From an uncultured Candidatus Saccharibacteria bacterium (GTDB taxonomy: Bacteria > Patescibacteriota > Saccharimonadia > Saccharimonadales > JAGQNK01): 64,000 bases of DNA. How positions within the stretch are numbered: position 1 is the first letter of the stretch; each line of letters starts with the position of its first letter. The stretch covers positions 11,345 to 75,344 of the forward strand of contig CAZWRS010000001.1 of assembly GCA_964636435.1 (NCBI GenBank), written 5' to 3'. This document shows positions 1-64,000 of this stretch, piece after piece. The notes under the pieces are model-generated. The model searched no databases, was not told the DNA's origin, and saw nothing but the letters and a program-made list of their open reading frames with translations. Both the position numbers and the translations under genes were made by a program.

Positions 1-5
1 GTACA

Positions 6-35
6 TTGCTATAGAGTTTAGCACATATGTATAAT
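6..35 (+). promoter_or_regulatory. Candidate sigma-70-type promoter
   Basis: TTGCTA (6-11), 18 nt spacer, TATAAT (30-35), lying 8 nt upstream of the ATG at 44. Confidence 0.3.
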
Positions 36-43
36 CATGTAAT

Positions 44-220
44 ATGCCTGAATTCCCAGCCAGCACACCCCACCAACCAGAAGACCACGATCCGCTTGCG
101 GTGCCTGTGGGCGTATGGGCCGGAGCTGATGCTATCCCGGCCGATGGCTGGCCAGCCCAGGCTGACCCAGCGACAATAAAACGCATCCTAAGCTACGCAC
201 AAGAAGAGACAGAACAATAA
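44..220 (+). CDS. Small hypothetical ORF (58 aa, acidic, Pro/Ala-rich)
   Basis: ATG at 44 to TAA at 218-220. It is below the ORF-track length cutoff, its GC resembles neighbouring genes, and no motif was recognised. Confidence 0.25.
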   Translation: MPEFPASTPHQPEDHDPLAVPVGVWAGADAIPADGWPAQADPATIKRILSYAQEETEQ

Positions 221-224
221 CGAC

Positions 225-1022
225 ATGAAAATATACTCTTGGAACGTGAACGGTATCCGCGCCGTGGTGCGAAAAGGTGAGTTTCAGAAGTTTATCGCCG
301 AGCATGATCCTGACATCCTGTGCCTCCAGGAAACCAAAGCGGAGCAGGGACAGGCTGAAATCGATCTGCCGCAGTACGAGGAGTACTGGAACTCATCACG
401 AACCCGCAAAGGTTACAGTGGTACCGCCATCTTCACTAAACCCAAGCCAATCGCCATCATAAACGATATCCCTGAAGCCTTCGTGAAGGCCGGCGGTCTG
501 GTGCTCGACAACTACGGCCACAGCAACGACGAGGGCCGGGTAATCGCTGCCGAGTATGACAACTTCTATGTCGTGACAGCCTACACGCCGAACGCCAAAG
601 ATGACCTGACGCGCATTCCGCTCCGACAGCAATGGGACAAGGCGATGATCGCCTACTGCGCCGACCTGCAGCAGAAAAAGCCCGTCATCTACTGCGGCGA
701 TATGAATGTCGCCCACACTGAAGATGATCTAGCTAATCCAGGACCGAATAAAGGTAAGAAAGGGTTCACCGAAGAAGAGCGGTCGGGCTTCGACAACTGG
801 CTGGCTGCTGGTTTCGTTGACACCTTCCGGATGTTCTACCAGGGCAATGGTTACTACACCTGGTGGAGCCACTTCGCCAAAAGTCGCGAACGTAACGTTG
901 GCTGGCGTATTGATTACTTCCTGGTGTCCGAATCGTTGAAAGACAGCGTTAAGTCAGCTGAGATCCACCCGGACCAAATGGGCTCTGACCACTGCCCAGT
1001 CAGCATCGAACTTGTTGTATAA
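225..1022 (+). CDS. xth: Exodeoxyribonuclease III / AP endonuclease (EEP family)
   Basis: MKIYSWNVNGIRA, LCLQETK, GDMNVAH, WRIDYF and SDHCPV motifs typical of ExoIII. Confidence 0.93.
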   Translation: MKIYSWNVNGIRAVVRKGEFQKFIAEHDPDILCLQETKAEQGQAEIDLPQYEEYWNSSRTRKGYSGTAIFTKPKPIAIINDIPEAFVKAGGLVLDNYGHSNDEGRVIAAEYDNFYVVTAYTPNAKDDLTRIPLRQQWDKAMIAYCADLQQKKPVIYCGDMNVAHTEDDLANPGPNKGKKGFTEEERSGFDNWLAAGFVDTFRMFYQGNGYYTWWSHFAKSRERNVGWRIDYFLVSESLKDSVKSAEIHPDQMGSDHCPVSIELVV

Positions 1023-1061
1023 ATTAAACAATGAGCGTATTCTCTGTGCTAGGAGAATAAA

Positions 1062-1718
1062 ATGCCAAAAAGAAAAACTAGTCCAAAGAAAGCTGCGTTT
1101 GCCAAGAATAGGGTCATCTATACAATCGTCGGGGTAGTGCTGCTCGCGGCCCTCGCCGCACAAATGTGGTTCAATCTGTTCATGTGGGACACCGCACAAA
1201 AACAAGCTGCTTTTCAAATGCGCTCCCTCCTCGTAGATTCGATACGGGGCATCGACAACATGCGTAGGATGCCACAAGATAATCGCATTCCCGAAGCACG
1301 CCTGTTATTACCGAAAGAAAATGCTGAGGTCGGACCCATCCGCTATCACTACAATGATTTCTACGAAGATGAACCGGTAACACTCAACGTCTCCAGTAAT
1401 AGCCTCGTTACCGCCGGTATCGGAATGATCAACACCAACGCAGAGAACATGGAGCGATTATTTGGCAATGTCGTCAAGAGTCAGGCCTGTGTTACAGGTT
1501 TTACCATCGCGTTTGACGAAAAATATGTAGGCGAACAGGGCGACGAAAACACTACAGGGGAATACTTAGCCGGTACCAAGCAGTTGGCAGACGGTCGAAC
1601 TATGTACCTCTGGCGGCAAAATAAATGTGGCAGCAGTGATTCTGACTCTAGCGACCACGCAACCCGCCAACTGATGAATGATCACGAAAAATACTTGCTG
1701 CAAATCGAGAGCTACTAA
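1062..1718 (+). CDS. Hypothetical membrane-anchored protein
   Basis: Basic N-terminus followed by one TM (VIYTIVGVVLLAALAAQMWF). AGGAG lies upstream of the ATG. No domain recognised. Confidence 0.6.
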   Translation: MPKRKTSPKKAAFAKNRVIYTIVGVVLLAALAAQMWFNLFMWDTAQKQAAFQMRSLLVDSIRGIDNMRRMPQDNRIPEARLLLPKENAEVGPIRYHYNDFYEDEPVTLNVSSNSLVTAGIGMINTNAENMERLFGNVVKSQACVTGFTIAFDEKYVGEQGDENTTGEYLAGTKQLADGRTMYLWRQNKCGSSDSDSSDHATRQLMNDHEKYLLQIESY

Positions 1719-1778
1719 AGACAATGCTTTGTGTCTGTGTATAGACGCTACATATAGCGCTTCTGATACACTTGCACT

Positions 1779-2492
1779 ATGAACAAATTTGCGGTTTTCG
1801 ATATCGACGGGACGCTCATTCGCTGGCAGCTGTATCACGTGATTGTTAATAAGCTCGCCAAAGCCGGAGCACTTGGACCGGAGGCGCAGGCCACGCTCAA
1901 AGCCGCAATGATGGCCTGGAAGCGCCGTGAAGACCAGAACTCCTTCAAGCAGTACGAAAGGAAGCTCATTGCACTGTACGAAGAAGCGCTGCAAAACATT
2001 AGCACGGAGCTTTTTGACCAGCTCGTGAGCGAGGTCATAGGAGAGTACAAAGACCAGTCCTATGTATACACCCGCGATTTACTGCAGCGACTGAAAAAAG
2101 ATGATTACAAATTATTCATCATCTCCGGCTCGCACCTGGAGCTGATCGAGCAAGTCGGTAAACACTACGGCTTTGATGACTGGATCGGCACGCATTATGA
2201 GCGGGCCGAACATACCTTTACCGGCCAAGTCACCATTTCAACACTCAAAAAAGACCAATCGCTTAAGCTACTGCTCGAGCGCAATGATGTCACCGTAGAG
2301 GGTAGTGTCGGCGTCGGCGATACCAAGAGCGACATACCGATGCTGGAAATGGTCGAGCAGCCGATTGCATTCAATCCGGACAGGGACCTCTTCACCGCTG
2401 CCCGGCAAAACGGCTGGAAAATCGTTGTCGAACGTAAAAACGTTATCTATGAACTGGAGCCGAGCAATGGGCAGTACCGACTACTGGCGTAG
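1779..2492 (+). CDS. HAD-IB family hydrolase (phosphoserine-phosphatase-like)
   Basis: HAD motif I FDIDGTL, motif II ISGS, motif III/IV K...GDTKSDIPM. Confidence 0.85.
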   Translation: MNKFAVFDIDGTLIRWQLYHVIVNKLAKAGALGPEAQATLKAAMMAWKRREDQNSFKQYERKLIALYEEALQNISTELFDQLVSEVIGEYKDQSYVYTRDLLQRLKKDDYKLFIISGSHLELIEQVGKHYGFDDWIGTHYERAEHTFTGQVTISTLKKDQSLKLLLERNDVTVEGSVGVGDTKSDIPMLEMVEQPIAFNPDRDLFTAARQNGWKIVVERKNVIYELEPSNGQYRLLA

Positions 2493-3291
2493 ACAAACGC
2501 CAGGTGAACCGCTGTTTCCGGACGTGCTCTGGAGCAGGCCAGAACAAAAGACTACCGCCGGCAAGCTACTGGTGATCGGCGGCAACCTCCACGCCTTTGC
2601 CGCACCCGCCGAAGCTTACAGTGAAGCCGAAAAAGCCGGTGTCGGCACGGTCCGCGTCATCCTACCCGATGCCACCAAAAAGATAGTCGGCCGCATCATG
2701 GAGCACGTCGAGTACGCCCCGAGTACACCGAGCGGCAGCTTCAGTCAGCCAGCGCTGGCTGAGCTGCTTGATACAGCCAGGTGGTCGGACGGCGTGCTGT
2801 TTGCTGGTGATCTGGGGCGCAATTCCGAAACCGCCATCTTGCTGGAAAAATTTGCCAGCAAATACTCCGGTCAGTTGACACTCGCTAAAGACGCTGCCGA
2901 CTACGTCGTGTCATCACCGGAAATAATCCGGGGCAGGGAGAACACGCTGCTCGTACTGAGCTTTGCACAGCTACAGAAGCTGGCGACCGCTGTTGGCTTC
3001 GATAAGCCGTTCACGTTTGACATGGACCTGCTACGCCTCGTCGAAGGCTTTCACGCCTTCACGGACATGTTTACTAGTCACCTCATCGTCAAACACCTCG
3101 ATCAAATCCACTGCGCCGTCAACGGCCAAGTCGTGAGCACCCGCCTAGAGCAAGATGTTGATATATGGCGGGTAAAAACAGCTACTCACGCGGCAGTCTG
3201 GTGGCTCCAAAACCCCGGCAGGCCGCTGGAGTCATTTGCCACCTCCCACGTAAATACTATCTCGTCACTAGATAAGAAGGGTCGTTGTTGA
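2467..3291 (+). CDS. YjeF C-terminal-like (carbohydrate-kinase fold) protein, degenerate
   Basis: GKLLVIGGNLHAFAAPAEAYSEAEKAGVG and DGVLFAGDLGRN resemble NAD(P)HX-dehydratase family motifs. Start placed at ATG 2467 (GGAG 11 nt upstream); the ORF-track start at 2305 overlaps the HAD gene. Last codons lie in direct-repeat copy 1. Confidence 0.5.
   Translation: MGSTDYWRRQTPGEPLFPDVLWSRPEQKTTAGKLLVIGGNLHAFAAPAEAYSEAEKAGVGTVRVILPDATKKIVGRIMEHVEYAPSTPSGSFSQPALAELLDTARWSDGVLFAGDLGRNSETAILLEKFASKYSGQLTLAKDAADYVVSSPEIIRGRENTLLVLSFAQLQKLATAVGFDKPFTFDMDLLRLVEGFHAFTDMFTSHLIVKHLDQIHCAVNGQVVSTRLEQDVDIWRVKTATHAAVWWLQNPGRPLESFATSHVNTISSLDKKGRC
3204..3246. repeat. Direct repeat copy 1 (43 bp)
   Basis: GCTCCAAAACCCCGGCAGGCCGCTGGAG is identical to 3910-3937, and the next 15 nt match at 11/15. 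Confidence 0.9.
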
Positions 3292-3838
3292 CATCATCGT
3301 ATAAGACTACCAGCTCTTTGAGGTCTTTTTCGTATAGGCCACTCGTCTGGATGGTCACTGGCCTTTTGAAATAGCACGGCTCTACGATGCCTACGCCCGG
3401 AACTTTTTCACATTCTATTTTTTCCTCCAGCACAAAGCGCAACACAATCAGTTTGTCACCGTTTCTGGCTTTTATGTCTATTCTCGAGATCTCTGAATTA
3501 CTACTTCCTCCGAGGCTGTCGAACTCATCGCTGATCGTATAACCTTGTTTTATTAAATTTTTCGTAACCTCATCGTACACGTCACCCAACGTCCCGCTTA
3601 CCATGAAGGTAGTCCGCGCAGGTGAGCTCGAGCCAGTTAGAATATCTCCGTTAGGCCTTGCCGAAGCTTTAGTCTCTTGGTCACTCAATATAACTAGGCT
3701 ATTTAAGTATTTTTCATTTTGCCGAGCTTCGAGCATCAGGTCTATCTGCAGCACATCATATATCCATAAAATTACCAGTACAAAAAATGCTACTAGCAAA
3801 CACACTGCGATGGTACGTTTTGTTTTGAAACTTAACAT
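3257..3838 (-). CDS. Hypothetical membrane-anchored protein on a low-GC insert
   Basis: 193 aa with an N-terminal TM (IAVCLLVAFFVLVILWIY). Hand counts of three 60-nt lines give 33-43% GC, against 57-70% in the upstream gene. The gene lies between the 43-bp direct repeats. Confidence 0.6.
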   Translation of the reverse strand: MLSFKTKRTIAVCLLVAFFVLVILWIYDVLQIDLMLEARQNEKYLNSLVILSDQETKASARPNGDILTGSSSPARTTFMVSGTLGDVYDEVTKNLIKQGYTISDEFDSLGGSSNSEISRIDIKARNGDKLIVLRFVLEEKIECEKVPGVGIVEPCYFKRPVTIQTSGLYEKDLKELVVLYDDVNNDPSYLVTR

Positions 3839-3909
3839 AATGCTTATGTTAACACATTAGCGACTAGCAGACGCCGTATCACCTCGAGGCATTGTGGCTT
3901 GTAATTGAT

Positions 3910-3952
3910 GCTCCAAAACCCCGGCAGGCCGCTGGAGCCACTTGCCACTTCT
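3910..3952. repeat. Direct repeat copy 2 (43 bp)
   Basis: Matches 3204-3246 and retains the same peptide frame (LQNPGRPLEPLATSL versus LQNPGRPLESFATSH). Confidence 0.9.
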
Positions 3953-4030
3953 TTGATTTCATATGACAGAAAATTCGTGACACCACGCTTAAAACCCATA
4001 CCACAACCCAATTGGATGAGGTTGTTATAT

Positions 4031-4118
4031 TGGTGCCGGAGGAGGGACTCGAACCCTCAAGCCGTAAAGGCATGCGATTTTGAGTCGCACGCGTATACCA
4101 ATTCCGCCACTCCGGCAC
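4031..4118 (-). tRNA. tRNA-Leu (anticodon CAA), CCA encoded
   Basis: The reverse complement folds as a cloverleaf: acceptor GTGCCGG/CCGGCAC, anticodon arm TGCGA-CTCAAAA-TCGCA, long variable arm, T-arm GAGGG-TTCGAGT-CCCTC, and terminal ACCA. Confidence 0.93.
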
Positions 4119-4260
4119 GGAGTAATTGACCGGGATATTGTACTATATTTTACCGTTCTCCTCCAGAGGAGAGGAGAGCAATTTCCATAAATGAACTAAC
4201 CCGCAGCCAAGCAGTGGGCTTATCAGGTATAATTAACCTGTTAGCGTAAGTTTATTGCCT

Positions 4261-5487
4261 ATGAACGACGATCATCCAAACTACCCAGATCTGAAGCGGA
4301 CCAAGAAAGTTATTGAGCCGCTACCTGGACAGACCGGTGGCCAAGAGCCGAATCCGGCGGTTGAGATGATTCGCAGCAAGATTGACGCGCTGTATGGCGA
4401 TGAGCCGGAAAAAAATACCGATACTCCTCCCAGCAACCAGCCAGCAGCTCCCCAGGCCACGAAGTCCAAGCACCAGCAGTACATGGATGAGCTCAGTAAC
4501 TCTGGGAAATCTTTGGCGGAAATCCAAGCTGCCTGGCACCAGTACTACGTCGACCTACCGAACCACGAAAAACATGAGGTCTGGCAGGAATTCTACGCCG
4601 AGCATCCCCGTCAAGATGACGAAGTTAAAAAAGCCCGGGTCCACCCGCAGCAACAAACAGAGCCGACTCAGACAGAACGGACTGCCAGCAAAGTAGACAA
4701 GCCCCAAGACCTGCGGTCTCTGTCTGAGATAAAGAGCCAGATCGTCAGCAAAGCCCGCGCCCGCTCAAAGCCCAAGAACCCGCACTTACAATCGCTGCTC
4801 TTTGGCCTCAGCATGGGCGCAGTCGTGGTGGTCATCATGCTGTTTGGCTTCTTCAATGAGCGCATCATTGCGCCGTTCATCACGCCGAGCCGCACCGTCA
4901 GCAGTACGCCAATCATCACCGATCCGAACTCGACCGCCGTCGGTAAAGACCCCAAAATCATCATCCCGAAGATCAATGTCGAAATCCCCGTCGTTTATGA
5001 TGAGCCATCCATTCAAGAGGACGCCGTCCAAAAGGCGCTGGAGCGCGGTGTGCTGCACTACGCCACCACGCCCAACCCGGGAGAGAAGGGCAATGCCGTT
5101 ATCTTCGGCCACTCCAGCAACAATATCTTAAACAGAGGTAAGTACAAATTTGCCTTTGTTCTGTTGTCTCGTCTCGAGGACGGTGATACGTTCATGCTCG
5201 AAAAGGATGGGCAGCGCTACGTCTATAAGGTCTTCCACAAAGAAGTCGTCGCGCCAACTGATCTGTCGGTCCTGGAAAATCACGGCGACAAATCTACCGT
5301 CACGCTCATCACCTGCGACCCACCGGGCACCACCATCAACCGCTTGGTAGTCGTGGGCGAACAAATCAGCCCGAGCCCGGCGAACAATGTCGCAAGCTCA
5401 GTGAGCAGGGATATGGCCAGTCGCACGCCGACCCAACTACCGAGCAATTCGCCCAGCCTCTGGTCCCGGATGACCAACTGGTTCTAG
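4261..5487 (+). CDS. Sortase family transpeptidase with long disordered N-terminal tail
   Basis: TLITCDP (TLxTC catalytic Cys), IFGHSSN (His) and NRLVVVGE (Arg). About 190 aa of Pro/Gln-rich sequence precede one TM. The ORF opens with TTG at 4255 and the first ATG is at 4261. Confidence 0.85.
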   Translation: MNDDHPNYPDLKRTKKVIEPLPGQTGGQEPNPAVEMIRSKIDALYGDEPEKNTDTPPSNQPAAPQATKSKHQQYMDELSNSGKSLAEIQAAWHQYYVDLPNHEKHEVWQEFYAEHPRQDDEVKKARVHPQQQTEPTQTERTASKVDKPQDLRSLSEIKSQIVSKARARSKPKNPHLQSLLFGLSMGAVVVVIMLFGFFNERIIAPFITPSRTVSSTPIITDPNSTAVGKDPKIIIPKINVEIPVVYDEPSIQEDAVQKALERGVLHYATTPNPGEKGNAVIFGHSSNNILNRGKYKFAFVLLSRLEDGDTFMLEKDGQRYVYKVFHKEVVAPTDLSVLENHGDKSTVTLITCDPPGTTINRLVVVGEQISPSPANNVASSVSRDMASRTPTQLPSNSPSLWSRMTNWF

Positions 5488-5603
5488 CTTTAATACACCC
5501 TGCTGAACTTTCGGCCTATCCTCGTCAACCAGAAAGCAATTAAGTTGCCCCTACGTCCGGAGAGCTGTGGTACAAAGAGTTCTACTGCTGTATACAAGAG
5601 TGC

Positions 5604-6659
5604 CTACATCGATGCAGCCATACGAAGCAGCTGATCGCTGCTCAAGGCTGAGTTGCCTTCGATCTGATACCACACGCCGCCATCTACCCAGGTGGCGCTA
5701 TTATCGTCATAGATATAAATCGTCTTGCCGCTGTTTTGGAAGGTCTGGTACGTCTTCTGGGCTGCTGCTAAGAAGTTTTCCTGCAATGCCTCACTGTTCC
5801 ACTGGGTAGCAGACTGGCTGACCTTGAACTGCCGATCATCAGACCGCGACGCATAATTCAGCACGATCTGACCGCTCTGGTACTGAATCGGCCCTGCCAG
5901 GCCAAAGCCCGACGGCTGATACCCTGGCAAAGTACCGTTTACGCCTGCCCGGGCGGTAGCCAGCTGCATGCTCAGATTGGGAATGTTCTGGTAGGCCACG
6001 AAACCGGTCAGCAGCATGATTGCCAGGCTCGCAGCTGCGATGTTGATGGTCCGATTACTGACCTTGAGCTTGCGTGACAACCGCTGGCGCCGCGTCGTCT
6101 TCTTGGCCTTGGGCTGCTTGTGGCTCGTCGCCTCATCGAGTGCTGTCTGGATGGCTTTTTGGTGTACCGAGGTGCGCTTGGCGATATCTGCTTTGCCGTG
6201 GGTCTTTAGTGCGGGCGGTTCCGCCGGTGCTGACTTGACAGGCAGGGCAGCGGTGACGGGGCGGACGGCTTTTTGTGATCCGCCAAATTTGCTAACCAGC
6301 GGACTTTTACGAACTGATTTAGCCCGCGTTATCCGCTTGGGATCTATATCGACATGAACCGAGGGCCGGGCTTTTCGAACCGTCGGCGCAGCTGCTTTCG
6401 GCTTCGATGCCACCGGCTTTTTCACGACATTGCGCATCAGGGTCTTGGACTTTTCGGTTTTGCGGTGCACGGCAGTCGCAGTCGTGCGGCTACGAGGCGC
6501 GGCTTTGGGGCGACGGGAAAAGCCATCGATACTACCACCGGCCTTGGCGGCCACTGGCTTCGAGCCCGGCTTTACGACCGTTGGACCGGTAACTACTTTG
6601 CCGGTTCTGGCATCATAACGTTTTCCATTCAATTCAATTGTATTCGACTTGGGTCTCAT
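5604..6659 (-). CDS. Membrane-anchored protein with DUF4367-like C-terminal domain
   Basis: Basic, disordered 200-aa N-terminus, one TM (INIAAASLAIMLLTGFVAY), and a C-terminal segment (GYQPSGF...IVLNY...ATWVDGGVWYQIEG...SSDQLLRMAASM) resembling DUF4367 from memory. Confidence 0.6.
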   Translation of the reverse strand: MRPKSNTIELNGKRYDARTGKVVTGPTVVKPGSKPVAAKAGGSIDGFSRRPKAAPRSRTTATAVHRKTEKSKTLMRNVVKKPVASKPKAAAPTVRKARPSVHVDIDPKRITRAKSVRKSPLVSKFGGSQKAVRPVTAALPVKSAPAEPPALKTHGKADIAKRTSVHQKAIQTALDEATSHKQPKAKKTTRRQRLSRKLKVSNRTINIAAASLAIMLLTGFVAYQNIPNLSMQLATARAGVNGTLPGYQPSGFGLAGPIQYQSGQIVLNYASRSDDRQFKVSQSATQWNSEALQENFLAAAQKTYQTFQNSGKTIYIYDDNSATWVDGGVWYQIEGNSALSSDQLLRMAASM

Positions 6660-6814
6660 TATGATTTTCGAATTTTACCCTCAAAAGTTTGTTCAAAAAG
6701 CTTCTGTTAAATATCTTACTCGCAGTCGCGAGACGATGCAATAGCGATCCATGAACCTATTTAGTATTCGCCTCCCGGGACCAGTGCGCTATACTTACAT
6801 ACGAGCAATTACTT

Positions 6815-8296
6815 ATGGATTTTCTCGACCCACGGAAAAAACGCGCCCACAAAATCAGGCTGTACATCGGCTATGCACTGATGGCCTGTGTACTGGTGAT
6901 CGGCAGCACCATTGTGTTCTTTGAGGCACGTGGCTTTGATATCGACCGCAAGACTGGCGAAATTATTCAAAACGGACTGGTTTTTGTAAATGCCCATCCG
7001 GAACCAGCGACCGTCTACGTAAACGGCAAGCGGGAGGGGCAGACGGATACACGGCTAACCATCCCGACCGGTGACTACACCTTCGAATTTACCCGTGACG
7101 GCTACCGGAACTGGCAGCGGTCGTTCCATCTGGACGGCAGCACGATAGAGCGGCTGGACTATGTATTCATGTTCCCCGAGCAGCTCGACACGGCAGCAAT
7201 TCGTAATTACAGCGCCCCACCACCTTTCGCCAGCCAGAGCCCTGATCGTAAGTGGCTGCTCGTTCAGCAGCCCGGGAATTTTCTCACGTTTGATGTTTTT
7301 GACCTCAGTAATCAGGATGATCCAGCGGTCACCTCCTTCACCTTGCCGGCCAGTCTTATGAACCGTACGGCCGGCGGCGACAAGCTGGAGCTGGTCGAGT
7401 GGTCAACCAACAATCGCCACGTGCTGGTGCGGCATACCTTCAAGGGCGGGAGTGAGTTCATCCTGATCGACCGACAGCAGCCGACCGAGAGCCTCAATCT
7501 CAACAGCCACTTCAACGTACCGATCCACAAAATTGCGCTGCGTGACAAGAAGTTCGATAAATTCCACATTCTGGACAAGCCAGGCGGTACCCTGCGCTTT
7601 GCCGACAGCAGGTCGAGGGAGGTCACTGACCTGGCAGAGCAGGTCTTTTCCTTTAAGTCATACAGCGATAATGTCATCTTTTACGTCACCGGTGCGAAAG
7701 CTGAAAAAGGCAAGGTTAACGTCAATATCAGGAGAGGTGATAAAACCTACACGGTACGCGAACTCACCGCCGGCGCGCGGTACCCAATCGATATCACACG
7801 CTATGACGACGAATGGTTCATGGCAGTCGGTAGCGACACTGACGCCAAGGCGTACGTGTACCACGAGGTCTTCCGTGATTTGGACCGCCAGCCTAGTCGC
7901 TCGCCAAGTCCGGTAGCAGTTTTCAGAGTCGATGATCTTGCCCATATCGCCGTGTCAGCCAACACCCGCTTCATCAGCGCTCAGGGCGGCAGCCGCTTCG
8001 CTGTCTACGATGCTGAGCATGATCGCCGCTACCAGTACGACACTAAATTAAAGTTTTCCGATGGCCAGAAAGCTACCTGGATGGATGGCCATCGCCTGAC
8101 GGCCGTCATAGATGGCAAGCTGCGCGCCTGGGATTACGACGGCATCAATATGCAGACGCTCGTCAGCGCTAACCCGGCCTATCTGCCGTTCTATGACCGG
8201 GATTACGACTTCCTCTACACCATTGCGCCGTCCAGTCAGGACAAAGCCGAGTCTACGCTTACCAAGACACCGATGCGTACGCCCGCCGACCTCTAG
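6815..8296 (+). CDS. PEGA-domain membrane protein with beta-propeller-like C-terminus
   Basis: N-terminal TM, PEGA-type segment PATVYVNGKREGQTDTRLTIPTGDYTFEFTRDGYRNW, then a long beta-rich region. Confidence 0.75.
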   Translation: MDFLDPRKKRAHKIRLYIGYALMACVLVIGSTIVFFEARGFDIDRKTGEIIQNGLVFVNAHPEPATVYVNGKREGQTDTRLTIPTGDYTFEFTRDGYRNWQRSFHLDGSTIERLDYVFMFPEQLDTAAIRNYSAPPPFASQSPDRKWLLVQQPGNFLTFDVFDLSNQDDPAVTSFTLPASLMNRTAGGDKLELVEWSTNNRHVLVRHTFKGGSEFILIDRQQPTESLNLNSHFNVPIHKIALRDKKFDKFHILDKPGGTLRFADSRSREVTDLAEQVFSFKSYSDNVIFYVTGAKAEKGKVNVNIRRGDKTYTVRELTAGARYPIDITRYDDEWFMAVGSDTDAKAYVYHEVFRDLDRQPSRSPSPVAVFRVDDLAHIAVSANTRFISAQGGSRFAVYDAEHDRRYQYDTKLKFSDGQKATWMDGHRLTAVIDGKLRAWDYDGINMQTLVSANPAYLPFYDRDYDFLYTIAPSSQDKAESTLTKTPMRTPADL

Positions 8297-8330
8297 TAAT
8301 CTCACCTCTGTTGTGCAATAATCCTTCACT

Positions 8331-9761
8331 ATGAACAAAGTTCGCACACGTTTTGCGCCCAGCCCAACCGGTTTCCTGCACGTCGGTGGCATCCGTACCG
8401 CACTATTCGCGTGGCTGGTTGCCCGGCAAAGTAGCGGGCAGTTTATCCTCCGGCTGGAAGACACTGACCAGAAACGGGAAGTGACCGGCTCTGCCGAACA
8501 CCTGGTTAAAAGCCTCCGAGCGCTCGGCCTGGATTATGACGAAGGCCCCGACATTGGTGGCGCCCATGGGCCGTATCGGCAATCTGAACGGCTCGACATA
8601 TACAGACAGTGGGCTCAAAAGCTCATCGAACAGGGCCGGGCGTACGCCGACCCCTACAGCCCGACAGAAGTCCAGCAGTTCCGGGAACAGGCCCAGAAAG
8701 AAAAGCAGCCATTTTTGTACCGTAACCATAGGCCAGATGCGCCACCGGCGTGGAATGGCAGTACGCCACTACGCTTTAAGTCGGACCCGAAGTCGTATCA
8801 GTGGCATGACGAAGTCATGGGCGAGCTGTCTACCGGCCCGGAAGTAATTGATGATTTTATCCTAATTAAGTCCGACGGCTTTCCAACCTATAACTTTGCC
8901 CACATCGTCGACGATGCCGAGATGGGTATCACGCATATTATCCGCGGCCAGGAGTTTATCGCCAGCATGCCGAATTACCTGAACCTCTACGAGGCACTGG
9001 GGCTCGATACCCCGGTTTTCGCCACCATGCCGCATATCTTAAATGAGCAGGGCAACAAGAAGCTGTCCAAGCGTGACGGCGCCAAAGACATTCTGGATTA
9101 CATTAGTGACGGCTATTTACCGGAAGCTCTGCGCAGCTTTATCGCGACGCTCGGCTGGAACGATGGTACGGAGCAGGAAATCTTCACGACTGATGAGCTG
9201 GTCCAGAAATTCAGCCTGGAGCGCGTCGGCAAAAGCGGCGCCCACTTTGACAAGCGCCGGCTCAACTGGGTCAATGGCCACTTTATCCGTGAAATGCCGC
9301 TGGACGAGCTGTACGAGCGCGTCACCGAGTACTGGCCACCAGAGGCACGTGACTACGATGATTCATACAAAAAACAAGTTCTCGGCCTCGTCCAGGAACG
9401 ACTGAAGTACTTCGCCGAATTGCCCGAGCTGACGATATTCTTTTTCAAGGACCTGCCGATGAACCCGGAACTCATCAGCGGCCACAAGCAGCTCAAGAAA
9501 ATCGCGTCCGAAGATCTAACAACGCTCCTGCAAGCAGTTGTCGCCGAGCTGGAGCCGAGCGACTTCAGTGTAGAAGATCTTACCAACCGGCTTAATGGGC
9601 TACTGACGCTCACCCATACCAAGCCAGCCGTACTATTCAGCCTCATCCGCATTGCCGCTACACAGGCGCCAGCCAGCCCCGGCCTGGCCGAAACCCTGCA
9701 CGTGCTTGGCAAGGAAACTTCCATGCAGCGCATCCAGAAACAGCTCGCCGCACTCAGCTAA
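8331..9761 (+). CDS. gltX: Glutamyl-tRNA synthetase
   Basis: RFAPSPTGFLHVGGIRTALF (HIGH-type motif), KLSKRDG (KMSKS-type motif), class I GluRS length. Confidence 0.95.
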   Translation: MNKVRTRFAPSPTGFLHVGGIRTALFAWLVARQSSGQFILRLEDTDQKREVTGSAEHLVKSLRALGLDYDEGPDIGGAHGPYRQSERLDIYRQWAQKLIEQGRAYADPYSPTEVQQFREQAQKEKQPFLYRNHRPDAPPAWNGSTPLRFKSDPKSYQWHDEVMGELSTGPEVIDDFILIKSDGFPTYNFAHIVDDAEMGITHIIRGQEFIASMPNYLNLYEALGLDTPVFATMPHILNEQGNKKLSKRDGAKDILDYISDGYLPEALRSFIATLGWNDGTEQEIFTTDELVQKFSLERVGKSGAHFDKRRLNWVNGHFIREMPLDELYERVTEYWPPEARDYDDSYKKQVLGLVQERLKYFAELPELTIFFFKDLPMNPELISGHKQLKKIASEDLTTLLQAVVAELEPSDFSVEDLTNRLNGLLTLTHTKPAVLFSLIRIAATQAPASPGLAETLHVLGKETSMQRIQKQLAALS

Positions 9762-9804
9762 CCTGCGCAGGCATGAGCATCATGCGTGATACAATAATCC
9801 TGTC

Positions 9805-11067
9805 ATGAAAAACAATTTCGAGCCGCTCCAGCCGGAGCCGGCCTACGTACCCGTGCACACTGAGCCCGAACCACTTCCGAGCGTGCACGAAACAACTAAC
9901 GAAGCAAGTACATCGCCTATGAATTCACTTATGAGTAATACTAGTAAGCCAGGCGCCACGCCACCCCGAAATACGAAGCAGCCGGGGAAGGGGAAGTTCA
10001 GTCCCAAAAAACTGTGGCGTAAATTTCAAAATCTGGACCGTAACAAAAAAATTATTATCATCAGCGCGCTGACGGGCCTGCTCATCGTTGCCGGTACGCT
10101 CCTGTGGTACTACGTGCTACGCGCTGAGCCAGCCCCGCCGCCGCCACCACCTGTCGTCAAGGAAGAGGAGCCGCCGAAGCCGACTACCGTTCCGTCACCA
10201 CTGACCGGCGTGCAGGTTAAGCCAGAGCTCGCAAAACTGCCAACGACCGGCGTCATGATTGAAAACAGTCCTGACGCCCGGCCGCAGTCCGGCCTGTATG
10301 ATGCTGGTGTCGTTTTTGAGGCAATTGCCGAGGGCGGCATTACGCGCTTTTTAGCGCTGTACCAGGAAGCTCAGCCAGCACAAATCGGTCCGGTACGCTC
10401 GGTACGCCCCTACTACCTCGATCTCTTGAAGCCGTTTGATGCGCCAATCGCGCACGTCGGTGGCAGCGGCCAGGCCCTGGCAGAAATCAGGCAGCAGAAC
10501 ATCAAAGACCTCGATTCGTTCCATAATCCCAATCACTATCAGCGCGTGAGCCATAGGTACGCGCCGCACAACATGTACACCAGCCGCAAGCAATTGCTAG
10601 AACTGCAAAAGAGCAAGGGCTGGAACACCAGTAAATTCACCGGCTTCTCGCGAAAAGAAGAGAAAAAAGCCGCCACGCCAACCGCTAAAAGCATTGACCT
10701 CAATATATCCAGCTTCCTGTACAACCCCCACTTTGACTACGACGCCGCAACCAACAGCTATAAGCGTGTCATGGGCGGCGGACCGCACACCGACGAAGCT
10801 GCCCGCAAGCAGATCAAGCCTAAAGTGGTCATCGCCCTCGTCATGAGTCACCACTATGCCGGTATCTATTCGGTATATGGCGTTAACGGCAGCGGCGCGG
10901 CCTTCATTTTCCAGGACGGCACGGTGACGAAAGGGACGTGGCAGAAAAAGAACCGCGACAGCCAGTTTACCTTCACTGATACCGACAAGAAAACTATCAG
11001 CCTCAACCCGGGCCAAACCTGGATTTCACTCGTCGCCAGCCCCGGGGCCGTAACGTATAAACCATAG
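9805..11067 (+). CDS. DUF3048 (YerB-like) domain protein with Pro-rich linker
   Basis: N-terminal tail, TM, PAPPPPPPVVKEEEPPKP linker, then ENSPDARPQSGLYDAGVVFEAIAEGGITRFLALY, typical of DUF3048. Confidence 0.8.
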   Translation: MKNNFEPLQPEPAYVPVHTEPEPLPSVHETTNEASTSPMNSLMSNTSKPGATPPRNTKQPGKGKFSPKKLWRKFQNLDRNKKIIIISALTGLLIVAGTLLWYYVLRAEPAPPPPPPVVKEEEPPKPTTVPSPLTGVQVKPELAKLPTTGVMIENSPDARPQSGLYDAGVVFEAIAEGGITRFLALYQEAQPAQIGPVRSVRPYYLDLLKPFDAPIAHVGGSGQALAEIRQQNIKDLDSFHNPNHYQRVSHRYAPHNMYTSRKQLLELQKSKGWNTSKFTGFSRKEEKKAATPTAKSIDLNISSFLYNPHFDYDAATNSYKRVMGGGPHTDEAARKQIKPKVVIALVMSHHYAGIYSVYGVNGSGAAFIFQDGTVTKGTWQKKNRDSQFTFTDTDKKTISLNPGQTWISLVASPGAVTYKP

Positions 11068-11084
11068 AAGGAACATGAAGTACG

Positions 11085-12614
11085 GTGGATGACTTTCAAC
11101 GACTGCAGCAGCGGGCCTACATCTACCTGGTGCTCATCAATGTCCTGACACTGAGCAGTGGCGTTGCGGTCTGGGCAATCGCCGATAGCTATGCGCTGCC
11201 GGCCACGACGGCATTTGGCGCCGCCTGTCTCGTCATGATGCTGTTATTTCTGGCAACCTCATTTCTGGCCAGCCGGCACTTACTCCAGCCGCTTAAGGTT
11301 CTCTGGCAGGCAATTCTGCACGTTTCGCCTGAGGCTGTTAACGTACCGCGGCCCAATATCGATAAGCTCCGCTTCGGCCGCGAGCTCGTCTTGTCACTCA
11401 CGAACCGCGTGTACCAATTTGCCAGCCAGGGGGAAGGCGAGGAGGTGGACCGCCGCAAAGCGCTGTTGCAAGCCGTCAATATCGTCAACTTGTTCCCACA
11501 GCCGCTGTTCGTCTTCAACAAAGACCGGGTGGTTACCAATGCCAGCGCCTCGGCACTGGAGTACCTGGGCCTGGAGAGCACGCAGCTTTTCGGCCAGAAA
11601 CTTTTTGAGCACGTGGACCTGGAATTTGCCACGCCGCACACCCTGGAGCGGTGGATTGAAGACTGCCAGGCAAACAAAGTGACGGATTATGCGTTCTGGC
11701 GGCGCGTGCGCATCAACCTGCCTGATGGCAAAACTGTCAAACAGTGCGATCTCGCCGCCCACTACAACCGGGCCAATGCCAGTGGCACGGAATTTATCAT
11801 TACCCTCGTCGATCAAACAGAGAACTACCACCAGGACGACGAATCACTCAGCTTCATCGCCATGGCCGTTCACGAGCTGCGAACGCCCCTGACCATGCTG
11901 CGCGGCTATGTCGAAGTATTTGAAGAAGAGCTCGACGGTAAGCTAGACGCGGAACTGGCGAGCTACCTCCGTAAGCTACGCCTCTCCACTGACCAGCTGA
12001 GCGCTTTCGTGTCGACAATCCTCAGCGTCGTCAAAGTTGACGAGAACCAGCTGTCGTTCAAGCTAGCTGAAGCGGACTGGCCAAAAACCCTACGCCAGAG
12101 CGCCGACCACATCAATGCGCGCGCTCAGATTCTGGGTAAAACGATCACCTTTAAAATTGACGGGGACCTACCGACAGTCGCCGTCGACCCCACGAGCATC
12201 ACCGAGGTGATCAACAACTTACTAGACAACGCCCTCAAGTACAGCGGCGACAGTACGGATATTATTGTCAGCTCCAGGCTGAACGCGGAAGGCTTCATCG
12301 AAACGACCGTACAGGACTTCGGGGTCGGTATTCCAGCCAATGTCATCCCCAACTTGTTTGAGCGTTTCTACCGTAACCACCGTACCCGCAACCAGTTCGG
12401 CGGCACTGGCCTTGGTCTGTATCTATCCAAAGCCATCGTCAACGCGCACGGTGGTACTATTGCAGTCAAATCCAAGCCGGGCGAAGGCAGCAGCTTCACC
12501 TTTACGCTCAAACCCTACGCCAGCCTTGCCGATGAGCAGAAAAACAGCGATAATGACGGCATCACCCGTCATGCCCACGGCTGGATCAAGAACCACAGTA
12601 TGTACAGAAGGTAA
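11085..12614 (+). CDS. Sensor histidine kinase (2 TM, PAS-like, HisKA, HATPase_c)
   Basis: H-box FIAMAVHELRTPLTML, N-box NNLLDNALKY, G1 VQDFGVGI, G2 GGTGLGLYLSK; GTG start. Confidence 0.9.
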   Translation: MDDFQRLQQRAYIYLVLINVLTLSSGVAVWAIADSYALPATTAFGAACLVMMLLFLATSFLASRHLLQPLKVLWQAILHVSPEAVNVPRPNIDKLRFGRELVLSLTNRVYQFASQGEGEEVDRRKALLQAVNIVNLFPQPLFVFNKDRVVTNASASALEYLGLESTQLFGQKLFEHVDLEFATPHTLERWIEDCQANKVTDYAFWRRVRINLPDGKTVKQCDLAAHYNRANASGTEFIITLVDQTENYHQDDESLSFIAMAVHELRTPLTMLRGYVEVFEEELDGKLDAELASYLRKLRLSTDQLSAFVSTILSVVKVDENQLSFKLAEADWPKTLRQSADHINARAQILGKTITFKIDGDLPTVAVDPTSITEVINNLLDNALKYSGDSTDIIVSSRLNAEGFIETTVQDFGVGIPANVIPNLFERFYRNHRTRNQFGGTGLGLYLSKAIVNAHGGTIAVKSKPGEGSSFTFTLKPYASLADEQKNSDNDGITRHAHGWIKNHSMYRR

Positions 12615-12615
12615 C

Positions 12616-13002
12616 ATGGACGAACAAACTGCAACACCCAAAAAAGTACTCTGCATAGAGGACGAGCATTTCATCAACGAGCTGTATGCCCGCGCACTCG
12701 GCAAAGCCGGCTACGAAGTAACGGTCGTCATGGACGGGGAAGAAGGCTTGGCGGAAGCGTTTACCGATGCCTACGATATCGTGCTGCTAGACATCATGGT
12801 GCCGAGCCTGATCGGTACTGAGGTACTAAAACGTATCCGGAGTGAAAAGCCTGACCTGCGCGCCAAAATAATCATCACGACCAATCTTGAGCTCAGCGAC
12901 CAGGACCGTGCCGCCATCGAAGCCCAGGCTGATGGCTACGTCGTCAAGGCGGAGCTGACACCACGCCAAATGGCGGAATTTTTACAGCAGTTCGACGCAT
13001 AA
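12616..13002 (+). CDS. Single-domain response regulator (receiver only)
   Basis: IEDE, phospho-acceptor D in VLLDIMVP, ITTN, and VVKAE Lys. The ATG lies 1 nt after the kinase stop. No output domain. Confidence 0.9.
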   Translation: MDEQTATPKKVLCIEDEHFINELYARALGKAGYEVTVVMDGEEGLAEAFTDAYDIVLLDIMVPSLIGTEVLKRIRSEKPDLRAKIIITTNLELSDQDRAAIEAQADGYVVKAELTPRQMAEFLQQFDA

Positions 13003-13124
13003 GCCCGGTGTATACTAAATACTAGTCATGGGAGTACTGAGCTTTCTCGGCCCTTTCTACTCTCCAGGCTCTAACCAACCTGGTCTTCCACTCTAGTACC
13101 GGATGACCCCAGCCAGACAACTGG

Positions 13125-13164
13125 CTTCAGATTTATATCTTTTCATCAATCCTTATATCTGAAG
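13125..13164. promoter_or_regulatory. Inverted repeat (possible operator) upstream of umuD-like gene
   Basis: CTTCAGAT (13125-13132) and ATCTGAAG (13157-13164) flank an AT-rich 24 nt containing TTATAT hexamers, 15 nt before the ATG at 13179. Confidence 0.3.
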
Positions 13165-13178
13165 AAGGTGGTTAGTTT

Positions 13179-13517
13179 ATGCATTACGAAAACTCAGCAG
13201 GCGTCAGCGTACATAGCGGCTTCCCCAATCCCGCAGCCGATGCCAGCATCCAGGAAATCGACCTCAACAAGCTGCTCATCCAAAACAGCGTCAGCACGTA
13301 TTTCATGCGCGTATCGGGCGACGACTGGCAGGCTGTCGGCATCTTTGCGCACGATATCATCATCATCGACCGTGCGCTCGTGCCGCACCCGAACGACCTT
13401 GTCGTGTGGATCATGGACGATACATTCGCCATCTCACCCCGTCACGTACTGCCGCCGGGAGCGGCAGCCTGGGGAGTTGTCACCAGCGTCATTCATCAGT
13501 ACAGGGGCAGGGCATGA
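13179..13517 (+). CDS. umuD: UmuD-like S24-fold protein lacking the Ser/Lys dyad
   Basis: GFPNPAAD...IDLNKLLIQ...STYFMRVSGDDW aligns to E. coli UmuD GFPSPAAD...IDLNQLLIQ...ATYFVKASGDSM, and the C-terminal WGVVTSVIH aligns to FGVVIHVV. Confidence 0.8.
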   Translation: MHYENSAGVSVHSGFPNPAADASIQEIDLNKLLIQNSVSTYFMRVSGDDWQAVGIFAHDIIIIDRALVPHPNDLVVWIMDDTFAISPRHVLPPGAAAWGVVTSVIHQYRGRA

Positions 13518-14809
13518 CATCGTCGCCGGTGTTCGCGCTCGTTGACTGCAACAACTTCTTCGTCAGCTGTGAGCGTGTTTTTCGCCCTGACCTTACTAAT
13601 AAGCCAGTCGTCGTCCTCAGCAGTAACGATGGCTGTGCTGTTTCCCGCTCAAACGAAGCAAAGGCGCTCGGCATCCCGATGGGCGCACCGGCTTTTAAGT
13701 ACCGCGACCTATTCGAGCGGCACCAAGTTGTAAAGTTCAGCGCTAATTTTGAACTCTACGGTAGTATGTCACGGCGTATCACGCAGCTGCTGACCAGCGT
13801 TACACCCCGCCTGGAGGTGTATTCGGTAGACGAATCATTCCTCGACTTATCGCAGCTGGATATCCGCGACTATACAGCCTGGGGCCACACCGTCCGCGAA
13901 GCTATCCTCCGGTGGACGGGTATCCCCGTATCAATCGGTATCGCGCCCAGCAAAACACTCGCCAAGCTCGCTAGTGACCGCGGCAAAAAGCTCCCGGAGC
14001 TCAGCGGCGTCCTCAGCCTCGTAAGCAATCCCGACAGAGATAGGCACCTAGAATCGATGCCGATCGAGGACGTATGGGGTATCGGCTGGCGCCTGGCCCC
14101 AAAAGTGCGCGCCGAAGGTGTTGGCACCGCACTGCGCCTCAGCCAGCTACGCCCGCAGCGGGCCCAGCAGCTCATGGGTATCCGCGGCCGGCAGCTCGTA
14201 GCTGAACTGAACGGTACATCATGCTTCCCGCTGGAGCTCGAACATCAGCAACCTAAAAGCATCCTCCGCAGCCGCACGTTCGGTGAAGACACCAGTGCCG
14301 CACATATCGTAGAAGCCGCACTGGCATCGTTCGCGACCACCGCTGCCTTTCGCCTGCGCCAGAGCGGGCAGCTCGCACACCGCGCGGGCATATTTATCGA
14401 CACCAATAAGCACAAGCCCGGCTTCCGGCGCTGGTCCCGAGAGGTCATGTACCACCACCCAACCGCTGATACTGGCCGTCTCATCAGTGATCTGCTCGAG
14501 CTTTTTAGTGCGGTGCATAAACCAGGCGTGTCATACCATCGGGCTGGCGTATGGCTGGCCGATTTTGTGCCCGCCAACCAGCTGCAGGTAGATTTATTCG
14601 GACACATCGACTCTAACGGCCATGCCCGCTCAGTAGCACGCATGCAGGCTCTGGATGCTATAAACGAACGCTATGGTAAACGAACGATTCGCTTCGCTGC
14701 CGAAGATCTGGCCAAAGCCTGGCAACCCAAACACCAGGCCCGTAGCCCCCGCTACACCACCAGCCTGGACGAACTGCCCCTCGCCCAAATCGTTCACACC
14801 GCTAAATAA
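13514..14809 (+). CDS. umuC: Y-family DNA polymerase (UmuC / Pol V-like)
   Basis: FALVDCNNFFVSCERVF, VLSSNDGC, SVDESFLD and PIEDVWGIG motifs. Its ATG at 13514 overlaps the umuD-like TGA (ATGA). Confidence 0.9.
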   Translation: MTSSPVFALVDCNNFFVSCERVFRPDLTNKPVVVLSSNDGCAVSRSNEAKALGIPMGAPAFKYRDLFERHQVVKFSANFELYGSMSRRITQLLTSVTPRLEVYSVDESFLDLSQLDIRDYTAWGHTVREAILRWTGIPVSIGIAPSKTLAKLASDRGKKLPELSGVLSLVSNPDRDRHLESMPIEDVWGIGWRLAPKVRAEGVGTALRLSQLRPQRAQQLMGIRGRQLVAELNGTSCFPLELEHQQPKSILRSRTFGEDTSAAHIVEAALASFATTAAFRLRQSGQLAHRAGIFIDTNKHKPGFRRWSREVMYHHPTADTGRLISDLLELFSAVHKPGVSYHRAGVWLADFVPANQLQVDLFGHIDSNGHARSVARMQALDAINERYGKRTIRFAAEDLAKAWQPKHQARSPRYTTSLDELPLAQIVHTAK

Positions 14810-14895
14810 TGCTAAATAATTTACAGACGTGAAGTAGTGCTAGTGATTACATAAGCACGTGAAATATAACTAAGGGGTTATTAGAAGGGGGAGAT

Positions 14896-15912
14896 ATGAC
14901 ACGAAAATCATTCTCGCGAACGGTGAAACTGACCACCGCTTCGTTTATGGCCGTGCTGTTCGGCTTCCCTGGGGTTGCATTGGCAGACCAGGCGAGCATA
15001 CGGAACACCGGGCCGGATTCATATAACAAAATCGAATTCAGCGACAAGCTGGAGTGTGAAGTTGAAAACAACAATAACGTCAACGCTATCAACTATGTAG
15101 ATCAGAATGCCCAGACCGGTGATGCAATCGTTGGCGGCTCTGGTTGGCACCGGTACGATCCGACCGCCTGGGCAGCACAAGGCCATAGCTACGACGAGTG
15201 GGAGTCAGCAGTCAATGCCTATATGGCTCAGAATAAGGGCAACTGGAAAGGAAATTGGGGCCGGCATGGTGGCGGCAACACCTACGGCGGCGATGCAACC
15301 AGTGGTGACGCTACCAATATCAGCAATAACCGCACCAACATCAGCATCGACAACAGCGGTGCCTGTGACTTTAGCGACCGCGGCCGGCATGGTGGCGGCT
15401 CGAAGTCAGACAAGAGCAAGCCAGGCGACAAAGACTCGTCTAAGCCGGGTAGCGTTCTAGGCAGCAGCTCCGCACATGGCAAGCCAGGTAAAGGCGGGGC
15501 AGGCGGACACGTACTAGGTGGTCACGGCGGCGGAGGTGGCTATGATGACTCCAGTATGTACGGCACCTCCGGGCACGGCGGTCACGGCGGGGGCAGCGTG
15601 TATTACCCGACCAAGAGTGGTGGCGCTGGTGGCGGTAAAGGAGGCGATGGTCACGGCGGCGGAGGTGGCTATGGCGGCAACGACTTCTCCATCAGCAAGA
15701 CCGGACCAGATTCGTACAACAAAATCAGCTACCACAACTCGTCAAATACCAGCGTCAAGAACACCAATAACGTCAACGTAGTCAACATCACGAAACAGAG
15801 CGCCAGCAGCGGTAACGCGACCGTATCAGGTAATACCAAAGCCGGCTCGGCAGGCAGCGGTGGAGCACATAACTCCAGCGGCAGCAGCACTGGTGCAGGC
15901 ATACATAACTAA
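14896..15912 (+). CDS. Secreted Gly/His-rich low-complexity protein with two terminal TGPDSYNKI modules
   Basis: Signal peptide (SFMAVLFGFPGVALA/DQ). The module NTGPDSYNKIEF...NNNNVNAINYVDQNAQTGDAIV recurs as KTGPDSYNKISY...NTNNVNVVNITKQSASSGNATV. GGHGGGG tracts lie between the two copies. Confidence 0.8.
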   Translation: MTRKSFSRTVKLTTASFMAVLFGFPGVALADQASIRNTGPDSYNKIEFSDKLECEVENNNNVNAINYVDQNAQTGDAIVGGSGWHRYDPTAWAAQGHSYDEWESAVNAYMAQNKGNWKGNWGRHGGGNTYGGDATSGDATNISNNRTNISIDNSGACDFSDRGRHGGGSKSDKSKPGDKDSSKPGSVLGSSSAHGKPGKGGAGGHVLGGHGGGGGYDDSSMYGTSGHGGHGGGSVYYPTKSGGAGGGKGGDGHGGGGGYGGNDFSISKTGPDSYNKISYHNSSNTSVKNTNNVNVVNITKQSASSGNATVSGNTKAGSAGSGGAHNSSGSSTGAGIHN

Positions 15913-15933
15913 CGAGGCTAAGCTAAAAATGAA

Positions 15934-15961
15934 AGAGGCCCATTTTAACGGGCCTCTTTTT
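15934..15961. terminator. Bidirectional rho-independent terminator
   Basis: AGAGGCCC-ATTTTAAC-GGGCCTCT with a T-run on the + strand and an A-run upstream, so it can serve both the Gly-rich gene and the convergent tRNA-Glu. Confidence 0.8.
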
Positions 15962-15972
15962 CCATGCTATTT

Positions 15973-16047
15973 TGGTGACCTCACGGGGAATCGAACCCCG
16001 ATTGCCAGGATGAGAACCTGGTGTCCTAACCGTTAGACGATGAGGCC
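15973..16047 (-). tRNA. tRNA-Glu (anticodon CTC), CCA encoded
   Basis: The reverse complement GGCCTCATCGTCTAACGGTTAGGACACCAGGTTCTCATCCTGGCAATCGGGGTTCGATTCCCCGTGAGGTCACCA folds as a cloverleaf with anticodon loop TTCTCAT. Confidence 0.92.
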
Positions 16048-16068
16048 ATACCATGCTAACAGAGGCCA

Positions 16069-16097
16069 ATTCTAACACTTGGCGCACGAACTTTCAA
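16069..16097 (-). promoter_or_regulatory. Promoter for tRNA-Glu
   Basis: On the minus strand, TTGAAA (16097-16092), 17 nt spacer, TAGAAT (16074-16069), about 20 nt upstream of the tRNA 5' end. Confidence 0.6.
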
Positions 16098-16098
16098 G

Positions 16099-16127
16099 TT
16101 GCACTGGAGACTGAAAACAGGGATACT
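16099..16127 (+). promoter_or_regulatory. Candidate promoter for the second histidine kinase
   Basis: TTGCAC (16099-16104), 17 nt spacer, GATACT (16122-16127), back to back with the tRNA-Glu promoter. Confidence 0.35.
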
Positions 16128-16163
16128 AGTAACGATAAGCAGCTCGGCGGGACGCAACTCTAC

Positions 16164-17936
16164 ATGCAACACGTAAACGAAAAATGGCTACGCCTATTTA
16201 ATTACTACTATATCCTCGCAATGGTAGTAATGGGCGGCCCTTACGTCTACTTTGCCATCAACCAGCAATCTTTGTCCGTCACTGGCCAAGACATGTACGG
16301 CATGAGCATCGCAACGGGATTTTTTGCAGTACTCGGCGTCTTATACAACATACTTATACTGCGATACGTCAAGCGCACCAATATCTGGCTGGCTTACCTA
16401 CTGAGCTTCGCCTTCTTCTCGCTCACCTACAACGCAGCAGCAGAGGCTTCGCTTGAGCACACCAGCTCATACATATTCCTGTTGCACAATATTATCATTG
16501 CCTTTGCGGCAGCAACGTTCGGCCCCATCATTGCGCTGCTCGTGCTTGCAATAGTAGGCGTCGTGTTTGCAATGACCGTGTCGGGCAGCACGACTCCCAC
16601 CCTCTTGGGCACGGCAGGAGATGCTGTAACTGTCGCCATACGCGTTATCGGAGTGGCAGCCCTCCTGGTCTGGCTGAAAGACAAGTACCAGACTGTCGGA
16701 CCCACCAACCGCGATAACTATATTGAGCGTTACTTCGTCAGAAACGAAGTCGTCAAGCTCCTGACCGACTCGATTGGTGACGGTATTGTCATCATCGATC
16801 AAAAGGGAAACATCAAGTCAATTAATCCCGGAGCGCTACAGCTACTCGGCAAAGAAGAGGAGGACGTGCTCGATCTGGACTACCGAAGCGTACTCAAGTT
16901 TCAAACGCTCGCGCATGAGACGATTCAGGCCGAAGATGAGCTCGTCGCCAAAGCCATGAAGGACCTGCGCCCCTATAGCGACGAGCTCCTCATGACGGTC
17001 CGCGACAACGAAGAGATATTTGTCGATATCACGGTGTCGGTCATCGCTGACAAGCAGAAAGAAGACGTGTATGGTAGCGTCATCATCCTTCGTGACGTCA
17101 GCAAGAAAAAGCAGGAAGAAACTGCCAGGAGCGAGTTTATCAGTACCGCCTCGCACGAAATGCGCACCCCCGTGGCGGCTATCGAGGGCTATCTCGGCTT
17201 AGCACTCAATGACAAGGTCAGCACCATCGACAGCCGTGCGCGTGGCTACCTGGAGAAAGCCCACGCCAGCACCGAGCATCTCGGCCGCCTGTTTCAAGAT
17301 CTGCTGCTCAGCGCTAAGGCCGAAGACGGCCGACTCATGAGTGAGCCGCGCGTAGTAGAGATGGGGCAGTTCCTTGAGCAGCTCACTGAATCGCTCCGTT
17401 TCGTCGCCGAAAAGAAAGGTCTACTCATGGATTTCGTTATTGGTGCCAGCTCTCAGGAGCAGGCCAACCCAAATAACACCCAGATGATCAGGCCGCTCTA
17501 CTACACCCATGTTGACCCGGATCGCATGCGCGAGGTCATCACGAACATCTTCGACAACGCCGTCAAATATACCGATACCGGCAAGGTCACTATCGGCCTG
17601 ACGGGTAATAATGAAGTCGTGCAATTGTTCGTCAAGGATACCGGCCCCGGCATTCCGGCTAACGACCTAAGCCACCTATTCCAAAAATTCTACCGCGTTG
17701 ACAACTCCGCCACCCGGACAATCGGCGGCACCGGGTTAGGACTATTCATCTGCCGCAAGATTGTCGAGCTCTACAAAGGCCGCATCTGGGCAGAAAGCAC
17801 TGTCGGCAGTGGCAGTACGTTCTTCATCAATCTGCCGCGGTTAACCAACCAGAAGGCCGATGAGCTCATGAAGGCCGAAGCGGCCCAGGAAGCCAATACA
17901 AGCCCTCTTGATAAAACCGTAGCCGTGGTACAATAA
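16164..17936 (+). CDS. Sensor histidine kinase (multi-TM, PAS, HisKA, HATPase_c)
   Basis: H-box FISTASHEMRTPVAAIEGYL, N-box TNIFDNAVKY, G1 VKDTGPGI, G2 GGTGLGLFICRK. The ORF is open from 16053, but that stretch overlaps the tRNA-Glu promoter, so ATG 16164 is preferred. Confidence 0.85.
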   Translation: MQHVNEKWLRLFNYYYILAMVVMGGPYVYFAINQQSLSVTGQDMYGMSIATGFFAVLGVLYNILILRYVKRTNIWLAYLLSFAFFSLTYNAAAEASLEHTSSYIFLLHNIIIAFAAATFGPIIALLVLAIVGVVFAMTVSGSTTPTLLGTAGDAVTVAIRVIGVAALLVWLKDKYQTVGPTNRDNYIERYFVRNEVVKLLTDSIGDGIVIIDQKGNIKSINPGALQLLGKEEEDVLDLDYRSVLKFQTLAHETIQAEDELVAKAMKDLRPYSDELLMTVRDNEEIFVDITVSVIADKQKEDVYGSVIILRDVSKKKQEETARSEFISTASHEMRTPVAAIEGYLGLALNDKVSTIDSRARGYLEKAHASTEHLGRLFQDLLLSAKAEDGRLMSEPRVVEMGQFLEQLTESLRFVAEKKGLLMDFVIGASSQEQANPNNTQMIRPLYYTHVDPDRMREVITNIFDNAVKYTDTGKVTIGLTGNNEVVQLFVKDTGPGIPANDLSHLFQKFYRVDNSATRTIGGTGLGLFICRKIVELYKGRIWAESTVGSGSTFFINLPRLTNQKADELMKAEAAQEANTSPLDKTVAVVQ

Positions 17937-17977
17937 TCTATAACCATAAGCATGCATAACTAACAGGGGACCCATCA

Positions 17978-18985
17978 ATGGCAAAAATCATGCTCGTCGA
18001 AGACGACAACAACCTGCGTGAAATCTACGAAGCTCGTTTGCTCGCCGAAGGGTATGAGATCGTTTCAGCAGAGGATGGTGAACAAGCACTCGCTCTGGCA
18101 GTCAAGGAGAAGCCGGACCTCATCATCAGTGACGTTATGATGCCGAAGATCAGCGGCTTTGACATGCTGGATATCCTGCGCAGCACACCAGAAACCAAGC
18201 ACACCAAGGTCATCATGATGACCGCGTTGTCACAAACGGAAGATAAAGATCGGGCTGACAAACTTGGCGCTGACAGATACCTCGTGAAATCACAAGTCAC
18301 GCTTGAGGACGTGGCTAAAGTTGCCCAGGAAGTTCTGCAGGACGGCGATACCCTGCCAGCAGCAGTTACACAGGCACCCGAGCCAGCAGCAGCGCCAGCA
18401 GCATCAAGCCCTGCCCAGCAAACCCCGGTACAGCCCACACCAGCACCAGCACCAGTCACTGATATGCCGGTAGCAACGCCACCGGCTGATCCCGCGGCGC
18501 CAGCTGCTGCTCAGCCTGCCGTTCAGGCCCCAACACCAGCACCAGCACCAGCACCAGACCCCAGCACCAGCTCTGCGCCAACACCCACGGCCAACGCAGA
18601 TACAACGAACGCTGCCGCCAACGTTGCTGCCGACATGGCAAACGCCGTCAACAATTTGCTGCAAAACAACCCGTCCCAGACAGCTGACCCGGCAACTCCT
18701 GCACAAGCCCCAGACCCCACGCCAGCCGCGAGCAACCACATTGCAGGCAAGAAGGTAATTAGGCCCATCAACGACCTGTCCGCGAACAGCGGCCCGGATC
18801 TGAATGCGCTGCTTGCTAAAGAAATGGGCCAGGACCCAGGCGCTACCCCGGTAGAGCCACAGCCACCGACCACCACCCAACCAACCCCGGAAACACCCGC
18901 CGACGAGCAGCCAGTTGATGTGCCGCTGCCCGGCAATGTCCAGACGCCTGACAACCCGAACGACCCGAACAATATCGCACTGTAG
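17978..18985 (+). CDS. Response regulator receiver fused to a ~210-aa Pro/Ala/Thr-rich tail
   Basis: Receiver motifs VEDD, D in IISDVMMP, MMTAL, LVKSQ. Low-complexity PAPAP/TPAP sequence follows. No DNA-binding domain recognised. Confidence 0.88.
   Translation: MAKIMLVEDDNNLREIYEARLLAEGYEIVSAEDGEQALALAVKEKPDLIISDVMMPKISGFDMLDILRSTPETKHTKVIMMTALSQTEDKDRADKLGADRYLVKSQVTLEDVAKVAQEVLQDGDTLPAAVTQAPEPAAAPAASSPAQQTPVQPTPAPAPVTDMPVATPPADPAAPAAAQPAVQAPTPAPAPAPDPSTSSAPTPTANADTTNAAANVAADMANAVNNLLQNNPSQTADPATPAQAPDPTPAASNHIAGKKVIRPINDLSANSGPDLNALLAKEMGQDPGATPVEPQPPTTTQPTPETPADEQPVDVPLPGNVQTPDNPNDPNNIAL
18534..18557. repeat. Perfect tandem hexamer (CACCAG)x4 inside the RR tail
   Basis: CACCAG occurs four times in tandem. 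A second run of three copies lies at 18438-18455. Both encode (PA)n. Confidence 0.9.
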
Positions 18986-18998
18986 TACAATACCCCTT

Positions 18999-19682
18999 AT
19001 GAGACTCAACAAATTCCTGGCGCTCGCGACCGGTATGTCGCGCCGGGCTGCCGACAAGGCGATTGCAAACGGCGAAGTGCTCATTAATGGCACCGCTGCA
19101 GAGCTTGGCCAAGTTATCAACCCTGAGCAGGGCACGGTAACCTGGCAGGGCAAAGCTGTACGGTTGCCTGAAGGTACGTCGACAATCATGCTCTATAAGC
19201 CGCGCGGCTATGTGTGCTCGCGTGACGGGCAGGGAAGCAAAACGGTATACGACCTGCTACCGGCGCGACTCAATAGCCTCAAGCCAGTCGGGCGCCTGGA
19301 CAAGGACTCGTCCGGCCTACTGCTGCTCACCAACGATGGCGACTTGGCACACAAACTCACCCACCCCAGTTTCCAGAAAGAAAAGACTTATACGGTCGAG
19401 CTCAGCAGCAAACTCTCTGAACAAGATGAGCAAATCATCTCTAGTACAGGCATACAACTCGCGGACGGCCCGAGCCGATTAATGCTCGAGTCATTGAACA
19501 CTGAGCGAACGCGGTGGCGCGTTAAAATGAGTGAAGGCCGTAACAGGCAGATCCGCCGCACATTTCAGGCTGCTGGCTACGAAGTAATAACGCTGCACCG
19601 AACTGACTTTGGCGTCTACTCACTTGGCGACCTCAAGCCAGGTGAGTTCCTGGCTATCCAACCTGATACAATGCAGCCATAA
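18999..19682 (+). CDS. Pseudouridine synthase, RsuA/RluB family (S4 domain + catalytic domain)
   Basis: S4-like MRLNKFLALATGMSRRAADKAIANGEVLING and catalytic motif GRLDKDSSGLLLLTNDG. Start moved to ATG 18999, because the ORF-track start overlaps the upstream gene. Confidence 0.88.
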   Translation: MRLNKFLALATGMSRRAADKAIANGEVLINGTAAELGQVINPEQGTVTWQGKAVRLPEGTSTIMLYKPRGYVCSRDGQGSKTVYDLLPARLNSLKPVGRLDKDSSGLLLLTNDGDLAHKLTHPSFQKEKTYTVELSSKLSEQDEQIISSTGIQLADGPSRLMLESLNTERTRWRVKMSEGRNRQIRRTFQAAGYEVITLHRTDFGVYSLGDLKPGEFLAIQPDTMQP

Positions 19683-19706
19683 TCTCGAAACACAGCAAAA
19701 CAAATC

Positions 19707-21083
19707 ATGCATAAAAGAGCCTTCCAGCGAAAACGAACCGGGGTCATACTGCTGCTCGTGTGGTTTGCGCTAGCTTGGTCGTGGACGCTCTCCACTGACA
19801 GCCTGGAACTATCCGGGTCACGGGCTGAAGGCCTCGTGGTCGCCGCTATTGTATCGATAGTCAATGCCGGCCTGTCGGCCTGGGTAATCTGGAAAGCGCT
19901 AAGTGTAGCTCGTAGTGTTTTTAAGTCACGACCAACCTGGCAGGCGCTCGTAATTGGTATCGGACTTTTTGCGGCGACAGATTTTCTCGTCGCCTGGCTG
20001 ACCGCCATCATCTGGATGGGGCCACAGGGCAGCGTTGATAACGTCCTCCCGCTCAGTTCGCCGACCCTGCTACTCATACACACACCCTTGGGCTTTGCCA
20101 GCAGGCTAGTTGGCTTTTACGGCTTGGCAGCATTCGCCTGGCTGACCGTCTTTCTGCTCGCCCACAAGCGCTACCGTAAACTAACAGTGTACCCAGTAAC
20201 TACACTGTGTCTGTTAGCCCTCATCGGCTGGGCGCTCTACCAACAGCCTACTGGCAGTCACGTACCGGTCAAAGTCGTCAACGAGTCACTGGACAAGCGC
20301 ATACCGCCGGTAGAACCTGGTGACGCCGCCTTCGTACTCTTTCCAGAGTATGGCCTAGATGATATTACCCACGACAATATTCATGAGCGAATCGCGACCA
20401 ATGACAACGATGGATCGCTAAAGTACATCGGCTCGAAGCAACACCCTGCCCCAGAGGGCATCGGCCATTTAAACTCGCTGATCTTTGGTGACTCCCGCAC
20501 GGGCATCATTACGCAGCAGAATAAGCACCGGCTCATTCCGGGTGGGGAAGACCTGCCCTACCTAGTGCGCAGCGGGCTATTTCTTGCCAGGCAAAGCTCA
20601 ACGATTGACTATTTTTCGTTCGCCAAGGCAATTCATAAAAGTCCTGAACCGCTGCATCCAGTCAGCATCGATCATGAAACCATCCTGGGTGCCGCAGTCT
20701 GCTCTAGTATCATTTCACCGGAAGATTACCGCAAGCTTGCCCGTGACGGTGCCACCATACTCACCAACTCAGCATCGCTCGGAGTATTCAAAGGCTCGCC
20801 GGTATTCAGCCTACAGCAGCAGTCGCTGGCCAAGTTTATGGCCACCGCAAATGCTAGATTCTTCCTCCAGGCAGCTAACGAAGCCCCGTCATATGCACTG
20901 AACACAAACGGAAGTGTCATCGCCAGCACCCAGGAGCATGGTGTACTTACCGTAACCGCCCAGAACAACAGGCAAAAAACACCCTATACGCTTCTGGGTG
21001 AATGGCTCGCCATAGCTGGCGGCGTCAGTTTCTTCGGGCTTACATTTGCGCCCCGTGTGGGCAAACTGTTGAAAAAGAAATAA
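19707..21083 (+). CDS. Apolipoprotein N-acyltransferase-like (multi-TM + CN-hydrolase domain)
   Basis: About 6 N-terminal TM helices. CN-hydrolase-type residues FPEYG (Glu), KHRLIPGGE (Lys) and AAVCSSI (Cys). Terminal TM. Confidence 0.6.
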   Translation: MHKRAFQRKRTGVILLLVWFALAWSWTLSTDSLELSGSRAEGLVVAAIVSIVNAGLSAWVIWKALSVARSVFKSRPTWQALVIGIGLFAATDFLVAWLTAIIWMGPQGSVDNVLPLSSPTLLLIHTPLGFASRLVGFYGLAAFAWLTVFLLAHKRYRKLTVYPVTTLCLLALIGWALYQQPTGSHVPVKVVNESLDKRIPPVEPGDAAFVLFPEYGLDDITHDNIHERIATNDNDGSLKYIGSKQHPAPEGIGHLNSLIFGDSRTGIITQQNKHRLIPGGEDLPYLVRSGLFLARQSSTIDYFSFAKAIHKSPEPLHPVSIDHETILGAAVCSSIISPEDYRKLARDGATILTNSASLGVFKGSPVFSLQQQSLAKFMATANARFFLQAANEAPSYALNTNGSVIASTQEHGVLTVTAQNNRQKTPYTLLGEWLAIAGGVSFFGLTFAPRVGKLLKKK

Positions 21084-21091
21084 CGTTGCCA

Positions 21092-21120
21092 TTGACACTA
21101 CAAAACAAGTGTATTATGTT
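21092..21120 (+). promoter_or_regulatory. Candidate promoter
   Basis: TTGACA (21092-21097), 17 nt spacer, TATGTT (21115-21120). Confidence 0.35.
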
Positions 21121-21292
21121 TATGCTTAGACATATAAAATAAACAGGTTAACAATATAGCCAAAACAACGACCAAAAAAATACCAGGTCTTCTAAGTCAT
21201 CAAAGACTTCAAAATCCTCAAAGCAAACTAAGAAGAGTTCTATTTTTAGCAAAATAAACTGGGGATCTAAGAAGGTCCAGCTACTACTGGTA

Positions 21293-21769
21293 GTGCTCAT
21301 ATTCGGCGTCATCGGCGGCGGGTACTATGTTTATAAATCCTCGGCAGCCACTGCTATAGAAAGTAGAATGGCCTCGACACTAGGTGGAGGTAGTAACGTA
21401 ACGGACGTATACTCCGACAATAAGCGTGGACAAGTTGTCAAGCGACTACGCCCTGGCCAAAGCATTCAATGGGATATTCCGGGGAATCGCATGAGCAATC
21501 GAAGCAGGTACATGCTTTGCGCTATCGCCCGGGGCGAAGGTGGCTACCCAGGGCTACGCATGCAAGCCCAACAGCTTATGGGAGCAAGACTGACTGTTGG
21601 TGGTGGCCTCAATGCTTCATGGACAAGACACACCCAGAGCGCAAAGAACTTTAAGCAAGTCTGTACAACGTACTTCACTGGATTTGGTCGCGATAAATTA
21701 CGCTTCAAAATAACAAATACGGGCAACCACAGCGCTCTTATCGGACTCATGTCTCTTCACAGACAGTAG
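21293..21769 (+). CDS. Hypothetical secreted/anchored protein, start codon unresolved
   Basis: The ORF-track start is GTG 21293, in the middle of a TM helix. The frame is open from 21152 and encodes a Lys/Ser-rich tail plus the rest of the TM, but has no ATG/GTG/TTG; ATT 21242, ATA 21254 and CTG 21287 are possible starts. Confidence 0.6.
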   Translation: MLIFGVIGGGYYVYKSSAATAIESRMASTLGGGSNVTDVYSDNKRGQVVKRLRPGQSIQWDIPGNRMSNRSRYMLCAIARGEGGYPGLRMQAQQLMGARLTVGGGLNASWTRHTQSAKNFKQVCTTYFTGFGRDKLRFKITNTGNHSALIGLMSLHRQ

Positions 21770-21791
21770 CGAACTATCAATAATACAAAAA

Positions 21792-21823
21792 ACAGAGAAT
21801 GTAACCACATTCTCTGTTTTTTT
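21792..21823 (+). terminator. Rho-independent terminator
   Basis: ACAGAGAATGT-AACC-ACATTCTCTGT followed by TTTTTTT. Confidence 0.85.
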
Positions 21824-21888
21824 GCGTCTCGGACCCAGCCATAGTCAATTTGCTTATATTTGATCATAACCTCTGTTAGAATAATAGA

Positions 21889-23271
21889 GTGAAAAAACTA
21901 CCGATCGTTGCAATTGTAGGGCGGGCCAACGTTGGGAAATCCAGCTTGTTTAATGCCATCCTGGAGCGCCGCGAAGCTATCGTCGCTCGCGAGGCCGGTA
22001 CGACCCGTGACAGTATCATGGCTAAAGCTTCCTACAATGGTCAGGACTTCTGGCTTGTCGATACCGCGGGTATGAAAGATGCCGAAGATGAGTTCGAGTT
22101 CACCATCCAGGAGCAAATTACTCAGGCCGCTGACAGTGCTGATGTCATCCTCGTCGTCATCGAAGCAAGCACTATCATTACTGAAGAAGACCGCCGTGTC
22201 GCCAAGCTGGCGCTCAAAAGCCGCAAACCAGTCATGCTGATCGTCAACAAAATTGACAAGAAGCCCAAAGCTGACCCAGCAGATTTTCAGAAGCTCGGCA
22301 TCAAGCCCATCATGCTGACCAGCACAACGCAGCACAGAGGCATTGACGCGCTACTTGATACCCTTGTCGCTAATATCCCCAAAGCTACCCTCAAAGAAGC
22401 CGAGGACCGCATCCACGTGGCACTGCTGGGACGGCCGAACGTCGGCAAATCGGCGCTATTTAATACGCTAGCCAAAAAACAGCAGGCAATTGTCGCTGAC
22501 CGCGCTGGCACAACCCGGGATATCAATCGTGCGGTCGTCCGCTACAACAACCGCGAGATTGAGCTCATGGACACGGCCGGCATTCGCCGTTCAGGCAAAA
22601 TCGGACAGGGGATTGAGCGTTTTAGCGTCATCCGCTCACTTGCAGCCATCGAACAGGCCGATGTCTGCTTGCTGCTCATGGATGCTAACGAATTAAATGT
22701 TCAACTGGATCAAAAAATAGCTGGCATGATCAAAGAAGCTGGCAAGGGACTGATACTCGTCGTCAGCAAATGGGACTCAGCCGACAAAGACGCCTACACC
22801 CGTGACCATATGGCACCGCAGATCGCCGCCAACTATGATTTCGTTCCCTGGGCGCCGCTCATCTTTACCAGTGCTGTCACCGGACAGAACGTCACCAAGA
22901 TCTTCGACCTCGTACTCGATATCGACCAAAAGCGCCATACCCGTATCCGCACTACCACGCTCAACAAGTGGCTGCGCCAGATCACTGAAGAGCACCCGCC
23001 AGCTGGGCTCAAAAACCGCACGCCGAAGCTCAACTACATTGTCCAGGAGGATGAAGAACCGACCAACTTCAAGGTTTACGGTGCCCACACCAAGCTTCTG
23101 CACTGGAGTTACAAGCGATTCATGGACAGACGGCTGCGCGAAGAGTTCGGCTTTGAAGGCACGCCCGTGCGGTTCTGGTTCTTTGAAAAGCATGAAACCC
23201 ACAAGCACGGCCAAAGCCCCACCAAAGAGAAGAACAAGGAAATCCGTCGCCGCGAACGCACCCAATCCTAG
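21889..23271 (+). CDS. der: GTPase Der (EngA), double GTP-binding domain
   Basis: Two P-loops (GRANVGKSS and GRPNVGKSA), DTAG twice, NKID/SKWD, KH-like C-terminus; GTG start. Confidence 0.95.
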   Translation: MKKLPIVAIVGRANVGKSSLFNAILERREAIVAREAGTTRDSIMAKASYNGQDFWLVDTAGMKDAEDEFEFTIQEQITQAADSADVILVVIEASTIITEEDRRVAKLALKSRKPVMLIVNKIDKKPKADPADFQKLGIKPIMLTSTTQHRGIDALLDTLVANIPKATLKEAEDRIHVALLGRPNVGKSALFNTLAKKQQAIVADRAGTTRDINRAVVRYNNREIELMDTAGIRRSGKIGQGIERFSVIRSLAAIEQADVCLLLMDANELNVQLDQKIAGMIKEAGKGLILVVSKWDSADKDAYTRDHMAPQIAANYDFVPWAPLIFTSAVTGQNVTKIFDLVLDIDQKRHTRIRTTTLNKWLRQITEEHPPAGLKNRTPKLNYIVQEDEEPTNFKVYGAHTKLLHWSYKRFMDRRLREEFGFEGTPVRFWFFEKHETHKHGQSPTKEKNKEIRRRERTQS

Positions 23272-23366
23272 CGAGCCTGTCAAAAATTTTATATGCTATT
23301 CATATGGCTCTGTTTCAGAAAAATCCCCATAGCGACCGACAGCATCAACCGCTATTTTCCGCCGGC

Positions 23367-23945
23367 ATGAACAAGACTGCGCTGATCATCGGCCTCGGTA
23401 ACATCGGCAAGGAATATGACCAGACTCGGCATAATATTGGCTTCGCTTGCCTGGATGCATTTGCCGAAGCGCATGAGTTCGATGACTGGATCGAAAAGAA
23501 AGACCTAAAGTGCCACATGACTATGAAGACGCTCGGAGATACCCGCGTGATACTCTGCAAGCCCACGACTTTCATGAACTTAAGCGGTGAAGCGGCACAA
23601 AAAGTCGCGCATTTTTATAAGATTCACCGTGATCACATCGTTGCCGTGCACGACGAGCTGGCTATCAAGTTTGGTCAGATTCGCACACGCACTGGCGGCT
23701 CTGATGCAGGGAATAATGGGGTCAAGTCACTGATGACGCACATTGGCGCGGATTTTGGACGAATTCGTGTCGGCATCGATGGCGATAAGCCAGCAAGTAT
23801 GGATAGCGCTGACTATGTCCTGGCTAAATTCACCAAGGACGAGCAGGCGCATCTCCCAGCGCTCACCCGCGAAGTAACCAGCATTCTTACCGAGTATGTC
23901 TTCTCCGGCCAGCTCGCCAATGACACCCGTAACTTCCTGATATAA
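23367..23945 (+). CDS. pth: Peptidyl-tRNA hydrolase
   Basis: LIIGLGNIGKEYDQTRHNIGF and HDELAI...GGSDAGNNGVKS. ATG 23367 is preferred over the upstream in-frame ATG at 23304. Confidence 0.9.
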   Translation: MNKTALIIGLGNIGKEYDQTRHNIGFACLDAFAEAHEFDDWIEKKDLKCHMTMKTLGDTRVILCKPTTFMNLSGEAAQKVAHFYKIHRDHIVAVHDELAIKFGQIRTRTGGSDAGNNGVKSLMTHIGADFGRIRVGIDGDKPASMDSADYVLAKFTKDEQAHLPALTREVTSILTEYVFSGQLANDTRNFLI

Positions 23946-23959
23946 ATAAAAACAGGCCT

Positions 23960-24340
23960 CCGAGAGGGGGTGGGCACCGCTCGAAGACCTGATTTCAGGG
24001 AATAATCCGAAAATTATTCCCAATACCCTTCAACCCACCCCAGCGAAGCACCGCGCACCAAAACTCCAAAAAGTGGCGTGCCTCCACCCATACGGGCGGA
24101 ATCTTTTAGGACTCGCTTTGAATCGGGGACCAATACAGCCAGGGCCGTATTGGGCTAGTTAAAGGGGTTAGTTTGTTTTAGAACGTTGCCCCCTTATAAG
24201 GTGGGGCACCGCTAGCATAAGTGGAGGGTAACAACTTATATAGCCGTTCTAAAACAATCTAACGTATATCCCGAATAACGGGATGTTAGAATAGGGGTAT
24301 AAGGTACGTAAACCTCTTATGCGAGGGTTACAGATTGCTA
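23960..24340. ncRNA. Structured noncoding region, family and strand unresolved
   Basis: No ORF. Perfect helices: 23967-23974/24034-24041, 23983-23986/24028-24031, hairpin 23998-24021, 24130-24136/24147-24153, 13-bp helix 24173-24185/24245-24257, 24217-24222/24234-24239, 24258-24263/24285-24290, hairpin 24268-24284. Confidence 0.5.
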
Positions 24341-24483
24341 TTTTAGCAAATTTATTATCTTTGTCAACACCTATTTTACTTTTTTCCAACTTTATTCATA
24401 AGCATAACTGTTGAGCATCACTTTTAAGATGCACACAGCCTGCAGAGACGACGGCCAGCCATTTGTGCCGCTCAAGTACGTGT

Positions 24484-24511
24484 TGAAACTCCTATCTCTG
24501 CTTGCATAATC
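24484..24511 (+). promoter_or_regulatory. Candidate promoter upstream of topA
   Basis: TTGAAA (24484-24489), 16 nt spacer, CATAAT (24506-24511). A second -10-like TACAAT (24561-24566) sits 7 nt before the ATG. Confidence 0.4.
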
Positions 24512-24573
24512 TATTTTCTTAAAGTACTGTTATTGGCTGTGGCGCGTTTTACCGCTACACTACAATAATACTT

Positions 24574-26886
24574 ATGCCTAAAAATTTAGTAATCGTTGAG
24601 AGCCCGGCCAAAGCCAAGACTATCGAGAAATACCTCGGCAGCGACTTCAAGGTGCTTTCCTCCGTCGGCCACATCCGCTCGATTGCCAAGAAAGCCAAAG
24701 ACGGTGGTGATGCCATAGATATTAAAAACGGCTTTGCGACCACCTACGAGGTTGATCCGGAGAAGAAAAAGGTCATCACTGAGCTCAGGAAGGCTGTAAA
24801 AGCAGCCGATGACGTCTGGCTGGCGACTGATGAAGACCGCGAAGGAGAGGCTATTGCCTGGCATTTGTGCGAGGTACTGAAGCTGGACCCAAGCAAGACT
24901 AAGCGCATCGTCTTTCACGAAATTACTAAAGGTGCTATTGAAGAAGCTATCAAGAACCCGCGTACCGTGGACATGGACCTCGTGCGCGCTCAGCAAGCTC
25001 GGCAGATCCTCGACCGAATCGTTGGCTTTGACCTGTCTGACGTCGTCCGTAAAAAGGTGCCTGGCGGCATCAGTGCCGGCCGTGTGCAATCACCGGGCGT
25101 GAAACTGCTCGTCGAGCGCGAGCGTGAGATAGACGCGTTCGAGAGTTCGTTCAAATTCCGCATCACCGCGGAGTTCGAGGCACATGGCGATACGTTCAGG
25201 GCTGAGCTGCCGAGGCGCTTCGACACCGAAGAAGAAGCCCGAGCGTTCCTGGAGAGCCTGCGAGACGCCACCTTCACCGTCAGTGATGTCAAAAAGAGCC
25301 CCGCCACCCGTAATCCAAGCGCACCATTTACCACCAGCACCCTGCAACAGGATGCTAACAGCAAACTCGGCTTTAGCACCAAAGCGACCATGGCTGCCGC
25401 CCAGAAGCTCTACCAGGAAGGTAAAATCACCTACATGCGAACCGACTCGGTCAACCTGAGCGGCCAAGCATTAGCTCAAATGACGGACTACATTAAGTCG
25501 ACGTTCGGCAGCGAGTATCACCAGGTGCGAACGTTCAAGACTAAGAGCTCCAGCGCCCAAGAAGCCCACGAAGCCATCCGTCCGACCGACGTCCGCGCTG
25601 AAAAGGTCAGTAGTGACGAATACAACCAGAAGCTCTACGACCTCATCCGCCGCCGGACGCTCGCCAGCCAGATGGCGCCGGCCAAGCTGGAGAAAACAAC
25701 TGCTACCATTACCATCTCGACCAGCCAGGAGGTTTTCGAGGCCAAGGGTGAAGTTATTGTCTTTGATGGATTCCTTAAAGTCTATGGCGGCAGCAAAAAA
25801 GAGGCCGATACGCTGCCCGCTCTCAGCACCAGCGATCCATTAGACCTGCAAACTGCCCAGGCCAGGCAGATGTTCGCCAAGCCGCCGGCTCGCTACACCG
25901 AAGGAAGTCTGGTCAAGAAGCTCGAAGAGCTTGGCATTGGCCGGCCAAGCACCTACGCCACGATTATCAACACGATCCAGGCACGCGGCTACGCCGTCAA
26001 GGGCGAATCTGAAGGAAAGCCACGTGATATCATCACGCTGAACCTTGAGGGCAACCAGGTCAACAGAGATATCATCCAGGAAAAAACCGGCTCCGACAAA
26101 GGCAAGCTCGTGCCGACAGCCCGTGGCATGGTAATGAGTGATTTCCTCGACAACCATTTTAACCCAATCGTTGATTATGGTTTTACCGCCAATGTCGAGG
26201 AAGACTTTGACGAAATAGCCGAGGGCAAACTCGACCGCAATAAAATGCTGCAGGAATTCTATACGCCGTTCCAGGAGCTCATCGAAAAGTCTGGCGGCAT
26301 TGACCGCAGCGAAGTAGCCCAGGCCAGGGAGGTCGGCACTGACCCGAAGACGGGCAAAGCCGTTTATGCTCGCTTCGGCCGCTTTGGCCCAATACTACAA
26401 CTAGGCGCTACCGAAGATAAAGATGATAAACCGCAGTTTGCCCCTTTGCCGCGCGGCACCAAAATCGAGACCGTCACGCTGGAGCAGGCACTCAAAGCAT
26501 TCGAACTGCCGCGCGTTGTCGGCCAGACCGACGACGGTCAAGAAATAAAGGCCAACATCGGCCGCTTCGGACCCTACATTCAGGTCGGAAAGCTGTTTGT
26601 GTCAATCAAGCCACTCGATCCGCACACCATTACCCTTGATGAAGCCAAGGAGCTTTACGCAGCCAAGCTAAAGAGTGAGGCCGAGAAAAACATCGCTGAC
26701 TTTGGCGATGGCATTAAGGTCCTAAGGGGTCGCTACGGGCCGTACATTACCGACGGCAAGAAAAACGCCAAGATTCCGAAAGACACCGATCCCGAATCAA
26801 TCACACATGAGCAGGCAAAGAAACTTATTGCTGAAGCGCCAGCTGCTAAAAAACGCTTCGCCCGCCGCAAGGTTGCCAAGAAATAG
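24574..26886 (+). CDS. topA: DNA topoisomerase I (type IA)
   Basis: Toprim LVIVESPAKAKTIEKYLG and DEDREGE, active-site ITYMRTDS. The C-terminal repeats carry GRFGPY-type motifs (RFGRFGPILQ, IGRFGPYIQ, RGRYGPYIT) rather than Cys4 zinc ribbons. Lys-rich tail. Confidence 0.95.
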   Translation: MPKNLVIVESPAKAKTIEKYLGSDFKVLSSVGHIRSIAKKAKDGGDAIDIKNGFATTYEVDPEKKKVITELRKAVKAADDVWLATDEDREGEAIAWHLCEVLKLDPSKTKRIVFHEITKGAIEEAIKNPRTVDMDLVRAQQARQILDRIVGFDLSDVVRKKVPGGISAGRVQSPGVKLLVEREREIDAFESSFKFRITAEFEAHGDTFRAELPRRFDTEEEARAFLESLRDATFTVSDVKKSPATRNPSAPFTTSTLQQDANSKLGFSTKATMAAAQKLYQEGKITYMRTDSVNLSGQALAQMTDYIKSTFGSEYHQVRTFKTKSSSAQEAHEAIRPTDVRAEKVSSDEYNQKLYDLIRRRTLASQMAPAKLEKTTATITISTSQEVFEAKGEVIVFDGFLKVYGGSKKEADTLPALSTSDPLDLQTAQARQMFAKPPARYTEGSLVKKLEELGIGRPSTYATIINTIQARGYAVKGESEGKPRDIITLNLEGNQVNRDIIQEKTGSDKGKLVPTARGMVMSDFLDNHFNPIVDYGFTANVEEDFDEIAEGKLDRNKMLQEFYTPFQELIEKSGGIDRSEVAQAREVGTDPKTGKAVYARFGRFGPILQLGATEDKDDKPQFAPLPRGTKIETVTLEQALKAFELPRVVGQTDDGQEIKANIGRFGPYIQVGKLFVSIKPLDPHTITLDEAKELYAAKLKSEAEKNIADFGDGIKVLRGRYGPYITDGKKNAKIPKDTDPESITHEQAKKLIAEAPAAKKRFARRKVAKK

Positions 26887-26893
26887 CGCTGTA

Positions 26894-26922
26894 TTGTTTA
26901 TTTCTTCATTATATGGTATAAT
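26894..26922 (+). promoter_or_regulatory. Extended -10 promoter driving a probable leaderless mRNA
   Basis: TTGTTT (26894-26899), 17 nt spacer, TGG-TATAAT (26914-26922); the ATG at 26929 starts 7 nt after the -10 hexamer. Confidence 0.5.
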
Positions 26923-26928
26923 TTAGTT

Positions 26929-27465
26929 ATGTCATCCGATAATCCGTCACCTGAGCGCATGCGCGAATTTAGAGTTTCCGTACCGGAAGCAGTGATACCT
27001 GAATTCTGGGCAGCCATTGGTGACGTAGTCGCTAAGCACAATATAGATGTCATTTCAGTCGATCCGGACACGATCGAAGCTTGGCCTTCCACCGAAGAAG
27101 CTGCGCCTCAATACAATCCGGACCTGGTTACATGGGCCACAACCAGCAACTCAGCACAACAAGTACCTGTCATCACCAAGAAGCAGCTCGACAACTTTGA
27201 ACGAGAAACCTTTGGTAGCCACGGTTTAGCCCAACGCTCTTTTACTGCGCTCACTCGCTACGCTACCTGGGAAAACTACCCGCACCCGTATGAAGGCTAC
27301 TATGAACTCAGCGCAGACAGTAAGTCGGTGCTCGGCTTGCGAGCCGATCGTTTTGAGAACCTGTGCGACATCTTAGAAAACAGAGCAATCCAACCGCAAA
27401 ACCTTGGGGCACGCAGCCTCGCGCTATTGAAAGCGGCAAGGGAACAGCTTTTTGCAACGGAATAA
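26929..27465 (+). CDS. Hypothetical protein (178 aa)
   Basis: Long ORF with local codon usage; no motif recognised. Confidence 0.55.
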   Translation: MSSDNPSPERMREFRVSVPEAVIPEFWAAIGDVVAKHNIDVISVDPDTIEAWPSTEEAAPQYNPDLVTWATTSNSAQQVPVITKKQLDNFERETFGSHGLAQRSFTALTRYATWENYPHPYEGYYELSADSKSVLGLRADRFENLCDILENRAIQPQNLGARSLALLKAAREQLFATE

Positions 27466-27660
27466 GCCAAAAACGTAGTAATTTGGACTATTTTTCCACA
27501 ATTTTACAGAGAAGCAACTTATCTTATCATAGCTTTCTATGTAATAGTTTATGCACCTTAGTCCATTTAGTGCTACAATATAGCCACAAGCTTGATAGGG
27601 GGAAGGGCACGACAGAAGGTCGTCGCAAGCTCGCACCTGCAAATTCCCGCACATTATGTG

Positions 27661-27689
27661 TTGACTTTGTGCTTCATATGTTTTAGAAT
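27661..27689 (+). promoter_or_regulatory. Candidate promoter
   Basis: TTGACT (27661-27666), 17 nt spacer, TAGAAT (27684-27689), 45 nt upstream of ATG 27734 (AAGGAACAAGGGA precedes the ATG). Confidence 0.55.
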
Positions 27690-27733
27690 AATATTAATTA
27701 CGTTAAAAAATTATACAGTAAGGAACAAGGGAA

Positions 27734-28771
27734 ATGACTGAAACGCCTTCAAAGCAGCTCCAGATCGAGAGCATAATCACCGATATTCTCGGCACCATCG
27801 ACCGCGAAAGGGAACGAGAGATTATCGCTCGTCGCTACGGCCTCTTTGACCGCAAGGAAACACTGGAGCAAATCGGAGAGCTGCTCGGCATCACCCGTGA
27901 ACGTGTCCGCCAATTAGAGAAAGCCGTTATGGCACGCCTGAAGGCGCAGGCCGACGATGGCCAGCTACCGCACATCCAGGAAGTTCAGAGCGTTCTGCTG
28001 GACGAAGTCAACGCTATGGGCAAAGTCGCCCGTGTAGCCAATCTGAGTGCTCGCCTGACCAAGGAAAACACCCGTATCGATCAAGCCCGTATCTCCTTCC
28101 TCGCCGCGTTGAGCCCCGAGATTGCTGTCGTTGACGAAAATGACCACTTCTATCACTCTGTCGGCATTGCCGATGTACACAATGAAAAGCAGATCAAAGA
28201 ACTTACCGGCAAGACGATTGATGCCATCAAGAAAATCGGCGAACCAACCACCATTGATAAAGTTGCCAAAGAAGCCAAGATCGATAGCCCTGAGCATGCC
28301 GCCGCTCTCGCCAGCACCTCCAAGAGTCTGGCAACCCTAAACGACAAATGGGGCCTCGTCAAGTGGCCAACCGTCAACCCGAAGAACATTCGCGACAAAA
28401 TCTACGTCATCCTGCAGGAAACAGGGAAGCACATGCACTTCAGTGAAATTGCCGAAGCCATCAAAAAGTCTGATTTTAAGCGCAAAGATGTCACCACTCA
28501 GGCAATCCATAACGAACTCATCAAGGACAAGCGCTTCGTCCTGATTGGTCGCGGCATCTACGCCCTCAAAGAATGGGGCTACAGCCGAGGCACCGTCGCC
28601 GATATCATTGCTGAGGTACTGAAGAAGGCAGGCGAGCCATTACACCGCGACGAAATCGTCAAACAAGTACTCAAGAGCCGTCACGTCAAAGAAACGACCA
28701 TCCTTTTAAACCTCCAGGGCAAACCACAGTTCAAGCGTGTCGCCAAAGCTACCTACGCCCTAGCTGAGTAG
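27734..28771 (+). CDS. Sigma-70 region-4-like HTH fused to HARE-HTH/winged-helix modules
   Basis: EREIIARRYGLFDRKETLEQIGELLGITRERVRQLEKAVMARLK is sigma region 4-like. The C-terminal MHFSEIAEAIKK...RFVLIGRGIYALKEWGY and PLHRDEIVKQVLK...FKRVAKATYAL are HARE-HTH-like. No sigma region 2. Confidence 0.7.
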   Translation: MTETPSKQLQIESIITDILGTIDREREREIIARRYGLFDRKETLEQIGELLGITRERVRQLEKAVMARLKAQADDGQLPHIQEVQSVLLDEVNAMGKVARVANLSARLTKENTRIDQARISFLAALSPEIAVVDENDHFYHSVGIADVHNEKQIKELTGKTIDAIKKIGEPTTIDKVAKEAKIDSPEHAAALASTSKSLATLNDKWGLVKWPTVNPKNIRDKIYVILQETGKHMHFSEIAEAIKKSDFKRKDVTTQAIHNELIKDKRFVLIGRGIYALKEWGYSRGTVADIIAEVLKKAGEPLHRDEIVKQVLKSRHVKETTILLNLQGKPQFKRVAKATYALAE

Positions 28772-28795
28772 AGCCTGTTATTCATAATCCTCATC

Positions 28796-29500
28796 ATGAA
28801 ACTCAGAGAAGATGAGCGACTCGTCGCCATGACAAAGACAGAGGTATTTTCTACGTATCTGGCAGGAGTAGACCTACAACCGAACTCATATCAGTATGTT
28901 GCAAATAAGATGCTTTGTAATCAGACTGAGCTGCCCTCAGCTGCATGTGATATAAACCGATTGGGCGCAGCACCTTCAACGTCAGAAAGTGATACGAGCT
29001 TTATTCGCCAGGTACAATCGGTGACATATGAGCCGACTACTCTTGGAGAGCAGTTTACGACGCCGCCCGATGCCTTTGTTTTCACCCTAAAGTCTGCCGT
29101 ACCTGTTGCTGATTGTGTAAGAGGGTTTTTTGATGCTATAGGGCTCGAGCGTCCACTCATTGAGGTAGTAGAGTCTAACCGAGACCTGTCCGAAGGCTAC
29201 TACGAGCTACTCGACAGAACGGATGACAAAGAATTCGCCGAAGAAACTGTACTACAGGAAGCCGACAGACTACGGGATAGTCTGCAGGGCGCTGAGCATG
29301 TGTGTGTTGTAGACCAGTTTGTTTGTAGTGGTATGACGCTAAAACTTGCAGGAGAAATATTAAAGATGGCTGGCCTACGTAACATTTCTGCCATTCGCGG
29401 AGACTGGTATGATGATGCATATTCCTATGATGTTATTCCGGCAAGTGCTACATCATTACATAGGCAGTTTATGTATGGTGTCGGCGCTCGATGCGGCTAG
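28796..29500 (+). CDS. Hypothetical protein with C-terminal PRTase-like PRPP-binding motif
   Basis: HVCVVDQFVCSGMTLKLAGEIL resembles the type I phosphoribosyltransferase loop (hydrophobic-VDD-x-x-x-TG-x-T). The N-terminal 150 aa are unassigned. Confidence 0.5.
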   Translation: MKLREDERLVAMTKTEVFSTYLAGVDLQPNSYQYVANKMLCNQTELPSAACDINRLGAAPSTSESDTSFIRQVQSVTYEPTTLGEQFTTPPDAFVFTLKSAVPVADCVRGFFDAIGLERPLIEVVESNRDLSEGYYELLDRTDDKEFAEETVLQEADRLRDSLQGAEHVCVVDQFVCSGMTLKLAGEILKMAGLRNISAIRGDWYDDAYSYDVIPASATSLHRQFMYGVGARCG

Positions 29501-29518
29501 AACACTTAAATACGAATA

Positions 29519-29541
29519 CATGAACCTTTTACGAACATTTG
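29519..29541 (+). repeat. Iteron-like direct repeat, copy a
   Basis: CATGAACCTTTTACGAACATTTG; 20/23 identical to copy b. Confidence 0.85.
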
Positions 29542-29566
29542 CCTGATTTGCAGCACCTGGATATTC

Positions 29567-29589
29567 CATGAACAATTTGCGAACATTTG
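29567..29589 (+). repeat. Iteron-like direct repeat, copy b
   Basis: CATGAACAATTTGCGAACATTTG, 48 bp after copy a. A weaker copy, CAATGAACTTGGCGCGCACGAC, starts at 29610. Confidence 0.85.
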
Positions 29590-30017
29590 ATATAACAGAA
29601 AGACGTTCACAATGAACTTGGCGCGCACGACAAGGACACTGAGGAAACCCTTTATTTTTACCAGAGCAAAAGGGTAGCCGTAGAGCATGCTACAAATAGT
29701 CTGTAAGTAAACTCAGCGGCAAAAAGAAGCAGCAGACCATCAAACAGTGAACCAAAAGCAAACATACACACGATGTCGTACAATGCATATTTTGCGACAT
29801 GCCTATGGTGATTACAGATGGTTCACGGTACACCTTTTGCAGGGGACTAAACCAGTGCCTAAGGCATTTGCAGCCACATTTCTTCTCGCAATCCGGTCTT
29901 CACTAGACTGTGTGGCTGCCCCTGAGGGAGCCTTTGCAGTAGCCGTGCTTGCCAAGCTTTGGGCCCAGCCTCAGCCATCGATCTGGCAATGACACGTGCC
30001 GAGCAACCATGTTTGAC

Positions 30018-30026
30018 TTTTCCACA
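30018..30026 (+). promoter_or_regulatory. DnaA-box-like 9-mer
   Basis: TTTTCCACA fits the relaxed TTWTNCACA consensus and borders the AT-rich tract. A single 9-mer could occur by chance. Confidence 0.2.
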
Positions 30027-30039
30027 GAATCGCTGTGAA

Positions 30040-30170
30040 AATATTTGCTTTTTTGTTGTTTTGTTTGTTTTATATAGTATTCCCCTGTTCTTTCCCTGTT
30101 TCGTGAAATATTTGACTTTTTTGCTTTGTGATATGTTTGTATAGTTTTTTGAACGCTACCTAGTTAGCAA
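30040..30170. other. AT-rich T-tract region (about 30% GC)
   Basis: A hand count of 30061-30120 gives 18/60 G+C. It contains repeated TTTTGTT/TTTGCTT runs and no ORF. Confidence 0.7.
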
Positions 30171-30173
30171 GTA

Positions 30174-30196
30174 CATGAACATTTTGCGAACATTCA
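30174..30196 (+). repeat. Iteron-like direct repeat, copy d
   Basis: CATGAACATTTTGCGAACATTCA; 20/23 identical to copy b, same orientation, 607 bp downstream. Confidence 0.85.
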
Positions 30197-30219
30197 GGGT
30201 AGAGCGGTCCAGGGGGCTT

Positions 30220-31146
30220 TTACTTATAGTAGACCTTGCCGGGCACACGTACATCAATATATTCACGCGGCTCGACATTATCCTGGGACAGCTTCTTGTG
30301 TGTTGCCAGGTACGTCCCTGCCTGCACCCTACTCTCGTCGCGCAGGTTAAATTTTACATAATACGGCTTACCAGCCATGCGAACGTGCATTTCGTTCGGG
30401 ACGGTAGGCAATATCATTGATTGTATAGTCATATCTTTACGCTGAAGTTGCGCTGCGACTGCTGCCACGAAATTAACCGACTCCTTAGATAAGGCATAAC
30501 GACCAAGTTCAAGTGAGAGGCCGCTCTCATCGCGTAACACCGGCAGCGCATCACGAACAGAGCTCTCGATGTCCGCAGCCTCGGCCATAATCCGGCCATT
30601 TTCATCGAGCACAAACCCACCGTCGACTGTAGTCAGTACCAACTTCGGCGCTGCTGGCTCAGCTTGGACGACTGGCCGCCGCCCAATCAGTGGCAGCACG
30701 ACAGATACGTCGCCCAGCTCCGGATATTCGTCAGCTATCCTACCGGCTATCTCGTTGCTATTTATGAGCAATTTACTTTTATTAGTGATTGAGCTATCCA
30801 AGATTTTGCGTATGCCCGCCTCGTATTCAGTAACATCATGTGTGATGCCAAGCTTCGTATTGCCAGCTATCTGCAGCTTGGGATCACTGCTTAGACTCGA
30901 TATATACAGCAAACAGCCGGCCAGAACAGCCCCCGCAATAAACGATGGCACAAGTGGTAGCCATGCCCGATCTGGCCTAAGCTTGGGCTTTTTACGGTCT
31001 GTTGGCGCGGCCGCCTGATGCATACCACGCCTGGTGCGGACATTTTCGCCGGTCGAACGATTCGCGTAGTACGAAAATACATTTGCCGACTGTTGTGGCC
31101 GAACCTGGCGGACTTTTTGCTCTGGTATTTGTTTTTTTCGGCGCAT
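30220..31146 (-). CDS. ftsQ: Cell division protein FtsQ/DivIB-like
   Basis: Basic N-terminal tail, one TM (LPLVPSFIAGAVLAGCLLYI), POTRA-like region; sits downstream of murG at the end of the dcw cluster. Confidence 0.7.
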   Translation of the reverse strand: MRRKKQIPEQKVRQVRPQQSANVFSYYANRSTGENVRTRRGMHQAAAPTDRKKPKLRPDRAWLPLVPSFIAGAVLAGCLLYISSLSSDPKLQIAGNTKLGITHDVTEYEAGIRKILDSSITNKSKLLINSNEIAGRIADEYPELGDVSVVLPLIGRRPVVQAEPAAPKLVLTTVDGGFVLDENGRIMAEAADIESSVRDALPVLRDESGLSLELGRYALSKESVNFVAAVAAQLQRKDMTIQSMILPTVPNEMHVRMAGKPYYVKFNLRDESRVQAGTYLATHKKLSQDNVEPREYIDVRVPGKVYYK

Positions 31147-31158
31147 CCTGGCACTAAC

Positions 31159-32307
31159 TTACTGTTCTTTAGCTACCTCTAATAATAACATCGTCAGCTT
31201 CTTCGCTGCGTCAGGAATTGTGGCGTGCTGCAGGCGAGACCCGAGCTCGCGTCGCTGATTATCATCACGCAGAAGTTCATCTATTGCCACGCGTAACGGC
31301 GTGGGGTCTTTCTTGATTGTAGTGTCATTTACAATTCTAACCGCCCCCTGCTCCTGATAGTACTCGGCATTCTTGAGCTGATGACCGCCAGCGAGCAACG
31401 GATTTGGTATCAGGATACAGGCCCTGCCCTGCACGCCAAGCTCGGCGATTGTATTCGCCCCTGCCCTGCTGACCACCAGATCGCTCGCCCCTGTAAACTC
31501 ATAGAGGGGAAAGAGTAATTCTTCTACGCGTAGTCGCTCGTGTGCGAAGTCCTGGTAGATGCCTGCCTTGCCCCTGCCTGTTTGGTGCACGATGGTAAGG
31601 TCCTCGTGTTCATCCAATAAATCCCCCACAATAGCTCGCATGGCTTGATTGATATTCGCCGCACCGCTACTACCCCCGGTCACGAGCAACAACTTGTGCC
31701 CTTCAGGTACGTCGACTCGCTTTTTGTACACCGCCTGCTGCTTTGGCGAAACGGCTGTGTGGTCATTGCTAACCAGCACGCCGACATGCTTGACACTCGC
31801 TGGTGCGTACGCATAGTAGTCAGCTGGCATCGCCGTCGCATGGTAGCGCGCCCACTTAGCCACTAGCCGATTAGCCAGACCAGGCACGGCATCTGAGTCA
31901 TGCGTCACAAACGGAAAGCGCCACCAGGCACACGCCAGTCCCACTGGTACTCCGACAAAACCGCCCTTCAGGAGCACTACATCCGGCTTTAATCGTCGCA
32001 TAAGGACCATACTCTGCAGCGTACCTACCCCAAAGTAAAAAAAATCGCGCAGGTTCAGGATATTGGTCTTAACATCCAGTAGCCGCTGTAGCCAAGTTTC
32101 GCCATGATAGCGTCGGAACTTGCCAGCAAAGACCGTATGAACCATGTCGATATCAGGATTATCAGCCGTCATGGCCGCAAACTGTCCACCGCGTTCACCA
32201 ATATATATGATCGTGACAGCTGGATTGAGACGCTTCAGTTCATGCGCGACGGCCAGAAGCGGTGTTATATGCCCGCCGGTTCCGCCGCCAGTCAGCACTA
32301 CCTTCAT
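31159..32307 (-). CDS. murG: UDP-N-acetylglucosamine:lipid I GlcNAc transferase MurG
   Basis: MKVVLTGGGTGGHITP, TGGSSGA, and GGHQLKNAEY near the C-terminus. Start at ATG 32307 with a GAAAGGAAG SD. Confidence 0.92.
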   Translation of the reverse strand: MKVVLTGGGTGGHITPLLAVAHELKRLNPAVTIIYIGERGGQFAAMTADNPDIDMVHTVFAGKFRRYHGETWLQRLLDVKTNILNLRDFFYFGVGTLQSMVLMRRLKPDVVLLKGGFVGVPVGLACAWWRFPFVTHDSDAVPGLANRLVAKWARYHATAMPADYYAYAPASVKHVGVLVSNDHTAVSPKQQAVYKKRVDVPEGHKLLLVTGGSSGAANINQAMRAIVGDLLDEHEDLTIVHQTGRGKAGIYQDFAHERLRVEELLFPLYEFTGASDLVVSRAGANTIAELGVQGRACILIPNPLLAGGHQLKNAEYYQEQGAVRIVNDTTIKKDPTPLRVAIDELLRDDNQRRELGSRLQHATIPDAAKKLTMLLLEVAKEQ

Positions 32308-33526
32308 GCGACTTCCTTTCTGCACTTAGTCTACCAGATGAGCCGATCTCCTGATTCACGGCGTACGATGTGTAGCGGGATACATTGAATACCAGTCCGA
32401 TTGCCGCCATGACGAAAATAATACTGGTGCCTCCGTAGCTAATGAGCGGCAAGGTAATTCCCTTAAGTGGCAGCAACCCGAGCATCGCACCGATATTAAT
32501 GATTGCTTGCGTACTTAGCCAGGCTAGCACGCCGACAACTATCAGACGCGAGAAATCATCTGGTGCTCGCTCCAAAATGTTTTTGATGCGCGTAAAGAAA
32601 ACGCCGAACAAACACACCAGGAACGTCGCGCCCACAAAGCCAAATTTTTCAGCTACGATTGCAAATATAGAGTCATTAGCTGCCTCTGGTAAGTATCCAA
32701 AAGCCTGACCACTGTTTTGTAGCCCAATGCCAAACAGCCCGCCCGAACCGACCGCAATGAGCGCCTGACAGGCCTGATAGCCCGCGTTCTGGCAATCTCG
32801 CTCCGGATTCATAAAGGTCGCGATGCGGTCGCGGCGATAGCTAAATGGCAGGATGAACAGAACGAGGGCAATCGTAACTACAGCACCGATCTGTGCCACA
32901 CGCATCAGCGGCAGGCCAGCAACAAAGGCCATTACCGCCATAATTGCAACGATAACGGCCATGGAGCCGAGATCTTTCTGCAGTACCGCTACCAGGACAC
33001 CGGTTACGCCAAGCGCAATCCCTATGGGCCGGAGCGACTTACGGTCGTCGTGCAACTCACTGCGCCGGATACGCTCCTCTAAGAATGCTGCCAGGCCAAT
33101 GATAATCGCCAGCTTCACAATCTCCACTGATTGCAGTGACAAGCCGCCAAAACGAATCCACCTATGCGCGGGGTACTCGGGACTGACGGGCGTCACAAGC
33201 GCAATTAATGTCGCGATGATGGCAGCGATAATCAGGGGTCGCTGGAACTGGCGCCACTTCGTGAAAGGCACAAACGCTACGGCCGAAAACGCCACTAACC
33301 CCAAGCCGATTGCTGTCAGCTGCTTGGTCACAAAGTAATTTTCGCCAACGTCCCTTTGGGCGCTCAGCCCGGGACTAATGGCATACACGACGATGAGGCC
33401 GACCACCAGCAGTGCAATGCTAAGCAGTATCAGAATATAATCTGGTTTGTGCTTGCGAATAGTACTAGCACCCCGCTGGCCATGGCGATTTGCGATCAAT
33501 GGACGTCGTGTGGCTCGATAGCTCAT
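32240..33526 (-). CDS. ftsW: SEDS-family lipid II flippase/polymerase FtsW
   Basis: About 10 TM, LPEAANDSIFAIVAEKFGFVG and PLKGITLPLISYGGTS motifs. ATG 33526 shares one base with the mraY TGA. The 3' end overlaps murG by 68 nt. Confidence 0.9.
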   Translation of the reverse strand: MSYRATRRPLIANRHGQRGASTIRKHKPDYILILLSIALLVVGLIVVYAISPGLSAQRDVGENYFVTKQLTAIGLGLVAFSAVAFVPFTKWRQFQRPLIIAAIIATLIALVTPVSPEYPAHRWIRFGGLSLQSVEIVKLAIIIGLAAFLEERIRRSELHDDRKSLRPIGIALGVTGVLVAVLQKDLGSMAVIVAIMAVMAFVAGLPLMRVAQIGAVVTIALVLFILPFSYRRDRIATFMNPERDCQNAGYQACQALIAVGSGGLFGIGLQNSGQAFGYLPEAANDSIFAIVAEKFGFVGATFLVCLFGVFFTRIKNILERAPDDFSRLIVVGVLAWLSTQAIINIGAMLGLLPLKGITLPLISYGGTSIIFVMAAIGLVFNVSRYTSYAVNQEIGSSGRLSAERKSHEGSADWRRNRRAYNTASGRRA

Positions 33527-34560
33527 CACTTGCTCCCAAGCAAGTAAAGTATCAGCCCGAGCACGCCTGCAACCTGTCCCAATATCCAAAAACGCATCGT
33601 CACCTTAGTTTCCGGCCAACCAATAGCTTCGAAATGGTGGTGTATCGGCGACGACAAGAAGACCTTTTTTCCGTTTCGCAGCTTCTTAGATATACGGTTA
33701 ATGATCACAGACCCGGTTTCAGCCACATACACCGCGCCAACGACCGGCAGCACATAAATCGTGTCCGTCTGCAGCGCAATAATACCAAGTGCCGTACCGA
33801 GCGCAAACGAACCGACATCACCCATAAAGAACCTGGCCGGGTGGATGTTGAACCAGGTATAACTAAGCAGCGCGCCCACGATTGACAGGCAAAATCCCGC
33901 CAGCGCATACTTGCCCTGCGAAGCCGCAATGATTGTGTAAACAGTAAATGACGACACCAAGAGACCGCCCGCCAGGCCATCCAGACCATCGGTGATATTG
34001 ACGGCGTTGGCCGTAGCAATCACCACGAACCAAAACACCACAATAACGAGCGCACCGAGTGCAACTTGACCAAAGCCGAAGTTCAGACTGGTAACGTCCA
34101 GCTTGTCATAAAACCACCAGCCCCCCACCAGCGCAACCAGACTATGTAAAAAGAATTTTATTTTGGCACGCATGCCGGCAATTGCGCTGCTGCCCCGGAT
34201 ATTCATCCAATCATCGACGAAGCCAATGAGGCCTGCACCCACCATTCCCGCTAGTGGCAGCCAGGTCTGTCCTCTGTCGAGGTTAGCCAGTACGGTTACC
34301 AGCCCGACGGAAACTATAAAAATAATACCTGCCATGTTGGGGATGTTTCGCTTGTGCTTAGCAGCATGGAGCTTGGCATAGACGGTTGCTTTGCCGCCAG
34401 ACCAAGAATCGCTGCGCTGTTTTTTCCACCACTCGTACTTGTACGCTATCGTCGTATAAAATGGCGTCAACACCATACTGACGGCAAACGTCAAGAACGC
34501 TAGCGTCAAAATCTGTATCAGGGTGCTTGTCTGCACGACAAGATTAATCGTGTCTGTCAT
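33526..34560 (-). CDS. mraY: Phospho-MurNAc-pentapeptide translocase MraY
   Basis: NMAGIIF, GFVDDWMNIRG, NAVNITDGLDGLA, MGDVGSFALG and PIHHHFE motifs. Confidence 0.95.
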   Translation of the reverse strand: MTDTINLVVQTSTLIQILTLAFLTFAVSMVLTPFYTTIAYKYEWWKKQRSDSWSGGKATVYAKLHAAKHKRNIPNMAGIIFIVSVGLVTVLANLDRGQTWLPLAGMVGAGLIGFVDDWMNIRGSSAIAGMRAKIKFFLHSLVALVGGWWFYDKLDVTSLNFGFGQVALGALVIVVFWFVVIATANAVNITDGLDGLAGGLLVSSFTVYTIIAASQGKYALAGFCLSIVGALLSYTWFNIHPARFFMGDVGSFALGTALGIIALQTDTIYVLPVVGAVYVAETGSVIINRISKKLRNGKKVFLSSPIHHHFEAIGWPETKVTMRFWILGQVAGVLGLILYLLGSK

Positions 34561-34589
34561 GATTGATTCTCTACATTATACTCTAATTT

Positions 34590-36353
34590 TCATCTGGATT
34601 TAGGTGTGACACCAAAATTATCTATCAGCATTTCCGTAAGATTGACAAAGAGTGGCGCGGCCGCTTCCGAGCCGGCATAGCCGGGGATCCTGGGCTTATC
34701 AACGCGAACCACAATGACGTACTGCGGTTCATCTCCGCCGACAAAGCCCATGAACATTCCATTAAAGACATCCGTATGGTAGCCACCCTCAGGTTTTGCG
34801 ACCTCAGCTGTACCGGTCTTGCCGCCGATGCTATAGGCCGCATGATCACGCTTAAAGCCGTAGAGGCCAGCATTTTTCTCGATGGTATATTCCATCATTT
34901 CTTTGATGGATCTGCCGACATCCTGGCTGACGACGTTTTCCCGGACGATCTTGGGATTGTCTTTGTACTCCTTGCCTGCAGTATCAATCATTTTCTCAAC
35001 GAGGTGCGGCTTGTAGTACGTACCACCGTTAATGACACTGGCCAGCGCGGCCCCCATCTGTAATGAGGTAGCTGACATGCCTTGCCCGAAGCTGGTATTC
35101 GCGTAACGGATATTTAAGCCGAACCCATCATTCGGATCCGGGATCACCCCCGCCGCTTCGTATCCCTGCTCTACGCCAGTCGGCTTACCAAGCAGAAAGT
35201 GATTGACCATATAGTCATGCCATCGTTCCCGCGCCTGCTTATTAATCTCACCGCCGCCCATCTGCATCAGCAGCCAGGAAGCGCCGGTGTTGAGCGATAG
35301 CTGCAAGATATCCCGGACGCTACGCGTGCCGGCGCCACCATCCTCTTCAATATTACTCACCACCGCATCATCAATCTTATATTGACTGGGGTCATAGTAC
35401 GTCTGATCTTTATGCACCACACCCATATCGAGTGCGGCGGCCGCGGTGAGCGGTTTCATGATGGAGCCTATCTCGAGTGGCGAACTGACGGAGGCGTTCG
35501 TAAAACGACTGGCATCTTCAACCTTGTAAAACTCAGCCGGATTAAAGGTCGGGTAATTGGCCATCGCTTTTATGGCACCAGTCTTGGCGTCGAGAATGAG
35601 CGCACCACCGGATTCTGCCCTGACGCGCTGCAGGCCTGTCTGCAACAGATCTTCAAGCTGCTTTTGCATGCCTATATCAATGGTCGTCACCACTCGTTTG
35701 CCAGCTTCTGGCTCGATGTTGATATTGTCTTCATTAGCAGCCAACGGCACGCCAGAGGCATCTGTTATAGCTTTGAGCTGTCCCGGTCGGCCCTTCAGTT
35801 CATTCTCCAAAGCCTGCTCAATACCGTACTTGCCCTCACCCTCATCGTTCACGAACCCGAGCACCTGAGCCGCCAGGCTACCCTGCGGATAAGTTCGGTA
35901 CGGTACTTCCCTGGTGCCGATTCCTTTGAGGTCGAGCTGCGTGATCTTTTCACTTTGCTCTTTTGACAGCTTTTTTGCCAGGATAACGTATCGGGTATCC
36001 TTGGCTTCGAGAGCCTTCTGGTAATCGGTGGCACTGCCACCTATCGCGCGGGCAATCTCATCTGCAGACTTGCGGGCGTCCTTAACATACACCGGATCGG
36101 CATATAACGTGTATAGCTTTTCGTTGAGTACAATCGGAATCGTGGTGTCACCATTATGCGCCTCAATAATGCCACGCTCGGCTGGGATTTCGTACTCTTT
36201 GAGCTGACTGCTCAGTGCTGCCTTCTGGTAGTGATCGTGCCGAATAACTTGCAAATAAAAAAGCCGGATAACGAATACAGCGCAGACGAAAAGCAACAGC
36301 GCGTGCCATACACGGATACGCTGCAGAGGACTCAGAAAAGTGTCGTCTGAAAT
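34590..36353 (-). CDS. ftsI: Class B penicillin-binding protein (FtsI-type transpeptidase)
   Basis: SxxK GSIMKPL, SxN VSNIEE, KTG GGKTGTAE. The ORF track starts at TTG 36296 inside the TM. The frame is open to 36353, where ATT sits 8 nt after AAGGAG. Confidence 0.88.
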   Translation of the reverse strand: MSDDTFLSPLQRIRVWHALLLFVCAVFVIRLFYLQVIRHDHYQKAALSSQLKEYEIPAERGIIEAHNGDTTIPIVLNEKLYTLYADPVYVKDARKSADEIARAIGGSATDYQKALEAKDTRYVILAKKLSKEQSEKITQLDLKGIGTREVPYRTYPQGSLAAQVLGFVNDEGEGKYGIEQALENELKGRPGQLKAITDASGVPLAANEDNINIEPEAGKRVVTTIDIGMQKQLEDLLQTGLQRVRAESGGALILDAKTGAIKAMANYPTFNPAEFYKVEDASRFTNASVSSPLEIGSIMKPLTAAAALDMGVVHKDQTYYDPSQYKIDDAVVSNIEEDGGAGTRSVRDILQLSLNTGASWLLMQMGGGEINKQARERWHDYMVNHFLLGKPTGVEQGYEAAGVIPDPNDGFGLNIRYANTSFGQGMSATSLQMGAALASVINGGTYYKPHLVEKMIDTAGKEYKDNPKIVRENVVSQDVGRSIKEMMEYTIEKNAGLYGFKRDHAAYSIGGKTGTAEVAKPEGGYHTDVFNGMFMGFVGGDEPQYVIVVRVDKPRIPGYAGSEAAAPLFVNLTEMLIDNFGVTPKSR

Positions 36354-36377
36354 AGGAGTAACTCCTTATTGTATAAA

Positions 36378-36725
36378 TTAATTCTGTACGACGCCGGAAG
36401 GCGCAACGCTGACGAGCTGCTTGGCCGTATCGCTATTTTTGATACGCTCCTGCGCCTGCAGACGGGCCGAGTCGACCGCCAGCTGATCATGTTCTTCGCG
36501 CAAACCTGCCTGTCGGTCCTTGAGATCATTGATCTTGTAGCTATAGGCGTTGGTCTTGGTCACCTGTGTAAGATACAGCAAGCCAACCAGGCATGCCAGC
36601 ACGATCAGAATAATCGTGTTGCTGATAGGTCCGACTGCTCTACCCTTCTCACGAAAGCTCGTGGTGTTCTGGCTGCGCGCGGCATAGCGCTGCCGGCCAA
36701 CCGCCAATGATGATGAATATGTCAT
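36378..36725 (-). CDS. ftsL: FtsL/DivIC-like septation protein
   Basis: 115 aa, one TM (IILIVLACLVGLLYL) followed by a coiled-coil-like segment; located between rsmH and ftsI. Confidence 0.7.
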   Translation of the reverse strand: MTYSSSLAVGRQRYAARSQNTTSFREKGRAVGPISNTIILIVLACLVGLLYLTQVTKTNAYSYKINDLKDRQAGLREEHDQLAVDSARLQAQERIKNSDTAKQLVSVAPSGVVQN

Positions 36726-36934
36726 AGTTGTTTTTTGTGTTTATTTTTATTTTTTCTCCACCGGCGTACTGCACGGAGGCGAAGTACGCCGGGGAGTACC
36801 ATTCGTACAATGATTGTGCTAGATCGGATTAAACAACCCGAACTTTAACCTTGTACGCGCGGGAGAGGTTTTTTACCTGAATTGGCATGCCTCTTCCTTT
36901 CTTTTGATGCCCACCCGTATTTCAGGATGAAAGC

Positions 36935-37840
36935 TTATTTTTGTTTTGCTGCGGCCCGAAGCTTTGCGCTCCTGGCTCGCGGATTAAAAACTAATTCTTC
37001 TGTGTCGGCCATAACTGGTTGCTTTGTCAGCAACGTTAGGACGGCGTCGTAGCGATTACCAGCCAGTTCGTTAAAACCTTGCTTAACGATCCGGTCTTCC
37101 AGACTATGGAAACTGATAACCACTATTCGCCCTCCCGGGGCAAGAAGATCTACCCACAGAGGTATAGCTTGCTTGATTTGGTCAAGTTCACTATTCACTG
37201 CAATACGAAGCGCTTGAAACGTTCGCGTTGCCGGATGTACCTTACTATGCCCCGGCCAAGCTTGGGCAACTATTTTTGCAAGCTGCGTGGTTGTCGCAAT
37301 CGGACGATTGTTCACTATCAAACGGGCTATTTTTACTGCCCGCGGCTCTTCGCCGTACTCACGAATTAGGTCACGTAACTCCACTTCACTATAGCTGTTA
37401 ACTATAGTTTCAGCCGTTACGCTTTGTGTCTGATCCATGCGCATGTCCAGTGGCCCTTCAGTCTTCAAACTAAAACCTCTGCTTGCATTGTCAAGGTGCG
37501 GTGACGAAACACCCAAATCGGCCAAAATCAAATCGAATTGCCTGTCTGCCTTCAATAGTTCTTGGCTTGCCCCCAAAAAATCCTGGTGGATTATCTGGAC
37601 GCCACTGTCCGCGAACTTTGCCTGCAGCTGTGCAATTGCATTGTGATCGCGATCTACTAAGGTAGAAGTGCTTGGTTGTAAGGTACGTTCCAGTACTTTG
37701 CTAGCATGCCCTCCGTATCCGGCCGTTAAGTCGAGATATCTATCCCCTTCTTTTGGTTGAAGATAGTCGAGAACTTGCTCCAGCAACACTGGAAAATGTG
37801 TGTTGGTTTGATTTTGGTTGTTTGAGTTGGTGTCTTTCAT
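36935..37840 (-). CDS. rsmH: 16S rRNA (cytosine1402-N4)-methyltransferase RsmH
   Basis: HFPVLLEQVLDYL, DLTAGYGGHA, DLGVSSPHLD, ISFHSLEDRIVK. Confidence 0.92.
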   Translation of the reverse strand: MKDTNSNNQNQTNTHFPVLLEQVLDYLQPKEGDRYLDLTAGYGGHASKVLERTLQPSTSTLVDRDHNAIAQLQAKFADSGVQIIHQDFLGASQELLKADRQFDLILADLGVSSPHLDNASRGFSLKTEGPLDMRMDQTQSVTAETIVNSYSEVELRDLIREYGEEPRAVKIARLIVNNRPIATTTQLAKIVAQAWPGHSKVHPATRTFQALRIAVNSELDQIKQAIPLWVDLLAPGGRIVVISFHSLEDRIVKQGFNELAGNRYDAVLTLLTKQPVMADTEELVFNPRARSAKLRAAAKQK

Positions 37841-37870
37841 GCAAATGTTTGTTTTTGTCCTTATATGAGT

Positions 37871-37899
37871 ATTATATAAGGAAATTTTTGCAAGGTCAC
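37871..37899 (-). promoter_or_regulatory. Candidate internal promoter for rsmH
   Basis: On the minus strand, GTGACC (37899-37894), 17 nt spacer, TATAAT (37876-37871), about 30 nt before the rsmH ATG. Confidence 0.4.
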
Positions 37900-37967
37900 C
37901 TATCTAGCAGTTAGCTTTTTGTTTTTTGTGAATGTTTTTGTTTTTGTGGTGTGATTTTGATTAATAC

Positions 37968-38013
37968 TTGGAACATTTTTGCGGGTTATTATGTATAACC
38001 TGCGACGTTCCAA
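37968..38013. other. Long imperfect hairpin in the mraZ-rsmH spacer
   Basis: TTGGAAC...GTTCCAA outer arms enclose GCGGGTTAT-TATGT-ATAACCTGC. The left arm contains GAACATTTTTGCG, which resembles the 29.5 kb repeat core. Confidence 0.6.
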
Positions 38014-38288
38014 ATAGCAAAATCACTTTTTGAGAGACTTATGTGTGAGGTGGAGTTTTGGGAGGTGTTTTGATGTAAGGTGCTAAGGTTTTTTGTATGG
38101 TTACCTTCAGCCCATATGCTGACTGCCAGATAGCTAACCTTCCGTGAGGCGCCCTTTTTTAAGGCTTCTCATCGCACGGTACGTGGGAGTAAACCCGCCG
38201 CACCGACTGCTTTTCCCACTGAAGAAGCGCAGGAAGTCGATTATCTGACGACTGATCGAATTGTTAAGGTACTGCCGGGGAAATTATT

Positions 38289-38645
38289 TTAAGCGGCTGT
38301 GATGCGCCAATACTTTCCTGCTCGTACTGCAGTGACGTCGCGGTTTATACCCGCGTATTCCAAAAGGTGCTGCTCGATGACCACGCGACCCTGCTTTTGA
38401 TCAAGCTCAGCCTCGGTCTTGCCTGCCCTGAACTTGACGTTCAGGTCCGCTGTCCGCTCGTCAAGAATGTTGCCTTGGAGCTCTGGCTCCATTAGCTCAT
38501 CCCAAACGGACTTCGGGTACAGGTGCAGATAGTTTTGGAATCCACGTGTCAACACTACTCCGGAAGCGAACTCGGCTCTCAGCTCAGTTGGAATCGTCAA
38601 CCGACGCTTATCGTCAAGCTTCCTCTCGAAATAGTCTACTGCCAC
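38289..38645 (-). CDS. mraZ: Transcriptional regulator MraZ
   Basis: Two SpoVT/AbrB-like halves with LDDKRRLTIP and LDQKQGRVVI (DxxxR-type) motifs; first gene of the dcw cluster; GTG start. Confidence 0.85.
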   Translation of the reverse strand: MAVDYFERKLDDKRRLTIPTELRAEFASGVVLTRGFQNYLHLYPKSVWDELMEPELQGNILDERTADLNVKFRAGKTEAELDQKQGRVVIEQHLLEYAGINRDVTAVRAGKYWRITAA

Positions 38646-38708
38646 GCTTACGTCCCGTTTAAATTACTAGTGGTTTTTATTTTTTGGATGAGTAGTCTGT
38701 TTTGGACT

Positions 38709-38755
38709 ACCCACATTTACCCACTACCAAGAGTGTACAACCCACCACTACCCAC
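38709..38755 (-). promoter_or_regulatory. Four phased GTGGGT boxes (MraZ-operator-like) overlapping a candidate mraZ promoter
   Basis: ACCCAC on the + strand at 38709, 38719, 38740 and 38750 (spacings 10, 21, 10 bp). On the minus strand, TTGCAA, 18 nt spacer, TACACT brackets the first pair. Confidence 0.6.
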
Positions 38756-38778
38756 TTGCAAGCCTTTTCTTGATAAAT

Positions 38779-38799
38779 AACAGCTGATTTTCAGCTGTT
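38779..38799 (-). terminator. Hairpin downstream of the yvcK-like gene (weak terminator)
   Basis: AACAGCTG-ATTTT-CAGCTGTT, a perfect 8-bp stem; followed on the minus strand by ATTTAT. Confidence 0.4.
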
Positions 38800-38866
38800 A
38801 TCCACAGTTTTGCTATAGTTTGCTAACTATCCACAATATGTAGCGTGACTGCTCGTCACCAGCACG

Positions 38867-39883
38867 CTATGAAGAGGCATCGGCCCCGCTGACGAACTCC
38901 ATGAGCTGCCGAGCGATAGCTTCTGCGTCATGACGAATGAGGGATCTATATATAAAAGTATCGTTATCGTCACGAACAGCACCTTCTTGTGCGAGGAATC
39001 TTCCGCCAATTGCCTGGTATCGTGCCTGCCGCAGCACTGACTCATCTACCACCACGGGAAACTCGCCATCAAGTGCGTACTGGTCCAGCTGCTGTCTCGT
39101 TGGCTGATCGGTGTTATAAAATACGGCGCCAACGACCTCCGAGCCAATAAAGCGCTCAAGTTCAGCGACATAATCATGCACTGCAAAATCAGTCGTATGA
39201 TTAGGTTTATTCACCAGATTACACACATACACTACGGGCGCGCTAGCCGCTGCCAGCGCCTCTCGAACGCCATTTACCAATAGTGCCGGCATCAACGATG
39301 CGTACAGATTACCAGGTGCAATAACAATAAGATCGGCTCTTGCGAGCGCCTGCCGCGCCTCCGGATTGATGAGTGAGTCTGGCTCGAGCCACATATGCGG
39401 CGGATGCTGCCTGGCGTTAAATATCGTTTTTTCGATAGCGTATTGGCCTATGATGGTCTTTCCTCGCACCGCCATCGCTAGCTTGCAGTTCATGAGGGTC
39501 ATCGGCACAACCTTACCGCGAATGTTTAACACTTTACTAGCTAGCTTGACGGCTTCGCCGAAGTCGTTGGTCGTCATTTCGACCGTACTTAAGAAAAGAT
39601 TGCCGAATGAGTGACCTTCCCATTTCGTTCCTTTTGGATAACGGTAATTAAAAAGAGTCCGTAGTTCTTCCGAGGCTTCACTAAGCGCCACCAAGCACTG
39701 CCGAATGTCGCCCGGCGGCAACACCCCAAACTCATCACGGAGCTGCCCAGTTGAGCCACCGTCGTCGGCCATATTGACCAGCGCGGTAATATTCTTGGTG
39801 TGCTTTTTGAGTGCCTGCAGTATGGTAAAGCTGCCCGTCCCGCCACCGATGACTACAATTCGAGGATGTACCAGCTCAGCCAA
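38867..39883 (-). CDS. YvcK/CofD-like gluconeogenesis-factor family protein (UPF0052)
   Basis: IVVIGGGTGSFT, NMADDGGSTGQLRDEFGVLPPGDIRQCLVAL and IVIAPGNLYASL motifs. Confidence 0.85.
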   Translation of the reverse strand: MAELVHPRIVVIGGGTGSFTILQALKKHTKNITALVNMADDGGSTGQLRDEFGVLPPGDIRQCLVALSEASEELRTLFNYRYPKGTKWEGHSFGNLFLSTVEMTTNDFGEAVKLASKVLNIRGKVVPMTLMNCKLAMAVRGKTIIGQYAIEKTIFNARQHPPHMWLEPDSLINPEARQALARADLIVIAPGNLYASLMPALLVNGVREALAAASAPVVYVCNLVNKPNHTTDFAVHDYVAELERFIGSEVVGAVFYNTDQPTRQQLDQYALDGEFPVVVDESVLRQARYQAIGGRFLAQEGAVRDDNDTFIYRSLIRHDAEAIARQLMEFVSGADASS

Positions 39884-39889
39884 AATAGC

Positions 39890-41155
39890 CTATCCTCGGT
39901 TGATTTGCTTTATGCGCTGCGCAAACCACTTGGCGCTGGGTCGAACTTTGCGCTGCATACCATTCTGACGGTCAATCTCCACCAGACCGAACTTTGGCCA
40001 CCAGCCATACTTCCATTCGAAGTTATCGAGCAAACTCCAGTGCAGATAGCCGCGCACGTCTACACCCTCACTAATCGCCTTCTCCATAGCCACGATCGTC
40101 TCTTCAAGCCACCAGCGTCGATAGTCATCGCTGGCATCAGCGAGGCCGTTTTCGGTAATAAATATCGGTTTTTTGTAATGCGACCAGACCCGCAGCAGCA
40201 ACGGATGCAGCCCCTCCGGTTCCATGTACCATCCCAGATCATTAAGAGGCACCTTCGGATTATCGCGCCGAAAACCGCGGTAATAGTCACTGAAATAGTA
40301 ATTGAAGCCAATAAAGTCCTGCTCGTTCCGGCAGCGGTTCAAAAACCACCAATTCCAGTAGTAGCGCATCCACTTCGTAGCGATCGTGTCGATAATATTA
40401 TGCGGCCGCTTGGCCTGGATGTTGGCTAGCTGTGCTGCGAGACCAATCTGTAGCTGTGGTTTTTGCCGCTTAAGGATATGATACGCCTCTTTGTGTGCCC
40501 GAAGCAGATTGCGGTAGACAGTAATACCGGTCCAGACGTTTTTCTCTTCCGGTGGCCACTCGCCCACTATATAGCTAAAGGTCGTGTAAACATTCGGCTC
40601 GTTCAGAGTAATGATATATGTCAAATCATCCACTAGCTCGTCGGCAACCTTTTGTATGAATCGGGAGAAGTACCGTACGTTGCTCCGCTGCTTGAACCCA
40701 CCTTTTTCGGCAAACCACGTCGGTACGGTCCAATGCCAGAGGTTGGCAAATGGCTCAATACGACGAGTACGCAGCTCACGGATGTATTTCCGGTAGTGTT
40801 CAATCGCCACCTCATCCCACTTCCCTTCCTCGGGCTCGATACGCGACCATTCAATGCCGAAACGAAAAGCATTCAAGTTAAGCTGCTGGAGAATATCAAA
40901 GTCTTCTTTATACCGCTTAAAGTGATCGACCCCGCGCCCAGAAATGTAATTTTCGGGTAATTCCGCCTGGATCTTGATGTCATCCCACTTGGGCAAGCCG
41001 CTAATACGTGTGTGCGCCAGCTGCGAAAACTCCTTTGCGTTCGCTAACTCCCAGACTGACCACTGATTTACATTACCTCCCTCGACCTGATGTGCTGCCG
41101 TACTCGCTCCCCAAAAAAAATGCTTCGGGAAATAATTGTTGGTTTTGTCTTCCAT
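39890..41155 (-). CDS. GH1 family beta-glucosidase
   Basis: FFWGASTAAHQVEG, acid/base TLNEPN, nucleophile ITENG, WSLLDNFEW. Confidence 0.9.
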   Translation of the reverse strand: MEDKTNNYFPKHFFWGASTAAHQVEGGNVNQWSVWELANAKEFSQLAHTRISGLPKWDDIKIQAELPENYISGRGVDHFKRYKEDFDILQQLNLNAFRFGIEWSRIEPEEGKWDEVAIEHYRKYIRELRTRRIEPFANLWHWTVPTWFAEKGGFKQRSNVRYFSRFIQKVADELVDDLTYIITLNEPNVYTTFSYIVGEWPPEEKNVWTGITVYRNLLRAHKEAYHILKRQKPQLQIGLAAQLANIQAKRPHNIIDTIATKWMRYYWNWWFLNRCRNEQDFIGFNYYFSDYYRGFRRDNPKVPLNDLGWYMEPEGLHPLLLRVWSHYKKPIFITENGLADASDDYRRWWLEETIVAMEKAISEGVDVRGYLHWSLLDNFEWKYGWWPKFGLVEIDRQNGMQRKVRPSAKWFAQRIKQINRG

Positions 41156-41203
41156 TGGCTTCGATTATAACACTTCGTCCTGCCTACCGGACCGAGACAG
41201 ATG

Positions 41204-41923
41204 TTACGAGCGATACTCAGGATTCTCAAAGTCGAAGCGCGTACCAGCCTTCCATTCACTATTCTGATTGCCGTACGCAGGAATGCCACCGCTCATCTGG
41301 AGCAGCTTCGCCATATGCATGAGATTCCAGGACATAAATGTAATATTGCGATTCGTAAAGTCATTCTCCGGGCCACCGGAGCCTTCATCCAGATAGCTGG
41401 GGCCCGGGCCAGCTTCGCCGACCCAATACGCATCAGCTTGCGGCGGAACAGTAAAGCCAATGTGCTGCAAGCTATAGAGAATATCCATGGCGCAGTGCTT
41501 AGCACCATCCTCGTTACCAGTAATAAGCGCGCCGCCAACTCTGCCATAAAAAATACTCTGACCAGCCTCATTTTGCTCGCCAAAACTACCATACAGTCGC
41601 TCGATAACCTTCTTGGTCTGTGAACTATTGTCGCCCAGCCAGATCGGACCAGCTATGACGACTATGTTTGCATCGAGTACTTGCTGGTAGATTTCAGGCC
41701 ACTCATCTGTCGCCCAGCCTTTCTCGCGCATATCCGGATACACCCCGGTAGCGATATCCCGATCAATCGACCGAACCACTGTCGCTCTTACTCCCTGCTT
41801 CTCCATGATCTTCCGGCTAGCCTCCACTAAGCCATCGGTATGGCTTTGCTCCGGCGATCTTTTGAGCGTACAGTTAAAAAACAGTGCTGTTAGGTCAGCG
41901 TAATCCCGCGTATCTTCTGCCAT
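41204..41923 (-). CDS. Flavodoxin-like fold NAD(P)H-dependent FMN reductase family protein
   Basis: FFNCTLKRSPEQSHT, IVVIAGPIWLGDNSS and ALITGNEDGAKH resemble the FMN_red/flavodoxin_2 families. Confidence 0.7.
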   Translation of the reverse strand: MAEDTRDYADLTALFFNCTLKRSPEQSHTDGLVEASRKIMEKQGVRATVVRSIDRDIATGVYPDMREKGWATDEWPEIYQQVLDANIVVIAGPIWLGDNSSQTKKVIERLYGSFGEQNEAGQSIFYGRVGGALITGNEDGAKHCAMDILYSLQHIGFTVPPQADAYWVGEAGPGPSYLDEGSGGPENDFTNRNITFMSWNLMHMAKLLQMSGGIPAYGNQNSEWKAGTRFDFENPEYRS

Positions 41924-41947
41924 AGCGCCTCACCTCCTCCGCATTAA

Positions 41948-42748
41948 CTATTGGCTCAGCCTATTCAGTGCTGTCATATCTGCTTCCGTTAGTTCAAGGT
42001 CAAATACCTGGAAATTACTTGTGATGCGTTCATAGCTGGTTGCTTTTGGTATCGGAACGGCGTCGTGCTGTATACTCCAGCGCAGCAAAATCTGTGCCGG
42101 CGTTTTCTGGTAAGTCTTCGCAAGCCGCCCAATGGTCACATCGTCGCCCCACGCCATTTGTGCGAGCGGACTATACGCTTCGATGATTATTCCTTCCTCG
42201 GCGCAATAATCGAGTACCGGCCTTTGCTGACGGTAATTGAACGGGTGTAGCTCAATCTGATTTACGGCCGGCACGAGATGCGCAAACTCTTTTAGCTCCA
42301 TGAGGTGTTTCACTGAGAAGTTCGACACGCCGATATTACGCACTCGCTCCTCACGATAGAGTTCTTCCATCTCTTGCCAGGATTCTTTCCAGGCTTCATG
42401 AGCTGGCCAGTGAATGAGATACAAATCGACATAGTCAAGCCCCAAGCGCTCTAACGAATTTTCATAAGCAGCTCGTGTTCGCATCAACCCAAGATCGGTC
42501 CGCCACACCTTGGTCGTAATAATAATCTCTTCTCGCGGCACCCCGGTCGAGCGCACCGCTGCGCCAACACTCTCTTCGTTCATGTAAATTGCTGCGGTAT
42601 CAATAAGTCGATAGCCAGTCGCTAGTGCAGCCTTGGTGGCTTGCAAAGCTTCATTGCCATTTTCAAGCCGCCACGTACCAAATCCAATCCTCGGCAGTAG
42701 CAGCCCCGTATTTAGCCGGACATGTGTGTCTTCAACGGTCAGTTGCAC
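41948..42748 (-). CDS. Aldo/keto reductase (2,5-diketo-D-gluconate reductase-like)
   Basis: GFGTWRL, IDTAAIYMNE, LYLIHWP, GVSNF, IPKA near the C-terminus. Confidence 0.9.
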   Translation of the reverse strand: MQLTVEDTHVRLNTGLLLPRIGFGTWRLENGNEALQATKAALATGYRLIDTAAIYMNEESVGAAVRSTGVPREEIIITTKVWRTDLGLMRTRAAYENSLERLGLDYVDLYLIHWPAHEAWKESWQEMEELYREERVRNIGVSNFSVKHLMELKEFAHLVPAVNQIELHPFNYRQQRPVLDYCAEEGIIIEAYSPLAQMAWGDDVTIGRLAKTYQKTPAQILLRWSIQHDAVPIPKATSYERITSNFQVFDLELTEADMTALNRLSQ

Positions 42749-42834
42749 AAGTCTTAAACCCCCACTTACCCAGCCACAGTCTAGGCCACAAAGAGGTCCA
42801 CGTAAGTTAAATAAACCACTAAATCACCGAGAAG

Positions 42835-43428
42835 TTAACTATCGCCCGGCTTTGCGGACTTCCGCCTGCGGCGGTCGTAGTAGGCCAACTCACGCTTTTG
42901 CTGATCGATACGGTCGATATACGAATCAAATGCGTTATACAGGCTAGAATAGTGACCGGTGGGAGCAAGGATTTTCAGCAGCTTGCCCTGCTGCTCTAAG
43001 TATTCAACCAGCGAATAGAAATCCCCATCGCCAGACACGATGACGGCTTTATGGTAATTCTTGAGCTCTTTCATAGCCCATAGCACCAAATCGGCGTCAA
43101 TATTACCCTTAGTTTGTTTTTTATCTTCTTCGTTTTCTGGCTTGCCGTCACCGTCGGTTTTTTCGACGTGTTCGGGGCGCGGCCGGGTCATATCGAACGT
43201 TGGCTTCAGCACTACCATGTATCCTGCTTCGTGAAGCTGTACGTACATATCTTCAAATTCCGGCACATAACCGATAAACATGAAAGCCTTGGTTACTCCG
43301 TACTTTTCGGACAGATGCTCGCGAAACTTCCGCCAATCGATTTTCCAACCGAGGCGCTGCACGCTAATATTCAAATTCTGGCTGTCAATAAAAGCGTATA
43401 CTTGCTTTTGCCTACGGCGACGTCTCAT
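42835..43428 (-). CDS. NYN (LabA-like/PIN-like) domain protein
   Basis: YAFIDSQNLN near the N-terminus, DADLVLWAM, and IVSGDGDFYSLVEYL, which fits the NYN acidic motifs. Arg-rich termini. Confidence 0.75.
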   Translation of the reverse strand: MRRRRRQKQVYAFIDSQNLNISVQRLGWKIDWRKFREHLSEKYGVTKAFMFIGYVPEFEDMYVQLHEAGYMVVLKPTFDMTRPRPEHVEKTDGDGKPENEEDKKQTKGNIDADLVLWAMKELKNYHKAVIVSGDGDFYSLVEYLEQQGKLLKILAPTGHYSSLYNAFDSYIDRIDQQKRELAYYDRRRRKSAKPGDS

Positions 43429-43448
43429 ATCCCCAGTGTATCACTTCT

Positions 43449-43829
43449 TCACCTATGGCCCGTAATACAAATCACGTTGCCGCTCGGGTCCTTAAACCAA
43501 GCAGCCCTGCGCTTAGTGCTCAAAGACTGCTTGGCTTTCTTGGCAATTCTCATCGGGGCATTATCGTGCCTCTCAAACTGCAGCCCCCGCGCTTCGAGAG
43601 TCTGAAATAACCTTTCTGGCTGATGGACGATCCAGATTGCCGCTGGAGTTTTACTCGTACCAGCAAGATCTGATTGATACAGTGCAAACCGTGTGTTGCC
43701 GGCACGATACCATACACCATTCTCATCTTCGTCAATAATATCCATGCCGAGCGTTCTGCCATAAAAATCTATCGACTTTTTCAAGTCCTTGACGGGAATG
43801 GTTGCGTACAGCGGTATGTCGCTCAGCAT
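43449..43829 (-). CDS. VOC (glyoxalase/bleomycin-resistance) family protein
   Basis: YATIPVKDLKKSIDFYGRTLGM and AWFKDPSGNVICI are typical beta-alpha-beta-beta-beta module signatures. Confidence 0.7.
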   Translation of the reverse strand: MLSDIPLYATIPVKDLKKSIDFYGRTLGMDIIDEDENGVWYRAGNTRFALYQSDLAGTSKTPAAIWIVHQPERLFQTLEARGLQFERHDNAPMRIAKKAKQSLSTKRRAAWFKDPSGNVICITGHR

Positions 43830-43932
43830 AAGCTGATTCCTCGAGTGTGAGCCATTAGCGGTGGCCTATTGTCAATAATACACTTATTTATCAATCCTGC
43901 CAGCTAATTTTTTCTCTGAGGCTGACAAAATT

Positions 43933-45468
43933 TTAATCTGCTGGTTGGCCTGTCAGCGCGTCCTCACCGAAATGCTTCTTTATCCGAGCCCGAATTGAGC
44001 CGGGATGTCGGCCAAAAACTTCCGTCAGTTCCCTGACGGTTACCTCCCTCCCGTCGCTAAAAAGCTCAACGAGGCGCCTGTCATCAGCCTCACTCCATGG
44101 CTTATAGGCGTTCGGGTATTTTTTCCGCATTTTATCGAGCTTATCAGTCCACGAGTTGGATGTTACGGCGGTCTCTTCACGTTTTCGTGCTCGTTCAGCT
44201 GCTTGGTCACGCAAATACTCGAACCGTACGGCGTCCCTGGCCGCCCGACTACGTAAGTCTTCATCAATTGCCAGCGCCTCGGAACTGACTCGCAGTGCCA
44301 TCTGGTTGATACCAGCCAAGCTCAATGTCTCCAGGCTACGTACGCGACTGAGTGCCACGTAACCCATACCCTCAACAAATGCTTTCCTGAGGTCTATTCG
44401 TGCAGCATCTAGCGTCATACCTTGGCTTTTATGGACAGTGATCGCCCAAGCCAGCCGCAGCGGAATCTGACTGAGTGCTGCGCGTTTTTTGTCACCGTCG
44501 CGAAGTTCCCACGCCTCGGGCGCAATAGTTATTTTTCGTCCATCTTTGAGCTCAATTATTGGATAGCCTGTTTCTTTTTCGAAGCCAGCAACAACCCCGA
44601 GCGAGCCGTTGACGTACTTCTTCTCAGGATTGTTGCGAATACACATAACGAGCGCACCTTCCTTCAGCACCACCTCCTCCTGCGCCAGACACGACCGCTT
44701 GAGCGTTTCAACATAACTGGACTTGCCGCTCGTGCTCATGGTGTAAACATGAACATCTCCGTCCAATTGGCGCAACCGCTCCTGGTTAATGGCGTCCACG
44801 TCCACATTAGTGGTATGCAACTCGGTAGCCTCCTCAAAAGGATCATACGCACCGCGCCGCGCCAGCAGCGCTTCAGCGTGACGGCGGCGAATATCACCGG
44901 CGCGCATAGCATTGAGAATTTCCAGGAACGCATTGTCGTTTTGCCGATGCTGCTCAGTTAAGTAGCACACGACCGGGTCGAGCTCTTGCCAAACGTTGGC
45001 ATTGATTATAAAACTGCCTGGCCGGCTATCATTTCGAGTCACCGGTGGCAGTTGAAAAAAGTCTCCACACAGCACCACTTGGAGGCCACCGAACGGCGCG
45101 TCTACCTCACGGACTTTACGGGCAATTTCATCGACCATATCTAGCCGATAATCGTGCAGCATTGATACTTCATCGATAATCAGTACATCTGTTTTCCGGA
45201 TCGTCTCCCGTCGACCCTTGAGCAGGTGTTCATGAAAGTTGCGGGGTAACTCGTCGTGAATACCGATGCCGCTCCAGGCATGGATCGTATTACCATTCAG
45301 GTGTGTCGCCGCCAGACCGGTCGTGGCGGTGACTGACACGTGCCTGCCTTCCTGCTTGGCTCGTCGGATAAACTCATTGAGCACATACGTCTTACCAGAC
45401 CCGGCTGGTCCAGTTAGCAGCACACTTTCGCCTGCCCCCATGATTTCGAGTGCTAAAGTCTGATCCAT
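43933..45468 (-). CDS. Pif1/RecD-like SF1 helicase with C-terminal HTH-like tail
   Basis: Walker A GPAGSGKT, TGLAATHLNGNTIHAW, Walker B IIDEVSML, LCGDFFQLPPV, TVHKSQG and YVALSRV motifs. About 90 extra C-terminal residues. Confidence 0.85.
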   Translation of the reverse strand: MDQTLALEIMGAGESVLLTGPAGSGKTYVLNEFIRRAKQEGRHVSVTATTGLAATHLNGNTIHAWSGIGIHDELPRNFHEHLLKGRRETIRKTDVLIIDEVSMLHDYRLDMVDEIARKVREVDAPFGGLQVVLCGDFFQLPPVTRNDSRPGSFIINANVWQELDPVVCYLTEQHRQNDNAFLEILNAMRAGDIRRRHAEALLARRGAYDPFEEATELHTTNVDVDAINQERLRQLDGDVHVYTMSTSGKSSYVETLKRSCLAQEEVVLKEGALVMCIRNNPEKKYVNGSLGVVAGFEKETGYPIIELKDGRKITIAPEAWELRDGDKKRAALSQIPLRLAWAITVHKSQGMTLDAARIDLRKAFVEGMGYVALSRVRSLETLSLAGINQMALRVSSEALAIDEDLRSRAARDAVRFEYLRDQAAERARKREETAVTSNSWTDKLDKMRKKYPNAYKPWSEADDRRLVELFSDGREVTVRELTEVFGRHPGSIRARIKKHFGEDALTGQPAD

Positions 45469-45518
45469 AGTCTATCTAGTATAGCTGACCGTACTGACAC
45501 CCAGGTAAGCGGCGGGTA

Positions 45519-46556
45519 CTACAAGACCTGCTTCAGCAGCTCTTCTTCGTCTGCCTCTTTGATGAGTTTCTTGCTCTTGATTTCGTAGCGCAGCCCCGTT
45601 AGCGGCGACTCCATATAATCATCGTTGAGCAAGTTCACAAATTTATTTAGATCTTTGTCATCCATTAAAATGATTGCGCCCTGATCATCCAACATCAGCT
45701 CGATACCGATATCGTCAGCATGCTCTAGCAACTTCTCCTGCGTGGTGGCCGTCGGATCGACTTTTTGCAACTTGTTGACGAGTGCCTTCTTGCCCTTCAC
45801 TATCGCTTCGAGCGACTCTTCCTCATAGCTCAGCTTGAAGATCTCGCTGATCATTTTCATCTTCTGCACCGCAATACCGTACTTCTTGGCATTGTAGCCA
45901 AACAGACTATCTAACTTGGCAGGGTTAAAGGCATAGATGTCTTGATCGAGCACTAGCAGCTGATTGTCCGCCGGAATCTGCAGGCTACCGTCAGCATCGA
46001 ATGGCACGAATTTACCGTCCTTCATGAGCCACGCCGTACTGCCTTTCATGAGCGACGAACCAGGCAGACCTTTAATGATGTAGAACGGCTTTTTCAGCTC
46101 TGGATGACTGCAGCGCACCAGCACCCCCTTAATCCGCTTGAAGTCATGCTCCTCTTCTACAAACGGTTCAATCTCTGCCTCTTGCGTCTTGAGCCAGCTA
46201 AGCAGCACCCGGGCGCTGTCGACATTTTTGAGCCGGGTGCGCTGCAGCACCTTACCCTCGGCCTCACCCTCCTCAAACTCGCGCACGATCATCCCCTCTT
46301 CTGCACCTGTCAAAACGTACTCCAGTAAATTATCGATGAGCAGCGGCTCTAGAGTTCGGCGCAAATCCTTACTAACGTTTGTCCTGTACACCACGTAGTT
46401 CTTGTTGAACAGAAACACTTCAATACGCAGCTCTTCTTTAATTGGCACGAGATTATTCGCCCACAGAAACACATCCGATGTTTCGTAGCGCTCCGCCTCT
46501 ACCTCCTGGGCTTCTGCAGATTTTGTTTGTTCAACTGCTACTGAAGGTTCTTCCAC
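45519..46556 (-). CDS. Acidic 345-aa protein, tentatively DUF4868/KwaB-like
   Basis: GTG start with GGAG 9 nt upstream, 50 nt upstream of the helicase on the same strand. The C-terminal NKFVNLLNDDYMESPLTGLRYEIKSKK segment recalls DUF4868-type proteins from memory only. Confidence 0.4.
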   Translation of the reverse strand: MEEPSVAVEQTKSAEAQEVEAERYETSDVFLWANNLVPIKEELRIEVFLFNKNYVVYRTNVSKDLRRTLEPLLIDNLLEYVLTGAEEGMIVREFEEGEAEGKVLQRTRLKNVDSARVLLSWLKTQEAEIEPFVEEEHDFKRIKGVLVRCSHPELKKPFYIIKGLPGSSLMKGSTAWLMKDGKFVPFDADGSLQIPADNQLLVLDQDIYAFNPAKLDSLFGYNAKKYGIAVQKMKMISEIFKLSYEEESLEAIVKGKKALVNKLQKVDPTATTQEKLLEHADDIGIELMLDDQGAIILMDDKDLNKFVNLLNDDYMESPLTGLRYEIKSKKLIKEADEEELLKQVL

Positions 46557-46666
46557 TGTTTATCTCCGTTTTGTCGTATTTAAATGTCGTGATGAATAGT
46601 TACGCAATCAACGAACCCTATTCTACCTGATTCTGTCTCAAATAAATGGTGTAAAATCCGCAAGGC

Positions 46667-47131
46667 TTATTTTCTAAAGGGACGCCACTCTATGCGACCA
46701 TCTTTTCTGAAGTTGACCTCGTCCATAAGTACAAATAAGCTCGGCGTCAGTCGATACATTCGATGGTGGTTCGCTCCGATGATAAAATTTTTATAAAACT
46801 CTCTACCTACGCCATACTTGGACACATACTTTTGCACTACACTCTCGACAACTCCCGCATCCTCGACCTCCTCAGCAATGCCCTCGATTTGTACTCCGAT
46901 AATAGGCTGATCTTGCTTAATGGCAATAGCCGCAGCGACCTTACTGTTACCCATCAACTCCTTGCTATGCCGCCGCGTAGGCCAGCTGAGCCAGTATAAA
47001 TTTAGCTCGTCATCGGCTACGAAATATACCGTACATACCCAAGGCTGATTACCGGCAACCGTTGCTAGCTGCATTGCCTGAGTATCTCCACACATGTATT
47101 GACGGATTTTCTCACCTACTCGATCGTGCAT
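46667..47131 (-). CDS. Pyridoxamine 5'-phosphate oxidase-like FMN-binding split-barrel protein
   Basis: MQLATVAGNQPWVCTVYFVADDELNLYWLS and the general PNPOx-like layout. Confidence 0.65.
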   Translation of the reverse strand: MHDRVGEKIRQYMCGDTQAMQLATVAGNQPWVCTVYFVADDELNLYWLSWPTRRHSKELMGNSKVAAAIAIKQDQPIIGVQIEGIAEEVEDAGVVESVVQKYVSKYGVGREFYKNFIIGANHHRMYRLTPSLFVLMDEVNFRKDGRIEWRPFRK

Positions 47132-47242
47132 ATCTTTCTCTGTACGCTACTTTAATGCAATATTACACGAACACGAAATCAGTCATTATGACCACCGCAA
47201 ATACCCACATCAAAATAACTGTAGTTCGGTATAATATAACCC

Positions 47243-47533
47243 GTGTCAAAGCAGAAAAAGTACTGGTTCAAACGCCGTCGCTACGGCTGGGGCTGGCTGC
47301 CAGTAACGTGGCAGGGCTGGCTGACGGTCGCAGTGTTTTTGGCGCTGTCACTCAGCGCTGCCCGCTTACTGCCGCCAAAGCCTCAGCAGCCGGCAACCAG
47401 CGAGTTGGTGAGCTTTTTAGCCATTCTCTTAGGATTGACAGTCGCCCTGCTAGCTATAGGCTACGCCAAAGGCCCTGCGCCGCGCTGGCGCTGGGGCAAA
47501 AAACCATCAGACACCCCGGATGAAGATTTTTAA
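47243..47533 (+). CDS. Small 2-TM membrane protein
   Basis: 96 aa with KKYWFKRRRYGWGW followed by two hydrophobic helices. One of the few + strand genes on this side. Confidence 0.5.
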   Translation: MSKQKKYWFKRRRYGWGWLPVTWQGWLTVAVFLALSLSAARLLPPKPQQPATSELVSFLAILLGLTVALLAIGYAKGPAPRWRWGKKPSDTPDEDF

Positions 47534-47573
47534 GCAGAACGGAAACAAGCTTGTCTATTATTAATGCGCTTTG

Positions 47574-48140
47574 CTAGTGCCTCGTAGCCTTGAGCTTTGC
47601 AGTGGTTATCACGCCACCTTGCTTCTGATGCTTTGCTATTCTTCTCGCCTGCTTGGCCTTAGCAGCCGCCGACAAGCCGGTTGCGACTATATGCAAAGCA
47701 AAGAAGGGCATCATAGTAGCTACAGCCTTCTCTACCCAGTCATACTCCGACTGGTCTTTAATCTTTTCGAATTCTGACCGAGCAGTATCTACAGACTTAA
47801 ACTCGTTGGCCGCTTGTTTGGCAAGCTCTGCATGAAACACGCCAGGCCCATCATCACACACCTGCCTCAGCGCCTCTTCTGTTTTTTTGGCCGATTTCGG
47901 TGCAGCATAATAGTTTTCGCTGGCAACCGATAGCCCCGATAGCACCCCTCGCCCACAGTCACTACCTGCAAGCGCAATATAGCCAGCCTGCTGCTGCAAG
48001 TAGCGCTCTTGGGCCGCCTCAACCTCCTGGGGTGTGGCACTGTTCAAACGCTCTCCCAGTTCGTAGCCACCGTATCCAATGCCGCCAACAATTCCCGCTG
48101 CGCCTATAGTCATCGCAGCGCCAGCAATAAACTTCCTCAC
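47574..48140 (-). CDS. Hypothetical membrane protein (188 aa)
   Basis: N-terminal Gly-rich TM and a second TM near the C-terminus; no motif recognised. Confidence 0.5.
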   Translation of the reverse strand: MRKFIAGAAMTIGAAGIVGGIGYGGYELGERLNSATPQEVEAAQERYLQQQAGYIALAGSDCGRGVLSGLSVASENYYAAPKSAKKTEEALRQVCDDGPGVFHAELAKQAANEFKSVDTARSEFEKIKDQSEYDWVEKAVATMMPFFALHIVATGLSAAAKAKQARRIAKHQKQGGVITTAKLKATRH

Positions 48141-48217
48141 CTCAGGACCTCCATACTCCAGACAATCTCTTTACCTTATTAATAATGATACTACATTTCT
48201 GTAGCTCCTATGCTGTT

Positions 48218-48988
48218 CTAGAAATTCTTTCGAATCGTCAGCTCAACTAGTTCACCCGTCCAAATCTCAAACGCTAATGCACCCTGCTCAATGAGCATGC
48301 TTAACCCACTGGCACTTTGAAGCCCTTTCGAGCTTGCCCATTCACAAAACCACGTCGGCCTACCCGACCGAATGTATTGAACATCGTAGACAAACGAAGT
48401 TGGCTGGACGAAATCCTCCAGCCAGCTAACATCAAATGGATCTGGTGCGGAAGTAGCGTGCACAACAAGATCATAAAAGCCCTCCACTTGATCTGTAGCG
48501 CCTAATGCTTTAGTAAAACGTCGCACACTCTCTCTGCTCCTTCCCCAGACTGCTGCTCCTTGGGCTCCCATCGTCTGAAGCTCGCCAATAATTCCAGCTG
48601 CCACACCACCTGTACCCAGCACAATAACGCGCCTGTCACGCACATCAAGCCCATGATAGTTATGCAGAGCCGAAACGACACCAGGACCATCAGTGTTATA
48701 CCCAATGAGCTGCCCATTATCATTATGTACGCAGTTAACTGAGCTCACTCGACGGGCCAGACCACGCACCTCATCCAGCAGTTCTGCCACCTGCTCTTTG
48801 AATGGGGCTGTTATGCTCGCACCGTGTCCACCGCTAGCAAAAAAAGACCGAAATGCCTCCTCAAAGCCTTCTGCGCTAACCTGGATTCTATGGAAGTCCA
48901 CCTCCCTTCCAGTGGTCTTTCCAAAATACGTATGCAGCTCTTCAGAAAAACTCTGTGACAAGTCTCCGCCAAATACACCCAGCTTCAT
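48218..48988 (-). CDS. aroE: Shikimate dehydrogenase
   Basis: GASITAPFK, SVNCV, GYNTDGPG, LGTGGVAAG (NADP-binding). Confidence 0.8.
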   Translation of the reverse strand: MKLGVFGGDLSQSFSEELHTYFGKTTGREVDFHRIQVSAEGFEEAFRSFFASGGHGASITAPFKEQVAELLDEVRGLARRVSSVNCVHNDNGQLIGYNTDGPGVVSALHNYHGLDVRDRRVIVLGTGGVAAGIIGELQTMGAQGAAVWGRSRESVRRFTKALGATDQVEGFYDLVVHATSAPDPFDVSWLEDFVQPTSFVYDVQYIRSGRPTWFCEWASSKGLQSASGLSMLIEQGALAFEIWTGELVELTIRKNF

Positions 48989-49092
48989 ATGCTCTTAACT
49001 ATATCAGTAAGCCCTGTAATATCCTGCTCTTGCTCTGCGCCTATCCACAGCAAGCTTAAGTCTCTTAGCTACAATTGCTCTAGACAAACCCA

Positions 49093-49746
49093 CTAGTCAC
49101 TTCCACGATGTATCGCATGCAATGCACCCCAGAGCAAACTCAACTCTTCAAAAAGCTGCTCTGCGTCATACTGTGTTCCAAGACTCATGTCATCGTAAAA
49201 TGAATTATTTTTTAATAGTAAATTTGCTTCAGGGAAATTTGAGCCTGCCGCACCCTGCGCAATTTGCGCATCCGACACACCTTCTAGCAAGTCTAATTGC
49301 TGCTGACCCACTAGCAGTAAAGGGCCTTCCTGCTCGGAATCATTCGGCAGTATTAACGCATAGTGCTGCATGTACCCAGAATTCACCAAGCCGCCCTTGA
49401 GAGTCGACCACTCCATGGCCATATTATATAATTCGCCGTATGCCTGCTCACCTCTCTCGTGAGTACGATTCACCGTTATACGCAGCCTTAGTGGCCGCAC
49501 ATACGCAATCTCTCCGCTGTCGCCTGCAGTCAATACTTCTGCTTCGAACCACTCATTAACCACAGCCGCACTACATAAAGCTGAGCGGTCATCTAATTTA
49601 GCCGAGATGATATCGTCTATGTATTCAGATAGTATACTGGCAGTATCGTGATCAATCGGCGCATGCATAACTGCCCGCTCCCACCGCACATCCGGTGAGT
49701 CAGCCATAAATTCACTCATAATGCACGCATTGTAGCAGCTAGTCAT
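49093..49746 (-). CDS. Hypothetical protein (217 aa)
   Basis: Long ORF; no motif recognised; start uncertain. Confidence 0.5.
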   Translation of the reverse strand: MTSCYNACIMSEFMADSPDVRWERAVMHAPIDHDTASILSEYIDDIISAKLDDRSALCSAAVVNEWFEAEVLTAGDSGEIAYVRPLRLRITVNRTHERGEQAYGELYNMAMEWSTLKGGLVNSGYMQHYALILPNDSEQEGPLLLVGQQQLDLLEGVSDAQIAQGAAGSNFPEANLLLKNNSFYDDMSLGTQYDAEQLFEELSLLWGALHAIHRGSD

Positions 49747-49877
49747 GTTTCTCTGCCAAGGCTTACGAATGAGCGTAAAGACTAATACTGAAGACGGTGC
49801 CAGCTGATTTAGTAAGTACCATTCGCTCTAAGCTAATCAATTCAGCATTTGCATTCTGTAGAACCAGTAAGCCCACC

Positions 49878-50441
49878 CTATGTCTGCTCTGTGGCTCTCT
49901 TAACCCTCTTCAGGTATTCTTGATAGGTCATGTAAGTTTTTGGATCCTTTACACGATCCACGAAAAGGACTCCGTTCAGGTGGTCTACCTCGTGCTGTAC
50001 GACCTGTGCGTTCAGGCCAGTCAATGTTTTCGTTTGCGTATGGCCATTTTTGTCTAAGTACTTCACCGTCACGTCACTGTACCTAAGTACTTGCGCAAAT
50101 AAATCCGCCCTGACATTGCTGCCAGCACTTATGCATCCTTCCCACATTTTCTTGCGCCGACCTTTTGTCTCGACAATTTTAGGGTTAATCATTACGAGCT
50201 CAAACGGCTCAATGCCTGGCCGTAGTTTTGTCGGACGAATTACAATAACAGCAAGCGCTATACCCTCACCAACCTGTGGCGCGGCTAGCCCAATGCCAAG
50301 CTGCTCTTCTGTTAGAGTGTAGCGCATATTCAGGATGAGCTGCTGAATCTTGGCAGACCTAACCTCTGACGCTGTAAGCTGTCTGGCCACCTCACGAAGG
50401 ACAGGGTTTCCAAACTGAGTTCGCGTAAGCACCTTCATCAT
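49878..50441 (-). CDS. def: Peptide deformylase
   Basis: GIGLAAPQVG, EGCIS and HEVDHLNG metal-binding motifs. Confidence 0.92.
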   Translation of the reverse strand: MMKVLTRTQFGNPVLREVARQLTASEVRSAKIQQLILNMRYTLTEEQLGIGLAAPQVGEGIALAVIVIRPTKLRPGIEPFELVMINPKIVETKGRRKKMWEGCISAGSNVRADLFAQVLRYSDVTVKYLDKNGHTQTKTLTGLNAQVVQHEVDHLNGVLFVDRVKDPKTYMTYQEYLKRVKRATEQT

Positions 50442-50530
50442 TATGCTCTACTAGCTTCATAGGACTTCATCAGCCACTGTCTTGCTGCTACTGAAATCCA
50501 AAATAATATGCGGAGTAATATGCCTAACCC

Positions 50531-51880
50531 CTAACCTTGTACGCTGTCTATAAGCTTTTCGATACCTACTCGCTCTTGCTCAGTTGTGTCACGATCACGA
50601 ATGGTTACCGCGCCATCCTCCAGCGTGTCGAAATCTATGACAACACAGTATGGTGTACCGATTTCGTCCTGGCGGCGATAGCGTTTACCGATATTGCCGT
50701 TGTCGTCCCACATGACATTACCGACGTCTTTCTTTAGCATAGTGTATACTTCGCGGGCTTTTTCTACCAACTCCGGCTTGTTTTTAAGCAGCGGTGATAC
50801 GGCTATGCGGTATGGCGCCAACTCCGGCTTGAGCTTAAGTACCACGCGTTTTTCCCCGTGTACCTCTTCTTCATGATATGCATCTGTCAGGACAGCTAGG
50901 AACATACGGCCGACTCCAACTGATGATTCGATAACGTATGGCAGGAATCGCTCACGCGTAGCATCATCAAAGTACTGTAGATCTTTACCACTGACCCGCT
51001 GATGATTTCCGAGGTCAAAGTCAGTTCGATTATGCGTACCCCACAGTTCCTTAAAACCCTGAGGAAAATTGAAGTAAATATCATGTGCAGCTGCCGCATA
51101 ATGAGCTCGCTCATTCTCTGCATGCTCATGCCACTGCAAATTCTGCTCATCAATACCAAGGCGATCAGTCAAGAACTCCCATGCAAACTCACGCCAGTCT
51201 TCATACGCCTTCCCTTGGTCTTCTGGGCGGATGAAATACTGCATCTCCATCTGCTCGAGCTCACGAACGCGAAAGATAAAATCACGCGGGCTGATTTCGT
51301 TACGAAACGCCTTACCTATCTGAGCAACACCAAATGGTAATTTAGCCCGCATAGTCTCACGAACATTTTCATAGTTAGTAAAGATTGAGCCAGCTGTCTC
51401 TGGGCGCAAATACGCGATTGATGACTCATCCTCTACTGGGCCCACCCAGGTTTTCATCATCATGTTATATGTCCGTGGCTCAGTCAGCGCTTTCTTGCCG
51501 CAAGTCGGACAGGCCTTATCTTTGAGCAGACCTGCCAGCTCTTTTAGGTCGGTAGAATCTGTGCCAGCTAAATGGTCGGCGCGGTGCCGTGCGCCACAAT
51601 TTTTGCAGTCCACCAATGGATCCGTAAAACCAGCCACGTGGCCACTTGCTTCCCAAAGCCGGGGATTTTGGATAATAGCGCCGTCGACACCGAAAATATT
51701 CTCACTTTCGGTAACCATAGCCTTCCACCATTCAGCTTTGATTTTATTAACCAGCTCAACGCCGAGCGGACCATAATCCCAAAAACCAGCCAAGCCGCCA
51801 TATATTTCTGACGCCTGAAAAACAAACCCTCGGCGCTTGCACAGGCTGACAATATCTTCCATTTTTACAGATTCTTTCAT
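50531..51880 (-). CDS. glyQS: Glycyl-tRNA synthetase (alpha2 dimeric, class II)
   Basis: RGFVFQASEIYGG, YLRPETAGSIF, FRNEISPRDFIFRVRELEQME, C-terminal anticodon-binding domain. Confidence 0.95.
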   Translation of the reverse strand: MKESVKMEDIVSLCKRRGFVFQASEIYGGLAGFWDYGPLGVELVNKIKAEWWKAMVTESENIFGVDGAIIQNPRLWEASGHVAGFTDPLVDCKNCGARHRADHLAGTDSTDLKELAGLLKDKACPTCGKKALTEPRTYNMMMKTWVGPVEDESSIAYLRPETAGSIFTNYENVRETMRAKLPFGVAQIGKAFRNEISPRDFIFRVRELEQMEMQYFIRPEDQGKAYEDWREFAWEFLTDRLGIDEQNLQWHEHAENERAHYAAAAHDIYFNFPQGFKELWGTHNRTDFDLGNHQRVSGKDLQYFDDATRERFLPYVIESSVGVGRMFLAVLTDAYHEEEVHGEKRVVLKLKPELAPYRIAVSPLLKNKPELVEKAREVYTMLKKDVGNVMWDDNGNIGKRYRRQDEIGTPYCVVIDFDTLEDGAVTIRDRDTTEQERVGIEKLIDSVQG

Positions 51881-51901
51881 GATGCTCAGTATTATAACAG
51901 A

Positions 51902-52291
51902 TTAGAAAGACTGCCAGCTGCCGCCGGAACTTTCACCGGGCCGCGGCGGCAGCTTCAGCCTAGGCGCCTTTCGTTTGTGATTATGATGTCTCTGTACCTC
52001 CGCCATGCCCAATATAGAGCCACCAACCGCACCTGCTAGCATACCGAATCTTATGCCCGCAAGCGTTCCATCGGGCGATTCACTAGACGTATCACTGCGC
52101 TCCGTCACCAATTCTGCAAGCTCGGGCTGGGCAGCTTCTATCTTCACCCTATCCACGGGCTGCATCAACACGTCCGCGACCCCGCCATACAAAGTACCGA
52201 CGAAAGCGCCACACACGCCACCAATGGCTGCCGCAGCCACCAATGACAGGCGCGAGGGCTGACTGGTCCCGAGCTCTTTCTCTCTAGACAT
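51902..52291 (-). CDS. Small Gly-zipper membrane protein
   Basis: Two Gly/Ala-rich helices (AAAAIGGVCGAFVGTLYGG and FGMLAGAVGGSILGM) and a basic C-terminus. Confidence 0.5.
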   Translation of the reverse strand: MSREKELGTSQPSRLSLVAAAAIGGVCGAFVGTLYGGVADVLMQPVDRVKIEAAQPELAELVTERSDTSSESPDGTLAGIRFGMLAGAVGGSILGMAEVQRHHNHKRKAPRLKLPPRPGESSGGSWQSF

Positions 52292-52367
52292 AAATGTTAT
52301 TTATACTCAATAGGCTGGTGAAATTCAAGAACCCGAAGACCCGCCTTCAGCTGATCAGCTAGCTGGC

Positions 52368-52865
52368 TTAGCGCTGCTGGCCTTTAACCGCTATGGCTAC
52401 GGCATCAATAAAATTCTCGGCAATTCGATAATCAGGCAGCTCCATCTCTATCGTGCCACCATCTTCGTTCAGAACCTGCAGCTGGTAAGGTTGCCCCTGC
52501 AGCACTGTCATTCTATAGCCCGTTGCCGCCTTGGCTGCATGCGCCAGAATAGCGAACTCATCCCGCCTACCGGTCGCCATGACTATACCCGACAGTACAC
52601 TTTCCTCATTCGTATCATCACGGCGCACCTCACTCAAGGTCGCCGTCGCTGATGACTGGTCCACTGCTATCTGCAGCAGCGCCGTCTGCCCTTTATCAAC
52701 ACCGGTGAGTTCATCGGTGTTGTTAAGCACCAGCCTGCCAATATGCACTGGCACGTGTCGCCGCGCCTCAAATTCGCCCACCCCGAAGCACGCCGCTATT
52801 CCGTCATATAAGACCTGGTGCGAAGGATACAGCCATGGCTGGCTCTGCTCGAGAGCAATACTCAT
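52368..52865 (-). CDS. Hypothetical protein (165 aa)
   Basis: Long ORF; no motif recognised. Confidence 0.5.
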   Translation of the reverse strand: MSIALEQSQPWLYPSHQVLYDGIAACFGVGEFEARRHVPVHIGRLVLNNTDELTGVDKGQTALLQIAVDQSSATATLSEVRRDDTNEESVLSGIVMATGRRDEFAILAHAAKAATGYRMTVLQGQPYQLQVLNEDGGTIEMELPDYRIAENFIDAVAIAVKGQQR

Positions 52866-52948
52866 GTCATTATTATATCATATTTGTTATATTTGGTCCA
52901 GCAATGAGCTTCTTGGCCATGCTGACGGGTGGCACCATAATCTTCCTA

Positions 52949-53632
52949 CTACGCACTCTGTTCTGGTGGGTACTCGGACGCCATATCTGTTTGAGGAAAA
53001 CCGTGCCGCGCAATAAGCTTTATGATATCGCCGGGAGTGTTTACCGGCTTGTCGTACACCGAATCGAACAACGACTCGTCCGGATTCAGGTCATCGATCC
53101 CCTCTCCAACAGGGGCAAAGAGTTGGCGCTGGTCCTTGAGTGCAAAAGTACCGAGTGGGACGGTGCTATACCTCGTGAAATAACCACACATACGCTGCTC
53201 TATGCTGCCTTGCTTTAAGAACTTGGTCTGCGTAGCCATGTCCGACCACTGTAAATAACCACCCGTATCCAGCCAAAAAGAGCCTATGTTACCGTGGCTG
53301 ATGAGCACCATGTCAGACACTTCTTTGTCCCCCAAGTCGGCATAGACTTGATCTTGCGTAGCCTGTCGCCTGATATCTACACCGCCATAGTAACCCTTTC
53401 TCAATTGAGCAATTTCTTCTGCCTCACGATGAAAGGCATGTAGTTGCTCTGTAGAAGGATGCTCGCTGTCAGAACTCGGTATGTTCGAGACTACAATAAC
53501 CAGTCTGCCAAGCTTACTGGGCAGCGACAGCTGATCATTAAGCAATTTCTTTTCATGATCAGCAACCGCCTTATGCAGCCTTGCATTGAACTTCCGTTCA
53601 CCTTTGCTCAGAGACGGTTTGGATATGGCCAT
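52949..53632 (-). CDS. Hypothetical protein (227 aa)
   Basis: Long ORF. The VSDMVLISHGNIGSFWLDTGG segment is noted, but no family was assigned. Confidence 0.5.
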   Translation of the reverse strand: MAISKPSLSKGERKFNARLHKAVADHEKKLLNDQLSLPSKLGRLVIVVSNIPSSDSEHPSTEQLHAFHREAEEIAQLRKGYYGGVDIRRQATQDQVYADLGDKEVSDMVLISHGNIGSFWLDTGGYLQWSDMATQTKFLKQGSIEQRMCGYFTRYSTVPLGTFALKDQRQLFAPVGEGIDDLNPDESLFDSVYDKPVNTPGDIIKLIARHGFPQTDMASEYPPEQSA

Positions 53633-53691
53633 ACTTCACATTAGCGGTTAGTTATAAGCAAACAATAGAAGATATTTGTGGCGGTCGCAAG

Positions 53692-54387
53692 CTAAATCCG
53701 GACCTGCTGACGAAGCAGATTGGTGGCGAGCTTAAGTGCGTCGGGTGCGCATGCAGCAGCGTCCGTAACCTGCTTGAGGACCAGCGGCTGATCGGTGGCA
53801 TAAGCCAGGCGCAGCAACTTAATATGATTAGCGACAAACGGTGCACCTTTCTGCGCGCGAAACGCCATATGCTCAAAATCGAACAAATATTGCTCCTCCG
53901 GCTGCAGTTTATGCCCCGCCGTGTCCGTCTGTAAATTGGGCATATGTCCCGTGACATTGAGTAGCTGCATACTGAACCATAGTTCTGTCAGGTCGGGCGA
54001 AAACTCCAAGTCATCCAGCGCCTCCAACGTCCGCTGTAGAATCAGAAAGTACTCCTCGCCAGCCGCGTCCTCGGTCACATGATTCATCCGCTTCATAAAT
54101 TCATACGACAGCATCGTCCTATTGATGTCTTGTACGATATTGCCGAAATGCCTGATCAGTCGCGAGGATACCAGCGTGCCCATATCGCCCCTGCCCGGCA
54201 AGACCGTGAGACTACTGACACTGAGCAGCTCAATGCCACCGGCTAGCTTGGAGCGTGGACGACGCACCCCTTTGGCTATAACCTTGAGCTTACCCTGGTC
54301 AGGCGTCAGGAGGGTCAGAATCCGATCTGCTTCACGAAAATCGGTGCGCGCCAGGACAATACCTGTCGTGATTATCTGATTTTTCAT
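53692..54387 (-). CDS. recO: DNA repair protein RecO
   Basis: N-terminal OB fold GIVLARTDFREADRILTLLTPDQGKLKVIAKGVRRPRSKLAGG; its ATG overlaps the upstream TGA (ATGA at 54384-54387). Confidence 0.8.
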   Translation of the reverse strand: MKNQIITTGIVLARTDFREADRILTLLTPDQGKLKVIAKGVRRPRSKLAGGIELLSVSSLTVLPGRGDMGTLVSSRLIRHFGNIVQDINRTMLSYEFMKRMNHVTEDAAGEEYFLILQRTLEALDDLEFSPDLTELWFSMQLLNVTGHMPNLQTDTAGHKLQPEEQYLFDFEHMAFRAQKGAPFVANHIKLLRLAYATDQPLVLKQVTDAAACAPDALKLATNLLRQQVRI

Positions 54388-54752
54388 GCCTGCACTAACG
54401 TGGCTTCGTTGACCGTACGTATTAGCTGCTGCAGGTTGGTTGCCGGTTTGTACAGATACGCCACCACTCCGAGCTCAGGAGTTATGGTCAGGTGCTGGTC
54501 AAACGCCAGCGTGTGGAGTATGATGGGGACTTTCTGCCATTCCTGGTACGAACGGAATTCATACAAGAACTCTACCCCGCCATGCCCGGGCAGTTGCAGC
54601 TCGAGCACGACGACGTCTGGCGTAGTTGAGTCAGCAAGCATTACTGCCTGCTGGCCGCCCCGCGCCCATGCGACAGTATGCCCTGCCCGCTCCAACGCCG
54701 TCCCGTACACATCCCCCAGCAGGGCGTCCGGCTCTATCAGTAGGACGCTCAT
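54384..54752 (-). CDS. Pseudo-receiver (REC fold with Glu at the phospho-acceptor position)
   Basis: Aligns to the other receivers in this window: LLIEPD, VVVLELQLPG (their xxxLDxMMP), IILHT, YLYKP. Confidence 0.8.
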   Translation of the reverse strand: MSVLLIEPDALLGDVYGTALERAGHTVAWARGGQQAVMLADSTTPDVVVLELQLPGHGGVEFLYEFRSYQEWQKVPIILHTLAFDQHLTITPELGVVAYLYKPATNLQQLIRTVNEATLVQA

Positions 54753-55444
54753 ACGAGGCTCAACTGGGCGCTGGGGTGGAGCGTAGCCGCCAGCCCGGTA
54801 AATTTATTATGTCTCGCGACCCTAAGAGAGGACTCCATCGTCTTAAACAAAGCATCGGCTACAAATACACTCGCACCGTTCGAACCGGTAGCCGTCGGCA
54901 TTGCCTGCTTCGCCCCGCCAAAGAGTGCCCTGCCGCGGCGCAGCATGTCCGTGCTCAATCCGGGTTGGTTATCAAAAACACCAGCCACCAGGCCGTGAGC
55001 GCTTCTGTGCGCGGCCAGAACCACGCGGTGTCGTGCACTTTCAGCCGTGCGGGTTTCTATCATGCCGTACCCCAGCAGCAGCAGTGCCGACTCCAGGCTC
55101 TGGCGATGCGCCATAACCGGGCCATACCTGCCAGACAGGCTTAATTCCAGGTCACAGTCATTCTGCCGGGCCAGTGGCGCCAGCTGGTGTGCTGTTTCAT
55201 GCAATACCGAGGCAACGGACACAGGTTCCAATTGGAAAACCTCTTGTGCCTGCCGGTCAGCACTCAGCAGGAAGCTGTCCAGAATCCGCAGCGCCGTTTC
55301 GGCGACGTAGGAGATGCTCTGTAAATCCGCGGTTTGCGGTGATGCCTGCCTCAGCTCTGACAGGCGGGCAATCTGTAGCAAGGGTAACTTTAGCTGCTCA
55401 GCGATTGCGCGTAGTAATCTGTCATCGGTGGTCGTGCCTGCCAC
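54749..55444 (-). CDS. Degenerate histidine-kinase-like protein (no His, no N-box Asn)
   Basis: LLRAIAEQLKLPLLQI sits where the H-box SHELRTPL is expected; LLLLGYGMIE sits where NLLxNA is expected; VFDNQPGL keeps a G1-like box; the G2 box is eroded; GTG start. Confidence 0.7.
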   Translation of the reverse strand: MAGTTTDDRLLRAIAEQLKLPLLQIARLSELRQASPQTADLQSISYVAETALRILDSFLLSADRQAQEVFQLEPVSVASVLHETAHQLAPLARQNDCDLELSLSGRYGPVMAHRQSLESALLLLGYGMIETRTAESARHRVVLAAHRSAHGLVAGVFDNQPGLSTDMLRRGRALFGGAKQAMPTATGSNGASVFVADALFKTMESSLRVARHNKFTGLAATLHPSAQLSLV

Positions 55445-55471
55445 ACCTCATACCCTCTTTCAATGAAAGCA

Positions 55472-55480
55472 ATTATACCA
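55472..55480 (-). promoter_or_regulatory. Extended -10 element upstream of the pseudo-kinase operon
   Basis: On the minus strand, TGGTATAAT, 27 nt upstream of GTG 55444. Confidence 0.45.
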
Positions 55481-55529
55481 TCATTTGGATACTAAGTTTG
55501 TTCGATTGTGCAGTAAACTGCAGTAATTT

Positions 55530-56333
55530 TTACGGAGTGAATTCGAGCGTTTTCAGCACAACGTCGTTGAAATCCTTGCCGAAGCTCTGTCCGGATAGCG
55601 TGCTGATGCGTATTGTTTTATCACGTAGTGGCAATACGACCGCACTGCCCTGCTTTTCGCGCTCGACTTCGCCATCTATGCGTGCACCTAGCACAGCTGG
55701 CACCCGCTCAGCCTTAAACGGCGAGACACGCACGGTGCCGCGTTTTGCGCTACTCTCATAACTCCCTAATACCCTATCGTACGGCTGTTCCAGCACCTCG
55801 AGTCGGAGCGCAAACGCAGCTCCGGATCTTGGCCCCGGCACAACGCCGCGGTGAAAATATCCATTCACTGGCGTACTGCCACTAGACTCATCGACAGTAG
55901 CGCTCCAGGTCTTGGGGTAGTCAAACCGAACACGCCCAAACGTGTCCGGACCGGAATACTTCAGATAGGGACTTTTGGATTGCTCGGCGTACTTCTGCTC
56001 CTCAACTTTTTTGGTTTCTTCGATAGCTGCATCTACCGCCGCAGCGACCTTTTGATCAGAATTGTTCTTATAGTCCTGCATCTCGGCGTACGCCCAAAAG
56101 GCAAAGCCGCTCGAGCCGAGGAACGCAAGCACGAATACCACGAGCGCAATAATTAATCCCCATGGCTTTTGCTTTTTTTGCTCGGACATCGATACGCCCG
56201 CTTGGGGATAGGACTGCTGGACCGGCATCTGTGGTGGTTGTAGCGGTTGACCAGCGGGCGGTAATGCCGGACTAGGCGGCATAGCCTGAGCAGGACCCGT
56301 CGGGGGCTGCTGATAGGGATTATCAGGATTCAT
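55530..56333 (-). CDS. Membrane-anchored protein with Pro/Gln-rich N-terminal tail
   Basis: PQ-rich 60 aa, one TM (WGLIIALVVFVLAFLGSSGFAFWAY), and a 170-aa extracytoplasmic domain not assigned to a family. Confidence 0.6.
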   Translation of the reverse strand: MNPDNPYQQPPTGPAQAMPPSPALPPAGQPLQPPQMPVQQSYPQAGVSMSEQKKQKPWGLIIALVVFVLAFLGSSGFAFWAYAEMQDYKNNSDQKVAAAVDAAIEETKKVEEQKYAEQSKSPYLKYSGPDTFGRVRFDYPKTWSATVDESSGSTPVNGYFHRGVVPGPRSGAAFALRLEVLEQPYDRVLGSYESSAKRGTVRVSPFKAERVPAVLGARIDGEVEREKQGSAVVLPLRDKTIRISTLSGQSFGKDFNDVVLKTLEFTP

Positions 56334-56348
56334 ATAGCTTATGCTATC

Positions 56349-56858
56349 TTAACTTTTCTTGCTCGGCAAGTAGGTATAGAGGTACACGCCGTTTTTCTCT
56401 TTAGCGATATCCTTGCCAGGAATTTTGAATGCAAAGCTTGCGAGTTTGACTTTTTGTTCGGGATAATTCTGAATAATCTTTTTATCCAACTTTTCCATAT
56501 ATCTGTCCAGCAAAAAGACATAAATGCCGTCTGTCCGTGGCCACATATGCCACCAATAATTCGCCCAGTGGATAGTAACGCTATCCCGGTACTTCCACGT
56601 ACGTACGTAACTAATGATGACGAGCAGCGGATTCAACTCGTAGCCAACTACCTTCAGCCCCTTCTCGGCTGCAGCTTTTAACATAGCACCGTCACCGCTA
56701 CCAAGCTCAAGAAGGGTCTGCCCCGGCTCTAGGTCGAGCAGGTCCAACGCAGCTGCTTTCTGCTTGCTCAGCGTGGGCAGATACGGGGCGCCAAAGAACA
56801 CCACGAAACCAAATAGCAAGACCAGCCAAACAACAGCAAGGAAAATAAAAACCCACAT
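56349..56858 (-). CDS. Class I SAM-dependent methyltransferase with N-terminal TM
   Basis: LLELGSGDGAML (motif I) and VVGYELNP (motif II). Confidence 0.75.
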   Translation of the reverse strand: MWVFIFLAVVWLVLLFGFVVFFGAPYLPTLSKQKAAALDLLDLEPGQTLLELGSGDGAMLKAAAEKGLKVVGYELNPLLVIISYVRTWKYRDSVTIHWANYWWHMWPRTDGIYVFLLDRYMEKLDKKIIQNYPEQKVKLASFAFKIPGKDIAKEKNGVYLYTYLPSKKS

Positions 56859-56859
56859 A

Positions 56860-57072
56860 CTAAGCCTGAGCCCTTGATTCCCAATCGGCCTTGACCCTGG
56901 CTACCTTGTTCTCCGCTTCCTGTAAGTACGCCTCGAGCTCCTTGGCAATCTTCATGCCGCGCTCATACAAATCAACCGCTTCGTCAACGTTCAACTCCGC
57001 TGACTGCAGCTTACCTAAAATCTCATCCAGCTCACTACTGAGTGTTTTGTAATCAGTTTTTTGACTTGCCAT
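56860..57072 (-). CDS. xseB: Exodeoxyribonuclease VII small subunit
   Basis: 70 aa; LSSELDEILGKLQSAELNVDEAVDLYERGMKIAKELEAYL is typical of XseB. Confidence 0.8.
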   Translation of the reverse strand: MASQKTDYKTLSSELDEILGKLQSAELNVDEAVDLYERGMKIAKELEAYLQEAENKVARVKADWESRAQA

Positions 57073-57081
57073 ATGCTTCCA

Positions 57082-57633
57082 TTATAAGCCTTCTTTTTCC
57101 AACTCGCTAATGACCCGCGGCAAAAACAGTCCCGCAATGTTTCTTACGAATTCATGCTCCTCAGACTCAAAATGTATCGGCGAGGCGCCTGTGGTGCATT
57201 GCCATAAAAACGTTTCAGAATCAGGCAAGTCTGCGCTTAATGCATATGCGCGCTCTTGTGCTCTAAATTCACTTATAGACCCGTAGGAGTTCGCCTTTCC
57301 GGTAGTAACATGAGCATGCTGAAGGCCATATTCCATCCAGCCAGATATTTTATCGCCTCTGGCTCGCAACCAAAGTCTGTCAATCTCAAAATCCCCTTCC
57401 AGCTCCATAGATCGTATAAATCTTTTCCTTTGCTTAGCGTCATCCACAGGTCTGAGGTCAAGGCCGTTATGTGTGTACTCCATCTCTGCAACAGTTTCAT
57501 GGAACAGCACACGGGCGAGTTTAGTTTTTCTTGCAGCTACTTCACGCAATTTCTGCTCATTGGCTTTTTCTGCATAAGCTGCCTTCGTTTCCGCATGTGC
57601 ACGGCGTAATGATTCACGGCCAAAAAGTTTCAC
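57082..57633 (-). CDS. Hypothetical protein inserted between xseA and xseB
   Basis: 183-aa ORF 9 nt upstream of xseB and 36 nt downstream of xseA; no motif recognised. Confidence 0.55.
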   Translation of the reverse strand: MKLFGRESLRRAHAETKAAYAEKANEQKLREVAARKTKLARVLFHETVAEMEYTHNGLDLRPVDDAKQRKRFIRSMELEGDFEIDRLWLRARGDKISGWMEYGLQHAHVTTGKANSYGSISEFRAQERAYALSADLPDSETFLWQCTTGASPIHFESEEHEFVRNIAGLFLPRVISELEKEGL

Positions 57634-57669
57634 ATCAATCCTCTTTCTTATTCTTGTTATAGCTTATTG

Positions 57670-58785
57670 CTAATTGTTGATGCTAGTTATGCTTGCTCGT
57701 AAATGACCGTCCTGCAGCTCAATGTCAATTTCGCCACCGATGGATACAGCTTTCGTTGATGTCACGATCTTGCCGCCAGAGCGCAGTACGGCATAGCCGC
57801 GACGCAGCGCGTCGGTCGGACTGAGTGCCGCCAGAACTTGCTGCCACAGCTGTAATTCGTGTCGTACGTCGCGCAAATACTGACTTGTAGTTTGCGTAAG
57901 CTCCGTAACCTTTGCCTGCAAACTTTTTTGCGCGTCACCGACACTTGCCTGTAGATAATTACCAAGGGCAACCTGGGAGTTTTGGACGTTTTGCAGCAGC
58001 GCCTGCTTGTCAGGGACAAGCAACTGCGCGGCGTTGCTTGGCGTACTCGCCCGCTGATCAGCTGCCAGTTCTGCCAGACTGACATCCACCTCGTGGCCAA
58101 TCGCCACGATAGTTGGGATGCGGCTAGCAGCGATAGCCCGCGTTAACTGCTCGTGATTGAACGCTGCCAAATCCTCTGCGCTGCCACCACCCCTCGTCAT
58201 GACCAGCACATCCACCGGATTTTCATGCGTGTTGAAGTAATCAAGAGCGGCAATCAGCTGGCCAGGCGCTCGTTCACCCTGCACCTGCACGTCCGCCAGC
58301 GCGATATCCACCCCACCCCAGCGCTCGTTCAAAATCTTCATAAAGTCATGGTATGCCGCTGATTCACCAGATGTAATCCGCCCAATGCGCTCCGGCGGAT
58401 TCGGCAGCGGCCGTTTCCGTGACTCATCAAATAGCCCTTCCTTGCGTAACTTCTCTTCCAGCAGAGCGGCAGCCCGTCTGAGCGACCCCTCACCGACGGG
58501 CTGCATGGACTGCACGGTAATGCTAAATCCATACAGCGGATGCAGCCGCGGCGTGCCTGTCACCTGCACCATCAGCCCGTCCTCGAGCGGCCCCGGCAAC
58601 TGGTAAACCGTACCAAATAATTTCACGCTGGCGCTCTCGTCCTTGAGGTCAAAGTACACCCAGCGGTTTTTGCTCACCCGAAAATTCGCCAGTTCACCCA
58701 CCACACTCACCGAGGGATACGCGTATTCAATCGTCTGATTAAAAACAGCGACAAAATCTGAGACACTAAAGACCAGATCGCTCAT
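57670..58785 (-). CDS. xseA: Exodeoxyribonuclease VII large subunit
   Basis: N-terminal OB fold (VVGELANFRVSKNRWVYFDLKDE) and TRGGGSAEDLAAFN. ATG 58785 is preferred over 58815. Confidence 0.9.
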   Translation of the reverse strand: MSDLVFSVSDFVAVFNQTIEYAYPSVSVVGELANFRVSKNRWVYFDLKDESASVKLFGTVYQLPGPLEDGLMVQVTGTPRLHPLYGFSITVQSMQPVGEGSLRRAAALLEEKLRKEGLFDESRKRPLPNPPERIGRITSGESAAYHDFMKILNERWGGVDIALADVQVQGERAPGQLIAALDYFNTHENPVDVLVMTRGGGSAEDLAAFNHEQLTRAIAASRIPTIVAIGHEVDVSLAELAADQRASTPSNAAQLLVPDKQALLQNVQNSQVALGNYLQASVGDAQKSLQAKVTELTQTTSQYLRDVRHELQLWQQVLAALSPTDALRRGYAVLRSGGKIVTSTKAVSIGGEIDIELQDGHLRASITSINN

Positions 58786-59851
58786 GCTTCTCTGCCTCTT
58801 TTTCCAACTGCTCACTCAGCGCCGGCTTGGCATGTAATGTCTTATGGTAGAAGAAATACCCGAGCGGCAACTGCATCGACATAACGAGCACGCGGTACAT
58901 GACGGTCACCGGCAGACTGACGGCCGCCGGGATGCCACCAGCCGACAACACGGCAGTCATGAGCGCTTCGTAAATACCAATGCCGCCCGGCAAAATCGAC
59001 ACCATGCCCGCAAAGTTCGCCACTGCATACGCCATAATCACCGCACCAATATTCACGAACTGACCAAACGCCGCGTAGACTGCATAAATCGTCAGCACCT
59101 CGCCAGCCACAAACAGCAACGCAAAAATGAGTGGCCGTCGCAGCAGGCTCAAGTCTTTTTTGAGCACCTGGAAGTTTTCGTGCAGCTCAGTAAAGGCCAG
59201 CTTGGCTTTGGATATATTGATCGCCTCCGGCCGCCGCGGTCGAACAATACGAATCAAACCGTTGATCAGCCGCGTAATGCTCGTGAAGAACATGTTGATA
59301 CGCGTTTTACTGCCAATAATATAGGTTAGAAGCAATGTACCGACTGTGATGAGCGTGCCAAATATACCAGCCAGCAAGATCGCAAAGTCATTTGCCTGCC
59401 CACCGATCGCCAGCGCAATCAGACCCAGGAACAGCCAGATCTGCATGGCTATAAAGATCATAATGAAGCGCATCATCTGGATAAGCGTCGCCTTGGCCGT
59501 TGAGACTTTTTCATCTTTGAGCCGCAAGGCAATATATGAAAAGCCACTCACGCCACCGCTCGGAAACACCGTGTTCACGAAGTTCAACTCGGCCACGAGT
59601 CGCAGCATCGGCTTGAAACGAAACCGATCACCGACAGCACGGAACAGACTCTGGTACATATTTGCGTGAGCGGTATAGCTCAGGACTTGTGCCGGGACAA
59701 TCAGCACCACCAGCCACAAATTCACGTGGTGCAGGTTGTCGAACGTCTCGTACAGCTGGTCACGCAGCGCGTAAGCCAGCACCACAAGTGCCAGAATGGT
59801 AACGATATTTATGGCGAGCTTCCATCGCCGCGATCGGAGTTTCTCAGTCAC
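58766..59851 (-). CDS. Flippase-like/MprF transmembrane-domain family protein (UPF0104)
   Basis: About 8 TM and an ILPGGIGIYEA motif. GTG 59851 is preferred because the longer ORF overlaps the divergent gene at 59884. Confidence 0.65.
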   Translation of the reverse strand: MTEKLRSRRWKLAINIVTILALVVLAYALRDQLYETFDNLHHVNLWLVVLIVPAQVLSYTAHANMYQSLFRAVGDRFRFKPMLRLVAELNFVNTVFPSGGVSGFSYIALRLKDEKVSTAKATLIQMMRFIMIFIAMQIWLFLGLIALAIGGQANDFAILLAGIFGTLITVGTLLLTYIIGSKTRINMFFTSITRLINGLIRIVRPRRPEAINISKAKLAFTELHENFQVLKKDLSLLRRPLIFALLFVAGEVLTIYAVYAAFGQFVNIGAVIMAYAVANFAGMVSILPGGIGIYEALMTAVLSAGGIPAAVSLPVTVMYRVLVMSMQLPLGYFFYHKTLHAKPALSEQLEKEAEKHERSGL

Positions 59852-59883
59852 TGATAAGGTATTATAGCGTATACTATCAACGT

Positions 59884-61083
59884 ATGATTGTAGCGATTCT
59901 GGGAAGACAGCCCACACTCGGGCTCGCAGAGCTTGAGAGCTTACTTGGCGCAGACACAGTCCGACCACTTGAAAGTGGTACGGCAGCTCTGGTCGAACTC
60001 GAGCCAGATAATTTTCCGATGGCGAGGCTTGGCGGCACCATGAAGGCTGCCCGTTATCTAACAGAACTTCCCTACACCGACTGGGATAAAATAGAAGAAT
60101 TTTTAGTCCAAGAGTTACCTAAACACACCTGCTGTCGACCGCCCGGCAAAATTCGCCTAGGCCTCAACGCGTATGGATTTAAGGTATCGGTAAAACGACT
60201 TAACGCCACCGGTCTGACACTCAAGAAAGTCGTGAAGCACCCACCCGAAGGTGAAGGTCGCTCTGTGCGCGTCGTACCCAACAATGCCCCTGAACTTAAC
60301 ACCGCCCAGGTTATTCACAACCAGCTGACTGGCCCGACCGGCTTTGACCTCATACTCATAAAAAACGGCGCCAAAACTATTCTCGCGCAAACATTTGCCG
60401 TTCAGGATATCGAGGCCTACGCTGCTCGTGATCAGCAGCGCCCCAAGCGTGATGCCCGCGTCGGCATGCTACCGCCAAAACTCGCGCAAACCATCATTAA
60501 TCTGGCAACCACCACCACTGACCCCCATCATGGCGCCATCCTGCTCGATCCTTTTTGCGGAACAGGCGTTGTCCTCCAAGAAGCACAGTTGATGGGCTTT
60601 GATGCGTACGGCACCGATTTGGAGCCGCGCATGATTGAGTACAGTCAGGAAAACCTCGCATGGCTGCACGACACGCACGAAGTCGCAGCAAATTATTACC
60701 GACTCGAGATAGGTGATGCCACCGATTTTCAGTGGCATAACCCGAAAGCGATTCGTTTCATCGCGTGCGAAACCTATCTCGGCCGGCCATTCTCTGGTCC
60801 GCCCACCCCACCGGTACTAAAAAAAGTCATACAGGATGTCGACACTATTCATAAAAAGTTTCTCCGAAACGTCGCCAAACAAACTGACCCTGGTTTCCGA
60901 ATGTGTATTGCCGTTCCGGCCTGGAAGACCAAAAATGGCTTCCAGCACCTTAAAACCCTTGATTCTCTCGAGGAACTAGGGTATACTCGTGTAAGTTTTG
61001 TTCACGTGAGCCATGAGGATCTCATCTATCATCGCGAAGACCAGATAGTTGCCCGTGAACTGGTAGTACTAATAAGGAAGTAA
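59884..61083 (+). CDS. UPF0020/Trm11-like RNA methyltransferase
   Basis: ILLDPFCGTGVVLQEA (motif I) and GTDLEP. The N-terminal domain precedes the MTase fold. TATACT lies 8 nt before the ATG. Confidence 0.7.
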   Translation: MIVAILGRQPTLGLAELESLLGADTVRPLESGTAALVELEPDNFPMARLGGTMKAARYLTELPYTDWDKIEEFLVQELPKHTCCRPPGKIRLGLNAYGFKVSVKRLNATGLTLKKVVKHPPEGEGRSVRVVPNNAPELNTAQVIHNQLTGPTGFDLILIKNGAKTILAQTFAVQDIEAYAARDQQRPKRDARVGMLPPKLAQTIINLATTTTDPHHGAILLDPFCGTGVVLQEAQLMGFDAYGTDLEPRMIEYSQENLAWLHDTHEVAANYYRLEIGDATDFQWHNPKAIRFIACETYLGRPFSGPPTPPVLKKVIQDVDTIHKKFLRNVAKQTDPGFRMCIAVPAWKTKNGFQHLKTLDSLEELGYTRVSFVHVSHEDLIYHREDQIVARELVVLIRK

Positions 61084-61086
61084 GTT

Positions 61087-61359
61087 ATGGCAAAAGTTAA
61101 AGCAGGTGGTAGTAGTAAAAACGTTCACGACAGTCCCGGCCAGCGACTGGGCGTCAAACTTTTTGGTGGCCAAAAGGTCAAGAACGGCCAAGTCATCGTC
61201 CGACAGACCGGTCTGACCAAGCGTGCTGGTGATGGCACCTACTTCAGCCGCAATTACACAATTCATGCCGCCAAAGATGGTATCGTAAAATTCCAGAAGC
61301 GGCGTGTCCGCCTCTTTACCGGCAAAACCGTCCAGCGCACTGAAGTCACGGTCGAATAA
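61087..61359 (+). CDS. rpmA: 50S ribosomal protein L27
   Basis: MAKVKAGGSSKNVHDSPGQRLGVKLFGGQ...IVRQTG matches the L27 signature. Confidence 0.9.
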   Translation: MAKVKAGGSSKNVHDSPGQRLGVKLFGGQKVKNGQVIVRQTGLTKRAGDGTYFSRNYTIHAAKDGIVKFQKRRVRLFTGKTVQRTEVTVE

Positions 61360-61381
61360 ACAATATCAACGAGATATTCAA

Positions 61382-61419
61382 ACGTACTGCCCCATGCATG
61401 GCGCAGTACGTTTTATTTT
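61382..61419 (+). terminator. Rho-independent terminator
   Basis: ACGTACTGC-12 nt loop-GCAGTACGT followed by TTTTATTTT. Confidence 0.8.
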
Positions 61420-61443
61420 GCAGCCATGTATAGGTAAACCTCG

Positions 61444-62301
61444 CTAGCCCTCACCCTGCAAGGGAGCTTGCCCATATGGACCTGTATAAAGGTCATCTGC
61501 TTCTTCATGTAGAACACGACTAATATACTCATCTATGACTGCGGGGTCTGACTGATTAGCCTCCTCGCCCAAGCGTGGAACATAGCCATTAATAACAAAT
61601 CCGCCACGCTCCCTCGCTTCATCTCGCGGTTCAGCAAGCTGGTCAAAGTCTGCCCTCTCCTCGCTTTTGCTAAAATCTGCCCGGTAGATATAACCAATCA
61701 TACGAGCTGTGCGACCATTGCCGTCTTTAAAAGGATGTAACATTACCGTCGTCAAAGCTAGTGCATCACCTATGCGTGCGGGATTTATCGACTCATCTGA
61801 ATTTTGTATCTTCTCGTAAATAGAAGTGAACAAGTCATACCTCTCCTCGGGCGCCACAGTTGCTTTATCACCTATTTTCACAGTGTCGTCATGAATGAGC
61901 GTATCATTCGATCCCTGTAGGCGTCGGTTGAGATCGGTCAGGAATGTCGCAAATGTTTCTTTCGGCTGCTTTTTTAGGGCTTCAACCCGTGCCCGTGGCG
62001 TCTCGCCGCCAAGCCCATACTCCCCGAGCATAGACTGTAGCTCACCCAAACTTAATTTTTCACGAGGGTGGTCACTCTCCTGCCTACTTTGTGCAGTACC
62101 AGCTCCGACCTCTGTCGACCCAAGGCCCCTGTCCTCTGCTTCTGTTTCCGGCAGCTCAACAGTACCTAGGCCCATTGGGGCAGTAACCATATCGACAGCA
62201 AGCTCGGCGGCAACGTCTAGGCCCTCCTGGAAGCGCTTACCTGTAAGCTGAGCATCAAGATGTTCAATATTTTGCTGGGGTGCTTTTTCGATACCGGTCA
62301 T
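61444..62301 (-). CDS. Fic domain protein
   Basis: The canonical HPFKDGNGRTARM motif (HxFx[D/E]GNGRxxR) is present. The N-terminal 110 aa are acidic and disordered. Confidence 0.85.
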   Translation of the reverse strand: MTGIEKAPQQNIEHLDAQLTGKRFQEGLDVAAELAVDMVTAPMGLGTVELPETEAEDRGLGSTEVGAGTAQSRQESDHPREKLSLGELQSMLGEYGLGGETPRARVEALKKQPKETFATFLTDLNRRLQGSNDTLIHDDTVKIGDKATVAPEERYDLFTSIYEKIQNSDESINPARIGDALALTTVMLHPFKDGNGRTARMIGYIYRADFSKSEERADFDQLAEPRDEARERGGFVINGYVPRLGEEANQSDPAVIDEYISRVLHEEADDLYTGPYGQAPLQGEG

Positions 62302-62331
62302 TTTTGTTTTTAGTTTAGTTAACTCTTATAG

Positions 62332-62360
62332 ATTATAGCATAAGATTTATATTTGGTCAA
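62332..62360 (-). promoter_or_regulatory. Near-consensus promoter for the Fic gene
   Basis: On the minus strand, TTGACC (62360-62355), 17 nt spacer, TATAAT (62337-62332), 30 nt before ATG 62301. Confidence 0.6.
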
Positions 62361-62375
62361 TTTGCTTGTCGTATA

Positions 62376-62404
62376 CAAAAAGAACCTTCCCGTAGAAAGG
62401 TTCT
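62376..62404 (-). terminator. Rho-independent terminator after the orphan response regulator
   Basis: AGAACCTT-8 nt loop-AAGGTTCT, followed on the minus strand by TTTTG. Confidence 0.8.
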
Positions 62405-62425
62405 TTGCCCTGCTAAGCGTTAGCT

Positions 62426-62839
62426 TTAAGAAATGCCTAGGTGGTGCTTGATGCGTTCTACGACGTCAGCAATCACGACCTGCGATTTGACTAAGTAATC
62501 GTCCACGCCCATCTCTTCAGCGCGCTGGCGGTCAGAGTCCTGGCTCAGTGCGGTCAGCATGATGATTTTGGCGTTGGTCGTTTCCGGTGTGTTGCGCAAA
62601 ATGTCGAGTACGTCAAAGCCACTGACTTTTGGCATCATGATATCGAGCAAAATGAGATCAGGCTTATACTCTAGTGCTGCAGCCAGGGCCTCTTCACCAT
62701 TAGGCACACGCTTGAGATCAAACCCTTCAGCATGCAAACGGGTTTTATACACGTTTGCGAGCGTATCGTCGTCTTCAACAAGGAGGATTTTTTTAGCTTT
62801 TGCGTTGGCGGCAGGAGTTGGGTTTGGTTGATCGTTCAT
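62426..62839 (-). CDS. Orphan single-domain response regulator (receiver only)
   Basis: LVEDDD, LILLDIMMPKVSGFDVLDIL, MLTAL, LVKSQ; a close paralog of the receiver at 17978. Confidence 0.9.
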   Translation of the reverse strand: MNDQPNPTPAANAKAKKILLVEDDDTLANVYKTRLHAEGFDLKRVPNGEEALAAALEYKPDLILLDIMMPKVSGFDVLDILRNTPETTNAKIIMLTALSQDSDRQRAEEMGVDDYLVKSQVVIADVVERIKHHLGIS

Positions 62840-62856
62840 ATGCTTATGCTACCCCG

Positions 62857-64000
62857 TTACTTATCTGATTGCAATACTGCCTGGACAAAACCGCGAAACA
62901 TCGGGTGCGGTCGGTTTGGCCGGGACTTGAATTCCGGATGGAACTGACTGGCCAGGAAGAACGGGTGGTCGATGCCCTCGATAATCTCGACGAGTGTACC
63001 GTCGGGACTGGTGCCAGAGGCGCGGATGCCCCACGCTTCGTACTGATCACGATACTCGTTGCTGCACTCATAACGATGGCGATGACGCTCCTGGATCTCT
63101 TTCTCGCCATATACTTTGGCTGCTAGGCTGCCCCTCTCAAGCTTACACGGATAATTGCCGAGCCGCATGGTTCCACCAGTGTTTTCTTTACCCTTTTGGC
63201 CATCCATAGTGTCAATAACCAGGTGCCTGCCGTCTGGCTGCACTTCTGCCGAGCTGGCGTCAGCAATCCCCGCAGAACGCGCTGCCGCAATCACCGCCAT
63301 CTGCAGCCCCAAGCATAGGCCGAGGTATGGCAACTTGTGCGCCAGAGCGTACTGAGCAGTTCTAATTTTACCTTCGACGCCGCGCGTTCCAAAACCGCCC
63401 GGCACCACAATACCATCTAACCCCTCCAGAGCCTTACCAACATCCGCACTCGGCTCATCGAGTGCTTCAGCGTCAATCCAACGAATGTCCAGCTTGGTAT
63501 CCTGTGACCAAGCAGCCGCTCGCAGCGCCTCGAACACCGACATGTAGGTATCGGTGTTGTCCATGTATTTGGCAACCACACCAATTGTCGCCTGCGCCGA
63601 AAAGCCATTCGTCGCCCGCTTGACGACTTCGCGCCACTCCTTCAGATGCGGCTTACTAACCTTCAATGACAGCCGTCTGCTGATAACATCGGCAATACCG
63701 GTGTCCTCCAGCGTTAATGGCACCTCATATATACTCTGTGCGTTCGGCAGTAGCGCAATAGCTTCTTGTGGTACGCCGGAAAACAAGCTGAGCTTCCTGA
63801 CAACGCTCTCTGGTGCTGCACGCTCAGAACGGGCCACCAGCACATCCGGCACGACACCATAGCCGCGCAAATCACGCACTGCGTTCTGTGCCGGTTTGGT
63901 CTTGAACTCCTGGCTTGCCCCCAAGTATGGCATATAAACAACATGCACGTAGAGCGAGTTCTCGCGCCCCACGCGAAAGCCCAGCTCACGAATGGCTTCA
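62857..64000 (-). CDS. pyrG: CTP synthase (C-terminal part; N-terminus lies beyond the window)
   Basis: GATase domain GLCLGLQ (Cys), HRHRYE and QFHPEF. The frame stays open to the window edge. Confidence 0.95.
   Translation of the reverse strand, partial: EAIRELGFRVGRENSLYVHVVYMPYLGASQEFKTKPAQNAVRDLRGYGVVPDVLVARSERAAPESVVRKLSLFSGVPQEAIALLPNAQSIYEVPLTLEDTGIADVISRRLSLKVSKPHLKEWREVVKRATNGFSAQATIGVVAKYMDNTDTYMSVFEALRAAAWSQDTKLDIRWIDAEALDEPSADVGKALEGLDGIVVPGGFGTRGVEGKIRTAQYALAHKLPYLGLCLGLQMAVIAAARSAGIADASSAEVQPDGRHLVIDTMDGQKGKENTGGTMRLGNYPCKLERGSLAAKVYGEKEIQERHRHRYECSNEYRDQYEAWGIRASGTSPDGTLVEIIEGIDHPFFLASQFHPEFKSRPNRPHPMFRGFVQAVLQSDK

Follow-up and report, generated by a model that had tools for sequence, protein, structure and literature searches.

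The pth and topA genes of an uncultured Candidatus Saccharibacteria bacterium are separated by 628 nt (pth ends at 23945 and topA starts at 24574 of the window, the whole 64,000-nt stretch of contig CAZWRS010000001.1 that was analysed), and the question raised by this locus is what the gap contains. The ORFs inside it are only 30-46 aa long, in agreement with an earlier interpretation of the same letters (the sequence-only reading), which had found no credible ORF there and had proposed a densely base-paired noncoding element at 23950-24340, with the strand unresolved. The element was confirmed, but its limits were drawn too narrowly, since the conserved element extends to ~24385 because the promoter is included. 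Judged from sequence, the minus strand of 23947-24335 is a stand-alone RNA gene, the expression and abundance of which are inferred. In our main reading, to which we assign a probability of about 0.55, it is a previously undescribed, trans-acting structured RNA gene conserved across Saccharibacteria.

The inference of a structured RNA was borne out by strong covariation in ~100 homologues and by folding far beyond chance. In the comparison of homologous intergenic regions, 28 pairs carried double (compensatory) changes, against 16.2±2.1 in shuffles (0/500), and the covariation score was 0.261, compared with 0.130 for shuffled alignments and at most 0.074 for the controls in which the partner strand was slid. 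In the curated helices 93.6% of the cells were paired, and the observed values on all five measures were reached by none of the 500 shuffles. The criterion for a conserved structured RNA, compensatory substitutions beyond both the shuffled and the slid controls, was met. The folding energy of the minus strand was -156.6 kcal/mol (z = -8.06), and a fold constrained to the supported helices reached -156.1 kcal/mol; the z value of the plus strand was -4.05, and for neither strand was any of 100 shuffles as low. The conservation profile and the per-pair counts given below rest on 99 sequences, and the promoter and terminator counts on 104 homologues. The short ORFs of the gap overlap the element and could be taken as traces of a decayed protein-coding gene or a mobile-element remnant, but such an origin is hardly credible, as the hairpins contain indels of all lengths, the conserved blocks pair with one another, compensatory substitutions are plentiful, and the element occurs as one copy whose location is fixed. 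Neither absence of covariation nor a decayed gene, the two outcomes that would have refuted the sequence-only reading, was encountered.

The transcribed strand is the minus strand, a conclusion drawn from the pair counts together with a conserved promoter and a conserved terminator. In the supported helices, 405 G·U pairs were counted compared with 62 A·C pairs, and this excess identifies the minus strand as the one transcribed; an RNA from the plus strand was ruled out by the same asymmetry, the promoter, and the terminator. The promoter consists of a -35 hexamer TTGACA at 24362-24367 (promoter scan score 11/12) and an extended -10 element TGCTAAAAT at 24340-24348, which was supported by both the promoter scan and conservation. 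The -35 hexamer is TTGACA in 85 and TTGACT in 8 of the 104 homologues, the TG extension is kept in 97, and 71 have TAAAAT and 19 have TAGAAT as the -10 hexamer. The spacer is 16 nt in the window (TTGACA, then TGcTAAAAT; 24367-24340), a length shared by 22 homologues, and 17 nt in 80. At the other end, a terminator hairpin at 23953-23991 on the minus strand, with a 12-bp stem and an invariant 15-nt loop CGGUGCCCACCCCCU at 23965-23979, is followed by a U-run at 23948-23952, 3 nt from the pth stop codon (23943-23945). Double changes were observed at 11 of the 12 pairs of the stem, the loop was unchanged in 99 sequences, and in all 104 homologues the hairpin is followed by three or more consecutive T residues. 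The transcript end suspected earlier from a T-run on the minus strand is matched by a predicted terminator, the U-run standing directly after a covarying hairpin. With the -35 hexamer, the spacer, the extended -10 element, the G+C-rich hairpin, and the U-run, the criteria for a sigma-70-type transcription unit are met, while transcription itself is inferred. The predicted transcript is ~389 nt long (23947-24335, minus strand), with a 5' end placed at 24335 ± 2 and a 3' end within the U-run, both inferred from the conserved promoter and terminator; the block of conservation found with nhmmer coincides exactly with this transcript plus the promoter.

Lying immediately next to the pth stop codon, the RNA gene is oriented tail to tail with pth and head to head with topA. 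About 110 full-length homologues were collected from Saccharibacteria genomes and metagenomes; among the 120 metagenome hits were 65 full-length and ~15 truncated copies. The element was present in 46 of 52 Saccharibacteria pth loci, the six without it having no more than 1.4 kb of flank beyond pth, and in none of 28 pth loci from other bacteria. One copy is present, at a fixed locus where der, pth, (dprA), and topA are the neighbours; dprA is absent from the window itself. In 92 of 93 loci pth is encoded 3' of the RNA and on the other strand, and in 66 of 66 topA is encoded 5' of it, again on the other strand. The length of the RNA, ~390 nt in the window, ranges from 300 to 510 nt among relatives. 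No gene was found to co-vary in position with the RNA, and pth, dprA, and topA offer no functional clue. A 400-nt RNA gene with an invariant core, kept at the same locus throughout the group, is likely to have an important role.

The fixed synteny and a terminator only 3 nt from the pth stop codon would also suit a cis element, be it a bidirectional terminator or 3' UTR of pth, a leader of dprA or topA, or a recombination or attachment site acting at the DNA level. This possibility is very improbable, since the G·U asymmetry reflects selection on the strand antisense to both pth and topA, the element has its own conserved promoter, and its distances to the two genes vary across loci from 2 to 3300 nt for pth and from 300 to 2750 nt for topA. 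Under the main reading the product would instead be made constitutively and act, not as a cis regulator, but as a stable hub RNA or ribonucleoprotein.

The architecture of the RNA comprises two directly abutting multi-helix domains followed by the 3' terminator hairpin, with invariant sequence blocks interspersed with hairpins of freely varying length. At the 5' end, hairpin H1 (24308-24331; all parts of the RNA are on the minus strand) has outer GUAA/UUAC pairs that are mostly retained (76.8% paired) and an inner stem of variable, poorly aligned sequence. It is followed by the single-stranded block B1, GUACCUUAUACCCC, at 24294-24307, in which ACCUU is invariant in the profile of 99 sequences and for which no covarying partner was found by a mutual-information scan of the same sequences. 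The next segment, UCUAAC with the variable hairpin H2 (24264-24290), is missing in 6 of 99 sequences. All the helices named in the sequence-only reading were located in the letters, the pairing ATCCCG/CGGGAT among them at 24268 and 24279. The enclosing helix TCTAAC/GTTAGA fared differently: both strings are present (24258 and 24285), but their pairing is without compensation. When GTTAG changes, it is the downstream CTAAC that compensates and not the upstream TCTAAC, and the helix was rejected.

Domain one is formed by the long helix P3, whose 5' strand (GUUAG-A-UUGUUUUAGAACG, 24245-24263) pairs with the 3' strand (CGUUCUAAAACAA-A-CUAAC, 24167-24185). P3 contains 18 bp flanking an A·A mismatch, is supported by compensatory changes of UA to CG, UA to AU (19 sequences), and GC to AU, and closes a three-way junction that was identical in the per-sequence folds of all 24 homologues folded. 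The helix TTGTTTTAGAACG/CGTTCTAAAACAA of the sequence-only reading was located at 24173 and 24245. One branch of the junction, P3a (24219-24237), is a hairpin with an AAGU/ACUU stem and an invariant 11-nt loop UGUUACCCUCC, in which each base of ACCCUCC is at least 97% conserved. The other branch, P3b (24187-24208), is variable and ranges from 5 bp to ~60 nt among relatives.

Domain two begins without a linker after P3 and is closed by P4 (CCCUUUAAC/GUUGAAGGG), the 5' strand of which (24158-24166) pairs with 24026-24034; the domain holds H4, P5, P6, H5, and H6. Every pair of P4 is retained in 99 of 99 sequences, the last pair being CG in 86, GC in 10, and AU in 3, and the variants in L354 and L276 are likewise compensated. 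Within it, H4 (24130-24154) is a variable hairpin seen in per-sequence folds, and P6 is formed by AGCGAG (24112-24117) and UUCGCU (24042-24047), with pyrimidine/purine covariation (CG 38, UA 26, UG 22) and 96.2% of cells paired. H5 (24083-24100), another variable hairpin, rests on per-sequence and constrained folds. H6 (24047-24082) was identified by the mutual-information scan, with the pairs 259/292 (GC 61, AU 21), 261/290 (AU 41, GC 24), and 263/287 (GC 34, AU 30). A tertiary pairing between GGUGCC of a loop and the semi-conserved GGCRC was also considered and rejected, as mutual information places GGCRC in the 5' strand of H6. The block B6, GGUGGGUUGAAGGGU, at 24025-24039 joins an invariant GGUGG to the 3' strand of P4, as indicated by the pair counts and the conservation profile. 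The terminal loop carries a CCACC complementary to this GGUGG, but both sides are invariant, a pseudoknot between them rests on complementarity alone, and the contact would compete with P5 for two G residues. Between B6 and the terminator lies H7 (23998-24021), an optional hairpin that is missing in many relatives and expanded by ~190 nt in L276; the helix GGGAATAAT/ATTATTCCC described earlier was found at 23998 and 24013. The fold as a whole may be viewed as a scaffold on which invariant C-rich elements (ACCUU..ACCCC in B1, the P3a loop, and the terminal loop) are held out as single strands to serve as recognition surfaces, although their accessibility is inferred.

Whether the RNA belongs to a known family was addressed with all 4227 models of Rfam 15, and no model matched the element or its hairpin in the window, 17 related loci, or 26 viral loci. 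Lax-filter scans at E≤10, added for three divergent copies (the window element, L035, and L023), assigned them to no family either. The size of ~390 nt and the housekeeping-like promoter would suit RNase P RNA or tmRNA, and CPR bacteria are reported to have RNase P RNAs so diverged that they score under the Rfam thresholds (PMC8172020). A highly divergent RNase P, tmRNA, 6S, or SRP RNA is nevertheless very unlikely, since no universal family was matched at the gathering score in the 17 loci or at E≤10 in the three divergent copies, the RNA ends in a conserved terminator hairpin with neither a helix closing the 5' and 3' ends nor a tRNA-like end, and RNase P RNAs of the RF00010 type are reported from two Saccharimonadia, which were among the 35 of 35 circular CPR genomes from which such RNAs were recovered (PMC8172020). 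RF00010 and RF00011 gave nothing at the gathering score and nothing at E≤10 for the window element or L035; in L023 only an RNase P fragment of 9.4 bits appeared, on the wrong strand and over the terminator. The conserved regions CR-I (GAGGAAAGUCC) and CR-V (ACAGAAnnCGGCUUA) were absent from both strands of 23946-24385 with 2 and 3 mismatches allowed. The string AATAGGGGTATAAGGTACG of the sequence-only reading was located at 24290. The RNase P-like strings lie on the antisense, non-transcribed strand, and the resemblance is considered a coincidence. The present RNA resembles RNase P RNA in its similar size, the look of a constitutive stable RNA, a conserved core with a variable periphery, and a GGU-containing loop, but it lacks a P4 with CR-I and CR-V and the closing helix P1.

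Among the other housekeeping RNAs, no tmRNA was found in the window by ARAGORN, and the tmRNA model gave only a partial 6.1-bit hit at 24308-24377, across the 5' end of the RNA and the promoter. The 6S and SRP models had no hits at the gathering score or at E≤10 on the three copies, and the covariation-supported fold is multi-branched, unlike the rod that is the criterion for 6S RNA. Covariance models of OLE, ROOL, GOLLD, raiA, and HEARO did not match. A Cas9 tracrRNA:crRNA-like RNA or an omega RNA of IscB or TnpB is not supported either, as no nuclease gene is adjacent, HEARO gave no hit, and the segment 5' of GUUUUAGAGC is conserved with no variable guide. Likenesses to 5S rRNA (GCGGUGGUCCCACC), 16S h44 and the anti-SD, the acceptor end of tRNA-His, and a Cas9 repeat (GUUUUAGAGC) had no Rfam support and were set aside as coincidences. 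No account of the RNA was found in the open-access literature text searched. Of the two options left by the sequence-only reading, a divergent known RNA or a new one, the data favour the new one, and we take the element to be a new stable, probably protein-bound RNA, with a mechanism that is inferred and has not been shown.

Large structured bacterial RNAs are few, and RNase P, tmRNA, OLE, and the IscB guide RNA (first known as HEARO) each opened new biology. The RNA described here is likewise long (300-500 nt), multi-domain, covariation-supported, and lineage-restricted, like OLE, ROOL, GOLLD, raiA, and HEARO. It also shares with these ornate RNAs invariant junctions and loops set between variable hairpins, as well as a link to phages; GOLLD and ROOL are often phage-borne. 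It differs from them in belonging to a CPR lineage, in its occurrence as one copy at a fixed housekeeping locus, and in what it has in common with phages, which is the 3' hairpin loop alone and not the RNA in its entirety. Saccharibacteria (TM7), ultrasmall episymbionts whose genomes measure ~1 Mb, include cultured, genetically tractable members in which the RNA is directly testable. With a covariance model of the RNA, an intergenic region that recurs as "empty" in hundreds of CPR genomes could be annotated.

The C-rich loops raise the possibility of base pairing with messages. RNAIII and RsaE/RoxS-type sRNAs of Staphylococcus aureus are multi-hairpin RNAs with C-rich loops, one of which lies in the terminator hairpin, and the terminator hairpin of RNAIII carries such a seed. 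The present RNA has the same arrangement, with C-rich loops on a multi-hairpin RNA and in its terminator, and could act as a regulatory RNA whose loops (CCUCC, CCCC, and CCCCCUC) block SD-like stretches of mRNAs. The exact anti-SD core CCUCC is unpaired and invariant in both the P3a loop and the terminator loop. SD sites precede ~10-11% of genes in the Saccharibacteria host and 37-65% of genes in the viral contigs that bear the hairpin introduced below, and where most host mRNAs are leaderless, such an RNA could mainly affect messages of foreign or phage origin that are led by an SD. We regard this explanation as possible but doubtful. Blocks of 11-17 nt are invariant although the Pth proteins of the relatives are only 48-65% identical, and a complex multi-domain fold so strictly conserved is unusual among seed-type sRNAs; the present RNA is far more deeply conserved than RNAIII or RsaE and has no embedded ORF. 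CGGUG, which lies outside the C-runs, is equally invariant, and no target has been identified. The phage hairpins are ruled out as targets because their polarity is that of the host loop. The idea of an anti-SD sponge is further weakened because the host seldom uses SD sites.

The loop of the terminator hairpin was also found away from the RNA. At least 60 phage or metagenome loci carry CGGUGCCCACCCCCU on unrelated stems. In viral contigs, 48 of 87 matches to the 15-mer were hairpin loops with stems of 5-18 bp and differing sequences (chance alone would give ~40-60 hits for any 15-mer), whereas the 15-mers of B6 and the P3a loop gave only chance or coding hits, and metagenomes contributed ~15 additional stand-alone loop hairpins. 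These hairpins lie in phage intergenic regions, in operon leaders, and beside tRNA-like sequences and tRNA arrays, and several have their own promoter-like -10 boxes and U-tracts, as in tiny stand-alone transcription units. Variant loops were essentially absent from 3 Mb of loci, a 1-nt deletion in L047 being the only one, and neither the loop hairpin nor the recurrent phage intergenic element was present in 50,697 GenBank phage records. The SD use in the hairpin-bearing viral contigs, far above that of Saccharibacteria, suggests that some of these phages may infect other hosts.

Since an identical loop stands on unrelated phage stems, it is most likely a docking site for a trans factor, and the terminal hairpin is most likely a portable docking module, for which no partner has been identified. 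The factor would be a protein or a G-rich RNA segment, and the phage copies may use it or compete for it. A bolder reading, which we hold only tentatively, places the RNA at the heart of an RNP or ribozyme system specific to Saccharibacteria, with the invariant 3' loop as its tag. Phages and mobile elements of these bacteria would express mini-hairpins bearing this tag, be it from promoters of their own, within operon leaders, or beside tRNA-like sequences, to hijack or titrate the reader of the tag. Phages are known to mimic host RNA modules, as in pseudo-ToxI repeats and in RNA anti-CRISPRs that copy CRISPR repeats. Here too, short stand-alone copies of a module occur, some with their own promoter and terminator, but the loop alone is copied while the stems differ, and neither the mimicked host system nor the phage hosts are established. 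The boxB of lambda-type nut sites likewise combines a free stem with an invariant loop at sites in operon leaders and intergenic regions; the present loop is 15 nt instead of 5 nt and often doubles as an intrinsic terminator, and neither a boxA nor an N-like protein was identified. An invariant loop on many unrelated stems in contigs of uncultivated phages speaks for a trans-acting reader and, perhaps, for RNA mimicry between phage and host; such mimicry, if true, would centre on an essential or defensive RNA machine that is new, in a minimal-genome lineage.

The tagged phage hairpins sit where processing sites would be expected, and this leaves room for a catalytic RNA, either a new ribozyme or a subunit of an RNP enzyme, in which CGGUGCCCACCCCCU hairpins would mark substrates and GGUGG would serve as the internal guide for the complementary CCACC of the loop; the RNA's own 3' hairpin would then fill the guide site in cis. 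Invariant junction and loop nucleotides between varying peripheral hairpins are found in RNase P and group I introns as well. We consider a catalytic RNA of this kind unlikely, since there is no evidence of cleavage, the complementarity amounts to just 5-8 nt that are invariant on both sides and overlap P5, no tertiary contact is supported by covariation, and no link to a known ribozyme fold was found.

The DNA-level version of the cis explanation bears on the same hairpins. L153, the sole viral contig with a full-length copy of the RNA, has a mobile element beside it, a point in favour of the cis explanation. However, its two loop copies are inverted and not direct, and no integrase domain was detected in 10 proteins flanking stand-alone hairpins. 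With stems that differ by locus in addition, an attP/attB reading of these hairpins was rejected.

The 10-mer GGGCACCGCT, said earlier to occur in both halves of the element, is indeed present at 23972 and 24204, but the second copy is confined to the closest relatives, where L002, L034, and L001 carry TAGCGGTG... and the other sequences do not.

The ~390-nt element between pth and topA is an autonomous conserved transcription unit with a covariation-supported two-domain fold, its transcription being inferred without expression data. The gap between pth (23304-23945, plus strand, Pfam Pept_tRNA_hydro) and topA (24574-26886, plus strand) is 628 nt long and contained only ORFs of 30-46 aa, so that the sequence-only reading was right to see no credible ORF there; that a gene remnant lies in the gap was given almost no credence. 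The strand, which the same reading had left unresolved, is the window minus strand. The supported helices of 99 non-identical sequences contained 4443 Watson-Crick and 405 G·U pairs with only 62 A·C pairs; were the plus strand the RNA, these G·U pairs would become A·C mismatches. The fold energy of the 400-nt core on the minus strand was -156.6 kcal/mol (z = -8.06) and the z of the plus strand was -4.05, both strands being better than shuffled sequence and the minus strand more so.

The consensus promoter scan of the window gave a near-perfect minus-strand promoter, with the -35 box TTGACA (24367-24362), a 16-nt spacer and the TG-extended -10 box TAAAAT (24345-24340). Among 104 homologues, 85 had TTGACA and 8 had TTGACT as the -35 box, 80 had a spacer of 17 nt and 22 one of 16 nt, 97 had the TG extension, and 71 had TAAAAT and 19 had TAGAAT as the -10 box. 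At the other end, the 12-bp terminator hairpin T (23991-23953, minus strand), read from the sequence, was followed by UUUUU (23952-23948, minus strand), 3 nt from the pth stop codon. The T-run after the terminal hairpin was found in all 104 homologues. From the conserved promoter and terminator, a transcript of ~389 nt (~24335 to ~23947, minus strand) is predicted.

MAFFT alignments of 39 and 99 sequences, the larger of which was analysed by script, both showed invariant blocks alternating with hairpins that differed in sequence and length; the variable hairpins were poorly aligned and were judged from per-sequence folds instead. RNAalifold, per-sequence folding, pair counts and a mutual-information scan agreed on one fold. 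In the RNA sense, hairpin H1 comes first, followed by the single-stranded block GUACCUUAUACCCC and an optional UCUAAC-H2 segment. P3 is a helix of 18 bp interrupted by an A·A mismatch (GUUAG-A-UUGUUUUAGARCG / CGYUCUAAAACAA-A-CUAAC) and closes a three-way junction, in which the arm P3a bears the invariant loop UGUUACCCUCC and the other arm, P3b, ranged from 5 bp to ~60 nt across homologues. P4 (CCCUUUAAC/GUUGAAGGG) abuts P3 directly and closes the second domain, which contains H4, P5, P6 (AGYGAG/UUCRCU), H5 and H6. The optional hairpin H7 lies between this domain and T, whose invariant loop CGGUGCCCACCCCCU occupies window positions 23965-23979.

Compensation in the 99 sequences was observed in P3 at pairs 89/161 (UA 76, AU 19) and 93/157 (GC 61, AU 16, GU 12), in P4 at 182/306 (CG 86, GC 10, AU 3), in P6 at 225/296 (CG 38, UA 26, UG 22) and in H6 at 263/287 (GC 34, AU 30); in the T stem, 11 of the 12 pairs were compensated. 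In the 39-sequence alignment, the curated structure was 93.6% paired, with 28 pairs changed on both sides versus 16.2±2.1 in column shuffles (none of 500 reached 28), and with a covariation score of 0.261 versus 0.130 in the shuffles and at most 0.074 with slid partners. These controls leave some phylogenetic signal, yet the slid-partner control keeps the phylogeny and was decisively lower. The structured RNA that the sequence-only reading had inferred, and for which it had proposed a covariation test on homologues, is thereby supported. All the strings it quoted were found where it had placed them, and its TCTAAC/GTTAGA pairing has to be replaced, being uncompensated where GTTAG changes, whereas the alternative GUUAG/CUAAC is compensated. 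The 10-mer GGGCACCGCT is present in both halves as it had noted, but the second copy lies in the variable P3b and is shared by the closest relatives only.

Forcing the curated helices on the window RNA cost 0.5 kcal/mol relative to the unconstrained optimum. The design was kept in two divergent homologues, L354, with a minimal second domain and a compensated P4 (GCCUUUAAC/GUUGAGGGC), and L276, with a ~190-nt insertion at H7. The P3b arm was much longer in a deeper-branching subgroup (L024, L011, L050, L035, L028, L018, L041) and included a conserved sub-motif of its own (..UUAGUAUA..GGCAAUUGCUUAAGCUA..), a sign that this clade may carry an additional domain. The P3 5' strand reads GUUUUAGAGC in most relatives and GUUUUAGAAC in the window (24245-24258, minus strand); the former matches the ten bases that open the Cas9 repeat of Streptococcus pyogenes, a likeness judged a coincidence since no nuclease gene or array is nearby.

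The nearest Pth relatives came nearly all from Saccharibacteria / Saccharimonadales MAGs. By nhmmer, the full-length element was found downstream of pth in 43 of 52 Saccharibacteria-like loci, was cut or split by contig ends in 3 more, and was found in none of 28 non-Saccharibacteria pth loci; in each of the six Saccharibacteria-like loci without it, the flank after pth was at most 1.4 kb. Conservation, also by nhmmer, ended at ~23944 on one side and ~24375-24385 on the other and thus included the promoter. Metagenome homologues were fetched via an exact 17-mer from the terminator loop (at least 120 contigs), and because this sequence was used for retrieval, the sample is biased to members keeping the loop. 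Among the 120 matches listed, at least 65 contigs carried the full RNA and ~15 others were truncated by contig ends. Measured between the -10 box and a point just beyond the terminator, the homologues spanned 304-511 nt, and the Pth proteins of relatives sharing the invariant single-stranded blocks were only 48-65% identical.

In the 110 loci examined, pth lay on the 3' side of the RNA in 92 of 93 cases and topA on its 5' side in 66 of 66, both on the opposite strand, at distances of 2 to 3300 nt and 300 to 2750 nt, respectively; that the element acts in cis or at the DNA level was regarded as highly improbable. In most relatives, including one with an 83% identical Pth, dprA lies between the RNA promoter and topA. 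It was absent from the whole 64-kb window by tblastn, only ~190 nt (24386-24573) being present where relatives carry it, and by sequence this genome has either lost the gene or carries it elsewhere. In locus L043, a second, incomplete copy of the loop and 3' stem of T (4693-4748) follows ~100 nt downstream of the terminator that ends the RNA, perhaps left over from a duplication.

The only Rfam 15 (4227 models) matches at the gathering score were two tRNAs in the whole window, and 17 related loci gave none. When the window element and two divergent homologues were searched with relaxed filters at E<=10, only scattered miRNA-type hairpin matches and similar noise came up, so the Rfam search proposed earlier returned no family for the element at either threshold. 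The RNase P-like strings that had been remarked on were located on the antisense strand, neither strand of the element contained the CR-I or CR-V string even with 2-3 mismatches allowed, and no tmRNA was found by ARAGORN; that the element is a divergent universal RNA was considered hardly tenable. RF00010-type RNase P RNAs were reported in all 35 circularised CPR genomes, two of them Saccharimonadia, after thresholds were lowered (PMC8172020). No description of such an RNA was found in the open-access literature searched, and according to one TM7x transcriptome preprint, small RNAs have yet to be validated. The family is undescribed within Rfam 15 and this literature, and is new at the RNA-family level, its function and kind of system being unknown.

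The terminal loop is under the same constraint in the RNA and alone, on unrelated stems of other genetic elements. An exact 15-mer of the loop occurred 87 times in the viral-contig collection; two other 15-mers of the RNA hit 62 and 42 stretches, chance or coding matches with the exception of contig L153, which put the background at ~40-60. Of these 87 matches, 48 were hairpin loops on stems of 5-18 bp, with the closing G-C pair kept in every one; the stem sequences differed between loci, save for a handful of contigs that are duplicates or near relatives. Some 15 further stand-alone hairpins were among the metagenome matches listed, and at least 60 instances of the hairpin with the invariant loop and closing G-C were found outside the large RNA. 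Variant loops were not found in 3 Mb of fetched DNA, except for a 1-nt deletion in L047. The hairpin is covered by no Rfam family, was absent from 50,697 GenBank phage records and had no integrase beside ten of the stand-alone copies. This hairpin could itself be a new RNA motif, widespread and associated with phages.

In a recurrent intergenic element of phage head modules (L087, L093, L106, L109, L117, L123, L134, L135, L137, L339), the stop codon UGA of an ORF terminating in ..GTTGA is succeeded by the loop hairpin, another hairpin (CCAGC-UUU-GCUGG), an SD site and the following gene, with AATAGAACAAATCTAAAGGAG between CCAGC-TTT-GCTGG and the start of that gene. In L135, a 729-aa portal/adaptor-like protein and an 80-aa ORF are encoded upstream of the element, and a 271-aa ORF follows it directly. 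Other copies formed very small units that have a -10-like box, a U-tract and often a further hairpin ahead of them, or capped a longer helix, and a few lay within open reading frames. The viral-labelled contig L153 (IMGVR_UViG_3300049064_000004, 700-8444) carried a full-length RNA copy (7931-8370), an inverted loop hairpin in the leader of its RecT operon (6863-6877), and a mobile-element block (RecT, FtsK/exonuclease-like protein, two DNA methyltransferases) in the dprA-topA place of relatives, which shows that at least one hairpin-bearing element lives in a saccharibacterium.

As no other part of the RNA accompanies the stand-alone hairpins, intramolecular contact is inferred not to be what keeps the loop invariant, and hence either a protein or a complementary RNA would read it in trans. 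The whole RNA would then be a stable scaffold presenting the terminal loop and other C-rich elements, as a ribonucleoprotein or hub RNA, and the phage copies may borrow, or compete for, its reader. A real, new, trans-acting structured RNA gene is very probable, this docking-module mechanism of the loop is offered only tentatively, and for the two combined we put the probability at about 0.55. A base-pairing regulator with anti-SD-like seeds, for which CCUCC in the P3a loop and the contrast of an SD-poor host with SD-rich phage contigs can be cited, seemed unlikely, given how deep the conservation is and that no target was identified. A ribozyme using GGUGG as a guide for loop-tagged hairpins was more doubtful still, for the complementarity to these hairpins exists but is short, invariant and overlaps P5. 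SD motifs were used by 37-65% of genes on the hairpin-bearing contigs versus ~10% at chromosomal loci of Saccharibacteria, many genes of which appear leaderless, and the hosts of the hairpin-bearing phages thus remain open.

In contigs L113 (about 9440-9600) and L114, the loop hairpin adjoins tRNA-like half sequences in the same arrangement, a T-arm and acceptor 3' strand (..GGTTCGAGTCCTGCCTCCCCGA) upstream and the matching acceptor 5' strand and D-arm (GGGGAGTAGCTCAGTTGG..) downstream. By sequence likeness the arrangement resembles a tRNA that is permuted or split by an intron; no tRNA was called at the site by ARAGORN or Rfam. In the phage contig L088 (8663-12020), the hairpin lies ~450 nt upstream of a 75-nt sequence scoring as Rfam tmRNA (53 bits, tRNA-like part only) and of 16 arrayed tRNA genes. 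In the window, a loose purine-rich SD-like motif preceded only 14 of 49 hand-listed gene starts (~11% of ORFs by a stricter count), and many genes have a TATAAT-like box at most ~15 nt from the start codon (e.g. 24574, 26929, 39890-41155, 50531-51880, 52368-52865), which together suggest that leaderless or very short-leader mRNAs may be widespread in this genome.

Follow-up and report, generated by a model that had tools for sequence, protein, structure and literature searches.

The gap at 29501–30219 of the window (the whole 64-kb stretch of DNA analyzed here) lies between two convergent genes, one at 28796–29500 (+) and an FtsQ-like gene at 30220–31146 (-). The DNA of this gap is conserved as a non-coding module across Saccharibacteria, and a 24-bp core site within it serves as an insertion site for integrase-less filamentous phages. 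On balance, we favor reading this core as a tyrosine-recombinase site of the Xer/dif type that is run by the host and embedded in a chromosome-maintenance module with flanking protein-binding sites.

Saccharibacteria and the other Patescibacteria, which account for a large and barely cultivated share of bacterial diversity, have hardly been studied in terms of chromosome biology. Searches of the literature turned up neither a dif site nor an Xer system nor a filamentous prophage without integrase described for Saccharibacteria. If the assignment holds, the core would provide a 24-bp marker for the architectural terminus of Saccharibacteria genomes, explain the attachment place of Saccharibacteria inoviruses and of some tailed phages, and give genetic tools for newly tractable strains, such as Southlakia epibionticum (PMC10633639), a conserved integration site that occurs naturally.

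The non-coding module after the dcw cluster

Comparison of related loci showed that about 60 distinct Saccharibacteria loci share a non-coding module of ~620–680 bp, located behind the dcw cluster. Read in order, its elements are a TGTTCG-N5-TGTTCA repeat; a tract rich in A; a pair of TTWTCCACA boxes; a variable spacer of ~200 nt; the 24-mer; a tract rich in T; and a further one or two repeats (Table 1). Block conservation was judged from alignments of 7 and 59 sequences. Among 63 distinct loci, the first repeat (motif 1) was found in 61, at 18–242 nt past the ftsQ stop; the DnaA box TGTGGAWAA in 59, at 102–195 nt (median 164) past repeat 1 and as a perfect TGTGGATAA in 27; the core in 60 with at most two mismatches and in 32 exactly; and the downstream repeat (motif 2) in 59, at 181–261 nt (median 200) past the core. 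All four elements are present at fixed spacings in 55 of these loci. The downstream repeat is also present after attR in the two prophage-bearing loci described below, and several relatives have a second copy or half copy of it. In relatives, the T/pyrimidine-rich tract bears two further elements: an ATGTTCG half-site that follows the core by ~12 nt, and a CTGCCCTGC block, which reads GCAGGGCAG on the other strand, directed at the core. On its far side, the module is always adjoined by a gene for a highly conserved sigma70-region-4/HARE-HTH protein (65%–90% identity). Variable cargo genes occupy the zone between repeat 2/3 and this sigma-like gene; this position beyond repeat 2/3 rules out their insertion at the core.

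Table 1. Elements of the module in the window
Feature	Position	Strand	Description
Conserved C-rich block	30195–30208	-	CCGCTCTACCCTGA, just upstream of repeat 1 on the ftsQ strand; alignment consensus CCGCTCTnCCCTGA
Boundary repeat 1	30172–30194	-	AATGTTCGCAAAATGTTCATGTA on the ftsQ strand; two half-sites TGTTC at 11-bp spacing; 26 nt past the ftsQ stop
A-rich tract	30043–30171	-	A-rich on the ftsQ strand, T-rich on +; 31% GC
A-rich tract boxes	30110–30120; 30067–30085; 30043–30053		AAAAGTCAAAT (+ strand); GGGGAATACTATATAAAAC; AAAAAGCAAAT; kept in the 7- and 59-sequence alignments
Inverted DnaA-box-like 9-mer pair	30018–30042	.	TTTTCCACA at 30018–30026 (+); ATTTTCACA at 30034–30042 (-)
Third DnaA-like box	30011–30021		AAAAGTCAAA; overlaps the TTTTCCACA box
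Variable spacer	29854–30010	.	157–259 nt in relatives; unalignable between species; holds a 9-bp inverted repeat and a hairpin
Conserved block (A)GTCCCCTGCAAAAGG	29833–29853	-	On the ftsQ strand, ~40 nt before the core site
Core recombination site (predicted)	29775–29798	-	GTCGCAAAATATGCATTGTACGAC on the ftsQ strand; dif-like; attB for inoviruses
T/pyrimidine-rich tract	29590–29774	-	On the ftsQ strand, right of the core
Boundary repeat 2	29565–29587	-	Same orientation as repeat 1; ~200 nt past the core site
Boundary repeat 3	29517–29539	-	48 bp beyond repeat 2; adjoins the stop codon of a 234-aa gene

The gap had first been described by a sequence-only reading, which is partly confirmed as an observation and partly supported as an interpretation. 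As it had noted, the gap is gene-free, with just ORFs of 60–81 aa inside, and contains three direct repeats in the same orientation: CATGAACNNTTTNCGAACATT was found at 29519, 29567 and 30174 on the + strand and at no other site in the 64 kb, against 0.07 expected (at most three mismatches). Taken as 23-mers, the three copies share 83%–91% identity, and each contains the reported GAAC-N7-GAAC (three of the five occurrences in the window fall in the gap; 1.5 expected). The repeat pattern as literally written, with single N's, had zero matches, since the true spacers are NN and N; the supposed weaker copy at 29610 amounts to ATGAAC; and the sequence at 37971, taken for a related core, is ACATTTTTGCGGG rather than ATTTTGCGA. 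The DnaA-box-like 9-mer was recovered at 30018, as were the low-GC tract of T-runs (30020–30170; 31% GC, 50% T), the four TTTGCAG words (of nine on the + strand of the window) and the mid-gap inverted repeat GCAGCCACA/TGTGGCTGC at 29870/29911. This inverted repeat and the accompanying hairpin fall in the only stretch of the module where relatives show no conservation. The related ATTTTGCGA core at 29788 proved to be a real element, but its belonging to the most conserved 24-mer of the module (29775–29798) had been missed.

Comparison with relatives, which the same reading had proposed as a check, showed that the repeats, the DnaA-like box, the T-rich tract and the absence of ORFs recur beyond the source genome. 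Its view of the gap as gene-free DNA of a protein-binding type, rather than a decayed gene, is thus borne out by a module kept as a unit in about 60 related loci. That the gap is instead a functionless remnant, either of decayed genes (for example ftsA/ftsZ) or of a former mobile element that left direct repeats behind, is scarcely credible. Such a remnant would suit the position after ftsQ, where many bacteria have ftsA and ftsZ, the direct repeats that bracket the gap as after an insertion, and the variable cargo genes next to the sigma-like gene. However, block order, spacing and sequence are kept across the phylum, whereas the neighboring proteins, among them FtsQ of the module-bearing loci, are only 32%–53% identical. 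In all-against-all BLASTP of stop-to-stop ORFs, the matches span both strands and several frames of the same DNA blocks, and the region is therefore non-coding. Furthermore, in one locus (L035) the module is intact even though an unrelated CvpA-trypsin gene between ftsQ and the module has displaced it. The best explanation is that the module has been inherited vertically and closes the dcw cluster, at the meeting point of two long gene blocks of opposite orientation.

The core site and its phages

The near-invariant 24-mer of the module, GTCGCAAAATATACATTGTGCGAC in the window, has the consensus GTCGCAAAA-TATACA-TTGTGCGAC, with two inverted 9-bp arms and a 6-bp center. The arms GTCGCAAAA and TTGTGCGAC (reverse complement GTCGCACAA) agree at eight of nine positions around TATACA. 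Given that the core is invariant across 24 consecutive bases, its conservation is not a coding pattern. It is intergenic, with 42% GC compared to ~52% for the window, and occurs in a single copy in the 64-kb window (0.00 expected) and once per related locus. The core-site sequence for copy counting is GTCGYAAAATATACATTGTRCGAC.

Aligned with E. coli dif, GGTGCGCATAATGTATATTATGTTAAAT (PMC3025954), the core matches at 17 of 28 positions, and the center TGTATA is identical in one orientation; against B. subtilis dif, 16 of 28 positions match. The matches cover the inner arms and the center, whereas the outer XerD-arm positions differ and the canonical XerD arm TTATGTTAAAT is unmatched. Chromosomal dif sites measure about 28–30 bp, have two recombinase-binding arms of partial dyad symmetry around a central region of 6–8 bp, and are recombined by a host Xer enzyme that FtsK activates. 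The core is like the known dif/Xer systems (XerC/D-dif of E. coli and B. subtilis, XerS/difSL, XerH/difH, and XerL/dif of Legionella) in being an intergenic site of ~28 bp with GC below that of the genome, in having two dyad-symmetric arms around a 6-bp center, and in its phylum-wide conservation; it also lies where gene orientation converges and is exploited by integrase-less mobile elements. Its outer arms are unlike the known XerC/XerD arms. The near-perfect symmetry of the arms is reminiscent of the single-recombinase site of Legionella (PMC9765430).

Two loci captured inoviruses at the core. In locus L106, a 5.5-kb inovirus encoding a rolling-circle Rep, Zot and a pIII-like protein is inserted between a full site at 1327–1350 (attL) and a hybrid site at 6836–6859 (attR), past which the module picks up again with its native right half (repeat 2 included). 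This complete prophage encodes Rep, Zot, the pIII-like protein and small ORFs only, none of which could be a recombinase. The second inovirus, in L127, joins host DNA which, starting at base 8 of the site, shows 100% identity to the uninterrupted L057/L058 locus, such that L127 and L058 represent an occupied and an empty site. Furthermore, 29 viral contigs carry AATATACATTGTGCGAC, which comprises the center and the right arm, with a variable left arm, and tailed-phage contigs carry a core mimic upstream of terminase genes. Within 3.5 kb of the core mimics, 130 ORFs of these partial viral contigs contained no recurrent integrase family, and a box-II regular expression, a pattern that carries no positive control, found no integrase among the ORFs over the same distance.

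These insertions follow the pattern of IMEX (integrative mobile elements exploiting Xer) such as CTXphi, VGJphi, XacF1 and LME-1. Inoviruses with a rolling-circle Rep and Zot and without an integrase sit in the site, flanked by site copies (L106; L127/L058); the phage copy, or attP, keeps the center and one arm while the other arm is degenerate (29 viral contigs), and one junction restores a complete host site. Unlike the IMEX examples, these elements have Saccharibacteria (Patescibacteria/CPR) as hosts, the mimic is also found on contigs of tailed phages, and the catalytic recombinase is one that we infer.

We therefore propose a putative model for the core site. A host-encoded Xer-type recombinase would bind the arms GTCGCA(A/C)AA and exchange strands in the TATACA center, and the normal role of the core would be the resolution of chromosome dimers. 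The phages would hijack this site: inoviruses that lack a recombinase carry the mimic of center and right arm and integrate there. Both the identity of the recombinase as a host Xer and the action of the core in dimer resolution are assumed from these patterns, and a Pfam search of ~55 window proteins found no Xer or FtsK gene. Alternatively, the HUH Rep of the inoviruses may itself act as the integrase.

The attachment of phages might also be explained if the gap encoded one or more non-coding RNAs, with the 24-mer as an RNA hairpin and the phages targeting the end of a conserved RNA gene, as they do with tRNA and tmRNA. We consider this quite unlikely. In its favor, the 24-mer can fold into a stem of 6 bp closed by a 12-nt loop; in 20 of 51 loci it is overlapped, on the window + strand, by TAGACA-17-TATTTT, which looks like a promoter; and the DnaA-box pair, with a U-run behind it on the same strand, has the look of a terminator. 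The (A)GTCCCCTGCAAAAGG block can form a short CCCCT/AGGGG hairpin with some compensatory changes; it exists in some species and is weak or absent in several, the window included. However, no Rfam family was found in the gap at gathering threshold or at E≤10, and ARAGORN found no tRNA or tmRNA. The RNA body of ~200 nt would be neither conserved nor structured, with mean folding z of -0.48 and -0.43 for the two strands in 57 sequences (-0.8 and -0.6 for the copy in the window). In the 24-mer, stem position 5/20 is often a C·A mismatch, and neither candidate stem covaries. Since the arms of the DnaA-box pair do not covary (TTTT faces ATAA in 15 sequences), protein boxes are favored over a hairpin there. 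Loop and spacer show no more variation than the stem bases, as is typical where a protein binds or recombination takes place, and the L106 prophage lacks the integrase that targeting of an RNA gene needs. The earlier suggestion that the gap hosts an ncRNA accordingly found no support from Rfam, ARAGORN, folding energy or covariation of the box pair.

Gene orientation, GC skew and the origin reading

The genes on the two sides of the gap face each other, with 20 of 22 on the + strand to its left and 33 of 34 on the - strand to its right. The word GCAGG(G)CA shows the same convergence. It is directed toward the core 39:0 in the window, where an order-3 Markov model predicts ~15 toward and 6 away, and 119:14 (toward:away) in 75 loci; inside the non-coding module the ratio is 19:2, counts that may stem from one homologous block. 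This polarity is confounded with gene orientation, the reliable anti-oriented genes being too few to separate the two. The word is like KOPS, the FtsK-orienting sequence of E. coli (GGGNAGGG), in that it is G-rich, over-represented and strongly polar, and reverses at the core even inside the module. Unlike KOPS, it runs against the GC skew on one side, and its polarity appears inseparable from gene orientation here.

GC skew, which had been suggested as a means of locating ori and ter, keeps its sign across the gap, over at least 30 kb on each side in the window and in 28 of 30 relatives, also at 4-fold sites. Given this constant sign, the core appears to lie away from the compositional terminus, and replication would seem to meet the genes of one side head-on. 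The core differs from dif/Xer sites in having no skew inversion within ±30 kb. Legionella dif, which was found in the same way and has experimental support, is 35–43 kb away from the skew inflection, and in other species the distance reaches up to 79 kb (PMC9765430). If the Xer/dif assignment holds, it leaves a puzzle: genes and polar word converge exactly at the core, yet the skew has no inflection within ~30 kb on either side. Among the alternatives of the sequence-only reading, a terminus-associated protein-binding array comes closest because the core is a dif-like recombination site.

That reading had also likened the gap to an iteron-type replication origin. As an origin, whether oriC, secondary or iteron-type, the gap would bind DnaA at the TTWTCCACA boxes and unwind at the A/T tract, with the repeats serving as iterons or regulator sites. 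The consensus box at a fixed position in 59 of 63 loci, the second, weak and inverted box next to it, and the neighboring ~130-bp tract of 31% GC with repeated AAAAG(T)CAAAT boxes would fit. With its consensus DnaA box, the weak box inverted beside it and its A/T-rich stretch, the module is like oriC, or like clusters of DnaA boxes elsewhere on the chromosome such as datA and DARS. It is unlike them in having only one or two boxes, converging genes, and neither a skew minimum nor dnaA/dnaN nearby. Taken as an origin, the gap is very unlikely, as the skew does not switch and the flanking genes converge, whereas origin genes diverge. The 64 kb and the related loci show no dnaA/dnaN signature, and ~1.2 kb holds one consensus and one weak DnaA box in place of the box cluster of an oriC. 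As to iterons, plasmid origins of this type carry at least three tandem, regularly spaced iterons of 17–22 bp beside a rep gene. The repeats here are not tandem: their spacings are 48 and 607 bp, with the module enclosed between them, and no rep gene accompanies them. In addition, for a published closed Saccharibacteria genome the origin is reported to lie between dnaN and dnaA, and the skew to be symmetric in the normal way (PMC6031116).

Flanking repeats as candidate protein-binding sites

The 23-nt repeats, the TTWTCCACA pair and the A/T-rich tracts are most likely candidate binding sites for accessory or organizing proteins rather than origin iterons, with a tandem-binding winged-helix regulator and DnaA perhaps as the binders. 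Winged-helix response regulators bind direct 5–7-bp half-sites spaced 11 bp apart. The half-sites of TGTTC-N6-TGTTC are the most conserved positions of the repeats and have the 11-bp spacing of the OmpR/PhoB family (ArcA/PhoP/WalR-like), a geometry that suits the OmpR-like binding array put forward as a possibility in the sequence-only reading. These half-sites, one helical turn apart and always in one orientation, mark both borders of the module. The motif is specific to the module, with 87 matches inside modules and 4 outside in 442 kb of related loci. A scan of 185,579 species genomes with the repeat motif, a set that apparently lacks the genome of the window itself, gave 12 matches, about the chance estimate, and the one from Saccharibacteria is the syntenic locus L016.

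This spacing also raises the question of whether the gap is a transcription-control or roadblock region, in which a regulator of the OmpR/PhoB or ArcA type would occupy TGTTC-N6-TGTTC and the 24-mer would be a palindromic operator that serves as phage attB by chance, with recombinases acting in trans. Two direct half-sites of 5–7 bp at 11 bp would fit such regulators, and the window encodes two histidine kinases and two receiver-domain proteins, in addition to the sigma-like protein that always adjoins the module. Nevertheless, we regard this as unlikely. Both flanking genes end at the module, leaving no promoter to control, and the essentially module-confined motif, in the 64 kb as in the 442 kb, is unlike a regulon. 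The receiver proteins of the window lack a winged-helix output domain (Trans_reg_C). Moreover, the non-palindromic 6-bp center is invariant in hosts and phages, which strand exchange requires and operators do not.

The Xer/dif reading in turn has to accommodate the flanking DNA. A plain dif needs only 28 bp. The ~600 conserved bp beyond the core exceed this length and count against a plain dif; why so much extra DNA is conserved around a site that elsewhere needs 28 bp is the second puzzle that the assignment would leave. Legionella dif has varying neighbors, unlike the core with its ~600 bp of further conserved non-coding DNA and its fixed neighbors. Among plasmid Xer sites, cer of ColE1 works with ArgR/PepA and psi of pSC101 with ArcA/PepA. 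The module may be compared with cer and psi as an Xer-type core with ~200 bp of conserved flank that carries motifs resembling binding sites. The ArcA direct-repeat box is TGTTA-N6-TGTTA, to which TGTTC-N6-TGTTC bears an apparent resemblance. Unlike cer and psi, the module is chromosomal and has conserved flanks on both sides of the core. A possible extension of our model is that dimers are resolved at a dif-type core in a ~620-bp accessory module, the border TGTTC repeats, DnaA-box pair and bent A/T tracts of which would act as a cer/psi-like topological filter in place of FtsK and terminus position only. We hold this extension to be doubtful; if true, it would point to systematically asymmetric replication termination in the phylum.

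Three minor observations concern single elements of the module. Logan contigs of four samples break at 30179–30208 because a 30-mer there is shared between co-occurring strains, and this common 30-mer rules out a dispersed repeat or an indel as the cause. A candidate promoter over the DnaA boxes, TTGACT-18-GAAAAT, was rejected, given that its spacing varies in relatives. The TAGACA-17-TATTTT sequence over the core is a minor lead.

A conserved non-coding module downstream of ftsQ

The gap adjoins the end of the dcw cell-division cluster, which runs on the minus strand in the order mraZ-rsmH-...-PBP-mraY-ftsW-murG-ftsQ. An earlier sequence-only reading had described iteron-like repeats and a DnaA-like box here, and its observations were largely confirmed. 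The 23-nt repeat is real in the corrected form CATGAACNNTTTNCGAACATT, the spelling first given having needed amendment; its three copies share 83%–91% pairwise identity, and no further copy was found in 64 kb with up to three mismatches allowed (0.07 expected). On the ftsQ strand, each copy reads AATGTTCG-N4-AATGTTCA, presenting two TGTTC half-sites 11 bp apart. The DnaA-like 9-mer, the low-GC T-rich tract, four TTTGCAG copies and a mid-gap 9-bp inverted repeat are also present as claimed; a weaker repeat copy at 29610 and a related core at 37971 were not upheld on sequence check. The TTTGCAG at 29836 is the sole gap copy inside a conserved block, the remaining three being genome-specific. Logan contigs from four samples stop at 30179 and those from the opposite side at 30204-30208, an assembly-graph branch pattern that probably stems from a 30-mer conserved among co-occurring strains.

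A genome-collection scan yielded a syntenic locus in a Saccharibacteria MAG (L016), whose gap is comparable in size and carries the motif too. Using an FtsQ alignment as the query, we retrieved 80 metagenome loci and counted elements on the 63 distinct loci with enough sequence. This comparison across relatives, which had been proposed earlier, revealed the same element order downstream of ftsQ in nearly all loci; an inverted TTTTCAC(A/G) precedes the TGTGGAWAA box, and 55 of the 63 loci carry all four main landmarks. FtsQ of these loci is only 32%–53% identical to that of the window; therefore, a run of 24 invariant bases greatly exceeds coding DNA in conservation, and it lacks a third-position pattern. 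Two loci (L035 and L042) have an additional gene after ftsQ. That of L035 is a CvpA-trypsin gene with the entire module intact past it, which shows the module to be a discrete unit. That the gap is a remnant, left by decayed genes, is scarcely credible beside this conservation. Coding sequence was ruled out: over one and the same stretch of DNA, ORFs of different species match each other on both strands and in several reading frames.

The side away from ftsQ also has constant neighbours, namely a sigma70-region-4/HARE-HTH protein followed by topA. The former always adjoins the module and is 65%–90% identical across loci whose FtsQ is at 32%–53%; it may be a DNA-binding protein with relevance to the module. 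Between repeat 2/3 and its gene lies a variable cargo zone of 0.2–3.2 kb, the cargo of which ranges from none up to 3.2 kb and consists of genes that differ and are unrelated between species. The 234-aa gene of the window is such a gene, PRTase-like, with homologues among the loci only in L071 and L093.

Features of the window, of the module in relatives and of viral contigs
Feature	Position	Strand	Remark
Gap	29501-30219		between two converging genes
234-aa gene	28796-29500	+	PRPP-binding-like motif; no Pfam match
FtsQ-like gene	30220-31146	-	last of dcw cluster
Sigma protein	27734-28771	+	345 aa; N-terminal sigma-70 region 4 HTH and HARE-HTH domains
CATGAACNNTTTNCGAACATT	29519, 29567, 30174		
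24-bp core	29775-29798		
DnaA-like TTTTCCACA	30018		
Low-GC T-rich tract	30020-30170		31% GC, 50% T
TTTGCAG	29547, 29836, 29867, 29933	+	4 of 9 copies on this strand of window
GCAGGGCA/GCAGGCA	e.g. 6242, 9047, 13507, 19127, 19145	+	
GCAGGGCA/GCAGGCA	e.g. 31432, 31469, 33919, 42991, 54686, 54933, 55653, 62413	-	
Module: repeat 1	18-242 nt past ftsQ stop		61/63 loci
Module: A-rich tract	beyond repeat 1		boxes AAAAGTCAAAT / AAAAAGCAAAT / GGGGAATAnTATATAAAAC
Module: TGTGGAWAA box	median 164 nt past repeat 1		59/63 loci; perfect TGTGGATAA in 27
Module: variable spacer			157-259 nt in length; not alignable among loci
Module: TCCCCTG block	~40 nt ahead of core		
Module: 24-mer GTCGCAAAATATACATTGTGCGAC	median 372 nt past repeat 1		60/63 loci at <=2 mismatches; exact in 32
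Module: T-rich tract	past core		
Module: second repeat	median 200 nt past core		59/63 loci
Inovirus prophages	L106 1351-6835; L127 708-7341		in Saccharibacteria chromosomes; rolling-circle Rep, Zot, pIII-like
Tailed-phage dif-like sites	L107 761-784; L138 122-145; L121 73-96		just upstream of terminase genes
S24 peptidase (UmuD/LexA-like) ORF, then IMS-family polymerase	13179-14809	+	polymerase with DUF4113 domain
PIF1-like helicase and KwaB-like protein	43933-46556	-	adjoining; KwaB, Kiwa defence component
Two histidine kinases	11085-13002 and 16053-18985	+	receiver-domain protein after each

The dif-like core and integration of phages

The core is single-copy in the window, with two mismatches to the 24-mer consensus, and consists of arms GTCGCAAAA and TTGTGCGAC on either side of TATACA. 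Together with two flanking bases per side, it shares 17 of 28 positions with E. coli dif, the chromosome-dimer-resolution site, whose centre TGTATA equals that of the core when read in one orientation, and 16 of 28 with B. subtilis dif (PMC3025954).

We scanned IMG/VR with the 24-mer and its halves. One contig, L106, opens with ftsQ, followed by the module's left half up to a full site at 1327-1350. The next 5.5 kb are an inovirus by their gene content: a rolling-circle Rep (Pfam REP_ORF2-G2P, 1.9e-11), a Zot ATPase, pIII-like proteins and small proteins. A hybrid site ATATCGCAATATACATTGTGCGAC comes next, at 6836-6859, and past it the T-rich tract and repeat 2 of the native module continue. 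The att sites enclose a complete prophage, none of whose ORFs could be a recombinase. A second inovirus, L127, carries Zot and Rep; from base 8 of the site onward, its 700-nt terminal stretch matches the uninterrupted L057/L058 locus at 100% identity. The two thus form an occupied/empty pair, placing the crossover at the boundary of left arm and centre. The core is thus a recombination site. Furthermore, 29 viral contigs contain AATATACATTGTGCGAC, comprising the centre and right arm, with varying left arms; in many of them, which are tailed phages, the site lies upstream of terminase genes. No recurrent integrase family was found among 130 ORFs neighbouring the viral sites, nor did a box-II pattern search of such ORFs reveal an integrase. 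Phage copies of the site lack both the repeats and DnaA boxes. Other tailed-phage contigs (L116, L120, L124, L131 and others) likewise have the site just upstream of terminase genes and no integrase nearby; several tailed-phage contigs terminate within ~100 nt of it, and in one phage family (L119, L132-L136) a common conserved hairpin precedes it.

Filamentous phages that lack an integrase and enter a conserved intergenic site of ~28 bp with dyad symmetry, their mimic retaining the centre and one arm, behave as described for elements exploiting XerCD at dif, the integrative mobile elements exploiting Xer or IMEX (PMC3025954; PMC9765430). The Legionella dif/XerL system was discovered through such integration (PMC9765430). 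On balance, we lean towards reading the gap as a recombination locus of the Xer/dif type that has a conserved accessory module and doubles as a phage attachment site. The same prophages could sit at the end of an RNA gene used as attB, and an ncRNA had been suggested; Rfam and ARAGORN gave no match in the gap, shuffled sequences fold as well as the central region does on both strands, and covariation is absent in both candidate stems (24-mer and box pair). The ncRNA is thus not borne out, and an attB of this kind is unlikely. The searched literature yielded no description of filamentous phages of Saccharibacteria, nor of a dif-like site or IMEX-type inoviruses in this phylum; the locus also has an unusual conserved setting of ~600 bp and a mismatch with GC skew.

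Accessory sites, polarity and replication

The TGTTC-N6-TGTTC repeats have 87 matches inside modules versus 4 outside (442 kb); they lie on the ftsQ strand throughout and delimit the module at both borders. Their geometry is that of tandem-binding winged-helix regulators, and they appear to resemble the box of ArcA, a protein that serves the plasmid Xer site psi as accessory factor. The receiver-domain proteins of the window yielded no regulator of this type. Of the box pair, the conserved member alternates between A and T (GGAAAA / GGATAA) at what is the W position in the DnaA consensus TTWTNCACA, with no compensating change in the partner arm, which favours protein binding. An alternative in which the sites form a regulatory or roadblock array, together with an operator, is rather unlikely. 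Most simply, the repeats, box pair and other flanking parts are putative protein-binding sites through which the recombination locus is organised or regulated.

When k-mers were screened without bias for words pointing at the gap from both flanks, CAGGGCA, GCAGGCA and GCAGGGCA ranked highest. GCAGG(G)CA occurs 39 times toward the site and never away in the window (order-3 Markov expectation, ~15 and 6), and 119:14 over both sides of 75 loci (74:10 on the dcw side, 45:4 on the sigma-gene side). Within the gene-free module the ratio is 19:2, with the reversal at the 24-mer, counts that may come from one homologous block. Over-representation against the Markov model is ~2.5-fold for GCAGGGCA and GCAGGCA combined and 4.5-fold for GCAGGGCA alone. 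The polarity resembles that of FtsK-orienting words, and outside the module it is confounded with gene strand. Gene orientation converges on the gap almost perfectly: 20 of the 22 genes left of it are on the plus strand, and 33 of the 34 on the right are on the minus strand (window 1-64000). The two words are candidate KOPS-like words.

GC skew is negative throughout the window; of 30 loci read in ftsQ orientation, 28 have positive skew on the two flanks alike. This rules out a compositional terminus at the gap. At 4-fold degenerate sites, the plus strand is C-rich on either side (-0.27 and -0.11), so a skew switch here is incompatible with any sum of replication and transcription effects. An origin, as suggested earlier, would fit the module's DnaA boxes, of which there are only one consensus and one weak; given the unswitched skew and the lack of any DnaA-protein signature in the window or related loci, we reject this reading as highly improbable. 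A closed Saccharibacteria genome has ordinary symmetric skew, with its origin between dnaN and dnaA (PMC6031116). Of the earlier suggestions, a terminus-associated binding array comes closest, the core being dif-like. GC skew fails to reverse within 30 kb of the site. By composition, the dcw-side fork therefore passes through the site and the far side is replicated head-on, including ~30 kb of genes with topA, der, pth, gltX and two histidine kinases. If the two replication arms were unequal in a conserved manner, just this mismatch between skew and convergence would result. Legionella dif sites with experimental support lie 35–43 kb from the inflection, and those of other species up to 79 kb (PMC9765430).

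Other genes in the window

One of the receiver-domain proteins is a small single-domain protein and the other has 335 aa, its C-terminal half without assignment; no winged-helix output domain was detected in either. The peptidase S24 and polymerase pair is apparently a translesion-synthesis cassette.

Follow-up and report, generated by a model that had tools for sequence, protein, structure and literature searches.

An orphan KwaB-family gene and a Pif1-type helicase gene in a conserved chromosomal interval of Saccharibacteria

What does a relative of the Kiwa protein KwaB do beside a Pif1-type helicase gene on a bacterial chromosome? The question is raised by a locus within a 64-kb stretch of DNA (the window) from an uncultured Candidatus Saccharibacteria bacterium, in which an earlier note had described four same-strand genes as a candidate defence-type module. 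All four ORFs were found on the minus strand: an orphan KwaB-family gene with a GTG start, encoding a 345-aa protein (45519..46556), a Pif1-type SF1B helicase gene (511 aa; 43933..45468), a VOC/glyoxalase-fold gene (126 aa; 43449..43829) and a gene for a NYN (PIN-like) nuclease with Arg-rich termini (197 aa; 42835..43428). The intergenic gaps of 50, 103 and 20 nt were reproduced, the helicase motifs GPAGSGKT, DEVSM, GDFFQLPPV and TVHKSQG were present in the 511-aa translation and the pattern NLLNDDY..S.LTG..Y...K in the 345-aa translation, and the 345-aa protein was acidic as described (pI 4.84; 64 Asp+Glu against 46 Lys+Arg). The cluster ORFs are real genes and not chance ORFs; homologues of matching length numbered in the hundreds to thousands for each, and comparison with the closest relative gave dN values of 0.03–0.08 for KwaB-like, Pif1 and NYN and 0.23 for VOC, with dS saturated. 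A terminator and promoter scan, which did not rise above shuffled controls, reported nothing in the 50-nt spacer between the KwaB-like and Pif1 genes (45469..45518, minus strand). The corresponding spacers elsewhere measured 10–154 nt, and co-transcription of the two genes is plausible. Among the flanking genes, AKR, FMN reductase and PNPOx were assigned by Pfam, and the GH1 gene, a 421-aa ORF, by tblastn similarity to genes with a precomputed PF00232 assignment. The patchy GC content noted by eye was not borne out, as the per-kb GC of the region (0.475–0.539) fell within the range of the window (0.449–0.587), and thus there is no compositional island.

The earlier note's DUF4868/KwaB assignment of the 345-aa protein was confirmed with significant similarity. 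The protein scored 44.5 bits against PF16162 KwaB (Pfam cut-off 26.3), and residues 40–336 matched the PADLOC KwaB model PDLC00233 with E=1.4e-11. Using an AF2 model of moderate quality (pLDDT 68; TM 0.40–0.45 to KwaB), Foldseek returned the KwaB structures 9mtn, 9mrx and 9nyu as the sole significant PDB matches (E ~3e-10, 331–343 columns). A variable acidic N-terminal tail (~residues 1–27), found in 78 of 79 orthologues, precedes a KwaB-like N domain, and the C-terminal domain is DUF4868. In the fold search the window protein was the same two-domain protein as Kiwa KwaB across its entire length, with a similar size and a DUF4868 domain above the Pfam cut-off. However, identity to the solved KwaB was just 13–14%, PDB sequence and profile searches with the window protein did not detect KwaB, the NCBIfam KwaB equivalog cut-off was not reached (46 versus 200 bits), and the acidic tail sets the window protein apart.

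The window locus also differs from Kiwa in having no KwaA, as the earlier note had observed. KwaA was not found among the membrane-protein neighbours by PADLOC or in the 64-kb window by tblastn with a real KwaA from a Saccharibacteria context, and examination of 82 orthologous loci gave none either. One Saccharibacteria-like contig (L091) encodes KwaA together with a KwaB sharing 32% identity with the window protein; an orphan-type protein encoded separately on it shares 58%. Both types coexist on this contig, and the window protein is a paralogue of true Kiwa KwaB. The 345-aa gene is a genuine, full-length and deeply diverged KwaB homologue of an orphan clade with no KwaA partner. Kiwa KwaB dimers use their DUF4868 domain for non-specific binding of single- and double-stranded DNA; the protein stalls forks and stops phage replication through DNA binding, and lambda Gam binds it (Kiwa paper). 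By analogy, the window protein would be expected to bind DNA.

Among species-representative genomes, at least 518 stretches encoded a relative of the KwaB-like protein, and nearly all of the best 80 were labelled Saccharibacteria. The gene occupies an interval with RecO–GlyRS on one side and MraZ–RsmH–FtsL–FtsI on the other, anchored in the window by glycyl-tRNA synthetase (50531..51880, minus strand) upstream and by MraZ, the first dcw gene (38289..38645, minus strand), downstream. Within the window's clade, a GlyRS homologue lay within 10 kb of the KwaB-like gene in 41 of 54 loci, a MraZ homologue in 40, and one or the other in 47; elsewhere GlyRS (PF00587/PF03129) adjoined RecO, and in other loci MraZ was followed by RsmH, FtsL-like and FtsI genes. 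The median identity of the KwaB-like protein was 60%, compared with 54% for GlyRS and 51% for both Def and Pif1, and its dN against the relative L006 was 0.029, the second-lowest of the neighbourhood after MraZ (dS saturated). Its conservation equals or exceeds the GlyRS level. This does not fit the accessory, defence-type island that had been proposed, and the interval from GlyRS to the dcw genes is vertically inherited in hundreds of Saccharibacteria species. Genes of the orphan clade pass vertically through Saccharibacteria (Saccharimonadia) as part of the chromosome and under strong constraint, and are not mobile defence genes, whereas Kiwa is patchy. The interval accepts accessory genes, since in some genomes it also holds Fic, zeta-toxin and a real Kiwa system.

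The neighbouring helicase matched PF05970 PIF1 (E=1.2e-36) and Pif1_2B. It has the full motifs and the 2B/SH3 insert of bacterial Pif1-family SF1B helicases (RecD/Dda superfamily) and matched Dda-like phage helicases strongly (phrog_325, 228 bits); its top 120 homologues were 68–100% identical and 500–563 aa long. It differs from the family in a lineage-specific C-terminal tail of DNA-binding type and in its persistent link to a KwaB-family gene, an association that was not found in the searchable literature. The tail is Myb-like/tri-helical (~residues 435–505), with a phrog_323 match at 435–499 and an ECOD 'tri-helical' domain at 436–505 in the Southlakia epibionticum orthologue SEML1_0264; in other clades the Pif1 tail is HRDC or combines HRDC with the tri-helical part. 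In the window's clade Pif1 directly adjoined the KwaB-like gene in 15 of 54 loci and lay within six genes of it in 24, and in a sister clade (~43% identity) it was within 2 kb in 10 of 13 clusters and within 7 kb in all 13. The adjacency was kept despite permuted order (KwaB–Pif1, Pif1–KwaB and forms with inserts). At one locus (L094) RNaseH–Pif1–KwaB-like was retained in a different wider context, and on a phage-like contig (L095) the KwaB-like gene was followed by Pif1 after 1 nt, this Pif1 being 57% identical to one chromosomal Saccharibacteria Pif1. The pairing therefore recurs, syntenically, far outside the window genome, and the lineage's own SF1B Pif1 is the oldest and most persistent neighbour of the KwaB-like gene. 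The earlier note had considered a housekeeping Pif1 with unrelated neighbours; the helicase is of the housekeeping type, but its neighbours are not unrelated. Neither Pif1 nor NYN was near the KwaB-like gene in 14 of the 54 loci and most phage relatives had no adjacent Pif1, so the KwaB-like protein can work without a neighbouring helicase gene.

The other genes of the cluster are less firmly attached. The NYN protein resembles NYN/LabA-like PIN-fold nucleases (PF01936, E=2.2e-15), and the residues Asp15, Asn18, Asp111, Asp134 and Asp136, which include the acidic active-site positions, were at least 95% conserved among 52 orthologues. It differs from these nucleases in its linkage to KwaB-like and Pif1, within one sub-clade only: the gene was within six genes of the KwaB-like gene in 35 of 54 loci (directly adjacent in 14), but near it in none of 13 in the sister clade. 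NYN entered the cluster only in the window's sub-clade. The VOC gene (PF00903 Glyoxalase/VOC, E=5.7e-11) was within six genes of the KwaB-like gene in only 8 of 54 loci, with a median identity of 39% and a dN of 0.21–0.50, the neighbourhood maximum. We judged it to be a passenger between Pif1 and NYN, outside the conserved set. RNase HI lay immediately upstream in many KwaB-like loci, and RecO was also near the KwaB-like gene. In S. epibionticum, RNase HI (0262) is followed by a hypothetical gene (0263), Pif1 (0264), DUF4868 (0265) and GH1 (0266), with NYN (SEML1_0084) located away from the pair; SEML1_0264, SEML1_0265 and SEML1_0084 were called non-essential by Tn-seq in co-culture (PMC10633639 Tables S1/S2). 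The orthologous family of the window NYN was flagged there as a Patescibacteria-enriched core family (PMC10633639).

Outside the chromosomal clades, the closest relatives of the KwaB-like protein are phage and mobile-element genes in early recombination/replication modules. They were 35–43% identical to it and adjoined RecT/YqaJ/SSB/VRR_NUC or FtsK–PDDEXK; a BFVD siphovirus fragment was 40% identical. Accessory DNA-binding or DNA-mimic factors are typically encoded just downstream of RecT/YqaJ in phage recombination modules (lambda Red-like; Gam), the position in which the phage KwaB-like copies were found. Matches to phrog_11123, a family annotated 'unknown function', were obtained with the phage-type relatives and not with the window protein, and the window gene differs in being chromosomal with no RecT or YqaJ nearby.

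With its slow chromosomal inheritance and usual Pif1 neighbour, the KwaB-like gene looks like DNA-maintenance machinery rather than part of a mobile defence island. We consider the chance about even that its product is an accessory factor that binds DNA and cooperates with Pif1 during replication, recombination or repair, a reading in which DNA binding, Pif1 partnership and cellular process are what we infer from the observed homology, KwaA absence, conservation, synteny and phage relatives. The protein would bind DNA as Kiwa KwaB does. Working in the cytoplasm, it would assist, target or regulate Pif1 on intermediates of these processes, for which stalled forks, DNA ends and, together with RNase HI, R-loops are candidates. 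NYN may contribute nuclease activity in some lineages, and the conserved acidic tail could be an autoinhibitory DNA mimic. Against this, the strong overall acidity is unusual in a DNA binder, much of the adjacency could be gene order inherited within one lineage, Pif1 is not always at hand, and the interval admits Fic, zeta-toxin and Kiwa.

The idea of the earlier note, an anti-phage or anti-foreign-DNA module independent of KwaA, seems unlikely to us. In it, invading DNA would be bound in the cytoplasm by the KwaB-like protein and unwound or degraded by Pif1, joined by NYN in some lineages; such a module would now be a fixed part of the core genome of Saccharibacteria, whose prophages would also carry it for superinfection exclusion. 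Helicase and nuclease pairs are common in defence, the window protein is a true KwaB homologue with relatives on prophages and mobile elements, Kiwa, Fic and zeta-toxin share the interval in some genomes, and NYN matched the PADLOC NYN model. The Pif1 protein also matched the PADLOC candidates PDC-S68, PDC-M16A and typeIV_RecD (E 1e-15 to 2e-20), although these matches span the generic SF1 core only, and PADLOC found no known defence genes flanking the cluster in the window. Phage replication is indeed blocked by DNA binding in Kiwa, but a non-specific DNA binder lacking the KwaA membrane tether would also lack Kiwa's self/non-self safeguard (Kiwa paper). Non-essentiality of the KwaB-like, Pif1 and NYN genes in S. 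epibionticum co-culture (PMC10633639) suits a defence role equally well. Defence genes are expected to turn over, whereas this locus is fixed and vertically inherited lineage-wide with synthetase-level or higher conservation, and in phages the gene is found within recombination/replication modules and not in moron loci.

Just as improbable, in our estimate, is that KwaB-like, Pif1, RNase HI and NYN are independent, their adjacency being phylogenetic inertia and the role of the KwaB-like protein unrelated. The entire GlyRS–MraZ interval is syntenic, and GH1, FMN reductase, AKR, YvcK/CofD, Def and PNPOx persist in it too; one locus (L088) has Pif1–NYN with no KwaB-like gene found within 8 kb, and the loci and phages lacking Pif1 and the distant S. 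epibionticum NYN point the same way. However, the pairing outlasts changes of order and orientation, keeps short spacers, survives in the altered context of L094 and reappears in the phage-like operon, whose two genes are homologues of the chromosomal pair. More doubtful still is a domesticated remnant, in which an ancestral Saccharibacteria (pro)phage gave the KwaB-like and Pif1 genes and the host function may no longer involve DNA maintenance. The phage relatives, among them the siphovirus fragment and the phrog_11123 members, the Dda-like score of Pif1 and the close phage Pif1 of L095 are consistent with such an origin, but phages may instead have acquired these genes from hosts, other phage genes were not found in the window region, and the deep split into two syntenic chromosomal clades argues for long chromosomal residence.

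All four genes of the candidate module described in the earlier note were found on the minus strand exactly where it had placed them, with the spacers it gave (50, 103 and 20 nt, in order). They encode a 345-aa protein with a GTG start (46556-45519; PF16162, KwaB/DUF4868), hereafter KwaB-like, a 511-aa Pif1 helicase (45468-43933; PF05970 plus the Pif1 2B domain), a 126-aa VOC protein (43829-43449; PF00903) and a 197-aa NYN protein (43428-42835; PF01936). The quoted helicase motifs and C-terminal NLLNDDY...K pattern were present in the translations, and the 345-aa protein was indeed acidic, with a pI of 4.84. Pfam analysis of the flanks revealed AKR, FMN reductase and PNPOx genes, and a 421-aa flanking ORF was assigned to GH1 because the genes it matched carry a precomputed PF00232 call.

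The 345-aa protein matched PF16162 over residues 175-320 with 44.5 bits (Pfam cut-off 26.3), as well as eight PADLOC KwaB models, the best with E=1.4e-11 over residues 40-336, nearly its full length. An AlphaFold2 model built from 30 orthologues (pLDDT 68, pTM 0.61) was then compared with the PDB using Foldseek, which gave only six hits at E<=0.001, all of them KwaB chains (9mtn, 9mrx, 9nyu), with E about 3e-10, a probability of 1.0 and 326-343 aligned columns. The identity over these alignments was 13-14%; given the TM score of 0.36-0.45, the large rmsd and the pLDDT of 68, the relative orientation of the domains is uncertain. No KwaB in the PDB was found by sequence, using either phmmer or a 30-sequence HMM against all PDB chains, even at E<=10, so that the fold search alone tied the protein to KwaB structures. 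Thus the window protein has the DUF4868 domain in common with the KwaB of Kiwa, and its model suggests the same two-domain layout (Rossmann-like N-terminal, DUF4868 C-terminal), but it scored 46.2 bits against the NCBIfam equivalog NF041623, below the cut-off of 200. Taken together, the DUF4868/KwaB call was right, and the 345-aa protein is KwaB-like, but distantly.

KwaB consists of a Rossmann-like N-terminal domain and a C-terminal DUF4868 domain and dimerises; it binds ss/dsDNA non-specifically via DUF4868 and stalls phage replication forks, the four-TM protein KwaA tethers it and controls it, and the DNA mimic Gam binds it (bioRxiv 10.1101/2023.02.26.530102). The DNA-contact residues of E. 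coli KwaB are N134, R142, R167, D169, K187 and R233 (bioRxiv 10.1101/2023.02.26.530102), and the invariant basic residues of KwaB-like in the comparable region, K140, R141, K143, R148, K162, K224 and K232, are candidate counterparts only. All orthologues examined also begin with an acidic tail that varies between them, with a median length of 26 aa and a net charge of -5; it is net-negative in 78/79 and, we speculate, may be an autoinhibitory DNA mimic, since the mimic Gam binds KwaB. In the window, the N-terminus is encoded by 46476-46556; the tails of the orthologues precede a conserved D(V/I)FxWANN motif, and 34 of the 79 contain a 'D(I/V)L(A/P)..' mini-motif, e.g. DILAPE.

In Kiwa, a KwaA of roughly 190 aa with four TM segments is encoded adjacent to and upstream of KwaB, whereas no such gene is present at the window locus. 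PADLOC returned no hit of any kind in nine proteins drawn from the window neighbours (seven) and from membrane proteins that recur beside the gene in related loci (three), and tblastn with a real KwaA, from the related locus L091, matched neither the 64-kb window nor any of the other loci retrieved, confirming the absence of KwaA that had been noted earlier. A small multi-TM ORF on the same strand was seen in the flanks of 3/82 orthologous loci, and in none of these was it upstream. L091 served as a positive control. It has a Saccharibacteria-type synteny in which GlyRS is followed by KwaA (PF28043, 183 aa), which overlaps by 14 nt a different KwaB paralogue of 313 aa, 32% identical to the window protein (Kiwa part, L091:6175-8942). 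Approximately 5 kb downstream of this pair lies a second KwaB-family gene (L091:14199-15278), whose 359-aa product shares 58% identity with the window protein; NUDIX and RNase H genes come next. As L091 holds both, the orphan type, without a KwaA partner, is a paralogue of bona fide Kiwa KwaB that is able to co-exist with it, and the two types share one chromosomal interval.

The window is a Saccharibacteria chromosome, its closest genome match being 95% identical and labelled uncultured Candidatus Saccharibacteria. A scan of one genome per GTDB species revealed at least 518 stretches encoding a relative of KwaB-like, and the best 80 of these (53-95% identity) were nearly all labelled Saccharibacteria or Saccharimonadales. 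Three of the 80, L009, L042 and L071, came from genomes labelled Limnocylindria, Limnocylindrales and Acidoferrum, and a protein-search hit (P0019) was labelled Verrucomicrobiae. L009 is likely to be mis-binned, because it shares the full synteny of the window (Pif1, VOC, NYN, FMN reductase, GH1, GlyRS). A homology search gave 2,064 proteins, the top 120 being 59-93% identical to KwaB-like. When ORFs were called and clustered across 86 loci, with Pfam on selected ones, a lineage-wide interval emerged: histidine-kinase-like, response regulator, RecO and GlyRS genes, then, further along, RNase HI, KwaB-like, Pif1 and NYN, and after a second stretch MBL, AKR, FMN reductase, GH1 and YvcK/CofD, leading on to MraZ, RsmH, FtsL-like and FtsI. 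GlyRS or MraZ lay within 10 kb of KwaB-like in 47 of the 54 loci whose flanks were long enough to score, the set behind the neighbour counts out of 54. Fic-domain and zeta-toxin-like genes are found between GlyRS and MraZ in some genomes (L086:6833-7216, L087:5920-6303, L091:10955-11464), so this interval is a stable gene pool with accessory insertions.

These results bear on the suggestion of a defence island with accessory flanks. A mobile defence island has a patchy spread and variable location, flanking defence or mobility genes and a deviating composition; KwaB-like instead occupies a fixed interval in hundreds of species, PADLOC detected no defence system among the window neighbours tested, and the GC content is unremarkable. 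The patchy GC that had been remarked on carries no signal, because the values per kb in the four-gene region (0.475-0.539) lie inside the range of the window (0.449-0.587), and a compositional island was rejected. No plasmid-borne intermediates were found: the sole tblastn match among 72,556 plasmids was spurious and spanned 48 residues. Thus, of the module proposed at the outset, the assignment to KwaB, the lack of KwaA and the pairing with Pif1 stood, whereas the defence island and the patchy GC did not.

The helicase shows the features looked for in the Pif1 family of SF1B helicases: the core (PF05970, 126.8 bits, E=1.2e-36), the 2B domain (PF21530, 28.1 bits) and intact motifs (Walker A GPAGSGKT, Walker B DEVSM, GDFFQLPPV, TVHKSQG). 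Its 120 best homologues share 68-100% identity with it and range from 500 to 563 aa; it is the lineage's own conserved helicase. The proposed pairing recurs: Pif1 was directly adjacent to KwaB-like in 15/54 loci and within six genes in 24/54, and the two also occur together in a sister clade and in the phage-like locus L095 (see below). KwaB-like is therefore persistently, though not universally, linked to Pif1, and RNase HI is often upstream of it. The C-terminal DNA-binding tails of Pif1 are swapped among Saccharibacteria (examples at window:43933-44270, L005:10314-11990, L067 and L068), being Myb-like/tri-helical in the clade of the window, an HRDC domain in other clades and HRDC plus a Myb-like tail in some; all three types were found beside KwaB-like.

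The NYN protein matched PF01936 with 57.9 bits (cut-off 24.2), and across 52 orthologues its putative active-site residues D15, N18, D111, D134 and D136 reach a conservation of at least 95%, so that, like NYN domain nucleases, it is predicted from sequence to be a nuclease. NYN lay within six genes of KwaB-like in 35/54 loci, with direct adjacency in 14; both Pif1 and NYN were within six genes in 19 loci and neither in 14, mostly one group in which KwaB-like has moved beside CorA, SDR and histidine-kinase genes. VOC matched PF00903 with 43.3 bits (cut-off 20.6), but a specific function could not be assigned because all NCBIfam equivalog scores were far under their cut-offs. It was within six genes in only 8/54 loci, and this count, a median identity of 39% and a dN of 0.226 led us to reject VOC as a module member; it is a passenger.

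When 1.84 billion representative proteins were searched exhaustively with a profile, only 328 reached E<=0.001; among these the orphan clade consisted of two representatives at about 552 bits, followed by graded full-length relatives, and the contexts of several were inspected. A sister chromosomal clade, at ~43% identity to the window protein, was sampled by scanning metagenomes, which gave 80 loci in 24 clusters (90% identity); here too the gene is placed between GlyRS and MraZ. Of the 13 clusters with adequate flanks, all had Pif1 within 7 kb and 10 had it within 2 kb; RNase HI was within 7 kb in 12, and NYN was present in none. NYN is linked to KwaB-like only in the sub-clade of the window. 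In another relative, L094 (43% identity), the order is RNase H, Pif1, a 51-aa ORF and then KwaB-like, in a different wider context of Der, Pth, DprA and SHMT.

Relatives were also found in phages and phage-like elements. P0252 (36% identity) belongs to a phage that also encodes RecT, SSB, VRR_NUC, terminase and an SPP1-type portal, and P0400 (24% identity) to a Nanosynbacter prophage with terminase, RusA, YopX and KilA-N genes. The loci L097 and L105 have a common order of RecT, YqaJ (uncalled in L105), a small HTH protein and KwaB-like, while in L101, L102 and the locus of P0246 (43% identity) KwaB-like follows an FtsK+PD-(D/E)XK gene. In L095 (P0254, 35% identity; L095:5027-12559), an early operon resembling that of a phage or mobile element, the order is RecT, YqaJ, exonuclease-like, HTH, KwaB-like and Pif1, the last two separated by 1 nt, then a HerA/DUF87 ATPase and a 2'-5' RNA-ligase-like gene. 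This Pif1 shares 57% identity with a chromosomal Saccharibacteria Pif1 and 47% with that of the window. The phage copies of KwaB-like fall in phrog_11123, a PHROGs family of unknown function, and the window protein itself matched no PHROGs family; a siphovirus fragment in BFVD was 40% identical to it (E=4e-20). In Candidatus Nanosynbacter sp. TM7-087, the prophage with terminase, GP3_package, RusA, YopX and KilA-N genes (L090:3000-16900) encodes a 321-aa DUF4868 protein, showing that oral Saccharibacteria phages carry KwaB-like genes; its 90% cluster has 422 members, one labelled Caudoviricetes. On a 54.7-kb contig classed as viral (L089/L100, IMGVR_UViG_3300042202_000028), a KwaB-like gene 50% identical to the window protein had none of the window's other genes nearby, and this contig may be misclassified cellular DNA.

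To compare evolutionary rates, dN alone was used and no dN/dS, as dS was saturated for most genes even against the closest relative, L006. The dN values were 0.026 for MraZ, 0.029 for KwaB-like, 0.070 for Pif1, 0.083 for GH1, 0.084 for NYN, 0.134 for FMN reductase, 0.149 for YvcK/CofD and, as given already, highest for VOC. Over the same loci, the median identity to the window protein was 75% for MraZ, 61% for NYN, 60% for KwaB-like, 54% for GlyRS and 51% for both Def and Pif1. Judged by these substitutions, KwaB-like is under strong purifying selection. A full-length KwaB homologue without KwaA is fixed and constrained across Saccharimonadia.

In the cultured Southlakia epibionticum ML1, SEML1_0262 (RNase HI), 0263 (hypothetical) and 0264 (Pif1-type helicase; ECOD domains P-loop, SH3, P-loop, tri-helical) are followed by SEML1_0265 (DUF4868), 0266 (GH1) and 0267 (YvcK), with RsmH a little further and NYN elsewhere (SEML1_0084); at each of the three time points, Tn-seq called SEML1_0264, 0265 and 0084 non-essential (Wang et al., Cell 2023, PMC10633639, Tables S1 and S2). 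The idea that KwaB-like, Pif1 and NYN stand in for missing RecBCD/AddAB was weakened, because this organism encodes RecJ, ExoVII, UvrD and a UvrD+PD-(D/E)XK helicase-nuclease. Our literature searches found no paper on DUF4868 or KwaB in Saccharibacteria (DUF4868 was named in just four, all on other subjects), those on Kiwa with Saccharibacteria or Patescibacteria did not address the association of KwaB-like with Pif1, and the TM7x phage paper names no such system.

What is new here is an orphan, lineage-fixed KwaB paralogue coupled to Pif1. We put at roughly even chances that KwaB-like is a DNA-binding partner of Pif1: by analogy it would bind DNA as KwaB does, and it would serve the helicase in an accessory, targeting or regulatory capacity on replication, recombination or repair intermediates. 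A role of this kind in DNA transactions agrees with the presence of phage copies in RecT/YqaJ modules. A KwaA-independent defence module, in keeping with the KwaB family itself, seems unlikely to us, and the strong purifying selection on KwaB-like is unlike the rapid turnover expected of defence genes. It is likewise improbable that the genes share their interval without any functional link; the link between KwaB-like and Pif1 survives permutation of gene order, altered surroundings and movement into or out of a phage-like element. That the genes are a phage module domesticated for some other role is in our estimate very unlikely.

A bolder form of partnership, which we regard as doubtful, is that KwaB-like and Pif1 form a KwaA-independent system for handling incoming DNA, core-fixed in naturally competent, nucleotide-scavenging Saccharibacteria and mirrored on phages. 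If so, the chromosomal copy would bind DNA that enters the cell or is foreign to it and would process this DNA, serving defence or salvage after DNA uptake, the phage copies would be superinfection-exclusion factors or decoys against host KwaB-type proteins, and the Kiwa effector would be one branch of a broader, older DNA-entry or fork-binding family.

To our knowledge, no role has so far been established for KwaB other than that of effector in the membrane-anchored Kiwa defence complex. In the present case an entire bacterial class has kept a KwaA-less paralogue among its most constrained genes, beside Pif1 and RNase HI, which together with the copies in phage recombination modules suggests that the DUF4868 fold has a cellular DNA-transaction role that was co-opted by Kiwa or was its source. 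The finding touches on the origin of the Kiwa effector and gives a candidate partner to the bacterial Pif1 helicases, whose physiological roles are, as far as we know, obscure. The partnership is directly testable in the genetically tractable S. epibionticum, where SEML1_0264 and 0265 are adjacent and tolerate insertions.

Around the four genes, Rfam and tRNA scans gave no tRNA or ncRNA within 20 kb, and a promoter and terminator scan of 42500-47400 did not rise above shuffled controls. A lone candidate ORF of 96 aa on the plus strand (window:47243-47533), hydrophobic and Trp/Arg-rich, lies amid uniformly minus-strand genes and matched neither Pfam nor PADLOC. From ~38 to 52 kb of the window, almost every long conserved ORF lies on the minus strand. 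Nearly all 1-kb bins have a negative GC skew, and the cumulative skew drops steadily over window:1-64000; the window probably lies within a single replichore.
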